Shown: piece by piece, positions 1 to 53,690 of the stretch
How positions within the stretch are numbered: the stretch's first letter is position 1
How the letters are laid out: each line of letters begins with the position of its first letter
IMG/VR virus record: IMGVR_UViG_3300030060_000625
Coordinates: 1-53,690 of that record
Strand: one strand, 5' to 3'
DNA: 53,690 bases
From: a virus
Lineage: Duplodnaviria > Caudoviricetes
Translations under genes and position numbers: made by a program
The notes under the pieces: model-generated
Told to the model about the DNA's origin: nothing
Database searches by the model: none
The model's input: only the letters and a program-made list of their open reading frames with translations

Positions 1-99
1 GCTGCATTTGTGTGATGATAAGCTTCTCTATTTGGATGCACTTCTTTAAATAAGTTGTACATTCCAGCATACTGTTTCTTTTCAAAACCTCGCCTATAG
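1..99. repeat. Terminal direct repeat, copy 1 (assembly overlap indicating a circular/complete contig)
   Basis: 1-99 is identical to 53592-53690; it falls inside a coding sequence that stays in frame across the junction. Confidence 0.95.
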
Positions 100-674
100 T
101 TTACTTCAGCTTGAGCGGCAGTTATTGCACCACTAGGAAGTCCTGGTGCATCTGCTTGTTCTCCCATTCTTTTTGCATTTATTCTGTCAGCCACTTGTTC
201 ATAAACAGGTAAAAGAATAGCATCAGGATGGGTGTCGTACTTACCATAATTTTGTAACTGTTTTTCTATTAGTTTTTGTTGAGTTAATTCTTGTTGGTGT
301 TTAAATATTGCACTTCCATCATATACATCTCCTCTAGGTATAAGACCCCTATCTACCATTGCCTCTATTTGAGTAGAAGTAAAAGAATCTGATAATTTAA
401 TTAATCCTCTATTTGTTTTAGCCATATCTTTTAACAAACCAAAAGATGCGTTTGCAATAGCTGTAGAGTCTCTCTTTTCAGCACTATCTCTTGACTGTTG
501 TAACTGAAGCCTATTCATTTCAAGTTGATCAGCAGCAATGTCACGACGAACTTGACGATCTTTTTCTTTTTCTAAAGTAGCAAGACGTTGTTTTTCAGCC
601 TCTGCTGCAGCATTTTCTGATCTTATTTTAGCTTGCAGAAAACCTGACGCAACGCCACCCATAAACGCAGACAT
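1..674 (-). CDS. 5' part of a ~1124-aa putative internal virion (ejection) protein that continues at 53591 and ends at 50891
   Basis: ATG at 674 (MSAFMGGVASGFLQAKIRSE...) has GGAGGT upstream and is open for 204 codons to ...QYAG-MYNLFKEVHPN, the start of track ORF 50891..53653. Confidence 0.85.
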   Translation of the reverse strand, partial: MSAFMGGVASGFLQAKIRSENAAAEAEKQRLATLEKEKDRQVRRDIAADQLEMNRLQLQQSRDSAEKRDSTAIANASFGLLKDMAKTNRGLIKLSDSFTSTQIEAMVDRGLIPRGDVYDGSAIFKHQQELTQQKLIEKQLQNYGKYDTHPDAILLPVYEQVADRINAKRMGEQADAPGLPSGAITAAQAEVNYRRGFEKKQYAGMYNLFKEVHPNREAYHHTNA

Positions 675-675
675 A

Positions 676-1230
676 TTATTGTACCTCCATATCTAAAAAG
701 CTTTCTTTAGGAGCCTGTATAGGTTCGTCTGGTATTTCCATATTTAAAAGCATTTCATCAAATTCTTCTTCTAAGAAAACTTCTTCTCTTTCTCTCTTAG
801 CTTTTTCAGGATTAACTTTTTCCATAAGTTCCATCTTATCGTCAATTTGCATACCTTGATTAGGTAATTCATTAACTACATTTATATCTTCAATTCCAGC
901 ATCTAAACCTATCTGTGTTATATGCGCTACTAAAGGAGGTTTGATTATTTCAGCAACATCAGGTGTAAACACACCCTCTGAAAACATTTTTAAAGTTATA
1001 GAGGATGCAAGTGTTTCAGCGGATATTCCTACGTCTAACAAATTAATAATATCTTGGTATGCTTCAGGTTCTTCAACTGAACTTTTTACAATATCAAAAG
1101 CTTGTTTTGGAGAAACAACCTGTGGTGGTTTTTCAAAAGGCCATTGACCAGGAGTATCTGTTAGAGATTGCCCTGGAATTGCTCTTGCAAGTGGGTCTAA
1201 TGCTTGTGGATTAAATGTAGCTTGAGACAT
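676..1230 (-). CDS. Hypothetical protein, probably virion-associated (184 aa, acidic)
   Basis: Tightly packed ORF in the late operon among the internal virion genes; IPGQSLT...PFEKPPQ N-terminus. Confidence 0.7.
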   Translation of the reverse strand: MSQATFNPQALDPLARAIPGQSLTDTPGQWPFEKPPQVVSPKQAFDIVKSSVEEPEAYQDIINLLDVGISAETLASSITLKMFSEGVFTPDVAEIIKPPLVAHITQIGLDAGIEDINVVNELPNQGMQIDDKMELMEKVNPEKAKREREEVFLEEEFDEMLLNMEIPDEPIQAPKESFLDMEVQ

Positions 1231-1231
1231 T

Positions 1232-1642
1232 TTATGTTTCCAACTTTAATGGTTTTACTCTTGTATCCGTATCCCTTTTTAAAGGATCAGAAATATCATA
1301 CATAGCTGCTTTTATTTTTGCACTGGTATTTCCTGCGCGCATTGCTTGCTGTACCATTGCTTCACGAACTTGGGTTCTAGGTATTGTGCGATACAACTCC
1401 ATTACCTCTTCTTTCATTCTAATATCTTTTGCTGATCCCTCTGCAGGTGCTTTCATTCTACGTCCTGGGTCAGATAAATTTCTTGCATTTTCTGCTGCTC
1501 GTTGTGCGTAACTACGCTCTGCAGCAAAACCGATTCGTGGATCAATTACTTGTTGCTGTTGAGAGCCACCACTTTTTTTGCTGCCACCAATTACATTTTT
1601 TAATAAAGAACTTGCTACGCTACCTACAATTCCACCAAACAT
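1232..1642 (-). CDS. Putative small internal virion protein (136 aa)
   Basis: AGGAG Shine-Dalgarno; Gly-rich amphipathic N-terminus (MFGGIVGSVASSLLKNVIGG) of the kind seen in podovirus ejection proteins; position in operon. Confidence 0.6.
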   Translation of the reverse strand: MFGGIVGSVASSLLKNVIGGSKKSGGSQQQQVIDPRIGFAAERSYAQRAAENARNLSDPGRRMKAPAEGSAKDIRMKEEVMELYRTIPRTQVREAMVQQAMRAGNTSAKIKAAMYDISDPLKRDTDTRVKPLKLET

Positions 1643-1670
1643 TTTTATCTCCTATACAAAATTTTTAACT

Positions 1671-3242
1671 TTAGTAGTTACCAAAATCGCCGTCTCCACC
1701 AAAACTTCCAAACCCGCCAAAATCATCAGCATCATCATCACTACTAAAAATACCAGTTTGATTAATAACACCATTAAATACGCTTTGTAGCATGTTACCT
1801 ACTAACGCACCCATAGATTTTTGAGCATCTGCATCAACTTGAGCATCAAACATATCCATTGCAAATTGATTAGCAATAGCTGTTATGGCTAACTGTTGAT
1901 TACGTGATAAAGCATTTTCTGAAGCTGTAAACGCAAAAGATGTTTCATCTCTATACTCTTGCCATATCGCATCTAATGCTGATGTTGTTATTCCAAGAAC
2001 AGCCGTAGCGTTAACTCTATTTGCTGCATTTTGTTCTGCAGTATTTGCTGTATTTATAGACCTTCTCCATAAAGCATTAGATTGCTCTATTGCAGATATC
2101 ATTGTAGCATTAAATTGTTCTCTTGCATCTTGTAATTTAGCATTGTATTTATTTATAGAATTAGCTTGATCTTCATTATATTGATCCATAGCTGCAGCAC
2201 GATTTGCGTTATTAGTTGCTACAGTAGTTCCGAGAGTATCATAAAACTTTGCCACCTCAAACTCTGTTTTTGCATTTAAATTAAGTCTGGCGTTTTCAGC
2301 AGCAGTATCTGTAAATAAAGCTTGTGTTTTAGTTTGATAATTTAATAAATTTGCTTGCTGCTCAAAATCTGCATTTTTAACGTCCGTAGCTAAGAAAGTT
2401 TCTGCATTTTTAACTGCGGCTTTCATTTTATTATCAAGGTTCTGCCTGTCCATAGCAGCAATAGTAGCAGCGTTTGCTAATGCAGTTTGTTGTTCGTTAT
2501 TTAAATTTTGTAATTGTATTGTAGCATACTTATTAGCATCTTGTATTGCAATAGGTAACGCACTTTCTGCAATAGCACTTACCATTGCTGCAGATGCAAC
2601 AGTAGATGCACCAAACCCTCTAGCCATCATAATGTCATTTATTTTTTTGACATTCTTGGATGCCCAAGCAGGAAGTGGTTTGCCTTCCTCAAGTGATTCG
2701 TATAATGAACTTATTTGATATTGAACGGTAGCCTCTGCAGCAAGAGCTTGTGTTTTTGCTTCTGCTAAAGAACCACGTTCTAACATCTCTGTTTTTGTGC
2801 GTTCATCTACTACATCTGCAGGATCAATAATTGCTCCTGGCGATAACTCAACTTCTGCACCTACAACATCTGTAGGCATATTAGATAGGTTTCGCTCTAC
2901 AGCGTCTATTTGCCCAAGGTCTGTTTGTGCGGTGGGAGCAGTTACATCTTGACTTGTAAGAGTGCTTGCTGCAGGTACTGTTGCTCCAGTTGAATCCAAA
3001 GTAACACCTGCAGTTGTTGTGCTTAACAGTTCATTATCTTGAACTTCTTGTTTTTCTGGTGTATATTTAGCATCGCCAAGATCAACAACGCCCGATGCTT
3101 GTTCACCAATAATATCACGAGCAGGTTTAAAAGCCTCCTCAGTAGTAAGCTCTCGTTCAGGCTCTGGCTCTGCTACTTCTTCCTCTGGTGCAGGGTCAGG
3201 AAGATTATCCAAAAGGTCATCAGGGTCCATTACTGTAGTCAT
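1671..3242 (-). CDS. Putative internal virion protein (523 aa, Ala/Gln/Asn-rich helical)
   Basis: Long ORF after the tail fibre genes; A/Q/N-rich coiled-coil character; Gly-rich acidic C-terminus. Confidence 0.65.
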   Translation of the reverse strand: MTTVMDPDDLLDNLPDPAPEEEVAEPEPERELTTEEAFKPARDIIGEQASGVVDLGDAKYTPEKQEVQDNELLSTTTAGVTLDSTGATVPAASTLTSQDVTAPTAQTDLGQIDAVERNLSNMPTDVVGAEVELSPGAIIDPADVVDERTKTEMLERGSLAEAKTQALAAEATVQYQISSLYESLEEGKPLPAWASKNVKKINDIMMARGFGASTVASAAMVSAIAESALPIAIQDANKYATIQLQNLNNEQQTALANAATIAAMDRQNLDNKMKAAVKNAETFLATDVKNADFEQQANLLNYQTKTQALFTDTAAENARLNLNAKTEFEVAKFYDTLGTTVATNNANRAAAMDQYNEDQANSINKYNAKLQDAREQFNATMISAIEQSNALWRRSINTANTAEQNAANRVNATAVLGITTSALDAIWQEYRDETSFAFTASENALSRNQQLAITAIANQFAMDMFDAQVDADAQKSMGALVGNMLQSVFNGVINQTGIFSSDDDADDFGGFGSFGGDGDFGNY

Positions 3243-3246
3243 ATTA

Positions 3247-3672
3247 TTATACCTCAGTATCTTTTACTTTTTCAGGTTCAGATTGTTTTTCTTTTTGAAT
3301 AGCTGCCCAAAAATATGTTATTTCTTTACCATCTTCAGGTTTCTCATCTAGAATAACTTTCCATATTTCTATTTCTACATTATCAGATATTGAACCCTTA
3401 AACTCTAGCTTAATAAATTTAGCGAGTACGGGTTGAGGAAATATGATACATTTTTCATCAAAGATTCTTTGATAAAATTCTTGTAAACCTTTTTCAAAAC
3501 TTTTTGAGTATTCTGTATGAATTTTTTTAGAAACTTCTAATGTTGTACATACTTGAGTAATTAAACCTACCTCGTATTCTTTATTTGCGTCAAACCTATC
3601 TTCTGGTATTGTACAACTTATTAGTATAAAAGTCAAGAATAAAAGTATAAAACGTTTTAATTTTGTCATCAA
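3247..3672 (-). CDS. Putative lipoprotein (141 aa)
   Basis: Basic N-terminus, hydrophobic stretch and lipobox-like LISC (MMTKLKRFILLFLTFILISC). Confidence 0.6.
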   Translation of the reverse strand: MMTKLKRFILLFLTFILISCTIPEDRFDANKEYEVGLITQVCTTLEVSKKIHTEYSKSFEKGLQEFYQRIFDEKCIIFPQPVLAKFIKLEFKGSISDNVEIEIWKVILDEKPEDGKEITYFWAAIQKEKQSEPEKVKDTEV

Positions 3673-4022
3673 TCTCTATCCTTAACGGGAGGGTGGGAAC
3701 CATTGTGCATCTTATGAAAGTTATCTAGTTCTCTTTCAATAGAATCTAGTCTTTGTTCTATTCTACCATCCCGTTCACTTCGTTCTTTTAGTATTTGTGG
3801 CGATAAGATATCTTTTGCCATCGTATCTATTGAGCTTGTAGCAACAGCTTGCACTGCTTCTACTTTATCTAGCCTTGTATTTAAACTTGCTAACTCGTCT
3901 TTCTCTTCTGCTAGTTGCTCTGTAATTGTTTTAATCGTAGATTTAATAACGCCGTATGTTGCAGCGAGACCTGCTAATACTGTACCTAAAGTAATTAACT
4001 CTTTTGTTCCAAGCTCTAACAT
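3669..4022 (-). CDS. Membrane-anchored coiled-coil protein (117 aa)
   Basis: N-terminal hydrophobic helix LITLGTVLAGLAATYGVI followed by a heptad-rich region; coupled to both neighbours. Confidence 0.65.
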   Translation of the reverse strand: MLELGTKELITLGTVLAGLAATYGVIKSTIKTITEQLAEEKDELASLNTRLDKVEAVQAVATSSIDTMAKDILSPQILKERSERDGRIEQRLDSIERELDNFHKMHNGSHPPVKDRD

Positions 4023-7000
4023 TATCGTGCTGTAGCAGGGGTTGTTCCCGCAAATGGATTTTCTGCAAATGCTAAATAAAGATAACCATCAGTAGCAGAA
4101 CTTCCACCATACGCTCTATCATTAGCACGAATTTTAAAACCATTTGACAATAGGTCTAAAATATTTCCTGCGCCTTCTGCTGCTGTTGAATTAGGTATTA
4201 ATTGATTGTTTTCATCATTGTATCCTGGCCGTTGGTTATCAAAAACATACCAGCTTTCTCCAGAGTTTTTATAATTTTTAAGCATAAGCCATGCTGGTTT
4301 AAATCCTATATTTACATAAATACCATTTGTACTATTAGCTCCACCTGTATAAGAACCTACCTTACTATATCCTGGTATTGATCTAAATACATACGCCATA
4401 TATTCATCACCGTTTTTATTAACACCATTATCATTACCAACTTCAAAATGTGTTGAATCAGAACCAGTTTCAAAATGTCCCGTGAATAAACTCCCATTAA
4501 TATTATCATCAGTATTTAAATGTAAGTGAGCATCATCACCCGTTTGAGAATCAGAAGCAAAACCAGTGGTTGACGTAGATAGGACCATCCAATCATGGGT
4601 ATCGTCCATATTTTTAATTAACGCTAATTCAGGTTTTGCACCTAAACCGTGTGTAACTTTAGTGTCTTGACCGTTTGAAATTTGAGAGTTTGCTCCCGTA
4701 TATTTTACAAGCGAAAACCCTGCGGTTTGGTTAGCCCTATGAGTGCAAGCATTTATAGAACCATCGCCTGAACCTGAAGCTGAAACGGCTGTATTACTAT
4801 CACCAGCTTTCCATTGCCAACCTAATTTTGCTTGACCAGAACCATTAACCCCGCCGCCACTGCCCACTGTAAATCCATCAGAATCAAGGCTTAAAACTGA
4901 AGTGGTCTCTGTGGTTGAAACAGAATTTCCTAAACTACTATCTGTAAAAAATACCTTTGTAGCCCCACGAATTGCGTCAGTAATACGATGCTCTGTAGTG
5001 GTGCGACCTTTTGTCCATAAAAAATCAGGAGCAAACGTACTGTTTTCACCAGACTGATTAATTTCGTGAGAACTAGCACCGTTACCTGTGTATAGCGTTG
5101 TTTGGAAATAAGCAGACCCATCTTCAATAGTAGGTGCTGATCCTGCAAAAGCATCTTTAGCTGTAAGACCCGTATGCCCTGATGTTGGTGTATCAGTAAA
5201 GGCACTAGAACCAAAGTTAAAATTAAATACACCATTGCGATCAGTCTCTACGCCTGTGAATGAAACAACGTAATAAGGCTCATCTGCAAAACCCAAACTG
5301 CTATAAGTTGTATCAAGGCTACCGTTAAAGTAGTACCTAACAGTGGTTGAACCAATCGTAGACATATCAACTTCAAATGTAAGTCGTGAATTTGTTGTTG
5401 GCTTATTAGTTGGTGCAGTTAGTGAGCCATTATCAAATACTGCGGTGTTTGATCCAGTTCCACCTGATTTAATCAGACTAATTGTAAATTGGTCATTTGT
5501 TCCTGTAAGGGGTGAGGCATCTGTCTCCCACATACTCTGTGGCATAAGAGCCAAAGCAAATCTTGCATATTCGCTAGAGTGCATACTCTCAGTTACAGCT
5601 TCAAAATGATATTTCTGTCCTGGTTGTAACAATTGAGAAGCTGCTACCATAATATCGCCACTGCTACCACTTGTATGTGTTATCGTTCTATTTCCATTCG
5701 TAAATGTCCAGTCACTAAGTACTTGAGTAAAGTTGGTCTGATGACGGGTAATTAACGGTGAGAAAGTGGCTGCATTGGTCGTCGGGCTGTCAGTGGTCTG
5801 CGTGGGTGAATTGACTGTTATAAACCCGCCAGTCCCTCCTACGTTCCCGCCGTTTAATGTTGTACTGCCATTAACCCATCTAAAGTATTCCCAATCCAAG
5901 CTCGAAGAGCTTTGACCAATTAAAATACGTACTTCATTTGAACTAGTGCCTGTAAATGTATGGCGTAACACACCACCCTCAAAAACTTTAAACTCACTGC
6001 CTGACCGTTGAAACTTTATAACTTCAGCGTTTCCATGCACGACTTGAAAAATTGCTGATGCTTCAGTAGATGAACCCTTTAGTGCATTTACATTATTGCC
6101 AGATGTAAAGAACAGATAAAAACTATCTGTCATAGAACCCATACCACCGTCTGACGACCCTGTTGAAAAAGTACCGTCTTCGTCAATTTCATATACACCA
6201 ACATAAGCTGGGTTTGCACCACCCTTCCAAGTGAAGTCGAAAGCAAAATCACCAGTAAAAGTCTTGTTAGTTCTGATCGCTCCTTGGTTGCCACCAGTAG
6301 CAACTATGTCCGTATCAAGCGTACTAAAGTCTCCCGTGTCTCCGTTCCATTCAGACGCTGTTGTCATCGCTACGCCAATGCCGCTACCCGTTGAGTAGTC
6401 TGCTCCAAGGTAATTGCTGTCTGTAAATGGAAGGTAAAAACCTTGATCTCCAAAAGTATTGGATGTTGGATCTATGGGTCGCCACACGCCGTTGGTGTCG
6501 TATTCACCAAAAGCTGTTGGATCTAAACTCTGTCCGTCGCAGTAAACAACTTCAGAAATGTATCCATCCCAGTCATGTCCTGTCCCACCTGACCAACTAC
6601 CAATTCTCCAATCCGCTAAATTTGTAAATATATCTCCATTTTGAGACGGATAATTAGTGCTGTCATAATCTGTAATCAGTGTCCCGTTGATATACAATCT
6701 TGCTCTGTCAGCCTCTGTGCTTTGAGTCGTATCTATACGAACAACCGCATGATACCAAGCATGAGGATCACGAAAAACCATCGTGGTTGTGTTGCTAGTG
6801 GCACCCCCCGCATCACCGTTGACCAGTAATTTGTCATTTGCGCCAAGAATTAAAAGTTCAATATTCGGATTATTACCGTCCCCGTGATTCCAAATTCTCA
6901 AATTGTTCCCGCTGGGAAAATTACCACGTTTAAACCAAACTGATATTGTACCAATATCTGCATTTGAGGGATTAGATGATGAATCACCTGTATTTATTTT

Positions 7001-7102
7001 TCGCAGATACTGATCATTATCGTCATCAAGCAACATACTGTTATCGACAGCAAAGCCGCCAGAAGAAAAAGATAAAATACCAAGAGGAATAGAGTGAAGC
7101 AT
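4022..7102 (-). CDS. Tail fibre / receptor-binding protein with LamG/concanavalin-A-like and further beta-sandwich (SPRY-like) domains (1026 aa)
   Basis: TISVWFKR...WYHAVVRID...LYING...WDGYISEV is a LamG-like pattern; G/S/T-rich; follows another fibre gene. Confidence 0.8.
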   Translation of the reverse strand: MLHSIPLGILSFSSGGFAVDNSMLLDDDNDQYLRKINTGDSSSNPSNADIGTISVWFKRGNFPSGNNLRIWNHGDGNNPNIELLILGANDKLLVNGDAGGATSNTTTMVFRDPHAWYHAVVRIDTTQSTEADRARLYINGTLITDYDSTNYPSQNGDIFTNLADWRIGSWSGGTGHDWDGYISEVVYCDGQSLDPTAFGEYDTNGVWRPIDPTSNTFGDQGFYLPFTDSNYLGADYSTGSGIGVAMTTASEWNGDTGDFSTLDTDIVATGGNQGAIRTNKTFTGDFAFDFTWKGGANPAYVGVYEIDEDGTFSTGSSDGGMGSMTDSFYLFFTSGNNVNALKGSSTEASAIFQVVHGNAEVIKFQRSGSEFKVFEGGVLRHTFTGTSSNEVRILIGQSSSSLDWEYFRWVNGSTTLNGGNVGGTGGFITVNSPTQTTDSPTTNAATFSPLITRHQTNFTQVLSDWTFTNGNRTITHTSGSSGDIMVAASQLLQPGQKYHFEAVTESMHSSEYARFALALMPQSMWETDASPLTGTNDQFTISLIKSGGTGSNTAVFDNGSLTAPTNKPTTNSRLTFEVDMSTIGSTTVRYYFNGSLDTTYSSLGFADEPYYVVSFTGVETDRNGVFNFNFGSSAFTDTPTSGHTGLTAKDAFAGSAPTIEDGSAYFQTTLYTGNGASSHEINQSGENSTFAPDFLWTKGRTTTEHRITDAIRGATKVFFTDSSLGNSVSTTETTSVLSLDSDGFTVGSGGGVNGSGQAKLGWQWKAGDSNTAVSASGSGDGSINACTHRANQTAGFSLVKYTGANSQISNGQDTKVTHGLGAKPELALIKNMDDTHDWMVLSTSTTGFASDSQTGDDAHLHLNTDDNINGSLFTGHFETGSDSTHFEVGNDNGVNKNGDEYMAYVFRSIPGYSKVGSYTGGANSTNGIYVNIGFKPAWLMLKNYKNSGESWYVFDNQRPGYNDENNQLIPNSTAAEGAGNILDLLSNGFKIRANDRAYGGSSATDGYLYLAFAENPFAGTTPATAR

Positions 7103-9493
7103 TTAACTTACGCCACCATGATTACCTATAAGAAGCCACGTATCAGTAGCTATTTTTAAACAAGACGCTGAAGCGTACTGTGCAGCTATCGCACCTGAAC
7201 CTGTGCTTACACCGTTTACGGTTACACCACTACCACCTGTAATGGTAGTTGTTCCAGCACCCAACATGACCACATCAATACGATCACCTACTGCAAAAGC
7301 TACACTAGAGTTAGGTGGTATGGTAAGCGTGTTAGCACTAGCGTTACTCATTGTTACTGTTTTAAACGCATCACCAATAACTAATGTATACGATGTTCCT
7401 GTTTGAGCGTTAACAGCACCAGCTATCTTAGCAGGAGTTACAGCGTTATCTTGAATATCCGCTGTTTCAATTGTATCAGCAGGAAGTACAGGAACTTGAC
7501 TAAATGTAACTACACCATTAGATGCTATAGCAATTGCATCTGTGGTACTTGTATGCCCAATGTTTGTCCCGTTAATAATAATGCTGTCTACTGTAAGAGT
7601 AGTAAGAGTGCCTACCGAAGTAATGTTACTTTGAGCAGAACCTGTAACAGTAGCTGCTGTGCCACTAACGTTACCAGTTACGTTTCCAGTTAAGTCTCCT
7701 TCAAATACTGCATTAATTGTTCCTACAGAACCACTAACGACTTCACTAGAGATACTTGCATCAGGTATAAATTTAAGTTTATAAGAGTCGTTATCATCAA
7801 TACCAAGAAATGCAGTTTTTGCTGCACTTCCTGTATGATATTGCATTGCAATACCTACATCTTTGTTGGTATCTGCTCCTAGCACACCACCATCAGATGC
7901 TGTTTGTAGATGAATAATAGGATCAACAACAGCTAATGTTGTTGTGTCAAGTGTGGTAGATGTACCGTTAACAGTAAAGTTACCCGTCACTGTAAGATTT
8001 TGCGACATTGATACGTTGCCATTATCAGCAATAGCTATAGCATCCGTATCACTAGCAGAACCAATATTACCACCATCGGGTATAACAAGACCACCTGCAC
8101 TTAGCGTAAGAACACCCGCACCAGACAATTGCATCTTAGAAGCAGGAGTATCGGTGTTAGCAGCTTTTGTTTTAAAATCAATCGAAGATGTGCCAGTTCC
8201 GTCACCACCGCCTGAAGATAGTGTGAGATTACCACCGTTTACGTTATTAGAACCTGTAGCACTAGAGCCAGCAGCAACCGTCAGATTTTTACCTGCTGTT
8301 GTGCTAGTAGTAGAGGCTACACCAATTTCCCAGTTAGCTCCGTTAGTAAACGTTACACCACCATCATCTATCTGTACAATATCTGTACCGTCTACATCAA
8401 AAAGTATCTTACCAGCATCTCCACCAGTATCGGCGGTTGCTGTAGATATTTCTAAATAATTAAGTGTTTGTGCGCTGGAATCAAATACAGCTTGTATCAT
8501 TCCTTTCTCAGCGTCTGCACCACCTATAGATATAGATGGACTACCATCGTTTACATCTTCTAGAAGTTTGAGATCAGAACCATCAAAGGTAAGGTGATCT
8601 TCACCTGCAAGAGCGTTAGCACCAGTAACTGTAGCTATTGTATTGTCAGTGCTTCCAGTAAGAGAAACGTTGTTAAGTGAACTTAAACCATCTAGAAGGT
8701 TCAATTCTGTAGCAGTAGACGTAACAAGAGTGCCACCTAGTTTAAGACCACCCGCTGCACCATCGTGTGTGCTAATATCTACTGTGATATCAGTATCAGT
8801 ACCTGCACCTAATATTGAAAGACCTTTAGTAAGAGTGCCGTCATTCTCTGCAACAAAAAAATCTATGCCGCCTTGTTCACCACCAGCCGTAACATCTACG
8901 ATGGTAGATTGTATGCGTCCATATGTTGTTGCATTGTCCCCTGCATCTTCACTCAAAAAGTCTATGTTGCCAATTACATCATTTGTTGCTGGGCTGCTTC
9001 CGTCTTTTTTAAATTTAAGTGTTGCACTATTGGCATCTGCATTACTATTAAACAATGTTAGTACAGGTTTGGCAGAGGTTGAACTTTCAATGGCCATATC
9101 TGATCCTGTCAATACAAGATCATTATCCCCATCTTCATCGTATTCTATTGTCCATTCTGAGCCAGTTCCAAAGATAAGTTTTTCATCATCTGCGATCATA
9201 ACATCGTCAGAATACTTAAACATATCCTCATCTTCTAACCACGTTAGAACACCGTCATTATTTTCCCCGTCAAACGTTACGGTAATGTCTGTTCCTGCAG
9301 TTCCTGCGCCTAGCGTGATAGAGTTACTACCTGCTAACTTTGATAGTCCACCACCATTACCTGCTGTTCCATCGTGTGTGTGACCGCTTGTACCAAAGGC
9401 TGTTACAATCGCATCAAACTCGTTATTAGAGTCAGACGCATTAATTGTATCGCCAGTTGTATACGTGCTTTGTCGTGATGAGTATCCCGCCAT
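7103..9493 (-). CDS. Tail fibre protein (796 aa)
   Basis: N-terminus MAGYSSRQSTYTTGDTINASDSNNEFDAI...GHTHDG typical of podovirus fibre attachment domains; G/T/S/D-rich beta repeats; follows the nozzle gene. Confidence 0.8.
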   Translation of the reverse strand: MAGYSSRQSTYTTGDTINASDSNNEFDAIVTAFGTSGHTHDGTAGNGGGLSKLAGSNSITLGAGTAGTDITVTFDGENNDGVLTWLEDEDMFKYSDDVMIADDEKLIFGTGSEWTIEYDEDGDNDLVLTGSDMAIESSTSAKPVLTLFNSNADANSATLKFKKDGSSPATNDVIGNIDFLSEDAGDNATTYGRIQSTIVDVTAGGEQGGIDFFVAENDGTLTKGLSILGAGTDTDITVDISTHDGAAGGLKLGGTLVTSTATELNLLDGLSSLNNVSLTGSTDNTIATVTGANALAGEDHLTFDGSDLKLLEDVNDGSPSISIGGADAEKGMIQAVFDSSAQTLNYLEISTATADTGGDAGKILFDVDGTDIVQIDDGGVTFTNGANWEIGVASTTSTTAGKNLTVAAGSSATGSNNVNGGNLTLSSGGGDGTGTSSIDFKTKAANTDTPASKMQLSGAGVLTLSAGGLVIPDGGNIGSASDTDAIAIADNGNVSMSQNLTVTGNFTVNGTSTTLDTTTLAVVDPIIHLQTASDGGVLGADTNKDVGIAMQYHTGSAAKTAFLGIDDNDSYKLKFIPDASISSEVVSGSVGTINAVFEGDLTGNVTGNVSGTAATVTGSAQSNITSVGTLTTLTVDSIIINGTNIGHTSTTDAIAIASNGVVTFSQVPVLPADTIETADIQDNAVTPAKIAGAVNAQTGTSYTLVIGDAFKTVTMSNASANTLTIPPNSSVAFAVGDRIDVVMLGAGTTTITGGSGVTVNGVSTGSGAIAAQYASASCLKIATDTWLLIGNHGGVS

Positions 9494-11004
9494 TACATTC
9501 TAGCCCCTGGAGTAAATTCTAGTTCAAATCCTTTTAGTGTTATAGGAGGATTACCTGATTCGTCTTCAACTCTTATAACTACTGTAAACCCACTACCCTC
9601 TACACTTTGTCGAACAATGGGTATTCCTGTTGCACCGTACACGGACGTATCATAGGTTCCTGTTCCGTATACAGCGGCTGTGCTTTGTGTTGTTAAAGTA
9701 TAAGCTGCAGGTTGCGGAGAACTTGCATCTTCAAAATCATACTTTACAAATAAAGATGCGTTAACGCTTCCTTCTGTATCAAAGTTAAGATTGATACGCT
9801 GCATGTTTTTGCGTATACCCGCATCTCCCATAGTGAGGTCAGGAGAACGGTATATCGCTCTTATGTTTGTTCCGTCAAAATCATTACCTAGTTCTTGTCT
9901 AAAAACATATCCATCAAAACTACCATGCACTACAGTTTCATTGGTTCCTATAAAATCAGAGTCAGCAGAAGCTGCTTTGATACCTTTTAAATCTGCGTAT
10001 TCCCACCCTATCTGTCCTTGTGGGTTTGACTTGATAACGCCTATAATACCTTGTGCGCCAGCCTCTGAACCACCTATGGTCGGATAGAACAGTCGGTACT
10101 GACTTTTTGTTCTAATAACGGTAGAGCATACATTATCAAAACCAATCTCATTAATACGTTGTTGTATTTGTTTTGATACAGTTCCTAGTTCTACGTCACC
10201 AATTCTAGCAGTACCAGCAATTGTACGTAGACCGTCTGGTGCTAGAAAGATTAAGTCACCACCTATTTCCTGCACACTGTTGCCATCGCTACAACCAATG
10301 TTACGAGACACTGGTGCAATTGCAAAGTCAGAACTAGAACTACCTGTTAGTTTGAATATTCTGTCTTTGCCAAAGATAATAAGTGACTCACGAAACGATT
10401 TAAGAGCAACAACTTCTGTGTCTACTTTTACACTGCCAGAACCAGTTCCTGTATAATCAGATTCATCAAACGGCACTGTAAACTGAACCTGTTGTTTTGC
10501 AGCAGAAGTACCAGCATAAAAAATGTGGTTTTTAAATGCTGCTACTGATGTAGCGTTAGCTGGTGCGCCTGAAGCATTTAGAGCAGTTAGCGTACCACCA
10601 GTAGTGTACCTTGCTGGTGTGTTAGCACCATCAATCCATATAATAGAGTCCGTTCCGTTAAAGTTATATTTTTCAAAGCGTGGTCTACTAGGTGTGTTAG
10701 CTTGAGTACCAATAGAAGACCAAGCACTTCCCGTTCCAAACTTAACCGCTGTGCCAGAAATTGCTATAACACCGCTGTTAAATACAGCTACACCTGTAAC
10801 CTTATTACTCCCGTTAACTTGACCAGAGGCAAACTTAGTTGTTCCATCTATACGTCTGTAGCCACCCTTAACAGACGGCTCGTAATTTTGTAGTATACTA
10901 GCAGCACCCACAGGCATTGTGTACACATCACGGTCTAGAACAAGACCTCCTGACGTTGTAACAACGTAGGGTGATATATACTCAGGTGCGGTTATTTGTG
11001 CCAT
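9493..11004 (-). CDS. Tail tubular protein B / nozzle (503 aa)
   Basis: Beta-propeller-like composition (GGDLIFLAPDGLR); lies between adaptor and fibre genes. Confidence 0.7.
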   Translation of the reverse strand: MAQITAPEYISPYVVTTSGGLVLDRDVYTMPVGAASILQNYEPSVKGGYRRIDGTTKFASGQVNGSNKVTGVAVFNSGVIAISGTAVKFGTGSAWSSIGTQANTPSRPRFEKYNFNGTDSIIWIDGANTPARYTTGGTLTALNASGAPANATSVAAFKNHIFYAGTSAAKQQVQFTVPFDESDYTGTGSGSVKVDTEVVALKSFRESLIIFGKDRIFKLTGSSSSDFAIAPVSRNIGCSDGNSVQEIGGDLIFLAPDGLRTIAGTARIGDVELGTVSKQIQQRINEIGFDNVCSTVIRTKSQYRLFYPTIGGSEAGAQGIIGVIKSNPQGQIGWEYADLKGIKAASADSDFIGTNETVVHGSFDGYVFRQELGNDFDGTNIRAIYRSPDLTMGDAGIRKNMQRINLNFDTEGSVNASLFVKYDFEDASSPQPAAYTLTTQSTAAVYGTGTYDTSVYGATGIPIVRQSVEGSGFTVVIRVEDESGNPPITLKGFELEFTPGARM

Positions 11005-11119
11005 TTAGTTTCTTCAATCTCTTTTGCCTAGCTATCCACATCTTAACAAGCTCTGGATCACGCTCTTGTTTTGTTGCACTGTGAGAGTATTTACCTTTCT
11101 TGTTCTGAATTTTAGCCAC
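10982..11119 (-). CDS. Small basic hypothetical protein (45 aa, MAKIQNKKGKYSHS...)
   Basis: Own translation; GTG start overlaps the upstream stop (TAGTG) and the ORF fills the gap between adaptor and nozzle genes. Confidence 0.5.
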   Translation of the reverse strand: MAKIQNKKGKYSHSATKQERDPELVKMWIARQKRLKKLNGTNNRT

Positions 11120-12210
11120 TACGTGTTTACCTTAATAAGTTTACCAGAAGAACGTAAACCCCGTGCGTACATGTAGTTCTTTCTGTTTAGAAGTTCTACA
11201 CGCATACGTTTGATACCTTCAAAGTAATCTTTTTCTGCTGCTTCCTTACCAGCAACGTTGGCTCTCATCATGTAGGTGTAATATTTTGCTCTGTTAACGA
11301 TGATGTCGTGAAACCTAACAGGTAATGTAGGAATATCTGTGTATGCAGATAAATCAGTGTGTGTTTGGTAGTATTGATACGACACACTTAACACACGATT
11401 AGGAATAGGAGACAAACCGTATTTTTCATCATTTGTTTTATAAACGTAATGTGGTAAAGCAAACTGGTTGGCAGATGTTTGATCTAGGTCTGTTTCTGAA
11501 AAAGTTTCAAACCACTCATCGTGAGATATGTAACGTAATTTGTGTGGTTGCTCGTTCTCAACAGCTTCTATTGTATCTATCTCTGCTTCACTACCGCTTG
11601 ACTCAGCAAGACCAACATATGTTGTTGTAGCTGTAGCTGTAAACCTATTAACTTGCCACTCACCATCTCCAGCATCTGTAACACTTAGTGTGGCACTAAG
11701 ATTCTGTGTTCCTCCAGAAGATGTGCCTACTTTTAGTGTTACATCATTAGAAAATGTACGTGTTCTAATAACATACTCTTTGTTAATGATAGTCTGAATA
11801 GTTTGTGTTACCTCTGCGCTTGATAGCCTTAAAGCTCCAGCTATAGAAGCACCTGAGTTTGTAGTCTCAACTTTTATTGGTGATCCTGATACTACAGTCC
11901 AGTTAAGTATGTTTGTGTTAAACGTTCCGTTAGTAATTAAATTTTTAGGACGCAACATAAATGTGTCCCAATCAATCTTACGAAAGTCAGAGGGCAACAA
12001 GTATTCTTGTGTGCCAGCAACTATATCGTCAGTTCTATTTGCAATCAAATAAGGCCACTCAATCTCTGCATTGTAGATATCGTTGATGGCTTTATTTACA
12101 ACATTTTTTACTGTCGTCTGTACGCCTCTTGACGAACCAAAGGTTGTAGAGGTAAGCTCTATTTCATTTAGTTCATTGAGAACATTATTTACAATAGTAA
12201 GATAATTCAT
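11119..12210 (-). CDS. Tail tubular protein A / head-tail adaptor with a central beta-sandwich insertion (363 aa)
   Basis: N-terminus MNYLTIVNNVLNELNE...VNKAINDIYNAEIEWPY and helical C-terminus fit podovirus adaptors; central NLITNGTF...W segment is CBM-like. Confidence 0.7.
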   Translation of the reverse strand: MNYLTIVNNVLNELNEIELTSTTFGSSRGVQTTVKNVVNKAINDIYNAEIEWPYLIANRTDDIVAGTQEYLLPSDFRKIDWDTFMLRPKNLITNGTFNTNILNWTVVSGSPIKVETTNSGASIAGALRLSSAEVTQTIQTIINKEYVIRTRTFSNDVTLKVGTSSGGTQNLSATLSVTDAGDGEWQVNRFTATATTTYVGLAESSGSEAEIDTIEAVENEQPHKLRYISHDEWFETFSETDLDQTSANQFALPHYVYKTNDEKYGLSPIPNRVLSVSYQYYQTHTDLSAYTDIPTLPVRFHDIIVNRAKYYTYMMRANVAGKEAAEKDYFEGIKRMRVELLNRKNYMYARGLRSSGKLIKVNT

Positions 12211-12368
12211 TATTCCTCACAATCATTGCAACGACAAGTTTTACAAACCTCTACTTGCTGGCTTCCAGTGTCACTACTATGATTTCTAAAAGATCGTACT
12301 GTTGACAAAGTTTTAGTAAGTTTATTGCTACAATGAGAGTCATATCCACAATTACTACATTTAGCCAT
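12210..12368 (-). CDS. Small Cys-rich putative metal-binding protein (52 aa)
   Basis: Own translation MAKCSNCGYDSHCSN...VCKTCRCNDCEE; start and stop each overlap a neighbouring gene (TGATG, TAATG). Confidence 0.7.
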   Translation of the reverse strand: MAKCSNCGYDSHCSNKLTKTLSTVRSFRNHSSDTGSQQVEVCKTCRCNDCEE

Positions 12369-12670
12369 CAGCATTTCCACCTTCGTCTGGCTTGCCTGAT
12401 GCGCGAGTTAGGATCATTTCTAGTTTTAGCAGAACTACGTTTCAGTTGACCTGCAGACCTAGCGCAATAACTCTTTCTACGTTTGGCTGCTTTACTTCCT
12501 GCTTTAACTTTACCAGTAACAGCACCTTTTAGCTTGGACCCTGGATTAGCTCTACGGTGTGCAGCAATACCTTTTTTTGTCATACCAGCACCCTTTTTAG
12601 TTGGGCGATAGTTTGCTCCTTTACCTCTAGTAGTTTTAGGTATTGCTTTTTGAGGTTTACGTGCCATCAA
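12368..12670 (-). CDS. Highly basic conserved phage protein (DUF6321-like, 100 aa)
   Basis: GAGMTKKG...NPGSKLK...RRKSYCARSAG...RRRWKC pattern recognised from marine phages. Confidence 0.7.
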   Translation of the reverse strand: MMARKPQKAIPKTTRGKGANYRPTKKGAGMTKKGIAAHRRANPGSKLKGAVTGKVKAGSKAAKRRKSYCARSAGQLKRSSAKTRNDPNSRIRQARRRWKC

Positions 12671-12876
12671 TCCTTACCGTATTTAGATACCTTGCCTCCG
12701 TAGGCATATTTACGTCCACGATACATCATGCCGCCGCCCATCATCTTCTTGGGTTTGATCATGCCGCCGCCCATCATCTTCTTAGGTTTCTTTTTCATCT
12801 GCGCGGCTGCAGTTTTCATCGGTTCCGTTTTGTTACCGTCATTGTCAATGTCAATATAATCTGGTTTCATAGCCAT
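12667..12876 (-). CDS. Small basic protein with DIDNDG and repeated KPKKMMGGGM motifs (69 aa)
   Basis: AAGGA Shine-Dalgarno; ATGA overlap with the downstream gene. Confidence 0.7.
   Translation of the reverse strand: MAMKPDYIDIDNDGNKTEPMKTAAAQMKKKPKKMMGGGMIKPKKMMGGGMMYRGRKYAYGGKVSKYGKD
12725..12789. repeat. 33-bp-period tandem duplication inside the 69-aa gene
   Basis: ATCATGCCGCCGCCCATCATCTTCTT at 12725 and 12758, each followed by RGGTTT. Confidence 0.9.
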
Positions 12877-12888
12877 TATTAGATTCCT

Positions 12889-13380
12889 TTATGTTGCTGC
12901 AAACACACGCACGTTAGCGGTGCTGCCTGAAGAGTTATAACATTCGATGCGATCAATAGTATCTGCAGTCCAGTTTGTTTCCCAAGTATCTTGTTCTGCA
13001 AGATAATTTGCTTCACTAAATGATCCAGCAACATCACCTCTATTACGGCTAAGATCATCTGCAAGACAGAACGGAATACCTGCTTGTAACTTAACAACCC
13101 ATGCGTTCTCTAGGTTACTGCCAGCAACGGTGCCACCCTCATTACACATAAGCTGTATCTCTACAACCTGATCTGACTCAACCCACAAGAAATCAAAGTC
13201 ATCTAACATCGTGTCATTCCATACCTCTACTAGCGTACCGTTAGTAATAGAATAACGTTTGTCAAAGTAATGTGTTATTGTAATTGAGTCTGTAGCTGTA
13301 GTGCTGCCACCAGTGATGGTGTGCGAGTCATCATCTGGTATATCTACAGTAAAGTGTGTGGTGAGGCTTAGAGTAGCCAT
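12889..13380 (-). CDS. Hypothetical protein, possibly structural (163 aa, acidic, beta-rich)
   Basis: GGAG Shine-Dalgarno; late operon location. Confidence 0.7.
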   Translation of the reverse strand: MATLSLTTHFTVDIPDDDSHTITGGSTTATDSITITHYFDKRYSITNGTLVEVWNDTMLDDFDFLWVESDQVVEIQLMCNEGGTVAGSNLENAWVVKLQAGIPFCLADDLSRNRGDVAGSFSEANYLAEQDTWETNWTADTIDRIECYNSSGSTANVRVFAAT

Positions 13381-13404
13381 TATAATTTCTCCGTTTTCTA
13401 GAAA

Positions 13405-14043
13405 CTATTTACCCCATTCTTTCTTCAGGTAATTCTGTACAAGAACAGATTTGGTAAAAATTTGCGGTGCTTCTTTATTCTGTGATAAAAATTGATTTAC
13501 CTCATATAGATTTTTTAGTATGAAATATTGTTGATACGAAATATTAGAAGACATCCAACCTAGTATGTTTGTTCTAACTCCAGAGGTTACTTTTGTAACA
13601 CCGTGGGGATACGTGATAGGAAAGATAGCTGCTTGCCCCATCTCCAGTTTTCTAGAAATAACGCCCAACTCTGTTTCAAAGAATATCTCTCCACCTTCAT
13701 AGTTGTCATCCAGATTAATAGTAAAACCATAGTCAAAGAAGATATTATTGGATTTTGGACTTGCTTTAAAATTGTCAACATGAAGATTGTAGTAGTCTCC
13801 TTCTTCGTATCTGTTATAATAATTTACTGAAACTCTGTTGGGACAATACACTGTATCAACGTAGTGTGTGTCGTACATTTTAGAGATAATCAGTTTGCGT
13901 ACTTCATCTGGTACACTCTGTGATTCTTTGTTTTTCTTGATACCTGATATTGGTTGCGTTTCGTTACCGTCACCAAAAGTATCTTTAGTAATTTCATTGT
14001 AGCAGAAATCTGCTTCTTCTTTATTGAGTAGCTGTATAAACAT
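13405..14043 (-). CDS. 2OG-Fe(II) oxygenase, PKHD-type hydroxylase-like (212 aa)
   Basis: YEEGDYYNLHVD (HxD), YEGGE, YPHGVTKVTSGVR (distal His and Arg). Confidence 0.9.
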   Translation of the reverse strand: MFIQLLNKEEADFCYNEITKDTFGDGNETQPISGIKKNKESQSVPDEVRKLIISKMYDTHYVDTVYCPNRVSVNYYNRYEEGDYYNLHVDNFKASPKSNNIFFDYGFTINLDDNYEGGEIFFETELGVISRKLEMGQAAIFPITYPHGVTKVTSGVRTNILGWMSSNISYQQYFILKNLYEVNQFLSQNKEAPQIFTKSVLVQNYLKKEWGK

Positions 14044-14077
14044 AGTATGACCCTTTCACAAATAATTGAACACAGCA

Positions 14078-14108
14078 AGAAAGGTGTGGGATTTTTACAG
14101 AACCCCAC
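14078..14108 (-). terminator. Possible rho-independent terminator after the capsid genes
   Basis: Minus strand GTGGGGTT-loop-AATCCCAC followed by ACCTTTCTT; imperfect U-tract. Confidence 0.45.
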
Positions 14109-14121
14109 AAAACTGTTAGAA

Positions 14122-14589
14122 CTACGTTCCAGTTGAAACTGTAGCTGATTCGACAGGGTTACGAGAGATGTCGCAGATAACAGCGTGTACGCGCATACGC
14201 AACGCAGTTGTTCCACTAGAACCACCATCAAGAACCGTAACTTGAATCGCGTTAGCAGAGGTAACAGTGTTAATCCCTGCTGCTTTCAAATTAAATTGAA
14301 TAAGCGCAGCAGAGTTAGAGCCTCCACCGTCAACTAGCGAATCAACATCCGTCGATACACCAACGTCAAGAGTAATTTGTCCATTACCTGAAGCTTCTAG
14401 AACTTCTAGGCAACCACCGATTACCATTGTGTCTGCAGGAAGATCAATAAGTTTTACTATATCGTCTCCTGCAAGACTAGTGTTGTCTACAGCATCGTAT
14501 ACTGGAGAAGTAATGACATAAGGAACAGAAGCATTAGAAGGATGTCCTACCGTGCCTCCACCCGTAACTGTCCGATCATAAGTAGCCAT
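14122..14589 (-). CDS. Putative capsid decoration / minor capsid protein (155 aa)
   Basis: Directly after the MCP with a strong AGGAGG Shine-Dalgarno and before a hairpin; beta-rich. Confidence 0.6.
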   Translation of the reverse strand: MATYDRTVTGGGTVGHPSNASVPYVITSPVYDAVDNTSLAGDDIVKLIDLPADTMVIGGCLEVLEASGNGQITLDVGVSTDVDSLVDGGGSNSAALIQFNLKAAGINTVTSANAIQVTVLDGGSSGTTALRMRVHAVICDISRNPVESATVSTGT

Positions 14590-14603
14590 GATTCATACCC
14601 TCC

Positions 14604-15575
14604 TTACGAGCCAAGATCAACAACACCAGAGAACACACCCTTGTAGCCATCGCCGCTACCGCGCAGAACTTTACGTCCGAAGACATGAAGACCACGAACA
14701 ATATCAGCAAAGCTGTCAGGGTCACGAATAACTTCCGTTTTGGCAATGTGAGAAGCCGTAGCAACAGCACTCATATGTCCATACAGGAAGATGTGTTCAC
14801 CAGCATTGGTCGATGAGAATGTGTGACTTGCTGCTGCACCAGCACCACCGTTAACGATAGCGTTAGTCTGATACAGTTTAAAGCCGTGAATGATTCGATC
14901 CGTTACCAGACCATTCATTAGCGCAGAACCTGCTTCTCCAGTAACACTGGAATCCATCAGTTTTGCATCAGCTTGACGCAGAACTTCATAGAACTCAGGG
15001 TCGGCAACCAACCAACGGTTTTCATAAGGGACATCGTTTTCATCCATAACCTTTGCAGCACTACTAATTGCATTGGCAAGTTCGTTACCCGTGCAAGCAG
15101 AACCAGTACCAGAACCAGTGATAGGAGACGAATCCGTACCCGTGTCACCTGCGCTAGTAGCAGCATTGCTGTAAATGTTGTTAAGAATGTTGAAGTCAAA
15201 CGCCTTCTTCAGAGTGTACGCACCAGAAGAAGTCGCCAGTGACTCAAAGTTAAGGTGAGAATGACGCTCTTCAATGTCATCTACCTTAAAGGCAAAATAG
15301 TTGCCCTGATCCACTACAAGCTGGATTTGGTCATCTGCCAAATCTTGCGTGTTAACTGTGGAACCGCGAGTATACGAAGAAACCGAAATGGTCGGCTCTT
15401 TAATGATATTCACGGTGTCACCAAAGTTCTCAATCTCTCCTGAGTAATCGGTGTTGGTAATAGCTTCCGCTACCGAAGACCTACGAAAGTATTTGAGTAC
15501 CTTTTGACTGTAAATAACAGGTACGAAATTACCTGACGGTAAGTTTGCGTATCCTGCAGCACTTGCATAAGCCAT
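14604..15575 (-). CDS. Major capsid protein (HMO-2011-like, 323 aa)
   Basis: NLPSGNFVPVIYS...ITNTDYSGEIENFGDTVNIIKEP...RDPDSFADIVRGLHVFGRKVLR; AAGGAG Shine-Dalgarno; follows the scaffold gene. Confidence 0.92.
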   Translation of the reverse strand: MAYASAAGYANLPSGNFVPVIYSQKVLKYFRRSSVAEAITNTDYSGEIENFGDTVNIIKEPTISVSSYTRGSTVNTQDLADDQIQLVVDQGNYFAFKVDDIEERHSHLNFESLATSSGAYTLKKAFDFNILNNIYSNAATSAGDTGTDSSPITGSGTGSACTGNELANAISSAAKVMDENDVPYENRWLVADPEFYEVLRQADAKLMDSSVTGEAGSALMNGLVTDRIIHGFKLYQTNAIVNGGAGAAASHTFSSTNAGEHIFLYGHMSAVATASHIAKTEVIRDPDSFADIVRGLHVFGRKVLRGSGDGYKGVFSGVVDLGS

Positions 15576-15609
15576 TGCTTATACTCCTTTTACAAAAGGT
15601 TTTAGTTTA

Positions 15610-16515
15610 TTATAGAGAATCTACTACTCGCCCATCTTTAGCTGCTTTGTCTATATCCTTTTCAAGAGCAGCATATTCATGGGGTTTTAGTTTAGAGATT
15701 TCATCAATAGTCCAAACTTTTGTGTCGTCTTGCAGTTCTTCAATATAACGCCGTTGTTGCGTTTTTGTAACTGCTTCAGCCGCACTACGTTTAGGTTGTT
15801 GTTGATTACTCTTTGTAGTAGCTCTCCTCTTTGACCTCGTTTTAGAGGAAATACCTTTATCTGCTTTGTACAAGTCAATAACTCTTGCGGCCCATTTAGC
15901 ATCAGTATTATTTTTATAGATACCATCTGAGATAGTAGAAGGTTGTTCGTCAAGCCAGTTAAGAAAATCATCACTACTTTTTAGATTACCGAAATCAGAG
16001 TGCATTGTTAGAAGTTCTTGTTCTGCAGTTTGCACAACAGCTTCTTGCTCTTTAATTTTAAGGTCTTCTAAGCGTGACTCAATATCTTTGACTCGATCAC
16101 TTGCCTTCAAAGCTGAGATAGTTTCAACAACATCGTAAACATCTGGATACTTTTCACGGAACTCTGTCAACTCTTCCTCTGTCTTGGGCAGCACTGGTAA
16201 TTCACTAGATTTTTCTGCCATCGAAAGTTGGGCTTCAAGAAGTTCTTGTTGCTGTTTCCATTCGTTTAGTTTGTTGTCGTAATGCTTCTTTAAATCACCA
16301 TAACGTTTTTTATAGTCATGTTCATTTTCAGCATTACCTTGTCTATCTACCAGACCCTGCTTTTTAGGTTTCGGAGTAGCCATATCAATTGGGTCTTCCA
16401 CCTCGTCATCGTCTGGTTCATCTAAGCTATTCCTATACTGATTCTCGTATGGGGTAGGCTCAAGTTCTTCGTTGTACTCCTCTTCTAAAGCTATATCATC
16501 ATTACGTACAGTCAT
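15610..16515 (-). CDS. Capsid scaffolding protein (301 aa)
   Basis: Acidic coiled coil with YKKRYGDLKKH; C-terminal IDKAAKDGRV; immediately upstream of the MCP. Confidence 0.8.
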   Translation of the reverse strand: MTVRNDDIALEEEYNEELEPTPYENQYRNSLDEPDDDEVEDPIDMATPKPKKQGLVDRQGNAENEHDYKKRYGDLKKHYDNKLNEWKQQQELLEAQLSMAEKSSELPVLPKTEEELTEFREKYPDVYDVVETISALKASDRVKDIESRLEDLKIKEQEAVVQTAEQELLTMHSDFGNLKSSDDFLNWLDEQPSTISDGIYKNNTDAKWAARVIDLYKADKGISSKTRSKRRATTKSNQQQPKRSAAEAVTKTQQRRYIEELQDDTKVWTIDEISKLKPHEYAALEKDIDKAAKDGRVVDSL

Positions 16516-16529
16516 CTTTACCTCTCTTT

Positions 16530-16652
16530 CGTGGGGCCGTACTGAACCAGGATAAATTAAAAAAGTTCATCCAAAAAGTTACTAGCATACGGGTAGCCTA
16601 CGGTAGGTTAGCAATGGGGCCAAACAACACCTTGTTACTTGGGTAGCCATTG
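16530..16652 (-). promoter_or_regulatory. Twin stem-loop element in the scaffold 5' leader
   Basis: Two hairpins, each pairing a GGCTACCC arm with a GGCCCC arm; the second ends a few nt before the GAGGT Shine-Dalgarno. Confidence 0.6.
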
Positions 16653-16654
16653 GT

Positions 16655-17137
16655 TTAAAGGAACATCTGATAAAATTCAGAATTACGATGTTCCAATTCT
16701 TTTACTTCGCCATAACCATTGCGATAGTATCTCTTATATTCCTTGTGCATTGTTTCCGTATCATTATCTATAGCTGCAGCTACAAACTTAGGAAACTTAC
16801 GTAGTCCGTTTGCACCAAGGTTAAAAACAAAATCAGTAAACATTTCTTTACAGTTTTGCGGAAGGCTGTCAAAGTCACCACTGGCGTATTCAGAAATAAC
16901 ATTACTAGCACCATCGCAAGCATTAAGTATATCATGTATTAGTAACTTCTCTATTTCGTCGTTACTAACACCCTCTTGCATCCATTCTTCGCTGTCTAGT
17001 AGTTTGTGTCCGTAACCAATAGTGTCGTTACCGCCTTCTGGTGATTTGTGCGGATACCATGTACCATCTTGAAAACCAGCTTTACCGCCGTTCTCGACAC
17101 ACTTAATATATTCTATAAATTGTCCACGTATTTCCAT
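16655..17137 (-). CDS. Lysozyme / endolysin (GH24, T4-lysozyme-like, 160 aa)
   Basis: N-terminal Glu, DTIGYGHKL and DFVFNLG...FPKF motifs. Confidence 0.85.
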   Translation of the reverse strand: MEIRGQFIEYIKCVENGGKAGFQDGTWYPHKSPEGGNDTIGYGHKLLDSEEWMQEGVSNDEIEKLLIHDILNACDGASNVISEYASGDFDSLPQNCKEMFTDFVFNLGANGLRKFPKFVAAAIDNDTETMHKEYKRYYRNGYGEVKELEHRNSEFYQMFL

Positions 17138-19851
17138 TATGCCGCCCTAGCTACAAAACCACCATTTTGCATACCACCAATTCCTAAGAAAATATGACTT
17201 TTTATTTTAACATTTTCTACCATGTCTTTTGCCCAAGATGGTGGTTTTATTGTTTTAAAATTATAGTAGTGCGTAGACCCTTTAGTAATGTCAGGTAATT
17301 CACCTTTCATTATTTTATCAGCATCTTTTACAGCATTTTGAAATACTTTATCTTTATAATTTACTTTCATCATAGTTTTAAAGTTTTCGTATCTTGGACC
17401 CTTATAAGTTTCTGGGTCATCTAAATCAGGAAGTAATGCTGAAAACTGATGTTTTTTTGTAATAATTTCATTAATGTTTTTTCCAAATCTTTTTGGATAT
17501 TTTAAACGGTTTTTCATAACGTGCATAACAGCTTGCATACCTTCGCGGTCTTGATTTCTTGCCTCACCAATCGCTACTATGGCCATTAAAGCTAAGTCGG
17601 GAAGATCTTTTAAAGTCTGCATAGCTTGTTTAGCTTTAGCCATTTCTTCTGTTGGCATAGGTTTTTCTGGTTGACCAATGATATCTCCTAGTGTTTTATC
17701 ATCACCACCTATTCCCTCATCAGAATACGGTTCAGGAGTTGCCATAGGCTCTGTTCGTTTTTGCATAAACGGGTCTGGCCCTGCAGGTAATGGAGATGGT
17801 GATTCAGGAATATCTGAATATACTTCATCTCCTGCTTCAGGCATAGCTACACCTCCTGGTTCAGTTCCAATAGCGTACCCCTGTGGCGCAGCAAAACCTT
17901 GTTGTACAACACGGCCCATTGGGTCAACCATTGGAGGTTGTTGTGCTTGCCTACGTGTGCGCTCAAGAGCTTGCATTTGATTATAAGCAGAAGGTGATTG
18001 TTGTGACGCATCAGCTTCTAGCACTGCAGCACTTGTTTGCATTTGTTTCTTTTGCGGATCATCTACAAACCCGCCTTGTTGCATCATTGGTGCTTGGGGT
18101 GCTGAAGCTGCCTGTGCTGGTGCTGGTGCAGGTTGTGCTTCAGCCATAGGCTGCTGCTCCTGCATAGATGGTTGTTTTTCTTCTTCAAGACGCTTACGCA
18201 GGTCGAGACCTTCTTGCCTGATTTTATCAAGATACTTTTTGCCACCGCCAAAGAACGGCACAAGCATTTTAGGAATGTGGTATTCATAGTTACTTACTTT
18301 AATTGGTACATCATCAGTCGGGTCTAGGTCTGTGCCTTTAAGATTAACGCCGTTCTTCATTGCTAGGTCGATAGCTTCTTTAGCGTAACGGTTGAGGTCT
18401 TTTAGACCAACTAGTAATACTGTCTCATAGGGTAGAATGTAGTCACCTGCATCAGCTTCGCGTGGTATGTCGTCCTTCACAGACACTGCACCGCCCTGTT
18501 GTGGTTGCGCTGCTTGTTCGTTGATCATGCCAAGGTTGGACATGTCGGCTTCTGCACCCTGTGGTGCCATGCCGCCATCTTGCATTTTAATAACACCACC
18601 GTCTTTCCACCAACCTCCAGGGTCGTCCATACCTATATCTTCACCACTTAAACCACTGCCTGGACTGTCATCCATGCCGCTGTCTTGGGAGCCGCCTCCA
18701 ATATCAATATCTTGTTGTTCTTGTTCTTTAGTGAAAGCTGCTGCTTCTTTTGATAGCGCATCGTATTCTTCGTCTAGCTCACGGTCAAAACCATCGGGTC
18801 TGTCTAAAGCTCTAACTATAGCAGCATTTTGTCTAGCTCTTTCTGCGTTATCAGAAGTTATTGACTTCCAACTGCCTTCTCTTTGGTTTACAATTCTTTC
18901 AGCTAACAAGGGATCAGTCATTGTTAAATCTTTAAAAGCATCATATGTACCCATTGCTGAAGTTCGACCAGCGGCATCTACATACGTACCATCTCTTTGG
19001 TAGCCCTCAAGAAATCCACTTCTACCTCCTGGCTCCATAGCATCAAAACCAGCGGTTGTTAGTAATTTATTAATACCTCTAAATAAAATATTATTGTTAT
19101 CTCTCTCAGCAGCAATACGGTCGTATTCTTCTATGGATATAGCTTTACCTGTGCGATAATCTACTGGCTCACCAGCATTATTCATATGAGTGATACCTTG
19201 TTGAAAAGCTGCAATTTGATCATCGTTTAGAATACCCCTTGAAATCATATCATCAATTTGATCTGTAGTGTATCCATCTAAAGCAGTGTATACGTTTTCA
19301 GATTGAGCCAAATTTAACATAGTTGTCCCAGGAGCCATTAACAATCCAGGTATTGTTGCTAAAGTAAAATCAGGATTAGCTATTGGTTCAGCATAATTTG
19401 TTGCTTCATCTGAAGGGCCAGGACCACCCTCATCGACAGCCTCACGTTGCGTTTGTATAACAGATTTAGGTGCAGTAACTGACTCTACAGCAGGTGCGGG
19501 TGCGGCTGATTCTGTAGATGCTTGTTGAGCTAACGACATTCTTTTAGAAAAAGAACCAAAAGGAGATGATGTAAATGTGTTAAGACCGCTGGGCATTAAA
19601 CCTGATTTTGTTGCCGTGCGATAAAATTTTTGTGCCGAAACACCTTTAGGAACATCAGGTAATAGCTCGTCTTGACGGACGGCTACTCCTTCATTTATTT
19701 TTTCAACAATTTCAGGCCAAGAAAGTTTTTTCTTACCAGAAACAGAAGACCTAATACCTTGTGGTGTTATTGTTCCAGGTTCAATAGTTGTACCTGTAGA
19801 TTCTGTTAGTGCGTCTTCAAATTGTTGAGCGATTTCCTCTAGTGTTGCCAT
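17137..19851 (-). CDS. Large low-complexity protein with a C-terminal SleB-like (Hydrolase_2) cell-wall hydrolase domain (904 aa)
   Basis: AIGEARNQ...GMQAVMHVMKNR...HQFS...GSTHYY...PSWA...IKSHIF is the SleB/Hydrolase_2 signature with catalytic Glu. Confidence 0.8.
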   Translation of the reverse strand: MATLEEIAQQFEDALTESTGTTIEPGTITPQGIRSSVSGKKKLSWPEIVEKINEGVAVRQDELLPDVPKGVSAQKFYRTATKSGLMPSGLNTFTSSPFGSFSKRMSLAQQASTESAAPAPAVESVTAPKSVIQTQREAVDEGGPGPSDEATNYAEPIANPDFTLATIPGLLMAPGTTMLNLAQSENVYTALDGYTTDQIDDMISRGILNDDQIAAFQQGITHMNNAGEPVDYRTGKAISIEEYDRIAAERDNNNILFRGINKLLTTAGFDAMEPGGRSGFLEGYQRDGTYVDAAGRTSAMGTYDAFKDLTMTDPLLAERIVNQREGSWKSITSDNAERARQNAAIVRALDRPDGFDRELDEEYDALSKEAAAFTKEQEQQDIDIGGGSQDSGMDDSPGSGLSGEDIGMDDPGGWWKDGGVIKMQDGGMAPQGAEADMSNLGMINEQAAQPQQGGAVSVKDDIPREADAGDYILPYETVLLVGLKDLNRYAKEAIDLAMKNGVNLKGTDLDPTDDVPIKVSNYEYHIPKMLVPFFGGGKKYLDKIRQEGLDLRKRLEEEKQPSMQEQQPMAEAQPAPAPAQAASAPQAPMMQQGGFVDDPQKKQMQTSAAVLEADASQQSPSAYNQMQALERTRRQAQQPPMVDPMGRVVQQGFAAPQGYAIGTEPGGVAMPEAGDEVYSDIPESPSPLPAGPDPFMQKRTEPMATPEPYSDEGIGGDDKTLGDIIGQPEKPMPTEEMAKAKQAMQTLKDLPDLALMAIVAIGEARNQDREGMQAVMHVMKNRLKYPKRFGKNINEIITKKHQFSALLPDLDDPETYKGPRYENFKTMMKVNYKDKVFQNAVKDADKIMKGELPDITKGSTHYYNFKTIKPPSWAKDMVENVKIKSHIFLGIGGMQNGGFVARAA

Positions 19852-20077
19852 CTTTATGTGCCTTTATGGTAGCTTGTGTAGCATCCTTTAGGTTAATTAA
19901 GGTTCCCAGTAAATCCAGCTTGCCCTGGAGACGGCGCAGTTCCAATTCCGATTCCACCACCACCAACTGCCGTGTCATCATTTGGGCCATTTCCTTGAGG
20001 TAGCTTTCCAGCCCCTGCCATTCCAGGTTGCTGTTGGCCAGAGGCAGCAGCTTCTGGGCTTGCTCCTTGTTGATCAT
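19817..20077 (-). CDS. Hypothetical helical protein (86 aa) overlapping the portal 3' end
   Basis: AAGGA Shine-Dalgarno; ELRRLQGKL pattern typical of small post-portal genes. Confidence 0.65.
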   Translation of the reverse strand: MINKEQAQKLLPLANSNLEWQGLESYLKEMAQMMTRQLVVVESELELRRLQGKLDLLGTLINLKDATQATIKAHKDGNTRGNRSTI

Positions 20078-22031
20078 TAGGCATGAGTCCTTTTAATACT
20101 TCTGCAAAAATTGCTGCATCGTTTATGTCGTTTACTAGTAAGTCTGGTTCGATATCTTGACTTATTGCAAGCTCTCGAATCAGGTTTGGTATTTTTATAA
20201 ACGGTGCCAGCATCGGATTCGCAACTGTCTGGAGCAAAGCTGTTAATCGTTGGGTGCGTACTTCCTTTTGTATTACTGCACTGGTTCCTTTTGGTTTAAT
20301 TTCTAGATCACCAATCATTTCTGGTGTCTTGTCGTTAAACTGCATGTTCCACTGAAAGAAAGCTTCTCCTAGTGGTTTAAGAAGAAAGTCATCAATGTTC
20401 TTGATAACAGTCTTTACGCTAAGTCCTGCGCTAGACATCAACATGCTTAGTCCAGCAGCAGTTCGTCCTGTTCCTGTAACACCAGTCTGACCATGTATAA
20501 TAGACGGTATGCCTGTCTGCTCGTCAGCAAGTTGCCTTGCCTTGTCAAACATCTGCACGTTCTCTACTGCAGTGCTAGGAAACTTAATGCCGTTCACGGC
20601 TGTGCCTGTAACACCAGACTGCCGCCTAAATATCTTACCTGGGTATACGTCCATTGTTTGACCAGGAACAAGCTGTGTTTCGTCTATGTCAAACACAAGA
20701 TTACCTGCCAATGCTAGGTTGTCGATAGCCATACGAATGTGACCATTCATTAGCATTTGGCTATCTTCCATGTTCTCTGCTACGCCTACACCAAACAACT
20801 GGTAGGGATTGAGTTCATACGGGAAAGCTTGAAACGGTATACGTGCAGGAATAAACGGATTGGCTACGAACCGTAGTATCTCGTTGCCAGATATCCATAT
20901 GTTTACTTGGACGGCATCGCCTTGCTGAATTTCTTTCGGAGCTTCGATACCAAGCTCTTCAGCGAACTTAGCGTCCATCGCACCCCAATACTCGTATACT
21001 TCAAAACGCCGTCCTTGATAGTTAGGATCATCGTCATTAGCATAGAGAGTGCTTTCATAATATTTTTCTTCATAGTTAGGTCCACCTTGTAAAACATTTT
21101 CTATTGCTTCTTCGTTAAAGAAAGGGCGATTACCTAGATCACGTATCTGCTCCCTATTCATGCGGTGTCGTTGAATAACGTAATCTGCATCTCCTAAACT
21201 TGTAGCACTTGGGTCGGGATAAAAGTCCCAGCAACTTACTGCTTCGACGCGAGGTACAACCTTGTTTGCAGGGGAGTATTCACCGTTCTGCCAATTGTGT
21301 ACTGTTTTGTTGTAATTGAATGGACCTTTTATTATTCCTGTGCCAAGCAGCGCACACTCAAATATAGCGTGACGTAATACAGTAACAGCGTTAGTGTCTA
21401 GTAGCTGGTCCTGTATGCACGTTTCCATGTTACGTGCTGTTTCTGCTGCAGGACTAATTTGTGGTTCTCCTGCGCGAGAGGGACCAGAAGCTAAGTTAGC
21501 CCCTTCGTACCTATCTTCAAGACCACTAAGCATTGCCGCTGTTGGTCCTTGTGGACCTTGTTGCATCTCTGTAGCTTGTGTAGCACCTGGAAGCAGTTCT
21601 CTACCGTCACCTTCGTAACCAAATAGATCAGTTTGTTCTGGCTGTCTTTCCTCTATTGGAATTTGAGACAAGTGGGCAAACTTGTCGATACCCTCTGGTA
21701 TTGGTGTAGATTCAACAGAGATAGGAAACTTGCTGTTAGCAAATAGTATGTCAATAATTTGACCATACGCAGCAAGAACCTTCGTCTTTGTTATCTTTAC
21801 AAAAACTTGGCTACGCTCGTTGTCACGATACTGCGTAGTAGAGTCGTAGATACCACGATAGTTCTTGTAGGCTTTTAGCCACCGATCTTCGTCGTTTCTA
21901 CGTCCTGTCTCTGCATCTGAAAACCGTGCCTTAACAGTACCAATAATACTGTTAAAGTCTTCACGGTTCTCACCAAGGTCTATTAGCCCTTCTGTCTCTT
22001 CGTCTTCGTCTAGAAAAGATTCGTCAGCCAT
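19893..22031 (-). CDS. Portal protein (712 aa)
   Basis: WLKAYKNYRG, FVKITKTKVLAAYGQI, WDFYPDP, GTGRTAAGLSML; size and position after TerL. Confidence 0.88.
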   Translation of the reverse strand: MADESFLDEDEETEGLIDLGENREDFNSIIGTVKARFSDAETGRRNDEDRWLKAYKNYRGIYDSTTQYRDNERSQVFVKITKTKVLAAYGQIIDILFANSKFPISVESTPIPEGIDKFAHLSQIPIEERQPEQTDLFGYEGDGRELLPGATQATEMQQGPQGPTAAMLSGLEDRYEGANLASGPSRAGEPQISPAAETARNMETCIQDQLLDTNAVTVLRHAIFECALLGTGIIKGPFNYNKTVHNWQNGEYSPANKVVPRVEAVSCWDFYPDPSATSLGDADYVIQRHRMNREQIRDLGNRPFFNEEAIENVLQGGPNYEEKYYESTLYANDDDPNYQGRRFEVYEYWGAMDAKFAEELGIEAPKEIQQGDAVQVNIWISGNEILRFVANPFIPARIPFQAFPYELNPYQLFGVGVAENMEDSQMLMNGHIRMAIDNLALAGNLVFDIDETQLVPGQTMDVYPGKIFRRQSGVTGTAVNGIKFPSTAVENVQMFDKARQLADEQTGIPSIIHGQTGVTGTGRTAAGLSMLMSSAGLSVKTVIKNIDDFLLKPLGEAFFQWNMQFNDKTPEMIGDLEIKPKGTSAVIQKEVRTQRLTALLQTVANPMLAPFIKIPNLIRELAISQDIEPDLLVNDINDAAIFAEVLKGLMPNDQQGASPEAAASGQQQPGMAGAGKLPQGNGPNDDTAVGGGGIGIGTAPSPGQAGFTGNLN

Positions 22032-22045
22032 TGTAACTCTTTCTT

Positions 22046-22279
22046 TTAGCTGTAGATGCCTTGTTTGTCAGAAGCCATAATCATGGAGGCTTGACCCATG
22101 TGCTTGTTACCAGCTTCCGAAGGTGCATCTTCTGTGAGCTTGCCTACGTTAATTGTGGTGTTGAACTCTAGCGGCTCACGATATAGTGATGCCTCGTTTG
22201 CGTCAGACATTTCGCCTTGCTTGCTCATCTGGCCCATGATGTAGCCAGCCTTGTATGCTTGTGGATTACCTTGTGGCAT
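22046..22279 (-). CDS. Hypothetical protein (77 aa)
   Basis: Strong AAGGAG Shine-Dalgarno; fills the gap before the portal gene. Confidence 0.7.
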   Translation of the reverse strand: MPQGNPQAYKAGYIMGQMSKQGEMSDANEASLYREPLEFNTTINVGKLTEDAPSEAGNKHMGQASMIMASDKQGIYS

Positions 22280-22293
22280 TTACTTTCTCCTTT

Positions 22294-24834
22294 TTAATTA
22301 GGTCTGTTTGCGAAGTACCCTCTGTACCTCTGTGTTAGAGACTCACTCTCAAATTTGTCTTCAGCCTCTTGAACCATTTGACTTCGTTGTTGTGCAAATG
22401 GTGCTACCGTTTGTTTAGACCTACTTAGTAGTTCTTCTCTAGTAGGACTAAACAGTTGTCTTGATTTTGTTCCTGCAGAATCAACTACAGCCTCTCTTTG
22501 ACGACCTGCTAGTTCCCGCTGCATCTTATCTGTTAGTGCTTCTTCTGTTGCATCGCGATTAACAAAACGTTGTGGACTTCCAGGTGCAGCCATGCCTGTT
22601 TCTAAACTTTCCATTAGCTGCTCTGATTCTAAATCTTCTTCTGCTACACCTGCAGTTGTTGCATCAAAGGCAAACTCAGCCGCTTCTGCACCTTTAGCTA
22701 ATAGCCCTACTGTGCCGCCAGCAATAATAGGAGCTACTGTCTTAATTATTTTAGGAATAAGTTTTGGAAAATCTGCTCTTCGTTTTGCATTTATATCTTG
22801 TCTAAATAACTCTTGTTCTCTCGGCGTTAGATTATCGTAGTCATCTGCTTCTTCTTGTGTGATGTACTTTCCTACGTATATCTGAGGATTATATTTAAAG
22901 ACAGTTTTAGGTTTCTCTTCAGGCAGAGCCTCACCCATCTGTTGTTGTGTGGGTGTAGTTGGTTTTTTTTGTTGTCGTTTTCTTTCTGCTGCTTCTTCTT
23001 GTGCTGCTATAAACTCTGGGTCGTTTGATATTTCAAGTATTTGTTTTTGCGTCTCTAGAGTTTCTAAGTCAATATCTGCCGCTGCTTTTTGCATTTTTGA
23101 AGCGTTGAGTCTGCTTTCTGCATCTAGTGCTTCCTTTTGTGCTTCTGTTAAAGGAACTGGTTTTTGTTTTTCTCTAGCTATCTGTCCAGTTTCAACAGTT
23201 TCCTCTAAAGGATCTACTATCTGTATGCCTTCAGAAAGACCAGAAGTATCTATATTTAATCTTGTAGGAAGAAAATCTAACGTTGGAGATTCGCTATACC
23301 AAGCAATCATATTTTCTATGCCTTGCAAAGCATCTCTCGTAAGATTTTTTTGAAGACCTTTTACAGGTGAGATATAATGTCCTCTTGTTATACCTGCAAG
23401 CCCTACAACATCTACCAATCCAGCAGAACCCTCTGTGTGTCCCATAACTTGACTTATAAGAGTACCTGCCATACCGTCTGGAAGACCTGAAGCCTTAACA
23501 GCTAAAGAGGGGAATATTTTTCTCCAATCAGACGGACCTTTTATAGACCTACCAAATGTATCTTTAAATTCTTGATCTAATATGTACTTTATCTTTTTTG
23601 TTTCTAAATTGCTTGCTAAAACTTTTTTTCCGTCTACTGTTACATATCTTGGAGAAAAAGCAGTTCTAACTTCATCAAGAGTAACAGAGAAAATTTTAAA
23701 ATTATCGTATTCTTTTCTTAATTTAGGATCGTTAATAAGTTCTGCTACAGTTTGCCCTTCTGAACCATACTGTTCTATAAATCTTGCATCTGCTCTTTCT
23801 TTAGCAGAACGTAAAATAGCACTTCCTAAATCGCCTATTTCAGACTTAGCTCTTGTTTTTTGACCTCTGCCATATTCTGTAATTGTAAAGATATCTCCAG
23901 CCCTTACGTCAGCGTTAGTTAGATTTATTGTTTCTCCTATTCTTTCTAATGTCATTGCGTTAAGACTTAGTATCGCTCTAATATCTTGAGTTTTAGTAAC
24001 GTCTATAGGGCCAGGAACAAGTTTTCCTGTTTTATCTTTTGAGTATTTAAAATATTGTAATTCGTTTATACCGTCTACAATACGAGGTATTATATTTCCT
24101 GGCTCTGGAATTTCATCAAATGCAGCAGAGAATCTACCTTGAAAAGCAATGGTTCTTGTTTTAGGTTTTCTTGTTTCAGAATCTTTTCCTGTTTGTAATG
24201 CTGTGCTTGAACCTTTATACTCTGTACCTTTTTCAGCGTTAGCGTCAAAATCTCTAACATCAAAACTTCTGGCAATGCCTTTATCACCCGTGATGCGTAA
24301 CCCCTCGCCAACAGTAAAGGGATATGATAGTCCTTTAAATTCGCTTCTGTTAGAACTTTTAACATTTGTAAAAAATTTTTGAGCGTTGTCTTCAACACCC
24401 ATGAAACCACCGCTATTAAAAAATGGAGCCTTTATTAAAGGGTGTTCCATTAACTCAAATACGCTATCTCTAGTAGCGAGATTAGAAAAAGGTGTATCTA
24501 GCGATTTCCCCATACCCTCAAATAGGTCAGTGGCTCTATTGACATACTTATCCCCAGCGCGTTCAGCCGCTGTTAAAAATTCTCTAATGGTCGCATCACC
24601 AGAAGATAATCTTTTAGCAAGATCAACATCGCTGATTTCTACAGGTTTAAATTTTCTTGTTTTTGAAGGTTCTGGTGCTTTTCTACGGGGTATGCTAAAA
24701 GACGGGTATTGTTTTGTATCATCTGTCGGCATTGTAAATAGACCTTTCGGTCCCTTGCCAATGCTTCTTTTTACTTCAGCAAGAGAAACCCTTCTATCGG
24801 GTATAAAGGAGGAAGATTTTTTATCGTCTGCCAT
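22294..24834 (-). CDS. 846-aa protein with a central tyrosine-recombinase-like catalytic domain
   Basis: R298 (LNAMTLERIGETINL), K326, S435-x-x-R438 (PSDWRKIF), H466 (ISQVMGH), Y487 (ITRGHY) in canonical order; start overlaps the TerL stop. Confidence 0.7.
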   Translation of the reverse strand: MADDKKSSSFIPDRRVSLAEVKRSIGKGPKGLFTMPTDDTKQYPSFSIPRRKAPEPSKTRKFKPVEISDVDLAKRLSSGDATIREFLTAAERAGDKYVNRATDLFEGMGKSLDTPFSNLATRDSVFELMEHPLIKAPFFNSGGFMGVEDNAQKFFTNVKSSNRSEFKGLSYPFTVGEGLRITGDKGIARSFDVRDFDANAEKGTEYKGSSTALQTGKDSETRKPKTRTIAFQGRFSAAFDEIPEPGNIIPRIVDGINELQYFKYSKDKTGKLVPGPIDVTKTQDIRAILSLNAMTLERIGETINLTNADVRAGDIFTITEYGRGQKTRAKSEIGDLGSAILRSAKERADARFIEQYGSEGQTVAELINDPKLRKEYDNFKIFSVTLDEVRTAFSPRYVTVDGKKVLASNLETKKIKYILDQEFKDTFGRSIKGPSDWRKIFPSLAVKASGLPDGMAGTLISQVMGHTEGSAGLVDVVGLAGITRGHYISPVKGLQKNLTRDALQGIENMIAWYSESPTLDFLPTRLNIDTSGLSEGIQIVDPLEETVETGQIAREKQKPVPLTEAQKEALDAESRLNASKMQKAAADIDLETLETQKQILEISNDPEFIAAQEEAAERKRQQKKPTTPTQQQMGEALPEEKPKTVFKYNPQIYVGKYITQEEADDYDNLTPREQELFRQDINAKRRADFPKLIPKIIKTVAPIIAGGTVGLLAKGAEAAEFAFDATTAGVAEEDLESEQLMESLETGMAAPGSPQRFVNRDATEEALTDKMQRELAGRQREAVVDSAGTKSRQLFSPTREELLSRSKQTVAPFAQQRSQMVQEAEDKFESESLTQRYRGYFANRPN

Positions 24835-26477
24835 CAGTAACCAAATACACTATCTGCGGGTTGAAACGAATCTTTCTTAATCTGATTAAATATGCTGTTT
24901 TGTGGTAAGCCTGTAGGTCGTGTCATGCACATATACCTTAAAGCATCGTAAGCGTGGTCATCTGCCTTCGTATCTACATCTTCACTGTTAGTCTTAGACA
25001 ACGGTATAGTAGGTAGAGTCCGTATGAGGTTGGTACACGTTGAGAATATCTTTAGTTTTGGTTCGTCTGTTCTCTCGTCTACTGCTAACCGTCGATGTAG
25101 TTCTATCTTTCCTGGTATTCTATTCTTATCTGCTGGAATCCATCGTGTTCCGTTACGTATCATAGTCTCAGCTATGCTTGGCCCTGTGCCGTGCTTTGAC
25201 CAACAAGCTCCATCTAACACAGAAATCTGCATGAGGGGATCATGTTCCTCTAATGCGTTGATTATTCGTGCCAGTGTCTCTCCTGTGTAGCCTTTGTCGT
25301 ACAGTTCTCTGTAAATCCAGATGTTTCCATCCCAATCTACAGCACCCCAAAGTACGCAACTAGGACTGCTATAACCATAGTCGGCTGCTCGTAGTCTAGG
25401 CCAGTTATATGGAACCTCAAACGGTTCAACAACGTGTTTTGACCTGTCAAACTCTGAGAAAGCAGCCCCATCCGCAACATCCCAGTCTCCTTCTAGCAGT
25501 CTTCTGCGCTCTACTTCAGGAAGAGACAGCAACATTGCCTCGTATTCGCCGCTCTCCATCAAAAACGGGTTATCTGTTAGTCTCGCAGGTATAAACCGTC
25601 TCTGATATAGTGGTTGATCTGCATTTGTTGGGTGATTTGGCCCGTAACGTAGAATATTACCACTATCTATGTCCGTAGCCCAAAATGGGTCATTGGGGAC
25701 CGCTGGGTCTACGAACATTTTCTTTAACCACCACCCACCTACACCTCCAGGGTTGGCAGAAGCTCTCATATACGTCTGTATCTCTGGGTCTGTGGTACGT
25801 AAACGAGAGCGAAGGTAGTTCCAAACGTATGGTGTAGGGTATTGACCCAGTTCATCTACACCAATCCACGTAAAACTCTGTCCTTGGTAGCGTGTAACGT
25901 CATTATCCTTGTCAACATAACTAAAAAGAGCCGTAGCACCGCTAGGAAAGGACCATGTATTCTTAGATTCTCTAAAAACTGCCCCTGGAAATGCCTTTGG
26001 ATACAGTTTCCGTGATTGATCTATTAGCTCTGTTAGCTCTGCCAGTGTCCGTCTTAGTAATAACGCTCTGTGGTTGCCGTTTGAGGCGTAACGTAAGAGG
26101 TCTACCAGCATTGCAAACGATTTACCGCCACCTGCAGCCCCACCATATAGCACTTCTTTCTCTGGTGCGGCTAGAAAGTCAACTTGTGGCCCTTTGTTGG
26201 GCCTAAAAACAACCTCTGTGTTCTCCTCAATTGACTCTCGTATGTCTTTGGGAAGTGATTTTATAAATTCTTGTGTTGTTGCACCACCAGAACTAGCTAT
26301 TTTCTGCCCATTTACCTGCTTAGTTTTGGTTTGTTGTAGTTTTTCTACCTTTTTCTCTAGAGCTTCTTGCTGTTTCTTGGCATCTCGTAGCTTACGCTGT
26401 GCTTCTTGCTTCTTTTTGCGTACACGGGATACGTTGTAACGGCCTTTTTCTCCTGGCTTTAGCTTGGGTCTTGCCAT
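24834..26477 (-). CDS. terL: Terminase large subunit (547 aa)
   Basis: Walker A YGGAAGGGKS, Walker B IGVDE, SANPGG coupling motif, nuclease DYG and DDHAYDALRY. Confidence 0.95.
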   Translation of the reverse strand: MARPKLKPGEKGRYNVSRVRKKKQEAQRKLRDAKKQQEALEKKVEKLQQTKTKQVNGQKIASSGGATTQEFIKSLPKDIRESIEENTEVVFRPNKGPQVDFLAAPEKEVLYGGAAGGGKSFAMLVDLLRYASNGNHRALLLRRTLAELTELIDQSRKLYPKAFPGAVFRESKNTWSFPSGATALFSYVDKDNDVTRYQGQSFTWIGVDELGQYPTPYVWNYLRSRLRTTDPEIQTYMRASANPGGVGGWWLKKMFVDPAVPNDPFWATDIDSGNILRYGPNHPTNADQPLYQRRFIPARLTDNPFLMESGEYEAMLLSLPEVERRRLLEGDWDVADGAAFSEFDRSKHVVEPFEVPYNWPRLRAADYGYSSPSCVLWGAVDWDGNIWIYRELYDKGYTGETLARIINALEEHDPLMQISVLDGACWSKHGTGPSIAETMIRNGTRWIPADKNRIPGKIELHRRLAVDERTDEPKLKIFSTCTNLIRTLPTIPLSKTNSEDVDTKADDHAYDALRYMCMTRPTGLPQNSIFNQIKKDSFQPADSVFGY

Positions 26478-26620
26478 TACTTTTTATTTTTTTTCACACT
26501 CTTCAAATACTTTGCAACACGTTTAGCCTGACTAGCATGTAGACGGCTGGCTTTACGTAGTTCAGCGGGAACACTCTTAATTCCCTTCTTAACTGCTTTA
26601 TTTTTTCTCTTTACTGCCAT
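26477..26620 (-). CDS. Small Lys-rich protein (47 aa; start adjusted to MAVKRKNK)
   Basis: ATG at 26620 directly follows the upstream stop; ELRKASRLHASQAKRV pattern. Confidence 0.65.
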   Translation of the reverse strand: MAVKRKNKAVKKGIKSVPAELRKASRLHASQAKRVAKYLKSVKKNKK

Positions 26621-26621
26621 A

Positions 26622-26927
26622 CTACGCACTCGAATACCTTGGTTTTCTAATGGGACCACCAGAATACGCTTTCTTTACGATTGTTTTAACGTTTGTCGGT
26701 TTACCGCCTACACCTTGTGCCTTGGCTCTTTTACGTTGCACTGCACTTTTAATCTGTCCCTTGGTCATAGATGCAGCCTTAGACCGTGGCACACACTTAG
26801 GATAGGCTCGTTTACTCTTACTAGCAGACTTACGCCCACATGGTTGATACTTGCCCTTCTTCTTGGGTGCGCCTATGTCAACCCAATCACCTTTCGGACC
26901 CTTACCAAACCACTCCTTTAGGCTCAT
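26622..26927 (-). CDS. Basic conserved phage protein (DUF5872-like C-terminal part, 101 aa)
   Basis: SLKEWF...WVDIG...PCGR...YPKCVP pattern. Confidence 0.7.
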   Translation of the reverse strand: MSLKEWFGKGPKGDWVDIGAPKKKGKYQPCGRKSASKSKRAYPKCVPRSKAASMTKGQIKSAVQRKRAKAQGVGGKPTNVKTIVKKAYSGGPIRKPRYSSA

Positions 26928-27094
26928 GCGTAGGTTCCACCACGCTTCTTATAGGTTCTAACAAGCCAAGCGTTTGCATACGCACTAGGGTATACTTTAA
27001 ACTTACGCTTTGCCTCTGCCTTGACCTTTGAGTATAGAGCTTTGTTCTTGGGTGTGGGAGACTTAGACTTCTTAGCTTTTGCCTTTCTAGCCAT
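26924..27094 (-). CDS. Basic conserved phage protein (DUF5872-like N-terminal part, 56 aa)
   Basis: Own translation MARKAKAKKSKSPTPKNKALYSKVKAEAKRKFKVYPSAYANAWLVRTYKKRGGTYA; ATGA coupling to the next gene. Confidence 0.75.
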   Translation of the reverse strand: MARKAKAKKSKSPTPKNKALYSKVKAEAKRKFKVYPSAYANAWLVRTYKKRGGTYA

Positions 27095-27095
27095 C

Positions 27096-27299
27096 TTACT
27101 TCTTCTTCATGGCCTTGCGTTTAGCGATGGCACCACCCTTGGACATATACTTCGTACCCTTCTTGGCTACGCCGCCCTTGGACATGTACTTGCTCTTCTT
27201 CTTACCAGCTACGGCTCCACCACGGGCCATGCCCTTGCTTTTCTTCTTAGGCACAGTGCCGCCCTTTGCCATATACTTACTTTTCTTTTTTGCCGCCAT
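27096..27299 (-). CDS. Lys-rich histone-like protein with four M[AS][KR]GG repeats (67 aa)
   Basis: GAGGA Shine-Dalgarno; repeats KYMAKGG, KGMARGG, KYMSKGG x2. Confidence 0.75.
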   Translation of the reverse strand: MAAKKKSKYMAKGGTVPKKKSKGMARGGAVAGKKKSKYMSKGGVAKKGTKYMSKGGAIAKRKAMKKK

Positions 27300-27963
27300 T
27301 TTTAGTATCCTCAGAATAAAGGTTGTTAAAAGTAATATTCGGATTCATATAACTGTTGTCTATCTCTGCCGAATGTATATACTGACTTGGTGCAAAGTCA
27401 GGAGCGCCCTCTCCAGTAACCCACAGTGCGGGATTCGTAACTCGTACCCTGTTATTAGGAAGTGCTATGATGTTGCCTGTGAACGGTCCAGCGTCTATTA
27501 GTTCTAACACATGAGATTGTTTGTGCTGTGCTGGGTCGTCAGATATGTAGCTGTCGGTGTAGTCCACCGTAAACATATATCTTCCTGTATAAAACTCTCC
27601 GTCTATCTTACACAGCCAAGGACTAGAGGACACTCTGTCCATAACAACAATAGCGTGATTTCTAGAAGAGCAGTCCCAAGGTTGGGCTAAGTGTGTGGGC
27701 ATCAACTCAGGCCACTCATCTAACACGGTATCTGCTACCATTGCAGTAATTGGCATCCTGGCCCACATTGCGCCACCGTGTACATTCTCTTCTTCGTCAC
27801 AACCTGTAAACACAACGTTAAAACTTAAACACCTATCTGGTATTGTGTTTACGGCTATTGCTAGTGCGTGTAAGTATTCTCCTTGATATTCTTGGTGATT
27901 GTTTGTAAATTCTTTTCGTACCCAACATTTAAAATGTGGGATGTTAGAAGCGAGGTATGTCAA
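27277..27963 (-). CDS. Conserved hypothetical phage protein (228 aa)
   Basis: HGGAMWARMPI, AQPWDC, YMFTVDY, HKQSH, ALPNNR pattern recognised from marine phages; function unknown. Confidence 0.75.
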   Translation of the reverse strand: MTYLASNIPHFKCWVRKEFTNNHQEYQGEYLHALAIAVNTIPDRCLSFNVVFTGCDEEENVHGGAMWARMPITAMVADTVLDEWPELMPTHLAQPWDCSSRNHAIVVMDRVSSSPWLCKIDGEFYTGRYMFTVDYTDSYISDDPAQHKQSHVLELIDAGPFTGNIIALPNNRVRVTNPALWVTGEGAPDFAPSQYIHSAEIDNSYMNPNITFNNLYSEDTKNGGKKEK

Positions 27964-27965
27964 AT

Positions 27966-28259
27966 TTAATCATCCATAAATTTTGATTTCCGTACACTAC
28001 CACCCGCTGCATATTGTTTTACATAGCCGCCACTATACATGTCACCGACTAATTTATCTTCCATCATACGTTCTTTACGAAAACGCCCTGCTTCTAGTTT
28101 TTGTTCTAGTTCTCCAACAGTAAGCTTGTTAGCATTGTTAGGCACAGGAATATTTTCTTTTTCCATTGCATCAATAATTGCTGCTTTCTGACTAACGGGG
28201 TCTTCAGGTCTTCCCTGTGTCCTGTCAGCTTCTAGTGCTTCTGCCTCATCTGCCATCAC
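27966..28259 (-). CDS. Hypothetical protein (97 aa) with two C-terminal xxGG motifs
   Basis: Coupled to TerS; MYSGGYV and YAAGGSV. Confidence 0.7.
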   Translation of the reverse strand: MMADEAEALEADRTQGRPEDPVSQKAAIIDAMEKENIPVPNNANKLTVGELEQKLEAGRFRKERMMEDKLVGDMYSGGYVKQYAAGGSVRKSKFMDD

Positions 28260-28675
28260 TCTGCTTCCTGTTCGATTATAATCTCTTTAGGTTTGTCTTT
28301 AGAAGGTAACATGACTATGCCGTGCATAACCTGTCCTTCTACTTCTAACTGTTGTTTCTTGCCAAGGCCAACTCTGTCAAGAACGGACTCTGCAGTTTTA
28401 AGGCGCATGTCCATTTGGTTTAACGGAATGGTGCCGTCTGCATCTAGTCCCTCTATAATACGATTAGCAGCCTTAACAGAGTTTGTTGCAAGCATACTAC
28501 GAGTACGCTCTATAATTTCGTCACGCAGTGACCTTGTTAACCAAGACCTAGATTGTTCTTTGTATCCAGCAGCAGCAACAGCGTTCTTAACATGACCACC
28601 GTTAGATAGTAACTCGTCAAGAAACCTCTCTTGTTTATCTGTTAACTTCCGTTTTTGTGTGGCTGGCAAGCTCAT
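28256..28675 (-). CDS. terS: Terminase small subunit (139 aa)
   Basis: LTDKQERFL...GGHVKNAVAAAGY helix-turn-helix; AESVLDRVG; first large gene of the packaging operon. Confidence 0.8.
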   Translation of the reverse strand: MSLPATQKRKLTDKQERFLDELLSNGGHVKNAVAAAGYKEQSRSWLTRSLRDEIIERTRSMLATNSVKAANRIIEGLDADGTIPLNQMDMRLKTAESVLDRVGLGKKQQLEVEGQVMHGIVMLPSKDKPKEIIIEQEAE

Positions 28676-29031
28676 GTTTAAGTTTGTTTATTCTTTTTTG
28701 TTGTCTTGTATTGTGTTTAAGTCTAGGAGCGTGTATATCTTTTGTTATATTATTTAGTACTTGCTCTAACTTTTGCCACAAACAGAAACGAAATCCCCCT
28801 GTTTGTTTTATAAGTTAACACCTGTATACTATGGAATTTGCGCGAACAGCAATGTACGTCTTAGTGTGTCACTGGAGTTTCGTCTTACGAACTGCGATCT
28901 CAACAATAACAAAAAAAGAAAATCTACATTACCATTCGCGCAAAACACTAAATGTTGGTGGAGAACATTTCCTTTGGTAAAATATAAATAATTATACTTG
29001 GTTGGATATGAACTTTTCCACCATGTATACC

Positions 29032-29059
29032 ATTATAACGTTGTATACGGGTTTGTCAA
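29032..29059 (-). promoter_or_regulatory. Sigma70-type promoter facing the late operon
   Basis: TTGACA-aacccgtatacaacgt(16)-TATAAT on the minus strand. Confidence 0.8.
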
Positions 29060-29070
29060 GAAAAAAATGC

Positions 29071-29098
29071 TTGACAGATTGCTCTGGAGCATTATAAT
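29071..29098 (+). promoter_or_regulatory. Sigma70-type promoter, divergent partner
   Basis: TTGACA-gattgctctggagcat(16)-TATAAT with an upstream A-tract. Confidence 0.75.
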
Positions 29099-29520
29099 GG
29101 TGGTAACACCTGCGGGCGGTGCAATACTATGTATATAGTACTATATTGTTATTGTCAACAAATAGGTTAACAAAGGTTAATATCGCTAAAAAAATATAAA
29201 AAATATAGCGGCATTGTATATACTAGTACGGGGGGGTGTAGTGGCCCATGCGCGCCCGTAGGCCAAAATCCCGCACACTCCTTCGGCGATGTCACCTAAA
29301 TCAATATAACTGTGTAAAGGTAAAACCCAGCCTTGCTGTAGCATGTCGGTGTAGTTTCCGTCACGTTACGCACCCGCGCGTATACGATAAGCTGACAAGT
29401 TGTAGGAAAAACAGACCTGTCGAGGGCAGGGGGGCGGTACATTTGCAACCATGCCAATAACTATACTCCCCTGTCCATTCAATCATTTATCGGGTTATTG
29501 CTACCAGTTCACGCACTCCC

Positions 29521-29552
29521 AAAAAAGAACCCCATAGCGTGAACTATGGGGT
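29521..29552 (-). terminator. Rho-independent terminator ending the early minus-strand block
   Basis: Perfect 9-bp stem ACCCCATAG/CTATGGGGT, 6-nt loop, followed on the minus strand by TCTTTTTT. Confidence 0.85.
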
Positions 29553-29579
29553 CAAGGTTCAGGGAGGTATTCGGTAACG

Positions 29580-29678
29580 TTAGAAGGCGAATATAATGTT
29601 GTTGGTTGCTGTAATTATGCTAATGACTACCCCTGCCAGACAGAGGCCAATCAGTGAATAAAAGAGTTTATTCTGCAT
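29580..29678 (-). CDS. Possible single-TM peptide (32 aa, MQNKLFYSLIGLCLAGVVISIITATNNIIFAF)
   Basis: Own translation; overlaps the upstream stop and ends just before the terminator. Confidence 0.4.
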   Translation of the reverse strand: MQNKLFYSLIGLCLAGVVISIITATNNIIFAF

Positions 29679-30108
29679 CGTATGCAATCTCATTAAATAG
29701 TTGTTTGGCTTCCCTCGCATCCTCAATAGCCTCCCGTTTCTTCTCAGCCTTGGACATCAATGCACGGGTTGCGGCAAGCTCCAGAGCGTTGGCATCTTGC
29801 TGGTCGAGCGTACCTTGGAGCGATGTCTTGAGACCATCAAGTACAAAGTCCACGGTCTTCTCGTTTACCTCGTGTTGATTGTAGCGGGCGGCGACCACAG
29901 TAAGAGTGATCTTCTCCGATGCCATTTTATTGGGATCTAGATCGGGGACCGCCCTGGCGAGGAAATTGTGCCATTGGGCAAGGGTGTTAAAGTCCGATGC
30001 CTTAACCGTCAATAGACGGCCTCCGAAGTTGGTTATTTCGTGGGTCATGTCTTCCCCTTCATCGTTGGTAAGCATTTCATTGGAGCAATAGAGCCTATCG
30101 ATTTGCAT
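29668..30108 (-). CDS. Hypothetical early protein (146 aa; alternative start at 30048)
   Basis: ORF coupled to the upstream gene (TAATG); an internal AAGGGG-ATG at 30048 is also plausible. Confidence 0.65.
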   Translation of the reverse strand: MQIDRLYCSNEMLTNDEGEDMTHEITNFGGRLLTVKASDFNTLAQWHNFLARAVPDLDPNKMASEKITLTVVAARYNQHEVNEKTVDFVLDGLKTSLQGTLDQQDANALELAATRALMSKAEKKREAIEDAREAKQLFNEIAYDAE

Positions 30109-30314
30109 TATGCCACCTCATCAATAACTAGCTTGAGGTTATCAATATGCTCAATCACCTCTGCTTTTTCGGTGTAGATGGTAACCTGATTATAAGACTC
30201 TTTTTGATCTTCCAGTTGCAAAGTGATCGCCCACCAATGACCGCTAGGACGTTTGTACTGGTTTGCGCTAATTGCCTTAACGGAAATAACGTCGTGGAAA
30301 TCAATTTTAGCCAT
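30108..30314 (-). CDS. Hypothetical early protein (68 aa)
   Basis: GAGGT Shine-Dalgarno upstream of the ATG. Confidence 0.7.
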   Translation of the reverse strand: MAKIDFHDVISVKAISANQYKRPSGHWWAITLQLEDQKESYNQVTIYTEKAEVIEHIDNLKLVIDEVA

Positions 30315-30334
30315 AATAATATACCTCAGTTTGT

Positions 30335-30369
30335 TTAAAAGTTAGGGCGGGTTGTTACGCCCGCCCCTA
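30335..30369 (-). terminator. GC-rich hairpin downstream of the DUF932 gene (terminator or processing/stabilising stem)
   Basis: GGGCGGG/CCCGCCC stem followed on the minus strand by TAACTTTT. Confidence 0.55.
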
Positions 30370-30453
30370 TTGTTTACGCGAAGAATACGAACAATGCAAC
30401 CAATATTACGGCTACAACGCCTAGCTTGTATATGCCAAGCACTAGTTCATAGA

Positions 30454-31575
30454 TCATGCGGCTACCAGTTCCTTGGCTTTTTCCAGGGCAATGGTTTTTG
30501 TATCTCTACCCATGCCACCATAAAATGCCTTCTCTAATCTATGGTCTGGACCGTGGTCACGCACTGGCTTGTGATCAGTCATGTAGGTTACCGTATTGAA
30601 GGCACCCCACAATGTCCCCTTGGCACTCTTCATGTCCCAGCCATAGTTGACGGCTGCGGAGGGAGCCTCAATCAATTCGGGATCGACCTCGATCTCCTCT
30701 AGGCTTTTACCTGCCATCAATGCCTCCACTTGCTCCTGCAATTTGGCAATGGTGACATCTTTGGTTTCTTTGCGCTTAGTCGCCGCTGGATTAAACTCTT
30801 GGCCACGGAAATATGCCATTGCCTTCCTGACACCTTCAGAGTGAATCACCTTGCCGCTGCTGTCGGTGCGTTCCTTGCCACTAAACACGGAGCGGAAAAA
30901 GTCTAGTTCCTCTTCTCCCGTCAGAACCTTCTTGGCCATTGCCTTGGCCAGTTCCTCGAACTCTCCGAAGTTTTGTGAACTAACACCAAGCGCGACCTTC
31001 AATGCCTCTGCATCGAATACGGCACGATGGTTGTGCGTCACGATGTCGTCAGCCTGTGACATGGCCAGCCGCATGGTATTGGCACAGACAACACGCACGG
31101 GTGTATTCAATGCGCTGTTGCTGTTCTTGCCAGTATGCGAGATTGTGAACAACAGATTGTTAACCACCTCGTCATCTTTACCCAGCATGAAGCCCTCTTT
31201 AGTCGTGGCCATGCACCACACTTTACGGCCACCAAACAAGCTGCCAGCGGTGTGCAAATACATCGAACCATCATCAATGAAGCTCTGAAAGAAATCGAAC
31301 AATTCGGTGTTCTGCACTGGCTTATAATCACCAGCAACATATTCTCCCAGAATTGCGCCATCAGATAAGCGCTCGATAAAATGGCTGTTCTCAATCGGCT
31401 CACTAGGATGATGCGAGTGCGTGGGCGGGTAGTGGTTCTGTGTCAATGCCACCTCCCAATCACATCCCGCTGCTGCCATCATCTCTGCAGGGGTCATCTC
31501 ATTGCTAACAGGATTTCCAAGACCGTGCCAAGGTACTTCATTGGCGAAGGCCATCGTTTCAACTTCATGAGACAT
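30454..31575 (-). CDS. DUF932 (phage/plasmid LGT_TIGR03299-like) protein
   Basis: MSHEVETMAF...PWHGLG, YKPVQN, TAGSLFGGRKVW, TPVRVVCANT, GTLWGAFNTVT; AAGGA Shine-Dalgarno before the ATG at 31575. Confidence 0.88.
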   Translation of the reverse strand: MSHEVETMAFANEVPWHGLGNPVSNEMTPAEMMAAAGCDWEVALTQNHYPPTHSHHPSEPIENSHFIERLSDGAILGEYVAGDYKPVQNTELFDFFQSFIDDGSMYLHTAGSLFGGRKVWCMATTKEGFMLGKDDEVVNNLLFTISHTGKNSNSALNTPVRVVCANTMRLAMSQADDIVTHNHRAVFDAEALKVALGVSSQNFGEFEELAKAMAKKVLTGEEELDFFRSVFSGKERTDSSGKVIHSEGVRKAMAYFRGQEFNPAATKRKETKDVTIAKLQEQVEALMAGKSLEEIEVDPELIEAPSAAVNYGWDMKSAKGTLWGAFNTVTYMTDHKPVRDHGPDHRLEKAFYGGMGRDTKTIALEKAKELVAA

Positions 31576-31620
31576 ATTCTTTCCTTTCATATGTCGGTCA
31601 CGGCATAATTGCCAGCAACC

Positions 31621-31648
31621 AATTTAATGGCTGGAGAATCCTTGTCAA
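31621..31648 (-). promoter_or_regulatory. Putative sigma70 promoter for the DUF932 unit
   Basis: TTGACA-aggattctccagccat(16)-TAAATT. Confidence 0.6.
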
Positions 31649-31810
31649 TAAATTTTATTAGATTGTCACGTTCTAGGCTTGGCTTATCGTGTTGCAAGCG
31701 GAGCGGAGCGAGGCGGCGGCGGCGACCGAGAAGCGGCGACGGAGCGAAACACCGACCGACCCGACTACGGCATCGCTCTGTGTTACGCCCCGCCCCATAA
31801 TAAAGTAATA

Positions 31811-31952
31811 GGCTGACAATTTTGTATTAGGCTGACAATTTTATTTTGTAATGGGCTGACAATTTTGTAACTCACCTTCAATAATTTCCCAGGAAAATTC
31901 ATATGCGGCATCCCAATTTAACCAGCCCTCATGATCACATAAATTGTCAGCC
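31811..31952. repeat. GGCTGACAATTT motif cluster A (three direct copies, one inverted)
   Basis: Copies start at 31811, 31830 and 31854; inverted AAATTGTCAGCC at 31941-31952. Confidence 0.9.
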
Positions 31953-32038
31953 ATAAGTTTAGCCTGATGATTTTGTGAAGGTTCTAGATCTAAATCTAAA
32001 TATAATTGTATCATGTCTTTAGTCCAGCTTTGCATCAA
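31841..32038 (-). CDS. Hypothetical protein (65 aa)
   Basis: ORF overlapping the upstream gene end; last gene of this unit. Confidence 0.5.
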   Translation of the reverse strand: MMQSWTKDMIQLYLDLDLEPSQNHQAKLMADNLCDHEGWLNWDAAYEFSWEIIEGELQNCQPITK

Positions 32039-32279
32039 TCCAGCGTCTAGCTTCTTCTAGCGCATCTTGTAATGATTCAAAATCATACCACCTATCTATA
32101 ACCTCAATCTCTTGCTGGCTTGCCACATTACGTATTACGGCAACCTCTCTAGTCTCGTAGAGTTTCTTGAGATTATCGGAGTTACGCTCCATCGTGCTGT
32201 GAACGTTAGAGGTATGATGGCAGATAGAAACAGTCATTCCTCTGTAGGTGCTGTGGATTAGATTATTACTATGTTCCAT
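32019..32279 (-). CDS. Hypothetical protein (86 aa)
   Basis: AAGGAG Shine-Dalgarno. Confidence 0.7.
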   Translation of the reverse strand: MEHSNNLIHSTYRGMTVSICHHTSNVHSTMERNSDNLKKLYETREVAVIRNVASQQEIEVIDRWYDFESLQDALEEARRWIDAKLD

Positions 32280-32290
32280 TGCTATTCTCC

Positions 32291-32455
32291 TTAGTCACTG
32301 TAGATGCCCACAAACGGATCAAAGACTACAACGGTATGTTTGTACTCTTTGGCCGCTTTCTTGGTTTTATGGAAAGTCACTGCACCATCACTATGTTGTA
32401 CTTTCCATTTGTTTTTACTAACCTTAGATATTAGTCGTATAGCTTGTCTCTGCAT
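32291..32455 (-). CDS. Hypothetical protein (54 aa; start adjusted)
   Basis: AAGGAG Shine-Dalgarno before the ATG at 32455. Confidence 0.6.
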   Translation of the reverse strand: MQRQAIRLISKVSKNKWKVQHSDGAVTFHKTKKAAKEYKHTVVVFDPFVGIYSD

Positions 32456-32465
32456 TATTCTCTCC

Positions 32466-32684
32466 TTATACAATCTCTACTTTAGCTTCTGTTTCCATCC
32501 AAACCTCCGCGCCACAAGATAGAGGCTTATCAGGACTGTATATGACTTTACAGGGACCGTCAATCTTTATTTCGTGTGCGTAGTTATTAGATTTATAAGT
32601 CTTAACCGTAAGAACGGGGTCTTTCTTCTTTTTCTTTCGGTTAGATTTTATAACATGTTGATTAACGTGTATCTTAGTTTTCAT
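32466..32684 (-). CDS. Conserved hypothetical phage protein (72 aa)
   Basis: IHVNQHVIKSN...PVLTVKTYKSN...YSPDKPLSCGA pattern common in marine phages. Confidence 0.75.
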   Translation of the reverse strand: MKTKIHVNQHVIKSNRKKKKKDPVLTVKTYKSNNYAHEIKIDGPCKVIYSPDKPLSCGAEVWMETEAKVEIV

Positions 32685-32697
32685 GGAACCTTACCTT

Positions 32698-32919
32698 TTA
32701 ACAAACCTGAACAGAGTAGCTAATGATGTCATCTTTATTGTAGTCATCATGTAGATCATCTGCACTCTCATATAGTACTGTGTGTTCGGTGTAGCCTTTA
32801 CCATTACAATCTAAGCACTCGAAACCTTCTGTTACATTGTCATCAGGTCCGTCTGCAATGAGATAAGCTACTAGGCCATCCTCACAGTTACCACATTTCA
32901 ATTTAATAGTCCACTTCAT
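32698..32919 (-). CDS. Small zinc-finger protein with a DnaJ-type CxxCxGxG motif (73 aa)
   Basis: CGNCEDG ... CLDCNGKG. Confidence 0.65.
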   Translation of the reverse strand: MKWTIKLKCGNCEDGLVAYLIADGPDDNVTEGFECLDCNGKGYTEHTVLYESADDLHDDYNKDDIISYSVQVC

Positions 32920-33209
32920 GTGAAGGCGACCATTACCTTATCGTTATCTTTAAAGCAATTCCTACCAAACCTATTACGACAGTAGTCCACTGCTTCCGAC
33001 TTCTTACGACACACTGTTACAGGCACCCAAAGTTTGTGTCTGGCATAAGGTGGTATCTTAGCTCTAAACTCATTTTGAGTTTCTGGTACGTAGGTATCGT
33101 CGCCAGCTAACCAGCAATACATACGCTCCCATACAACAAACTGTTGGTCATACTTGCGTTGTTGTATGTCAATATGTGTCTGCTCTTCTGAAATGTTATC
33201 TTCAACCAC
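32916..33209 (-). CDS. Hypothetical protein (~97 aa; start adjusted to GTG)
   Basis: AAGGA Shine-Dalgarno before the GTG at 33209; avoids a long overlap. Confidence 0.55.
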   Translation of the reverse strand: MVEDNISEEQTHIDIQQRKYDQQFVVWERMYCWLAGDDTYVPETQNEFRAKIPPYARHKLWVPVTVCRKKSEAVDYCRNRFGRNCFKDNDKVMVAFT

Positions 33210-33477
33210 TGTACTTTCCTTTCCTTGGTAGTTTGTATTGAAATAGTTTTTCGTCCCTAAGACGTAAGAAGTCAACAGACTGATCGTATGATTTCTTAGA
33301 GACAAGTTGTATTGCTCTCTCAAGCAATAGCATATCTGAGGTATCATTCCTATAAACACGTTTGAAATCTTCCCAAGATAACGGTTTAATATTAACTTCT
33401 TTCATTACACTCACATGTTCGTTCCAAAGACGTTTTCTCCTAGTGACTTGTCTAAGTATCTTTGCTTGCTCTAGCAT
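33202..33477 (-). CDS. Hypothetical protein (~91 aa; start adjusted)
   Basis: AGGAG Shine-Dalgarno before the ATG at 33477. Confidence 0.6.
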   Translation of the reverse strand: MLEQAKILRQVTRRKRLWNEHVSVMKEVNIKPLSWEDFKRVYRNDTSDMLLLERAIQLVSKKSYDQSVDFLRLRDEKLFQYKLPRKGKYSG

Positions 33478-34204
33478 TTTGTCTCTCCTGTAATCCTGCA
33501 ACCCTAGCAACTAACACATCAACATTGCAATCATCGCAGCAGCGACCTTCTGCAAGAGGCCACGGATTGTTACCATAACCTTTAAACGTTTCTTTGCAAA
33601 GACTGCAATCATATGTCTTAATAGATACAGGCCACCACTTAGGCTCTGGTCTTCTAGTCCAAACGGCAAAATCTTTTTTCTCTCCAATGTAGTATCTGCG
33701 GTAGGCATCAACTACATCATAAAAAGATTGCTGGTTTAAACGCTTACGTCGAACCGTTGCATCCTCTGCAAGTTCGATCCAACTATCTTTTGTTTTAGTA
33801 AACCTGTTCTTATACTTATCAGGCATACACATAGGCGGCACAGTTCGTCCTGTCTCTGTACCATTACAAATATTCTCAGGCACTTTTTGCAAAGCATCTA
33901 AGATACCTTTAGATTGAGTGGCGTGTACTTTGTCGTAACGGTAGGTGTACTCGTTGCAGAGTTCTTTTAACAGACGGTACGTCCAAGCATAATTGAATTG
34001 ATTTTCACGAACCCATTTCGTCATAGGGTGGTTGGCATACGCTGTCTTGTAAAGTCCCATTGCATCTGCTGCAACATCACCATCTAATAATCGGTGAGCG
34101 GTACACATCATTTGCGTTGTTTCAAGAACCATCTTGACCACATGCTTATCACAGTGATCTAATACTGCAAGCTCTGGGTTAGTTGAAAGAAAGAAGATAT
34201 TCAT
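33452..34204 (-). CDS. Pyrimidine-dimer DNA glycosylase (DenV/Pyr_excise-like) with a C-terminal Cys-rich domain (250 aa)
   Basis: MNIFFL...HCDKHVVKMVLE...NHPMTKW...EYTYRYDKVH...PMCMPDKY...AYRRYY; tail CSLC...GNNPWP...CCDDC. Confidence 0.75.
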   Translation of the reverse strand: MNIFFLSTNPELAVLDHCDKHVVKMVLETTQMMCTAHRLLDGDVAADAMGLYKTAYANHPMTKWVRENQFNYAWTYRLLKELCNEYTYRYDKVHATQSKGILDALQKVPENICNGTETGRTVPPMCMPDKYKNRFTKTKDSWIELAEDATVRRKRLNQQSFYDVVDAYRRYYIGEKKDFAVWTRRPEPKWWPVSIKTYDCSLCKETFKGYGNNPWPLAEGRCCDDCNVDVLVARVAGLQERQNARASKDT

Positions 34205-34259
34205 AACATTGTTTCCTTTGCATTGTTACATTATAAGAATAGATCAACTAAGCAATTTG

Positions 34260-34287
34260 ATTATGCACACTATAAATACCCTGTCAA
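34260..34287 (-). promoter_or_regulatory. Putative sigma70 promoter upstream of the DenV-like gene
   Basis: TTGACA-gggtatttatagtgtg(16)-CATAAT with extended -10 TG. Confidence 0.65.
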
Positions 34288-34312
34288 GCACTTTTATTAT
34301 AACGTTACATTA

Positions 34313-34549
34313 CTACTTCTTACTTTCTTTTGTTGCAATACGTTGTAGACTGTCGTTCAATCTTTTAATTCTTCTGTAAGCGTCTTGCAAGTCACTCTGA
34401 AGATTGTAAACGTTATCACGCAAGACACGCAACTCATCATAGTCAGACTGGCTGACAATTTTCTTTTCAGGGCTGACAATTTGTTTTTTAGGGCTGACAA
34501 TTTGTTTTATGCGGCTGACAAAATTCTTTATGAGGCTGACAATTTTCAT
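34313..34549 (-). CDS. Hypothetical coiled-coil protein (78 aa) whose 5' half is a 21-bp tandem repeat
   Basis: KIVS/QIVS heptapeptide repeats followed by a coiled coil; ATGA coupling upstream. Confidence 0.55.
   Translation of the reverse strand: MKIVSLIKNFVSRIKQIVSPKKQIVSPEKKIVSQSDYDELRVLRDNVYNLQSDLQDAYRRIKRLNDSLQRIATKESKK
34450..34546. repeat. GGCTGACAA motif cluster B: five copies at exact 21-bp period
   Basis: Copies start at 34450, 34471, 34492, 34513 and 34534, separated by T-rich linkers. Confidence 0.92.
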
Positions 34550-34644
34550 AGCATATGTTTGACAAAAGGATATAAATCTATTGCCAACTCCATAACATGA
34601 ACTATAAAACTAATTATTGTTAACAACCATATAACTTTAATCAT
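34546..34644 (-). CDS. Possible single-TM peptide (32 aa, MIKVIWLLTIISFIVHVMELAIDLYPFVKHML)
   Basis: Own translation; starts 2 nt after the upstream stop and its stop overlaps the next ATG. Confidence 0.5.
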   Translation of the reverse strand: MIKVIWLLTIISFIVHVMELAIDLYPFVKHML

Positions 34645-34646
34645 AA

Positions 34647-34940
34647 CTAATGTATCACATCATCTTCGTCAGGTTCTAACAACCTAATCTGGTTCTCTAA
34701 ACAATTTTGTAACGTTGCAACGATAAATTCAGTAGAGTGTAGCCCACTGCCATACGTGGTTTCTATCTTATGAAACACAGCATGTAAAGCACCGCTCAAT
34801 AATAAAACACTGCTTTCACCTTTTTCATCAACTAGAAGATCATCTAGAACTTCATCTACAACACGATAACCTAAGTCTAAACTTTTAGTTCTATCATCAG
34901 TCACAAGGCACACCAGTAGTAACGGGACCAACCGTTCCAT
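34647..34940 (-). CDS. Hypothetical protein (up to 97 aa; true start may be the GTG near 34904)
   Basis: ORF in the early block; acidic C-terminus ending DDVIH. Confidence 0.6.
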   Translation of the reverse strand: MERLVPLLLVCLVTDDRTKSLDLGYRVVDEVLDDLLVDEKGESSVLLLSGALHAVFHKIETTYGSGLHSTEFIVATLQNCLENQIRLLEPDEDDVIH

Positions 34941-35538
34941 CCTTACTAAATTGTTTAAAATAAAATTTAGCTCCTAGTGGTAGATCACCAGCATGTAAGC
35001 TAGTAGCATACTCACCTGTAAAGCTAGGATTTTGCACTACTTCGTGACATCCTACCCATGCGTACTCAGCAGGACCATTGTTAGCAGCTATCTGACCAGG
35101 AGAGCAAGCAACTAGAGTAACAACCATTAAGAATAAACCTAGCGTACTCTGTAATCCATTAGCCGTCTTTTTTAATGAATCGTAAATGACTTTATCCACA
35201 GTTCTATTGATGTAACTATTTTCATTTTCCGTAAGTAACGGCATACGCACTAGATTAATAACCATACCACGGCACTTTACCCACTGCAACGTTTCAATGT
35301 TGATATTGCGATATTGTTTTGTAGCAGTTTCCCATCCAACAATATACTTGTCTGGGTCGGCGGTTTGCGGCCTTCCATTGGAGTATTTCTTGACACCAAT
35401 CCGACAGGTCATAATTCGATCTGTTCCGTCCTTTTTGACAAATTTAACGGTAAAGAATCGGCCACCTACAAACTCTCTAAATCTTTGATTAAACACGACT
35501 TTTCCCTTTCCTAAAAAAAGTTGTTGACATTCATTCAA
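34897..35538 (-). CDS. Hypothetical protein (213 aa): SH3-like N-terminal domain plus a lipoprotein-like C-terminal part
   Basis: FFTVKFVKKDGTDRIMTCR...YRNINIET (WYL_2/SH3-like pattern), then LGLFLMVVTLVAC. Confidence 0.6.
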   Translation of the reverse strand: MNECQQLFLGKGKVVFNQRFREFVGGRFFTVKFVKKDGTDRIMTCRIGVKKYSNGRPQTADPDKYIVGWETATKQYRNINIETLQWVKCRGMVINLVRMPLLTENENSYINRTVDKVIYDSLKKTANGLQSTLGLFLMVVTLVACSPGQIAANNGPAEYAWVGCHEVVQNPSFTGEYATSLHAGDLPLGAKFYFKQFSKDGTVGPVTTGVPCD

Positions 35539-35571
35539 GGATACCTTAATCTCTCTTTAAACTCCTGTCAA
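35524..35571. promoter_or_regulatory. Overlapping opposite-strand sigma70-like promoters at the early/replication strand switch
   Basis: Plus: TTGACA(35524)-17-TAATCT; minus: TTGACA(35571-35566)-17-TAAGGT. Confidence 0.55.
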
Positions 35572-35592
35572 GCATTTATTGAATAAAAAATC

Positions 35593-35657
35593 TTACCAGT
35601 TATACCTCACTGTAGGCACTGAATAGTAAAATGTTACCAGTTATACCTCACTCTAGG
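35593..35657. repeat. 24-bp direct repeat (23/24 identical) upstream of the DNA polymerase gene
   Basis: TTACCAGTTATACCTCACTGTAGG at 35593 and TTACCAGTTATACCTCACTCTAGG at 35634. Confidence 0.92.
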
Positions 35658-35668
35658 TTCTATGTACA

Positions 35669-37396
35669 ATGACAACATACATTTTAGATATAGAAACAGA
35701 TAGTTTAGTAGCATCTCAAATATGGTGTGTTGTAATACAAGAATTAAAAACAAACAATGTTAAAGTTATTACAACAAAAGACAATATGCCTGTGTTTAAT
35801 AATGATGATATTATAATAACACACAATGGCATTGAGTTCGATATTCCTGTTTTAAATAAATTATGGGATACTAATATTAAAATAAAACAAGTTAGAGATA
35901 CTCTTGTTATGTCTAGACTATTTAATCCTAACAGGGATGATGGTCATTCGTTAAATGCTTGGGGTAAACGTTTAGCATATAATAAGATAGAGTTTAATGA
36001 GTTTGATAAACTAACTGATAAGATGATAGAGTATTGTAAACGTGATGTCGAAGTTACAGAAAAAATATATTTACATTTATTGCAAGAAGGTAAAGAGTTT
36101 TCAGAACAATCCATACAACTAGAACATAACATAGCTTATGTTATTAATCAGCAGAGTAATAATGGTTTTTATTTAGATATTAAAAAAGCAAACAGTTTGT
36201 ATCAAGAAACATACAACAAAGCTAAGAAGATAGAGGAAGAAATAAAACAAGACTTCAAACCAATACCTAAGTTTATTCGTGAGGTTACACCTAGAATAAA
36301 AAAAGATGGCTCTATGTCTCTTGTTGGACTACGTGACATACATGATGCTGAGAAAACTGTGGGCGGTCCCTTCTCATATTTTAAGCTTGAGCCTTTCAAC
36401 CTAGCTAGTCCTAAACAAATTATTGCAAGGTTAGATTATTGTGGGTGGAATCCCACTGTGTTTACACCTAAAGGTTCACCTAAAATATGCGAACAGAATT
36501 TAGAAACAATATCTAACGATGCACCACTAGCTGCTAAGAAGTTAGCAGAGTGGAAGATGTTAGAATCTCGTTGGAAGACTGTAGAGAGTTGGTTAGAAGC
36601 TTGTGAGTCAGACAACCGTGTGCATGGTAAGGTTATACCAATGGGTGCCGTAACAGGTAGAATGACACACGCTGCGCCAAACATGGCTAATGTTGTTTCA
36701 TCTGAGAAACCTTACGGCAGAGAATGTAGGGAATGTTTTACGGTGGAGGATGCTGACAATTACAGTATTGTTGGTATGGACGCAAAGGGTCTAGAACTTA
36801 GGATGTTAGCACATTACATGCGTGATGAGGACTACATAGACGAGGTATTGTATGGTGATCCGCACACTGTTAATCAGAAAGCTGCAGGACTATCAACTAG
36901 AGCGCAAAGCAAAACATTTATCTATGCCTTCTTATATGGTGCAGGTGCCGAGAAACTTGGTAGTGTCGTAGGCGGTACGGCAAGAGATGGTGCAATACTA
37001 AAGAGGGACTTTCTAGCCAACATGCCAGCGTTGAACAGACTTATAACAAGGGTGCAGAGGGTTGCTGAGAAGGGAGACATAAAAGGATTAGACGGTAGAC
37101 GCATACTAGTACGTCACCAACATGCAGCGTTGAATACACTGTTACAAGGTGCAGGTGCTATAGCTTGTAAACAATGGTCTATATGTATGCACAAATACAT
37201 AAAACAAAATAAATTAAACGCAAGGCTTGTCAATACTATACATGATGAGTTACAATACGAGGTACACAATGATGATGTACAAGCTATGATGGATGGTGCT
37301 GACGAAACTATTCGACAAGCTGGTAAGCTTCTTAGTGTACGATTGACACTTAATGCAGATTCAAAGGTAGGCAAAACATGGGCAGATACTCACTAG
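35669..37396 (+). CDS. DNA polymerase, family A (T7 gp5-like, with 3'-5' exonuclease; 575 aa)
   Basis: ExoI DIETD, ExoII HNGIEFD, ExoIII YCKRD; motif A DAKGLELR, motif B RAQSKTFIYAFLYG, motif C IHDE. Confidence 0.97.
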   Translation: MTTYILDIETDSLVASQIWCVVIQELKTNNVKVITTKDNMPVFNNDDIIITHNGIEFDIPVLNKLWDTNIKIKQVRDTLVMSRLFNPNRDDGHSLNAWGKRLAYNKIEFNEFDKLTDKMIEYCKRDVEVTEKIYLHLLQEGKEFSEQSIQLEHNIAYVINQQSNNGFYLDIKKANSLYQETYNKAKKIEEEIKQDFKPIPKFIREVTPRIKKDGSMSLVGLRDIHDAEKTVGGPFSYFKLEPFNLASPKQIIARLDYCGWNPTVFTPKGSPKICEQNLETISNDAPLAAKKLAEWKMLESRWKTVESWLEACESDNRVHGKVIPMGAVTGRMTHAAPNMANVVSSEKPYGRECRECFTVEDADNYSIVGMDAKGLELRMLAHYMRDEDYIDEVLYGDPHTVNQKAAGLSTRAQSKTFIYAFLYGAGAEKLGSVVGGTARDGAILKRDFLANMPALNRLITRVQRVAEKGDIKGLDGRRILVRHQHAALNTLLQGAGAIACKQWSICMHKYIKQNKLNARLVNTIHDELQYEVHNDDVQAMMDGADETIRQAGKLLSVRLTLNADSKVGKTWADTH

Positions 37397-37893
37397 AGTT
37401 AAACGCTGGACTACAAGCTGAAATTTCTTTTACTGATGTTGCAAAGAAAAAAGGTTATCAAATTGCACATGCAAATAAAGATTCTAACATATACAAGCAT
37501 GTTGACTTGTATCTAACACAAAATGATAATGTTACATCCGTTGATGTAAAAGCTCGTAAGAAACTTTCTAGACGAGATGATAATTATAATGATGATCTTA
37601 CATGGATAGAATTTAAGAATGTAAGAGGTAACGATGGATGGTTGTATGGTAAAGCTGACAAAATTGTTTTTGAACGTGAAAAAGATTTTGTGCTAGTAAA
37701 CCGCCCTATGTTACAACGTTTCTGTGAGCAAAAAGTTAGTGAAGTATTCGTAAGTACAAGTAAAGAAGCGTTATATAAAAAATACCAAAGACCAAATAGA
37801 AAAGATGTCATTACTTTAGTTAAACTTGATGATGTGCTTCACGAACTGTACACAACAGATGATATAGATATTTGGAAAAAGGTCGTTGACTAA
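37378..37893 (+). CDS. Putative PD-(D/E)XK nuclease-fold protein (171 aa)
   Basis: E...HVD...VDVKARK, then WIEFKNVRG..GWLYGKAD. Confidence 0.6.
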   Translation: MGRYSLELNAGLQAEISFTDVAKKKGYQIAHANKDSNIYKHVDLYLTQNDNVTSVDVKARKKLSRRDDNYNDDLTWIEFKNVRGNDGWLYGKADKIVFEREKDFVLVNRPMLQRFCEQKVSEVFVSTSKEALYKKYQRPNRKDVITLVKLDDVLHELYTTDDIDIWKKVVD

Positions 37894-37913
37894 TACGCGC
37901 AGGTGTGTATAAT
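37886..37913 (+). promoter_or_regulatory. Sigma70-type promoter upstream of the SSB gene
   Basis: TTGACT-aatacgcgcaggtgtg(16)-TATAAT with extended -10 TG. Confidence 0.75.
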
Positions 37914-37949
37914 GTATGTATCTTAACTCTCATCGCAAAGGAGAATATT

Positions 37950-38393
37950 ATGATAGTGAGAGGAATAGCAGAGTGGGCATCGGTTTTCGAGCCTAATGGA
38001 CTAAGCGGTAAGTATCAGGTTGACATCTGTCAGCTTGATAAAACTACAATCAAAAACCTTAAAGCTGTAGGCATCGACGTAAAGAAAGGCGAAGGTGATA
38101 AAGCAGACAAAGGTGAGTACATTACTGCAAAGTCTGGTAAGTATGCGCCTAAAGTATGGGACCGTAAGAAAAATGAGATGGGTGGTGAGATTTCAATCGG
38201 AAACGGTTCTGAGATCAAAGCTTCCATCAAACCATACGAATGGACGTTTAAAGGTAAATCAGGTGTAAGCCCAGGTCTTAACAGTCTTATGGTATTATCT
38301 CTTATTCCATATGGCGGTGACGATGAACTAGAAGCCGAAGACGATGACGAAGTGCCTTTCGATACAGGGGAGGATGATGACGACTTGGAGTAG
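37950..38393 (+). CDS. Single-stranded DNA-binding protein (T7 gp2.5-like, 147 aa; start adjusted)
   Basis: AAGGAG Shine-Dalgarno before the ATG at 37950; GKYQVD, IGNGS; very acidic C-terminal tail. Confidence 0.8.
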   Translation: MIVRGIAEWASVFEPNGLSGKYQVDICQLDKTTIKNLKAVGIDVKKGEGDKADKGEYITAKSGKYAPKVWDRKKNEMGGEISIGNGSEIKASIKPYEWTFKGKSGVSPGLNSLMVLSLIPYGGDDELEAEDDDEVPFDTGEDDDDLE

Positions 38394-38497
38394 TAGGTAG
38401 AGTCGCTTTCTAATGGTAGGTAGGGGCAACTTTAGGTGGTTGTCGATATCAGAGCGAGGGGTGGGGCTGCTGATAAATTATAACAACGAGAGACTTG

Positions 38498-39340
38498 ATG
38501 GCTAAAATACAAACAATCATACCAGATATTCACCAACTTCTAGAGAATGGAAAGCAAGGTTTTAGTGAAAGAAACTTACAAGATTTCTTTAAGGCATTGC
38601 GAGAAGACATTGAAACGTTTCTATCACCAGAAGACAAGGATAGAAGCGGTAGACTTAGAATGTCCTCTATCGGTAAGAACTCTAGAAAACTTTGGTATGA
38701 GTTTAGAGATAAGAAGCCATCTAAACTAGACGGCCAGACAAAATTAAAGTTGTTCTTTGGTAATTTAGTAGAAGCCTTTCTGTTGTTTCTGGCAGAGGAA
38801 GCTGGTCACAAAGTTACAGATAGACAGAAAGAAGTTGTAATAGAAGGTGTCAAGGGACACATAGATGCGAAGATAGACGGCGTTGTAGTAGATGTTAAAT
38901 CTGCATCAGACTTTGGTTTTAAAAAGTTTAAGTATGACGATCTACAGAACGATGACCCATTCGGTTACATTGGTCAGATAAGTGGTTATGCACAGGCAGA
39001 GGGAGATGACGTAGCTTACTTTCTTGCATACAATAAGAACAATGCTGAGATGGCTTTGGTGGAGGTGGATGAATTAAACATGATGAACGCCAGTGAGCGC
39101 ATCATTGATCTAAAGAAGATAATGAAGCAGGATACTGTGCCTAATAAGTGTTATCCTGATAAGCTCGACGGTAAACAAGGTAACAAGATATTAGATAAGA
39201 ACTGCACATACTGTGACTACAAGTATGAATGTTGGCAAGATGCTAATGATGGTAACGGACTTAGAGTATTTCAGTATGCTAGTGGATTAACATACTTTAC
39301 GCATGTAGAGAAGGAGCCTAAAGTAGACGAGGTTTTGTAG
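38498..39340 (+). CDS. Cas4-like PD-(D/E)XK exonuclease
   Basis: LRMSSIG..RKLWY, GHIDAKIDGVVVDVKS, QISGY, CTYCDYKYEC. Confidence 0.82.
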   Translation: MAKIQTIIPDIHQLLENGKQGFSERNLQDFFKALREDIETFLSPEDKDRSGRLRMSSIGKNSRKLWYEFRDKKPSKLDGQTKLKLFFGNLVEAFLLFLAEEAGHKVTDRQKEVVIEGVKGHIDAKIDGVVVDVKSASDFGFKKFKYDDLQNDDPFGYIGQISGYAQAEGDDVAYFLAYNKNNAEMALVEVDELNMMNASERIIDLKKIMKQDTVPNKCYPDKLDGKQGNKILDKNCTYCDYKYECWQDANDGNGLRVFQYASGLTYFTHVEKEPKVDEVL

Positions 39341-39585
39341 TGAAAGATAGGAAAGTAAAGAATAAAGTATGGTATGTAAAGTGGGCATCTTCTATTATAC
39401 TTATGGTAGGTATGATCTTTACTGCTCAAAACATATTTCCTTATAATCTTTACTTACATGCAATAGGAATAATTGGTTGGGTATATGTATCTATTGTATG
39501 GAATGACCGTGCGCTTATTGTAGTTAACAGCGTTGCATTATCTATTTTTCTCAACGGAATATTAGCTACTTTGTTTAATAAATGA
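39340..39585 (+). CDS. Small 3-TM membrane protein (DUF6552-like, 81 aa)
   Basis: WYVKWASS...PYNL...WNDRALIVVN with three hydrophobic segments. Confidence 0.7.
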   Translation: MKDRKVKNKVWYVKWASSIILMVGMIFTAQNIFPYNLYLHAIGIIGWVYVSIVWNDRALIVVNSVALSIFLNGILATLFNK

Positions 39586-41180
39586 ATTACCAAAAAACAC
39601 ACCAGCCCTGCCCTAACTGTAGCAGCAGTGATGCACTGGCAATAAACGAAGATGGTAGCACATACTGTTTTGCATGTGAAAGGCACACAAAGCCTGAAGA
39701 TGAACTAATAGAGGAACCTATGACAAACACGCCAATGAATGCTAAATACCTGTCTACTGGTAAGACATTACCAATACCAGACAGAGGCATAACAAAAGAT
39801 ACATGCAAAGCATACGGTGTTACAGTAGAGGGAACACAGCAATACTACCCATTCTACAATGAGGACGGTGATTGGATTGCAAATAAAATACGTGGTAAAT
39901 CATACAACGGTGATAAGACATTTCAAACTACAGGTGATTGGAAACAAGCTACGTTATTCGGACAGAACAAGTTTCCTGCAAGAGGTAAGTACGTAACGTT
40001 ATGTGAAGGTGAGCTTGATGCGTTATCAGCTTATCAAATGATGGGTTCTACTTGGCCTGTTCTATCTATACGTAACGGAGCGTCTGGTGTTGAAAATGAC
40101 ATAGAAGGTTCTTTTGAGTATCTTATGTCGTATGACAATATTATTATATGCTTTGATAATGATAAGCCTGGAAAGAAAGCTGCTAAGAAAGCTGCAGAAT
40201 TGCTATCGCCTAAAGCTAAAATTGTAAAACTTACTAAGAAAGACCCTAACGAGTATCTTGTAAATAATGATGGTGAGGAGTTCGTAAAGGCGTGGTGGAA
40301 TGCAGACAGCTACACGCCTGATGGCATTATTGCAGGTACACAGTTATGGGATACACTCAAGGAAGGACCAGCTAAGACTGCTATAGATTACCCATATGAC
40401 GGTATGAACAGAATGACCTATGGCATACGTATGGGTGAGCTTATTACAGTGTGCGCTGGCACGGGCATAGGTAAGAGTAGCTTTCTCAAGGAGATTGTAA
40501 AGCACATATTCGATAACACAGAGGACAACATAGGCATGATGTTTATGGAGGAGAGCGTCAGAAGCACCGCTGAGTCCATGATGAGCTTGCAGCTAGGTAA
40601 GCAGCTACACCTGCCAGACACTGTGTTTACAGAAGAAGAGTATAAACAGTCCTACGAGGACACTGTAGGGTCAGGGCGTTACTTCTTCTTTGATCACTTT
40701 GGATCAAACACTATTGATAATGTTCTGGCCCGTGTGAGGTACTTTGCAAAAGCAGCGAAGTGTAAGTATGTAATACTAGATCATATCAGCATACTTGTTA
40801 GCTCTCAAGAACACTCGTTTGATGAGAGAAGAACAATAGATGAGTGTATGACTAAGCTTAGAACATTAGTGCAAGAGCTTAACATATCATTAGTGGTTGT
40901 CTCACATCTTCGCAGACCAATGCAGGGTTCTCATGAAGAAGGTTTAAATACGTCATTGTCTGATCTACGAGGTTCTGCTAGTATAGGACAACTTAGTGAT
41001 ATTGTGGTAGGTTTAGAACGTAACGGACAAGCGGATGATCCTGTAGAGCGACACACCACCTATGTTCGTATTATAAAGAATAGGTTTACAGGTCTTACAG
41101 GACTATGTTCTAAGTTGTTCTACGACTTTACAGATGGACGCATACGAGAGAAGAGTTTAGATTTTGAGGATGATGACTAA
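39582..41180 (+). CDS. DNA primase-helicase (T7 gp4-like, 532 aa)
   Basis: Zn ribbon CPNC..CFAC, TOPRIM EGELD and FDND, Walker A AGTGIGKS, ILDHIS, SHL, DLRGS, KNRFTG. Confidence 0.97.
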   Translation: MNYQKTHQPCPNCSSSDALAINEDGSTYCFACERHTKPEDELIEEPMTNTPMNAKYLSTGKTLPIPDRGITKDTCKAYGVTVEGTQQYYPFYNEDGDWIANKIRGKSYNGDKTFQTTGDWKQATLFGQNKFPARGKYVTLCEGELDALSAYQMMGSTWPVLSIRNGASGVENDIEGSFEYLMSYDNIIICFDNDKPGKKAAKKAAELLSPKAKIVKLTKKDPNEYLVNNDGEEFVKAWWNADSYTPDGIIAGTQLWDTLKEGPAKTAIDYPYDGMNRMTYGIRMGELITVCAGTGIGKSSFLKEIVKHIFDNTEDNIGMMFMEESVRSTAESMMSLQLGKQLHLPDTVFTEEEYKQSYEDTVGSGRYFFFDHFGSNTIDNVLARVRYFAKAAKCKYVILDHISILVSSQEHSFDERRTIDECMTKLRTLVQELNISLVVVSHLRRPMQGSHEEGLNTSLSDLRGSASIGQLSDIVVGLERNGQADDPVERHTTYVRIIKNRFTGLTGLCSKLFYDFTDGRIREKSLDFEDDD

Positions 41181-41578
41181 TGCCAGTAGTAGTAATGCAC
41201 ACAGTATATAGTCATGATATAATTGATAACGAAAACTGTTTATTTATATACATGGATCACAGTAAACAAAAAGGTGATCCTCTTGTAAACATTGTTTTAC
41301 GAGATGGCAGTAATAGTGCGCCTATTCTGGTAAAGAAATTTAGTGGTAGGGAGCCAGAGTCTTACTACAAAGACAATGAGTTTCACGTATTTAAAGAGGA
41401 GTTTGATAAGTCTTGGTCAGTAATAAACAATTATTTAACAGAAGGCAGCGTTGCTATTCTTTGTCGTGAGTCAGTAGATAACCAAGATTTCAGTATGATA
41501 AACATAAAGAAACACTCTACTAAAGTTCACGATTACATAGAAAAACATATGACTAATTTATTGAAAAGATACAAATGA
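41180..41578 (+). CDS. Hypothetical protein (132 aa)
   Basis: Coupled ORF in the replication operon. Confidence 0.7.
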   Translation: MPVVVMHTVYSHDIIDNENCLFIYMDHSKQKGDPLVNIVLRDGSNSAPILVKKFSGREPESYYKDNEFHVFKEEFDKSWSVINNYLTEGSVAILCRESVDNQDFSMINIKKHSTKVHDYIEKHMTNLLKRYK

Positions 41579-41946
41579 CAGCACGTTATAAATCTAGATT
41601 TGAGTTTGACTTTGCAACGTATCTAGAAAACAACAGTATAGAGTTTGAGTATGAACAGCATAAGTTTACTTATGTTCCTAAAGATAGGACGTACACACCA
41701 GATTTCTATCTGCCTAAGTTTGATATGTTCATAGAGACTAAAGGACAGTTTGTTGGTTCTGATAGATCAAAACATAAGTTGATAGCAGAGCAATATCCTG
41801 ATCTTGATTTACGTTTTGTGTTTCAGAATGACAAGGTAAAGTTAAGTAAGAAATCAAAAACAACGTATGCTGATTGGTGCAATAAAAATAATTTTAAATA
41901 TGCAAAAGGCGTTATACCTATAGGATGGATGAAAAATTATGGATGA
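41575..41946 (+). CDS. Endonuclease I / Holliday-junction resolvase (T7 gp3-like, 123 aa)
   Basis: YKSRFE, FEYE, YTPDF, IETKG, DLRFVF, TYADWC. Confidence 0.92.
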   Translation: MTARYKSRFEFDFATYLENNSIEFEYEQHKFTYVPKDRTYTPDFYLPKFDMFIETKGQFVGSDRSKHKLIAEQYPDLDLRFVFQNDKVKLSKKSKTTYADWCNKNNFKYAKGVIPIGWMKNYG

Positions 41947-42343
41947 CATGCACGATGACTTAGCTAAGATGAAAGCTATTGTTGAAACGGAAAAGGAAGG
42001 ACTAAAGGACAATCGTGTTTATCTTGTTATGGAGAACACAGATGATAGTGTAGATCAGTTTTTTATGTTTTGTTTGGATAAAACAAATAACGAGGACGGT
42101 CCTGCTAATATGTGTCAGGTTCTTGCTAAAGGTTTAGTTCACATACTACAGAACAGTGCAGAAGAAGTATACAGTCTTGGTGAAAAACTTCTTGAAGAAG
42201 ATGAATATTCAGAAAGTAACATAATTTCACTTGACTCTTATCGAAACAACGATTATGCTCAAAATGTGTTCAAAGAGAAAGACAGGGAACACCTGACAGT
42301 TACGGTGACGTTAGAGGATGAAGATGACGACAGAGGAGCATGA
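41939..42343 (+). CDS. Hypothetical acidic protein (134 aa)
   Basis: Coupled ORF in the replication operon. Confidence 0.65.
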   Translation: MDDMHDDLAKMKAIVETEKEGLKDNRVYLVMENTDDSVDQFFMFCLDKTNNEDGPANMCQVLAKGLVHILQNSAEEVYSLGEKLLEEDEYSESNIISLDSYRNNDYAQNVFKEKDREHLTVTVTLEDEDDDRGA

Positions 42344-42569
42344 TCCCGTCAACAGCCCAGAACATTACAATAAGCTTGATGTTGAGGCTATAGATTTAAT
42401 AGAGATGTCTATGACGAGGAATGAGTTTTTAGGATATTTAAAAGGTAACGTGTTAAAGTATATAATTAGATACAGGCACAAAGGCAAAGCCGCAGAGGAC
42501 TTAGGAAAGTGCGTATGGTATCTTACGAGGTTAAAGGATAGAGTAGAAGATGCAAAACCTACCAACTGA
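42318..42569 (+). CDS. DUF3310 protein (T7 gp1.7-like putative nucleotide kinase, 83 aa)
   Basis: DPVNSPEHY...EAID...GYLKGNVLKYIIRYRHKG...EDLGKCVWYL. Confidence 0.85.
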   Translation: MKMTTEEHDPVNSPEHYNKLDVEAIDLIEMSMTRNEFLGYLKGNVLKYIIRYRHKGKAAEDLGKCVWYLTRLKDRVEDAKPTN

Positions 42570-44463
42570 TTATCAAATGTTTATTCACAAGAGCCGCTAT
42601 GCACGTTGGCTTGACAGTGAACAACGCAGGGAAACATGGGAAGAGACTGTAACACGGTTTACAGACTACATGGTAGAACACATTAAGTTTGTGTGTGATG
42701 TTGATCTGTCTCAGTCTCCACACATGAAAGCTGTGAAGTCAGCGATACTAAATTTAGAGATCATGCCATCTATGCGATCTCTTATGACTGCAGGTCCAGC
42801 GTTGAAACGTGAAAACATTGCAGGATACAATTGCTCGTATATTCCTATTGATAATCCTAGATCATTTGACGAAGTTCTTTACATTCTTATGAACGGCACT
42901 GGCGTAGGTTTTTCTGTGGAACGTACATACATAGAGAACCTGCCGACCATACCTGACGTTGAGTTTGAAGAGACAGAGGACGTTATTAGTGTAGCTGACT
43001 CAAAAGAAGGTTGGGCAAGAAGCTTCCGTGACTTGATAGGATACTTGTATACTAACAGAATACCTAAGATTGATATGTCTAAGGTGCGTCCTGCAGGTGC
43101 AAGGTTGAAGACTTTTGGTGGCAGAGCTTCAGGTCCAGAACCACTACAAGATTTGTTTGACTTCACGATAAGGGTGTTTCAAGATGCTAAAGGACGTAAA
43201 CTATCCTCCATCGAATGTCATGATATTGTGTGTAAGACAGGTGAGGTGGTGGTTGTTGGTGGCGTTAGGCGTTCCGCTCTTTTATCTCTCAGTAATCTTA
43301 GTGATGATAGGATGCGGTCTGCTAAGTCTGGCAATTGGTGGTCTATTAACCCTCATAGAGCTTTGGCAAACAACTCTGTTGCTTATACACAAACTCCTGA
43401 CCCGTCTGCGTTCATGAAAGAATGGCTTTCGTTATATGAAAGTAAGTCTGGAGAGCGCGGTATATTTAACAGGACGGCTGCTCAAGGCAAAGCGGTGGCT
43501 AACGGACGTAGGGAAGAGTCTGACTTTGGCACGAACCCATGCAGTGAGATTATTCTACGTCCCAATCAATTCTGTAACCTATCTGAGGTTGTATGTAGAT
43601 CAGATGACACTGCAAAGTCATTAGAACGTAAGGCAGAGCTTGCTGCTATTCTTGGAACATTGCAGTCTACCCTTACAGATTTTAAGTATCTACGTACACG
43701 CTGGAAGAACAATACAGAGGAAGAACGTTTACTAGGTGTGTCTCTTACAGGCATCATGGATTGCAAGTACCTTAATGTAACATCGCATCCTGAACGTCTA
43801 ACTAAATTGAGAGATACAGTAGTACATACTAACAAGAAGTGGTCCGATAAGTTAGGTATACCTCAGTCTACCGCCACGACTTGTGTGAAGCCATCTGGCA
43901 CTGTTAGTCAACTTACTAATGCTGCTAGTGGTATTCATGCTCGACACGCCCCGTATTATGTCAGAACGGTGCGTGGGGATGTTAAAGATCCGTTAACTAG
44001 GTTCCTAATGGACAGTAACATTCCTAATGAACCTGACTTTAACAGTCCGAACAACACGGTGGTTTTTTCCTTTCCTTTCAAATCACCTGTTGCTGCCATC
44101 TGTCGGACTGATATGAAGGCTCTGGAGCAACTGCACCTGTGGAAACACTACAGCGAACACTGGTGCGAACATAAACCTTCTATTACGGTAAGTGTTAAAG
44201 AGCATGAATGGATGGAAGTAGGAAACTGGTGCTACGAAAACTTTGATGAACTGAGTGGTATCAGTTTCCTACCCTTCTCTGATCACAGCTATAGGCAAGC
44301 ACCGTATCAAGACTGTAGTAAAGAAGAATACGACAAGCTTGTTACTGAAATGCCAAAGGCTATTGATTGGAAAACTTTTGATAATTATGAAAAAGAGGAC
44401 AACACCAAAGCATCACAAGAATTAGCTTGTACGGGAGAGGTGTGCGAAGTAGTAGATATATGA
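42550..44463 (+). CDS. nrdJ: Class II (adenosylcobalamin-dependent) ribonucleotide reductase (637 aa)
   Basis: SRYARW, PSMR, YNC, GGVRRSA, GTNPCSEI, CNL, TCVKPSGT, C-terminal Cys pair ACTGEVC; no nrdB partner in the genome. Confidence 0.9.
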   Translation: MQNLPTDYQMFIHKSRYARWLDSEQRRETWEETVTRFTDYMVEHIKFVCDVDLSQSPHMKAVKSAILNLEIMPSMRSLMTAGPALKRENIAGYNCSYIPIDNPRSFDEVLYILMNGTGVGFSVERTYIENLPTIPDVEFEETEDVISVADSKEGWARSFRDLIGYLYTNRIPKIDMSKVRPAGARLKTFGGRASGPEPLQDLFDFTIRVFQDAKGRKLSSIECHDIVCKTGEVVVVGGVRRSALLSLSNLSDDRMRSAKSGNWWSINPHRALANNSVAYTQTPDPSAFMKEWLSLYESKSGERGIFNRTAAQGKAVANGRREESDFGTNPCSEIILRPNQFCNLSEVVCRSDDTAKSLERKAELAAILGTLQSTLTDFKYLRTRWKNNTEEERLLGVSLTGIMDCKYLNVTSHPERLTKLRDTVVHTNKKWSDKLGIPQSTATTCVKPSGTVSQLTNAASGIHARHAPYYVRTVRGDVKDPLTRFLMDSNIPNEPDFNSPNNTVVFSFPFKSPVAAICRTDMKALEQLHLWKHYSEHWCEHKPSITVSVKEHEWMEVGNWCYENFDELSGISFLPFSDHSYRQAPYQDCSKEEYDKLVTEMPKAIDWKTFDNYEKEDNTKASQELACTGEVCEVVDI

Positions 44464-44675
44464 ATACAAAAGCATTACTATCACAAGTCTCAGTGTTTTT
44501 ACAAAGAGACGGCAACATTGAGGTTACACACAACAATGTTGCCGCTGAAGATTTTAAGCAAGTTATGGAAGATGGTCTTCCTCACTATGCCAATACAGAA
44601 CTTATTTATAATTTTATGAAGCGTCTGGAGAACATAACTGAAAAATATGTGGATGACGTTAATAAAACACTATAA
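44460..44675 (+). CDS. Hypothetical protein (71 aa; start adjusted)
   Basis: ATGA overlap with the RNR stop; last plus-strand gene. Confidence 0.65.
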   Translation: MNTKALLSQVSVFLQRDGNIEVTHNNVAAEDFKQVMEDGLPHYANTELIYNFMKRLENITEKYVDDVNKTL

Positions 44676-44765
44676 AAAGGCAATTTGCCACAGACGGCTT
44701 TTTAAGCGTCATACAGAAGAATTAGGTGCTGTCGGGTAGGTTGGGTCATTTACCACTTCGTTTGG

Positions 44766-45374
44766 TCATCTCGGGGCATATATGGGGGTGTTTTGAAAAA
44801 CAGTAACGTTATTTTTCTTTAAATATACTAATGTAACTACTATTCCAACGATTACAGCAATAACAATTATACCTTTACCAAATTCTAAAAATATCTTTTC
44901 TAATAGTCCTTTTTGATTGAGTGCTTTTCTAGCAGCCTCTTCATCTCTACGTTTTTTATTTCTTTTTATACGTTCAGCTTTTTTCTTTTTAGCTTCTTCT
45001 TGTGCTTCCAGTATCTCAGCCCACGTACTTGCACCAAACCTCTTGTTAATTTCTATAGCTAGTTTTCTTATTTCTTCTTCTTGTTGTTTCTGAGCAAGTT
45101 TAGCTGCAGCTACGTTAGCTAAAGATGTTTCATCATTGCTATCGTCTTTTAATCTAAACTTTAGTATCTTTGCCCACTTGTTGTTTGGCAGCTTGTTTTT
45201 TCTAGCAGACTGTACTCGTTTAGATGCTTCGCCATGTGTTGTAAACAACCTATCTATTTGACTAGCAATAGCACCTACATCATCAGCAGTTTGCAATGCA
45301 CTACGCACTCCTTGAACTGCCGTCTTGACAGCAGCAAAGCCCCCAGTAATCGCAGCTAGTGTTAATGGGTCCAT
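44766..45374 (-). CDS. Hypothetical membrane protein (202 aa)
   Basis: MDPLTLAA N-terminus, basic coiled coil, C-terminal TM (GIIVIAVIVGIVVTLVYL); last gene of the late arm. Confidence 0.7.
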   Translation of the reverse strand: MDPLTLAAITGGFAAVKTAVQGVRSALQTADDVGAIASQIDRLFTTHGEASKRVQSARKNKLPNNKWAKILKFRLKDDSNDETSLANVAAAKLAQKQQEEEIRKLAIEINKRFGASTWAEILEAQEEAKKKKAERIKRNKKRRDEEAARKALNQKGLLEKIFLEFGKGIIVIAVIVGIVVTLVYLKKNNVTVFQNTPIYAPR

Positions 45375-45375
45375 G

Positions 45376-45783
45376 TTACTTCTTCTTCATGTTATTACGT
45401 TGCACACCCTTCCACTTCTCTGCAGTACGCATACCACCAAGTCCCAAGAGAGCGAGTGTTAACGACATAAGACCTTCTGTCTCTATGTAGGGCAGCACGA
45501 TATCTGCACCACTAAGAGCAATACCCCACACTGCTACAGGCTGCAGCACAAACTGCCAAGCTAGACCAAAGGCGCATATCCACATGATAGCTGGCCTAGC
45601 ACCAGCAACAAAGATAGATGGTGACTTAGCTTGTTCTATGTTTGCTTGTGCCTGTGCTAGATCAAGCGATACCATTTGTTGTTTTAGTTCAGCATTAAGT
45701 TTAGTCTTTAGGTCTTTGTCCTCAACAAACTTGTCAAGAACTTTACCTGCTACGCCTATAACTGAATCTGCTAATCCTAACAT
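45376..45783 (-). CDS. Holin (GTA_holin_3TM-like, 135 aa)
   Basis: LDKFVEDKD...FVAGARPAIMWIC...LLGLGGMRTAEK. Confidence 0.8.
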   Translation of the reverse strand: MLGLADSVIGVAGKVLDKFVEDKDLKTKLNAELKQQMVSLDLAQAQANIEQAKSPSIFVAGARPAIMWICAFGLAWQFVLQPVAVWGIALSGADIVLPYIETEGLMSLTLALLGLGGMRTAEKWKGVQRNNMKKK

Positions 45784-48700
45784 TAGTCAAGACCTTCCAA
45801 TATTTTTCTTATTTGTTGTTTTCTTTCATTAGGTAATGTTGAAGATGGTTTAATTGACGTTGCAGGTTTAGATTCATCAATACCTTTTAATATATCTCTA
45901 TAGCTATCAGACCTTCTTGTTTGTCTGATTGGTAAAATATTTTCTACAATACCAGAAGGTTTCTCAATAGTACTATAGGATATATCTCCTTGAGTTAAAT
46001 CTTTTGGGTCTGGAAACAACGGACCTATTAGCCAAAAATCTCTCAAAGCATTAACTATCTGTTTAGAAGAAGGTGAGTAATTTACTTGATCTTCAGCATC
46101 AGGATCATAAACAACGGCCCTAGCCCCTGATACTTTCATAATTTCCATAAAGTCTTCTACAAACTTTCTTTCCTGTCTAGTACTCATTTTTTGTTTTGAT
46201 AAAACTAAATTTACATTAGACATAAATTCTGGATCAGTCATTAGTTTATGAAACATCATGTGTTTAGCACGTTGATGTTCTCTCACTATTTGTTCTGATG
46301 CAAGGTAACGCCAACTTACAACACCTCTAAAACCAGAGTATAATCTTGAAAGAGCGGCAGGAATAGTTAAAGCTTTAGGTATGCTGTCTAAAGCTGCACC
46401 TGCTTCATCTGCAAACTCACCTTTGATTGCAATTAGATTTTGCAACATATTTTCAAAGTTATTTGTTTTTTCTCTACCTAATAACTCATCTATTCTTTTT
46501 AAAGAACTTCCTGCATTGTTATATGCAGTCATTAGCGTAACTTCATCAAAATCATTTGCAAGTTGAAAAGGCCCACTTTTTAAAGGTATGTGACTTTCAT
46601 CTAAAACGGCTTTTGTATAATGAGCTTGAACTCTCCTAACAAGTCTTCCTTTAGGGCTTTCTGCTGCATTAATAAATTCATTTCTTAAATTTCTATCGTG
46701 AATATAATCTAAATGTGCTTTTCTTTTACTAGTTACATTAAGAGACCTTCTAATAAAAGTGCTAAGAATACCATCATAAAGTTGATCTAACATTACTTCG
46801 TTAGCTTTACTTAAAGGTTCATTGTTTTTTATTTCTAAAACATCTTTTAAGAAAATCTCAAATCTTTGTCCTGTTATATCTTCTATTTGTGCTGTTCTTA
46901 GTTTAGATACTAACTCATCTATTTTTGCAATATCTGTTGAGGGTAGTTCTCCTGTAGCTCGTTTTATTTCTGCTACCGTTTGATCAACACCCTTTTCTAA
47001 ATCTGTTATAACTTCTGCTTGTTCATCACTAAGAGCAAACTCTCTAGCGTATGTTGGGTTTCCTGCTCTTGGAAATAAATGATCTACTAAACTATCTAGA
47101 TCGTCTATTTTAGCATCCACTTGTCCAACTTCTGAATTTTTTAAAGCCTCATCAAAAGCTTTTGAATATCTTTTAAGTTTTTCATCTAAACCTACTCTAG
47201 CTCTTCTTAATGCTTCTCCCTCATTGTACTTAGATGTTTTATCTATTAACTCAAAGTAATCTTTTAGTTTATCAGCATATTCTTTAGATATTAATTTAGC
47301 TTGTTCAAATTTAGCTAATTTTAAATTTCTTTTTATACGACTTCCACCAAAAATACCATCATATCCATCTCTAGATACAGAATCTCCAAGAACTCTTTCT
47401 AATCTTACTCGAAATTTGTCCTGCTGATCTTTAGGAAACATTTTAAAAAATAGTTTTGAAGCTACTTCAGGATCGTTAGCTCTAAAAAAGGACAGTAAGT
47501 ATTCTTCTGGATCAGTTTGCATAGCTAGAATAGGATCATCTGAATAAAACTCATCCTTTAAAAGTTTTTTACCTAAGAAATCTTCATACCATTTTCTTTT
47601 ATAATCTTTATAAAACTTGTTGGCTTGTTCAAGTTCTGGTATACCTGCTGCATCAAACAAATTATCTACTTCGTTAGTTAATTTATACAGTTCTTTAGAT
47701 GGACCTGGCTTTATTTTTCTGTTGTTCCAAGACCATTGATTTAAACTCTTACGAAGATTGTGCATTTCTAGAGCGTTCATGGAGTAATTAAACTCCTTGT
47801 TAAGTTGACCAGCATACTCTCCTGGTGCTTTTAACATGGAAAGAACTAATCTAACATAGTCATCTCTATTCATGCCTGAAAGGTTAGCATTTTCTTCAGC
47901 ATTTTCTAATGTTCGCGTTAAAGAAAACGTTTCCATTTCATTTGTTGCTTTACCATCATTTACTTTTAAATTTGTTCGTCTATTTCCTTTAAGTATGTCT
48001 ATTTCATCAACCCACTCTTTATTAAGGAGGTCTGCAGCTATATTGTTTAAATCTTGTGAATCTATTTTTTCTAAAGCGTTGTGTCTAGCGGTGTGTACAA
48101 AAATATCTATATCGCTACTAAATTTAATAGGTTCAGACAAATCAAATCCAGTAACACGACCATAAGATAGATGGCTGTTTTTATTCTTTAATACAGATGC
48201 AATGCCACCGTACTGCTCTATTTCTTGTTGTTTTAAATTTAATAAAGAATCTACATACTCAGTAATGTTAATGTCATTGTCTGCTGTTTTTCCTTTTAAT
48301 GCAGTCCACAGTTCATCTTTTTCTGCACTATCTTTATTGTAAAGTGCTAGTATATCCTCTTCTGCATCTTTAAAAAACTTTTGACGAAGAACTATATTTG
48401 CTTTATCTACTGAGCTTCCAATAGTATTTTTTAAATCTAAACCATTAGGACTTTCAATAAACTCTTCTGCTATTTTGCTTCTACCAGCACCTCTTATTTT
48501 AAACTCAGCTTTTAAAGAGTCTATTTCAGATTGTAAATTTTCAACGTTATTTTTACTTTGATTTACAATTTTAGAAGCACCTCTTTTTAAAACTTCAAAG
48601 TTATTTTGTTGCTCATCTAAACCTTTAACAAGATTATTCATTGCTGTTTCAACATAACCTATGCTATTTTGAATTTCTTGTTGTTTAATCCTGAACATAG

Positions 48701-50888
48701 CTAACACAGTATCTCTTCCAGCAAATACCGACATAAGACTTTTATTTTCTAAAAGTTGTTTTAACGTACCTGCCATAGCGTTATTCAATATAGCACCTGA
48801 TATCTGTTCTAAAGCGATGTTATATTCTGCAAACTTATCTTTAGGAGTATAGGGAGACTTACGAAATTTTTCTATAACTTGCATACCATCATCTACCATA
48901 GCCTGATAACTTTTAATATAATGCTCTGGTATAAACGGAAGAACGTCTTTTACAAAATTTTCTATTGCTTTAAACTCTCTAGCACTATATTTGGTAGACA
49001 GTTCTAATTCAGTTAAGTTTAAAAGGTCTGGGTCTCTTTTTTTATTGTCTAGAAGAATAGCTTTATATATAGGTAAACCCATAGCTGCTGCTGTAATACG
49101 TTGTGCGTATTCAGATTCTGCGAATGTAGCAGGAGTTGCATCTTCATCTAAAATATATTTTCGCTGTTGTCCTAGACCTGTAATAGCAGGTTGATCTGGG
49201 TCTAGCTTATATCGTTTTTCAGCACCTATCACTTTACCAAAACCATACAACAAAGTCATAAGGTTTAAAGGTCTTTGAACTATTTGACCACTTACATCGT
49301 CAATGTCGTCTTTTAATCTATAAAGACTTTGAGGAACACCTATAAACTGAACACCAAATTTTTTATTAGCTAAAATAGGATCAAGAATATGTTGTAAAGC
49401 TTGCGTTGTAGCTGACGGTGTTGCAAACGCACCAGCTAGTCCTAACATATACGACATATCTTGATAGGCTGTTCCCTCAAAAGTTTTGTCCCATGCACCT
49501 GATATTGCACCAGCACCAACAACAGCCTGACCATTCAATACTTTTTTCAATGTAAGTTTATCAAGACGTTGCTCATAAGACAGAGGCTGTTCAATAAACA
49601 TTTCTTTTTGTATTTTTTCAGTGCCGTCTTTTTTTGTTATAACTCTTGCACCTGTAGCTACTTTTCTGGTTCCTTCAGGATACTCTAAACGATCTCGTAT
49701 TCTTCCAACAACATCTAGTTTACCTCTTTTAGGATAAGCAGCATCTAGTTTACCTGTCTGACGTATTATTTTTGAAAGCTCTATACGGTCTTTCATCATT
49801 TGTTCTGCAATTTCAGAGTGTTTTTCAAAGTCTCTAAAAGATTGCGCTCCAAAAGGATTACGTTTTAGTTCTTCTCTGTACGCTTTTTCTAATTTTCCTC
49901 TTGCTTTAATTTCATTATAATTAGGTAACACAGGTATGGCTTTTTTTAATTGCCCCATAATGAGAGGGTCTTGTGATCTTCGAGGTAATCCACGAACTAA
50001 CCTAGAAGTATCACTAGCAACTTCACCCATTACTTTTATTGCTTTTGCTCCTGTTCCTACAACGTTAATTGGAATAGCATACTCAGTGGTATACATAAGA
50101 ATTTTTTCAGAAAAATTTAAATCGTCTACATCTAGAGTATCTTCTACTGCTTTAACAAACTTTTCAGCTTCATCTGAATAATACTGTGATCCTAAATTAG
50201 CTGACCACAAACGATCATAATCAACATCATCTCCTAAGATGCCGTTTCTAGCTGCATATTCTAAAGTACCCATCCCATATTTGTTAACAAGATGACTTAA
50301 CTGAGGAATAAAAGCTCCTCCCCTAGCACCTGCTATGGTAACTGCTCTTCCTATTCCAGAAGCACTATCTATAACAGCGTCTGTAGTTTTACGAATTAAT
50401 CTTTCGTTATGAGATACAAGTGGATCAGTATCTAGTGGACTCGTGCCTAACATAAACCTTTCTATTGCACCAGAACGATCAATTGTTTCCTCTGGTTCAG
50501 CAGCTTGGTTACGTCTAACTAAAACACGACTAGGTTGATTTAGTATTTCTATTTTTTGTAGTAAGTCAGGATCATCACTACCAGCACCAAAAGGCATAAT
50601 ACGGCCCTCTTCGTCAATGATAGTAGATGCAAACGCCCCACCAAGAACTTTCATGTCCTCTGCTTTTTGACTAGGAACTTGAGGAGTTTTTTGATTGTAA
50701 TACTTTGCAGCAGGTAACTTATTTACTAAACGTTCAAAAATATTTGGGTCGTCATCCTTTAACTCAGGCTTTTCTTTATTTTTGTCCTCTTCTAATTTTC
50801 TCTTCTTCTCGTCTTCATCATCATCAAAGATAGATGTAAACAAAGTTCTCATAGATTTATCAAGAGGTGTTAAATATTTATCAGCCAT
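45783..50888 (-). CDS. Very large putative internal virion (ejection) protein (1701 aa)
   Basis: Largest ORF, mostly helical, at the end of the structural arm like T7 gp16; C-terminal SRLYSGFRGVVSWRYLASE. Confidence 0.7.
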   Translation of the reverse strand: MADKYLTPLDKSMRTLFTSIFDDDEDEKKRKLEEDKNKEKPELKDDDPNIFERLVNKLPAAKYYNQKTPQVPSQKAEDMKVLGGAFASTIIDEEGRIMPFGAGSDDPDLLQKIEILNQPSRVLVRRNQAAEPEETIDRSGAIERFMLGTSPLDTDPLVSHNERLIRKTTDAVIDSASGIGRAVTIAGARGGAFIPQLSHLVNKYGMGTLEYAARNGILGDDVDYDRLWSANLGSQYYSDEAEKFVKAVEDTLDVDDLNFSEKILMYTTEYAIPINVVGTGAKAIKVMGEVASDTSRLVRGLPRRSQDPLIMGQLKKAIPVLPNYNEIKARGKLEKAYREELKRNPFGAQSFRDFEKHSEIAEQMMKDRIELSKIIRQTGKLDAAYPKRGKLDVVGRIRDRLEYPEGTRKVATGARVITKKDGTEKIQKEMFIEQPLSYEQRLDKLTLKKVLNGQAVVGAGAISGAWDKTFEGTAYQDMSYMLGLAGAFATPSATTQALQHILDPILANKKFGVQFIGVPQSLYRLKDDIDDVSGQIVQRPLNLMTLLYGFGKVIGAEKRYKLDPDQPAITGLGQQRKYILDEDATPATFAESEYAQRITAAAMGLPIYKAILLDNKKRDPDLLNLTELELSTKYSAREFKAIENFVKDVLPFIPEHYIKSYQAMVDDGMQVIEKFRKSPYTPKDKFAEYNIALEQISGAILNNAMAGTLKQLLENKSLMSVFAGRDTVLAMFRIKQQEIQNSIGYVETAMNNLVKGLDEQQNNFEVLKRGASKIVNQSKNNVENLQSEIDSLKAEFKIRGAGRSKIAEEFIESPNGLDLKNTIGSSVDKANIVLRQKFFKDAEEDILALYNKDSAEKDELWTALKGKTADNDINITEYVDSLLNLKQQEIEQYGGIASVLKNKNSHLSYGRVTGFDLSEPIKFSSDIDIFVHTARHNALEKIDSQDLNNIAADLLNKEWVDEIDILKGNRRTNLKVNDGKATNEMETFSLTRTLENAEENANLSGMNRDDYVRLVLSMLKAPGEYAGQLNKEFNYSMNALEMHNLRKSLNQWSWNNRKIKPGPSKELYKLTNEVDNLFDAAGIPELEQANKFYKDYKRKWYEDFLGKKLLKDEFYSDDPILAMQTDPEEYLLSFFRANDPEVASKLFFKMFPKDQQDKFRVRLERVLGDSVSRDGYDGIFGGSRIKRNLKLAKFEQAKLISKEYADKLKDYFELIDKTSKYNEGEALRRARVGLDEKLKRYSKAFDEALKNSEVGQVDAKIDDLDSLVDHLFPRAGNPTYAREFALSDEQAEVITDLEKGVDQTVAEIKRATGELPSTDIAKIDELVSKLRTAQIEDITGQRFEIFLKDVLEIKNNEPLSKANEVMLDQLYDGILSTFIRRSLNVTSKRKAHLDYIHDRNLRNEFINAAESPKGRLVRRVQAHYTKAVLDESHIPLKSGPFQLANDFDEVTLMTAYNNAGSSLKRIDELLGREKTNNFENMLQNLIAIKGEFADEAGAALDSIPKALTIPAALSRLYSGFRGVVSWRYLASEQIVREHQRAKHMMFHKLMTDPEFMSNVNLVLSKQKMSTRQERKFVEDFMEIMKVSGARAVVYDPDAEDQVNYSPSSKQIVNALRDFWLIGPLFPDPKDLTQGDISYSTIEKPSGIVENILPIRQTRRSDSYRDILKGIDESKPATSIKPSSTLPNERKQQIRKILEGLD

Positions 50889-50890
50889 TA

Positions 50891-53690
50891 CTACAGTCCT
50901 TTAGTAGGATTAGATTCATCATATCTTTTTTGTGATGTTTTATCATAAATGTGTTCAACTAAATTTTGTATAAAAGCAACACCTGCATCACCTTTACTTT
51001 CTATGTTTGCAGCTACATCATCTGAAACTTTTAAAGCATCTCTTAATTGCTGAATATTAACAAGTGCATCTCCTAATTTAAGCTCTCTATTTCCATCTAT
51101 GTTTGAATACATGTTCATTAAACTAACGGCATCAGAACTTAATGATCTAGTAGGAGATACTGTTCCTTGTGGTGTTATTTCATTTCTGTATATAGAACTA
51201 ATTAAAGATTTAATAGCGTTTTGTGTAATATTATTTTTTACATCTGCATCAAGGTCTTTAAATTTTGAAACACGTAAATTTCTGTTACCTGCAAGAGGAC
51301 GAGATTTTTCTAAAACAGGCGTAGGCATTGAATTAAGTATGGGATTAACAACATCTTTTGTAAATATTTTTCCTCTTTGTTCTTTTGATATAGCGTTAAG
51401 ACCAACAACAGGTGAACTGTTTGCTGAATCATTGCCTACATATATATTAGTAATTAAGTTTGGCGGTATCTCTATATAATTAGAAGATTCTGGTAAACTT
51501 TCTTTTAACTCAGGAAGCCTATCTGATAATTTAAAGTTAGCAGCGTTTAAATATAACTCTTTTAAATTATCTTTTGCTAAACCACGATTTAATCTAACCA
51601 TAAAATTAGCTATTTCAGGCCCATCTTTTAACTCAATGTATTTTTGCATCATACTGTTTCTTTCTTTGATGCCTTTAATAACATTTTGTAGTTCTGTAAA
51701 AGAACCTCTACCCATATCGTTACCTGTTTTAGACCAGATAGCTTGATACAAAATAGCAAAGTCTTCGTTGGAGATAGCTCGACCTCCAGACTCTCCCTGC
51801 ACCATTCCTGCAAAAGTATAAGTTAAAGTAACTTTTTGCATGGCGTTTCTAGCTAGAAGGTTATTACGAAACGCTATCATTTTTTGTTTAAAATATTCTC
51901 TTGTATTGTCATTTTGTTTAGCTACTTGAGCTTTTTGAAGAGCATTTTGTATGTTTGTAGAGTATTTTTCACTGTATACTCTTGCTGCGTCTTCAACTTC
52001 TTGTAATTTAAGCTGTGTATTTCTATCATTAATACTATCTGAACCTTGGCTTTTAAAATTATTAGCTTTTAAAATAATATCTCTACCATCAGAGTCTCTA
52101 ACTCTTACTCCGTTTACTGTGCTTCCCAAATTTTGCGCTGCAACTTGAAAAGCTGTAAAAAAATCTTTAAATCTTTCAATAACTCTAACAGTATTTGTTG
52201 AAGCATCAGTGGCTACTTTATAACCTTTTACTGTCATCTCTTCAGTAGACATTTTTAAAAGCTCGCGTAAGTCATTTTTTACATCTACACCTTGCATCAT
52301 AGCATTAAAGATTCGAGCATGTTCGTTAGTAAACTCTCCTCTATCTAAAATTTCACTTATTAAAGCAATATTATCTATATTGTTGCTGTAACTAGCAGTC
52401 ATATCAGTGACTTGATCTAATTTTTTCTCTTCATCACGTAATTTTTGTTTAGGTTTTTTATAATTGTCTTCACTTTCTCCTGGCATTGTGTATGTTGTCA
52501 TAACAGTTACACCGTTAATACTAGAAAAAGTTGGCGATTTAGAACCACGATCAAAATATTCTTCTTGAACAAGTTTATTTACTGCAGTGTCTAAAGCTTT
52601 AGGATCAACTCTTCCATCTACTCTTCTAATATCAAATAACTCAACTACTTTAGCTTTTAAGTTTGCTCTTGCTTGCTCACTATCTGGGTTATCTATAACT
52701 GCACTAAGAGGTTTAAAGATACCTTTTAATCTATCATACTTTTCTTTCTCATTTGGATTTTTTTCAAAGTATGCAGGGTCTGTTTTAATTATCTCATTAT
52801 AAGAGAGTAAGGTATCCAACTCTCCTGTGTTTAAATTACTGTCTTGAAAATTAATAACAAACTTTTCGTTACCATCGGGTGTTTTATATTTTCTAGGTTG
52901 TGGAGTTAAACGTGCTGTATTGGTAGAAGGAACAGTTTTTTCTATGGGTTGATTTTTAACTATTTTAACTTCGGGCACTCTTTTTGGTTCCTCTCCAGCT
53001 TTTCTTATTGGTGAACCTAAAACAGCACCCTGCCCACTTAGTATTATGTCTACAGAATTTTCCTCTATTAAATTATTTTGACGCATAGCTATAGCTTCAT
53101 TTACATTTTGAGCTACTCCATCTTTAACGTCCTGTTTTGCTTTTTCTTCTATAGTTTTAGGTTGTGTTGGAACAACTCCAGTTTTAACATCTACCGTATT
53201 TTTAAATACTTTAAAAAGTTCTGGAAAAAGTTTTTCAAAAGAATCTTTATATGCTGTAATTGCTTGATTACCTTGAGCGTTAATAGATTTAATTCTTCCA
53301 TCATTTCTAGTAAAAATTTTATTTACATCGTTAAATTTTGAAGCATACGTTGTCTTTATTTTTTTTATTAAACCTTGTTTTTCACTAGACCCATCCTGTA
53401 GCAGTTTTAATTCATGTTCTGCACTTTCTAGTTCTGAAAATTTTATAGGTGTTATGTTATCTGGATTACTTTGTACTTGAAATTGAATCTCTGTAGGTGC
53501 ATTTTCTAATCCTTTAAATGCAGTTAAAGTAGGACTATTAGTCATAGCTTCTATACCTGTATGAGGCATAGGTTTAAGTGTAGTCTGACCCGCTGCATTT
53601 GTGTGATGATAAGCTTCTCTATTTGGATGCACTTCTTTAAATAAGTTGTACATTCCAGCATACTGTTTCTTTTCAAAACCTCGCCTATAG
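50891..53690 (-). CDS. 3' part of the junction-spanning ~1124-aa putative internal virion protein
   Basis: Open through the window end; continues from 674..1 via the 99-bp overlap. Confidence 0.8.
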   Translation of the reverse strand, partial: YRRGFEKKQYAGMYNLFKEVHPNREAYHHTNAAGQTTLKPMPHTGIEAMTNSPTLTAFKGLENAPTEIQFQVQSNPDNITPIKFSELESAEHELKLLQDGSSEKQGLIKKIKTTYASKFNDVNKIFTRNDGRIKSINAQGNQAITAYKDSFEKLFPELFKVFKNTVDVKTGVVPTQPKTIEEKAKQDVKDGVAQNVNEAIAMRQNNLIEENSVDIILSGQGAVLGSPIRKAGEEPKRVPEVKIVKNQPIEKTVPSTNTARLTPQPRKYKTPDGNEKFVINFQDSNLNTGELDTLLSYNEIIKTDPAYFEKNPNEKEKYDRLKGIFKPLSAVIDNPDSEQARANLKAKVVELFDIRRVDGRVDPKALDTAVNKLVQEEYFDRGSKSPTFSSINGVTVMTTYTMPGESEDNYKKPKQKLRDEEKKLDQVTDMTASYSNNIDNIALISEILDRGEFTNEHARIFNAMMQGVDVKNDLRELLKMSTEEMTVKGYKVATDASTNTVRVIERFKDFFTAFQVAAQNLGSTVNGVRVRDSDGRDIILKANNFKSQGSDSINDRNTQLKLQEVEDAARVYSEKYSTNIQNALQKAQVAKQNDNTREYFKQKMIAFRNNLLARNAMQKVTLTYTFAGMVQGESGGRAISNEDFAILYQAIWSKTGNDMGRGSFTELQNVIKGIKERNSMMQKYIELKDGPEIANFMVRLNRGLAKDNLKELYLNAANFKLSDRLPELKESLPESSNYIEIPPNLITNIYVGNDSANSSPVVGLNAISKEQRGKIFTKDVVNPILNSMPTPVLEKSRPLAGNRNLRVSKFKDLDADVKNNITQNAIKSLISSIYRNEITPQGTVSPTRSLSSDAVSLMNMYSNIDGNRELKLGDALVNIQQLRDALKVSDDVAANIESKGDAGVAFIQNLVEHIYDKTSQKRYDESNPTKGL
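53592..53690. repeat. Terminal direct repeat, copy 2
   Basis: Identical to 1-99. Confidence 0.95.

Follow-up and report, generated by a model that had tools for sequence, protein, structure and literature searches.

An 846-aa open reading frame, here called X (P0001; 22294..24834, minus strand, ATG start codon), was found to encode a tyrosine recombinase with long terminal extensions, as indicated by the ORF list, the translation, its homologues, and its fold. X lies in the window (the whole stretch of 53,690 nucleotides that was analyzed), which is a complete genome of an HMO-2011-type marine podophage, assembled as a circle that closes through a 99-bp exact end overlap. According to the structure model, residues ~60–540 are a two-domain tyrosine recombinase consisting of a core-binding domain and a catalytic domain. 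Our preferred explanation, held tentatively and at somewhat less than an even chance, is that X is an active tyrosine recombinase tied to the packaging/head module. The conserved residues and the model suggest that X could be a catalytically competent, Xer/integrase-type site-specific recombinase using a putative R298-K326-R438-H466-Y487 active site, and we infer its association with virion or packaging machinery, its timing, its DNA substrate, and its reaction.

The X family is rare, with 63 representatives among 1.84 billion, and X was absent from cultured phages (0 matches in 50,697 phage records). As a sequence-only reading of the window had supposed, X appears to be undescribed; no description turned up in the literature searched, although the supplementary tables of PMC9038755 (orthogroups and host predictions) may already include the gene as an orthogroup.

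Domain architecture, fold, and active site of X

The N-tail (residues 1–60; 24655..24834, minus strand), assigned from pLDDT, charge, and segment identities, is basic and disordered, with pLDDT <50 at residues 1–16, 23–52, and 54–57. Its 14 Lys and Arg residues against 7 Asp and Glu residues give a net charge of +7, in line with the basic N-terminus described earlier. Residues 61–200 (24235..24654, minus strand) were modeled with a pLDDT of ~90 as a helical, SAM-like core-binding domain of the integrase N-terminal type. The catalytic domain (residues 241–540; 23215..24114, minus strand), assigned from fold and conservation, carries R298, K326, S435xxR438, H466, and Y487 and bears two lineage-specific insertions, at ~255–285 and 357–418 (alignment A1). 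The Y487 codon (23374..23376, minus strand), which would encode the nucleophile, is invariant in 53/53 homologues; Y487 sits 21 residues past H466, in a loop-helix of low confidence (469–496, pLDDT <50). Downstream, residues 564–623 (22966..23145, minus strand) form a long helix, probably a coiled coil, seen as DSSP helices at 564–603 and then 606–623 in the model, which agrees with an earlier coiled-coil claim. The C-module (residues 690–846; 22297..22767, minus strand), delimited by segment identity and by its recurrence on other proteins, consists of a K-rich lead-in, a Gly/Ala-rich hydrophobic segment (698–716), an acidic stretch, charged helices, and a tail ending in YRGYFANRPN.

The sequence-only reading had placed the recombinase motifs within residues ~285–490, a span that maps to nt 23365–23982, and a script check found R298, K326, S435, R438, H466, and Y487 all at the positions it had given. 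Box I, LNAMTLERIGETINL, was located at residues 291–305, the box II pieces PSDWRKIF, ISQVMGH, and ITRGHY at residues 434–441, 460–466, and 482–487, respectively, and the hydrophobic IIAGGTVGLLA at residues 703–713. The remark that X is about twice the normal recombinase size was also right at 846 aa, the usual length of integrases and Xer proteins being ~300–450 aa. Family members are 552–890 aa long, and a C-terminal extension of 170–590 aa past the catalytic Tyr is present in 53/53 of them; in most of these 53, a hydrophobic segment comparable to that of X was the best window.

To assess the fold, residues 57–540 were modeled as a separate domain (pLDDT 85.8, pTM 0.77). The best 24 VIA matches among 48,161 chains all belonged to the tyrosine recombinase superfamily, led by the integrase 3nkh (Z 12.0, rmsd 3.5, 166 aligned residues) and including XerA (Z 11.4) and IntI (Z 11.0). 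Alignments over both domains were obtained with Tn1549 Int (Z 10.0, 260 residues) and lambda Int (243 residues). The full-length model gave the same superfamily list, with XerH (261 aligned, Z 9.2) and IntI (250 aligned), and XerH was also the top Foldseek match (E 7.1e-4, probability 1.00). Residues ~78–235 matched integrase N-domains only weakly when taken alone (3nrw, Z 4.8 with 83 aligned; 3lys, Z 4.7; 2khv, Z 4.5), and these matches, backed by the two-domain alignments, support the assignment of the modeled N-terminal domain as core-binding. The catalytic domain proposed earlier is therefore genuine and comes as part of a full core-binding and catalytic pair with the breaking-rejoining fold.

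Sequence profiles gave a consistent picture for the relatives of X. With a gathering cut-off of 27.1 bits for PF00589, five homologues scored above it (P0011, 40.7; P0009, 40.0; P0020, 37.4; P0017, 32.4; and P0016, 29.0 bits), and PF00589 was matched at E ≤ 0.01 in 18 of 40 further homologues; relatives also matched the integrase PHROGs phrog_1 and phrog_216. P0001 itself, whose catalytic domain bears the two insertions, had no PF00589 match at E ≤ 1, and its direct look-up returned no family in Pfam, PHROGs, or NCBIfam. Its best match to PDB sequences (E 0.39) fell on the coiled region, and a PDB profile search with sub-alignment A5 returned just a XerA box I fragment (E 0.58). For the XerC/XerD/XerA NCBIfam equivalogs, the best X-family scores were 15.9–30.7 bits against cut-offs of 220–335, and P0001 gave no match.

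Conservation was then measured in alignment A2, which holds 53 homologues at 17–94% identity. R298 was kept in 50/50 (3 gaps), K326 in 52/52 (1 gap), and R438 in 52/53 (one Q), and H466 and Y487 were each kept in 53/53, so the catalytic residues named earlier persist throughout save one R438-to-Q change. Such a set of motifs evidently exceeds chance. The catalytic residues, including the Tyr, are invariant in alleles that are otherwise ~20–30% identical, which argues for selection on chemistry. Position 435, the first His of HxxR, was never His (S 29, K 16, A 4, T 2, M 1, V 1). This first His is not universal, since topoisomerase IB has Lys there and telomere resolvases have Tyr; because the position varies across the superfamily, its absence does not exclude X from membership.

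The sequence-only reading had also allowed for other branches of the superfamily. X could be a topoisomerase IB-like relaxase that eases torsion in packaging or ejection without site-specific recombination: the type IB enzymes 2b9s, 2h7f, 3m4a, 1k4s, and 6z01 share the fold at Z 8.0–9.6, Lys stands at the first-His position in 16/53 members as it does in the poxvirus topoisomerase, and the X gene lies beside the packaging motor. However, these matches cover the catalytic domain only, integrases and Xer proteins score higher (Z 10–12), the N-terminal domain resembles the helical core-binding domains of integrases, and the quick allele replacement of the DNA-binding core described below fits sequence-specific recognition better. 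We consider this relaxase very improbable and less likely than the earlier reading had allowed. It is barely plausible that X makes hairpin ends as a protelomerase or switches tail-fiber variants as a shufflon-type invertase. X shares the fold with TelK and TelN and is similar to them in size, but protelomerases scored just Z 6.1 (TelA), 5.1 (TelK), and 4.4 (ResT), and the circular assembly with its 99-bp overlap contrasts with a linear genome with hairpin ends, which also lowers the protelomerase reading below the place it had been given. As for inversion, no segment is bounded by long inverted repeats that match well; the long-range pairs in the window are imperfect and scattered (best pairs 71–94% complementary), with no invertible segment seen, and nothing unusual marks its short-range inverted repeats.

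The gene slot between TerL and portal

X is flanked upstream by TerL (24834..26477, minus strand; PF03237, E 7.6e-7; phrog_979, E 2.3e-60), whose stop overlaps the X start in TGATG, confirming the translational coupling noted earlier. The SU10-type portal (19893..22031, minus strand; PF23899 SU10_portal, E 3.5e-31) is 46–52% identical to the portals of HTVC033P, CRP phages, and HMO-2011. X had been described as wedged between TerL and portal; the flanking genes are right, but a 77-aa ORF, p77 (22046..22279, minus strand), separates X from portal. p77 is small, is conserved ahead of portal, and has an AAGGAG ribosome-binding site of its own. In an iterative HMM search, it was found just before portal in X loci and in loci of another protein type described below (P0070-type), and as gp78 of Pelagibacter phage HTVC033P; judging by this distribution, p77 is not specific to X.

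The operon begins with a probable small terminase subunit, TerS (28256..28675, minus strand; phrog_51, E 1.8e-6; weak PF03592), which is conserved upstream of TerL in related loci. A pattern scan predicted a sigma-70-type promoter (29032..29059, minus strand; TTGACA-16-TATAAT, 12/12, a consensus match only) facing the TerS-TerL-X-portal operon. As the operon begins at a perfect host-type promoter, late expression is presumed only, a point counted against the preferred reading. In RNA run X20, 0/11 contigs covered the X core; these are contigs of relatives and have no bearing on expression.

To determine whether the gene order is conserved, loci were searched with sub-alignments A3, A4, and A5. 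Among 65 distinct IMG/VR contigs with an X member, TerL was directly upstream in 61, portal was downstream in 52, and both were present in 50; the contigs without a neighbor were all cut at that end. The 80 metagenome loci, some of which overlap with IMG/VR, had TerL upstream in 67, portal downstream in 54, and both in 47, and no locus with room lacked its neighbor. The order TerL-X-p77-portal was therefore invariant in both sets. It was kept although X is 21–35% identical vs ~60% for TerL and ~63% for portal, and also in the most divergent members, P0064 and P0068. This recurrent slot in all related fragments examined suggests a job in genome packaging or delivery over ordinary integration.

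The same location could suit a structural or ejected internal protein whose recombinase-derived domain mainly binds DNA and may grip genome ends or shield them, in the manner of Mu N and T4 gp2. The X gene lies in the head module next to portal, and the protein has long helical extensions that include a Gly/Ala-rich hydrophobic segment; the gene after portal (17137–19851) encodes a cell-wall hydrolase domain of the sort usual in ejected proteins; and non-catalytic recruits of the fold (MrpR, SroF, and Ndc10) are among the structural matches. Neither PHROGs nor Pfam related P0001 to any known internal virion protein. Against such a role, the catalytic residues, nucleophilic Tyr included, are invariant across divergent alleles, and we judge it improbable.

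Core exchange and the shared C-module

Segment-wise comparison of X with P0009, P0010, and P0011 showed that the N-tail (residues 1–35) is 89–97% and the C-module 68–87% identical, vs 27–29% for the core-binding domain, 31–33% for the catalytic domain, and 22–29% for the coil. The G+C content of the X core was 0.35–0.38 vs 0.45 in TerL and portal, and loci L055/L056 have TerL 84% and portal up to 82% identical with X just 27%. Marine metagenome contigs covered the X flanks more deeply than the X core, and two marine contigs join position 22299 to 24830 and position 22950 to 24817. On these comparisons, the recombinase core behaves as a cassette that is swapped while the N-tail and the C-module around it stay constant.

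The C-module also recurs without the recombinase, on P0070-type proteins (387–476-aa reading frames without a recombinase domain), on P0069-type proteins, and as stand-alone proteins of 124–199 aa; for one of the latter, P0058, no locus was found in IMG/VR. In 14 loci, the slot that X fills, TerL-[ ]-p77-portal, is occupied by the P0070-type proteins of sister HMO-2011-type lineages, whose C-module is homologous to that of X (HMM E 1e-32 to 7e-44). Their N-terminal ~215 aa are unlike X, with no recombinase domain and no recognizable family. When P0070 was compared with the X family by hhalign, only the hydrophobic segment aligned (probability 12%), and Atlas searches with the N-terminal part of P0070 and the C-terminal part of X returned nothing usable or just unnamed viral clusters (0.78–0.82). 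A predicted complex of portal with the X C-module (690–846) scored 0.00 vs a mark of 0.32, which is no evidence either way. From its occurrence, the C-module is evidently slot-specific, tied to the position between TerL and portal. Together, the invariant slot, the cassette exchange, and the presence of the C-module on non-recombinase occupants give indirect support for a link of X to packaging or the virion. If X were encapsidated through this module, the position between TerL and portal would be a general cargo slot, with an anchor able to carry different payloads (a recombinase or a P0070-type domain). Constant ends with a swappable core, if true, would amount to natural modular retargeting of a site-specific recombinase and would be relevant to recombinase engineering.

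Lysogeny, target sites, and the proposed role of X

X could instead be an oddly placed lysogeny integrase with an accessory C-terminal extension, recombining attP with a host attB in a temperate branch; we give this rather low, though appreciable, probability. The best structural matches of X are phage and transposon integrases and Xer (Z 10–12), its relatives match phrog_1 and phrog_216, and highly divergent alleles on a conserved backbone are an integrase habit. X is also the sole tyrosine recombinase in the window and the sole PF00589-like match in two 100%-complete relatives. Temperate, int-bearing members of the HMO-2011-type group exist according to PMC9038755; HMO-2011 itself has an int and no X. 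We count the closest folds, the position as sole recombinase of the genome, as a lysogeny integrase would be, and the allelic diversity in a conserved backbone, typical of attB-changing integrases, against the preferred reading.

Several observations argue against lysogeny. The canonical int of the group lies upstream of the replication module (PMC9038755) and outside the packaging operon, whereas X is translationally coupled to TerL. The sequence-only reading had seen no recognizable lysogeny genes near X, and a Pfam scan of the 61 ORFs of the window, which divergent regulators could escape, likewise gave no repressor, excisionase, or other PF00589 match; no tRNA gene was found in the window. 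Two scans with two alignments over one genome per 185,579 prokaryote species gave no relative of X, with a limited sensitivity, as they rest on four short peptide patterns and integrated copies could be missed. No X-bearing contig exceeded ~55 kb among the loci examined. Moreover, a lysogeny integrase needs neither an extension in all 53 members nor a C-module common to non-recombinase slot proteins.

No att site or other target site of X was found in the window, where no convincing core-type inverted repeat stands out; this too is counted against the preferred reading. Two candidates were rejected. A stem-loop at 28767–28817 upstream of terS was conserved only in the one close relative that could be aligned (L002), and the repeated motif GGCTGACAA was absent from the records of 3/4 relatives and from HMO-2011; as it is absent from most relatives, it cannot be linked to X.

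We therefore return to a recombinase tied to the packaging/head module. X would be fixed in the packaging/head gene module of one uncultured branch of HMO-2011-type marine podophages, its enzyme core flanked by a short basic N-tail and a slot-specific C-terminal module of ~150 aa. Through these termini the enzyme may be anchored to the packaging or head apparatus of the phage; X would then be produced alongside terminase and portal, perhaps enter the capsid, and work on the DNA of the phage itself, either during packaging or upon entry. The likeliest reaction would be site-specific recombination that circularizes or resolves a headful-packaged genome with terminal redundancy, comparable to the action of Cre/loxP in P1. 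The circular assembly, together with the pac-type terminal redundancy reported for a relative, PhiM6, in PMC6256558, makes such DNA a plausible substrate. Should X work in step with packaging or travel with the DNA, it would represent a novel strategy by which headful-packaging phages safeguard an entering genome.

A more specific version, in which X is encapsidated via the C-module, ejected with the DNA, and circularizes or inserts the incoming genome before phage expression, with the core swapped for specificity, appears distinctly unlikely. A virion-delivered X would be the first such tyrosine recombinase in a tailed phage. Precedents for virion-carried enzymes or DNA-end binders that are produced along with structural proteins and travel with the genome include the N4 virion RNA polymerase, Mu N, T4 gp2, and poxvirus topoisomerase IB. 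The catalytic fold of the poxvirus enzyme is common with X, and outside the catalytic domain no sequence or fold relation of X to these proteins was found.

X was further compared with other recombinases. Like lambda Int, XerA/D/H, IntI, and Tn1549 Int (PF00589), X has two domains and R-K-R-H-Y. Unlike phage and transposon integrases and Xer, the X family has Ser, Lys, or Ala at the first His, the long C-terminal extension, a site in the TerL-portal operon, and in X a His-to-Tyr spacing of 21 residues instead of the usual ~9–13. P1 Cre is a phage tyrosine recombinase that cyclizes a terminally redundant headful genome and resolves dimers, with lox near pac; by analogy, the X gene adjoins terS and terL as lox adjoins pac. 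X matched Cre at Z 7.8, no lox-like site was found, and Cre, at 343 aa, is encoded outside the structural operon and is, to our knowledge, not packaged. The int of HMO-2011 (292 aa, at 5.7–6.2 kb; also in CRP-3), from the same phage group, likewise lacks the first His (MDLRR vs SDWRK in X), but it is of normal size with no extension and lies upstream of the replication module; its hhalign comparison with the X family (A5) was not significant (E 0.38).

The same genome also encodes a gp2.5-like annealing protein, a Cas4-like exonuclease, and a T7-type endonuclease I, which could circularize the genome and debranch concatemers without X and are counted against the preferred reading. Because the endonuclease I is already present, the resolution of concatemer branches by X that had been envisaged is less needed.

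HMO-2011-type phages are described in PMC9038755 as a dominant and widespread marine viral group, and subgroups IV to X, which have no identifiable int, were suggested there to be obligately lytic. An intact but hard-to-detect recombinase in a branch means that lifestyle calls made by integrase presence or absence may err either way.

Genomic position and synteny of gene X

The window covers an entire phage genome, and its ends share an exact 99-bp direct repeat (1-99 and 53592-53690) inside an ORF, which indicates circular assembly and not physical terminal repeats. Among its genes are a DnaJ-less family-A polymerase hit, a gp2.5-like SSB, a Cas4-like exonuclease, a primase-helicase, endonuclease I and RNR, along with TerS/TerL, an SU10-type portal and adaptor, and a P22-like coat. 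Identity between its portal and the portals of Pelagibacter phages HTVC033P and HTVC103P, the CRP roseophages and Puniceispirillum phage HMO-2011 was 46-52%. On the basis of this gene content and the portal identities, the genome was placed among the HMO-2011-type marine podophages.

The ORF of X, named in the sequence-only reading as a recombinase gene, is real (22294-24834, minus strand, 846 aa), and each residue and motif cited for it was found at its position. The claimed coupling to TerL was also confirmed, with the TerL end and X start overlapping as TGATG. The position between TerL and portal was right, but a small 77-aa gene (p77; 22046-22279, minus strand) also sits between X and portal. 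It starts 14 nt after X with its own AAGGAG site, and the portal gene follows 14 nt further. The p77 family was found just before portal in X loci, in loci of P0070-type proteins (non-recombinase proteins with an X-like C-module) and as gp78 of HTVC033P. Because the family also occurs outside X loci, p77 is not an X-specific recombination directionality factor.

X loci were retrieved using three sub-alignments and, in addition, two single members that are divergent. On the proposed terL-X-portal synteny, among 65 distinct IMG/VR contigs TerL was immediately upstream in 61, portal downstream in 52 and both in 50, and all loci missing a neighbor were contigs ending at that point. Among 80 metagenome loci, some on contigs duplicating IMG/VR ones, the counts were 67, 54 and 47, and none with enough room lacked the neighbor. 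Across X loci, X was only 21-35% identical, compared with ~60% for TerL and ~63% for portal. This fixed TerL-X-portal context is the strongest new result of the analysis. X was absent from the cultured relatives HMO-2011 and CRP-13, where TerL abuts portal, and HTVC033P and HTVC103P, where three or four small ORFs lie between the two.

Fold and active site of X

The AlphaFold model of X residues 57-540 was confident (pLDDT 85.8, pTM 0.77), and in a comparison with 48,161 PDB representatives, the first 24 entries were all tyrosine-recombinase-fold proteins. Matches were obtained to S. aureus integrase 3nkh (Z 12.0; 166 residues aligned, rmsd 3.5), XerA (Z 11.4), IntI (Z 11.0), Brujita Int (Z 10.3), Tn1549 Int (Z 10.0; 260 residues, both domains), Lambda Int (Z 9.0-9.8) and Cre (Z 7.8). 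Type IB topoisomerases scored Z 8.0-9.6, and a topoisomerase-like relaxase is quite improbable; TelA, TelK and ResT scored Z 6.1, 5.1 and 4.4, and a protelomerase or invertase is very improbable indeed. The full-length model gave the same structural matches, and the best Foldseek match was XerH (E 7.1e-4). Because residues ~78-235 matched helical core-binding domains from integrases (Z 4.5-4.8), residues ~60-540 in the model are a complete integrase/Xer-type recombinase, more than a catalytic domain alone.

The X protein itself had no match in Pfam, PHROGs, NCBIfam, PDB sequences or 50,697 phage records. Eight proteins came out of a word-indexed search, and the family is rare, with only 63 members at E<=1e-3 when 1.84 billion cluster representatives were searched with a profile. 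Two relatives, 45% and 36% identical to X, reached PF00589 at 40.0 and 40.7 bits (cut-off 27.1 bits), three more reached 29.0-37.4 bits, and 18 of 40 further members had sub-threshold matches; X escapes detection because of two insertions in its catalytic domain. In an alignment of 53 sequences (17-94% identity to X), R298 was conserved in 50 of the 50 covering the column, K326 in 52/52, R438 in 52/53, and H466 and Y487 in all 53. S435, at the usual first-His position, varied (S 29, K 16, A 4, T 2, M 1, V 1). The PF00589-passing homologues, conserved residues and fold matches thus bear out the proposed catalytic domain. The His-to-Tyr spacing is 21 residues (H466-Y487; nt 23374-23439), compared with ~9-13 in canonical enzymes, and residues 469-496, holding the Tyr, are the only low-confidence stretch of the modeled catalytic domain. 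This long segment may let the Tyr reach across subunits.

With integrases as its nearest folds, X could be a misplaced lysogeny integrase that has taken over the integrase role, a serious rival reading though less probable than the packaging-tied one below. The window (61 ORFs) yielded neither a second PF00589 match nor a repressor, excisionase or tRNA gene, X was the only PF00589-like match in two relatives rated 100% complete, and two scans of one genome for each of 185,579 species with four short peptide patterns found no relatives in prokaryotes. The canonical int of HMO-2011-type phages is reported to lie upstream of the replication module (PMC9038755); in HMO-2011, a 292-aa int was confirmed at 5.7-6.2 kb.

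Extensions, cassette exchange and possible role

X has a basic, disordered N-tail (residues 1-57). Beyond the recombinase, a long helix (564-623) is followed by a disordered linker rich in Pro, Thr and Gln and then by helices; after these, a hydrophobic Gly/Ala-rich segment flanked by Lys (698-716) precedes an acidic stretch, helices that are charged and a YRGYFANRPN tail. All 53 aligned members carry 170-590 residues after the catalytic Tyr, none is of ordinary-integrase size, and in most of them a similar K-rich, G/A-rich segment ~170-220 residues downstream of the Tyr is the most hydrophobic window. Besides X, stand-alone proteins of 124-199 aa and P0069/P0070-type proteins carry the C-module (X residues ~690-846). 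The P0070-type proteins, whose C-module is a homologue of the one in X, have no recombinase domain and an N-terminal ~215 aa without recognisable family, and they fill the same TerL-[ ]-p77-portal slot in 14 sister-lineage loci (L079-L092; e.g. L081 2118-3290). As this module is common to X and non-recombinase occupants, the slot encodes a constant anchor joined to a payload that varies. It is improbable that X, whose family keeps the catalytic residues, serves mainly as a structural protein that binds DNA.

In three X homologues (P0009-P0011), the N-tail was 89-97% and the C-module 68-87% identical to X, whereas the core-binding, catalytic and coil regions were only 22-33% identical, with breakpoints differing among the three. 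The G+C content of the X core was 0.35-0.38, compared with 0.45 in TerL and portal, and in loci L055/L056, TerL was 84%, portal up to 82% and X 27% identical. Across three marine DNA runs, each from a different study, contig coverage was deeper over the X flanks than over the core. In one marine run, two contigs bridged the whole ORF (22299 to 24830) and the core (22950 to 24817), respectively; with joints at 90% likeness and short sides, they are only a hint.

Beyond the observed fold, active site, slot and cassette pattern, we infer the encapsidation, timing, site and reaction of X. The preferred reading, at somewhat under an even chance, is that X is an active site-specific recombinase functionally tied to the packaging/head module via its termini, most likely acting on the phage genome itself. 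Its termini would link the recombinase to this module, and its substrate would be the phage's own terminally redundant DNA, circularised on entry. For PhiM6, a relative, a pac-type genome with terminal redundancy is predicted (PMC6256558). The circular assembly of the window fits such a genome. Terminally redundant pac-type genomes must be circularised on entry, and P1 does this with Cre/loxP, placed near pac, which would be analogous to the role proposed for X. The perfect host-type promoter on the X operon, the other recombination and debranching enzymes of the phage, and integrases as nearest folds count against this packaging-tied reading. No published description of such a gene was found in the literature searched, part of which was judged from titles and abstracts. 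X brings a new architecture and gene context to a known kind of enzyme; only virion delivery, if true, would make it categorically new.

Promoters, repeats and other genes

Back-to-back sigma-70 consensus promoters (29032-29098; 12/12 each) face the packaging operon and the opposite strand, and a strong terminator-like hairpin (29528-29553; 11 pairs plus T-run, minus strand) lies 450 nt upstream. An imperfect stem-loop with 19-nt arms (28767-28817), in the leader between promoter and terS, is shared by L002, the only close relative that could be aligned, and could be a pac-related, RNA or protein-site element. Iteron-like arrays of GGCTGACAATTT occur in non-coding early-region DNA at 34450-34546 (five copies, exact 21-nt spacing) and 31799-31866 (three copies, 19-24 nt spacing); HMO-2011 and three of four related records lack this 9-mer, and the arrays may be operator, origin or promoter repeats. 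Two 30-nt direct repeats (35587-35657; 93% identical, 41 nt apart) lie immediately upstream of the DNA polymerase gene, where the intergenic region is divergent, and at 12725-12789 a 32-nt stretch is duplicated in tandem (copies 97% identical, spaced 33 nt).

Right after portal, a 904-aa protein (17137-19851) carries a C-terminal SleB-type cell-wall hydrolase domain (PF07486, E 1.7e-14) and is followed by a phage lysozyme (PF00959; 16655-17137); both are probably ejected wall-degrading proteins. Two very large ORFs, 45783-50888 (1701 aa) and 50891-53653 (920 aa), had no significant Pfam/PHROG family. Auxiliary-type genes encode a phrog_3704 "ferredoxin" family protein within the packaging operon (27277-27963), a 2OG-Fe(II) oxygenase (13405-14043) among the structural genes, and ribonucleotide reductase (42550-44463).
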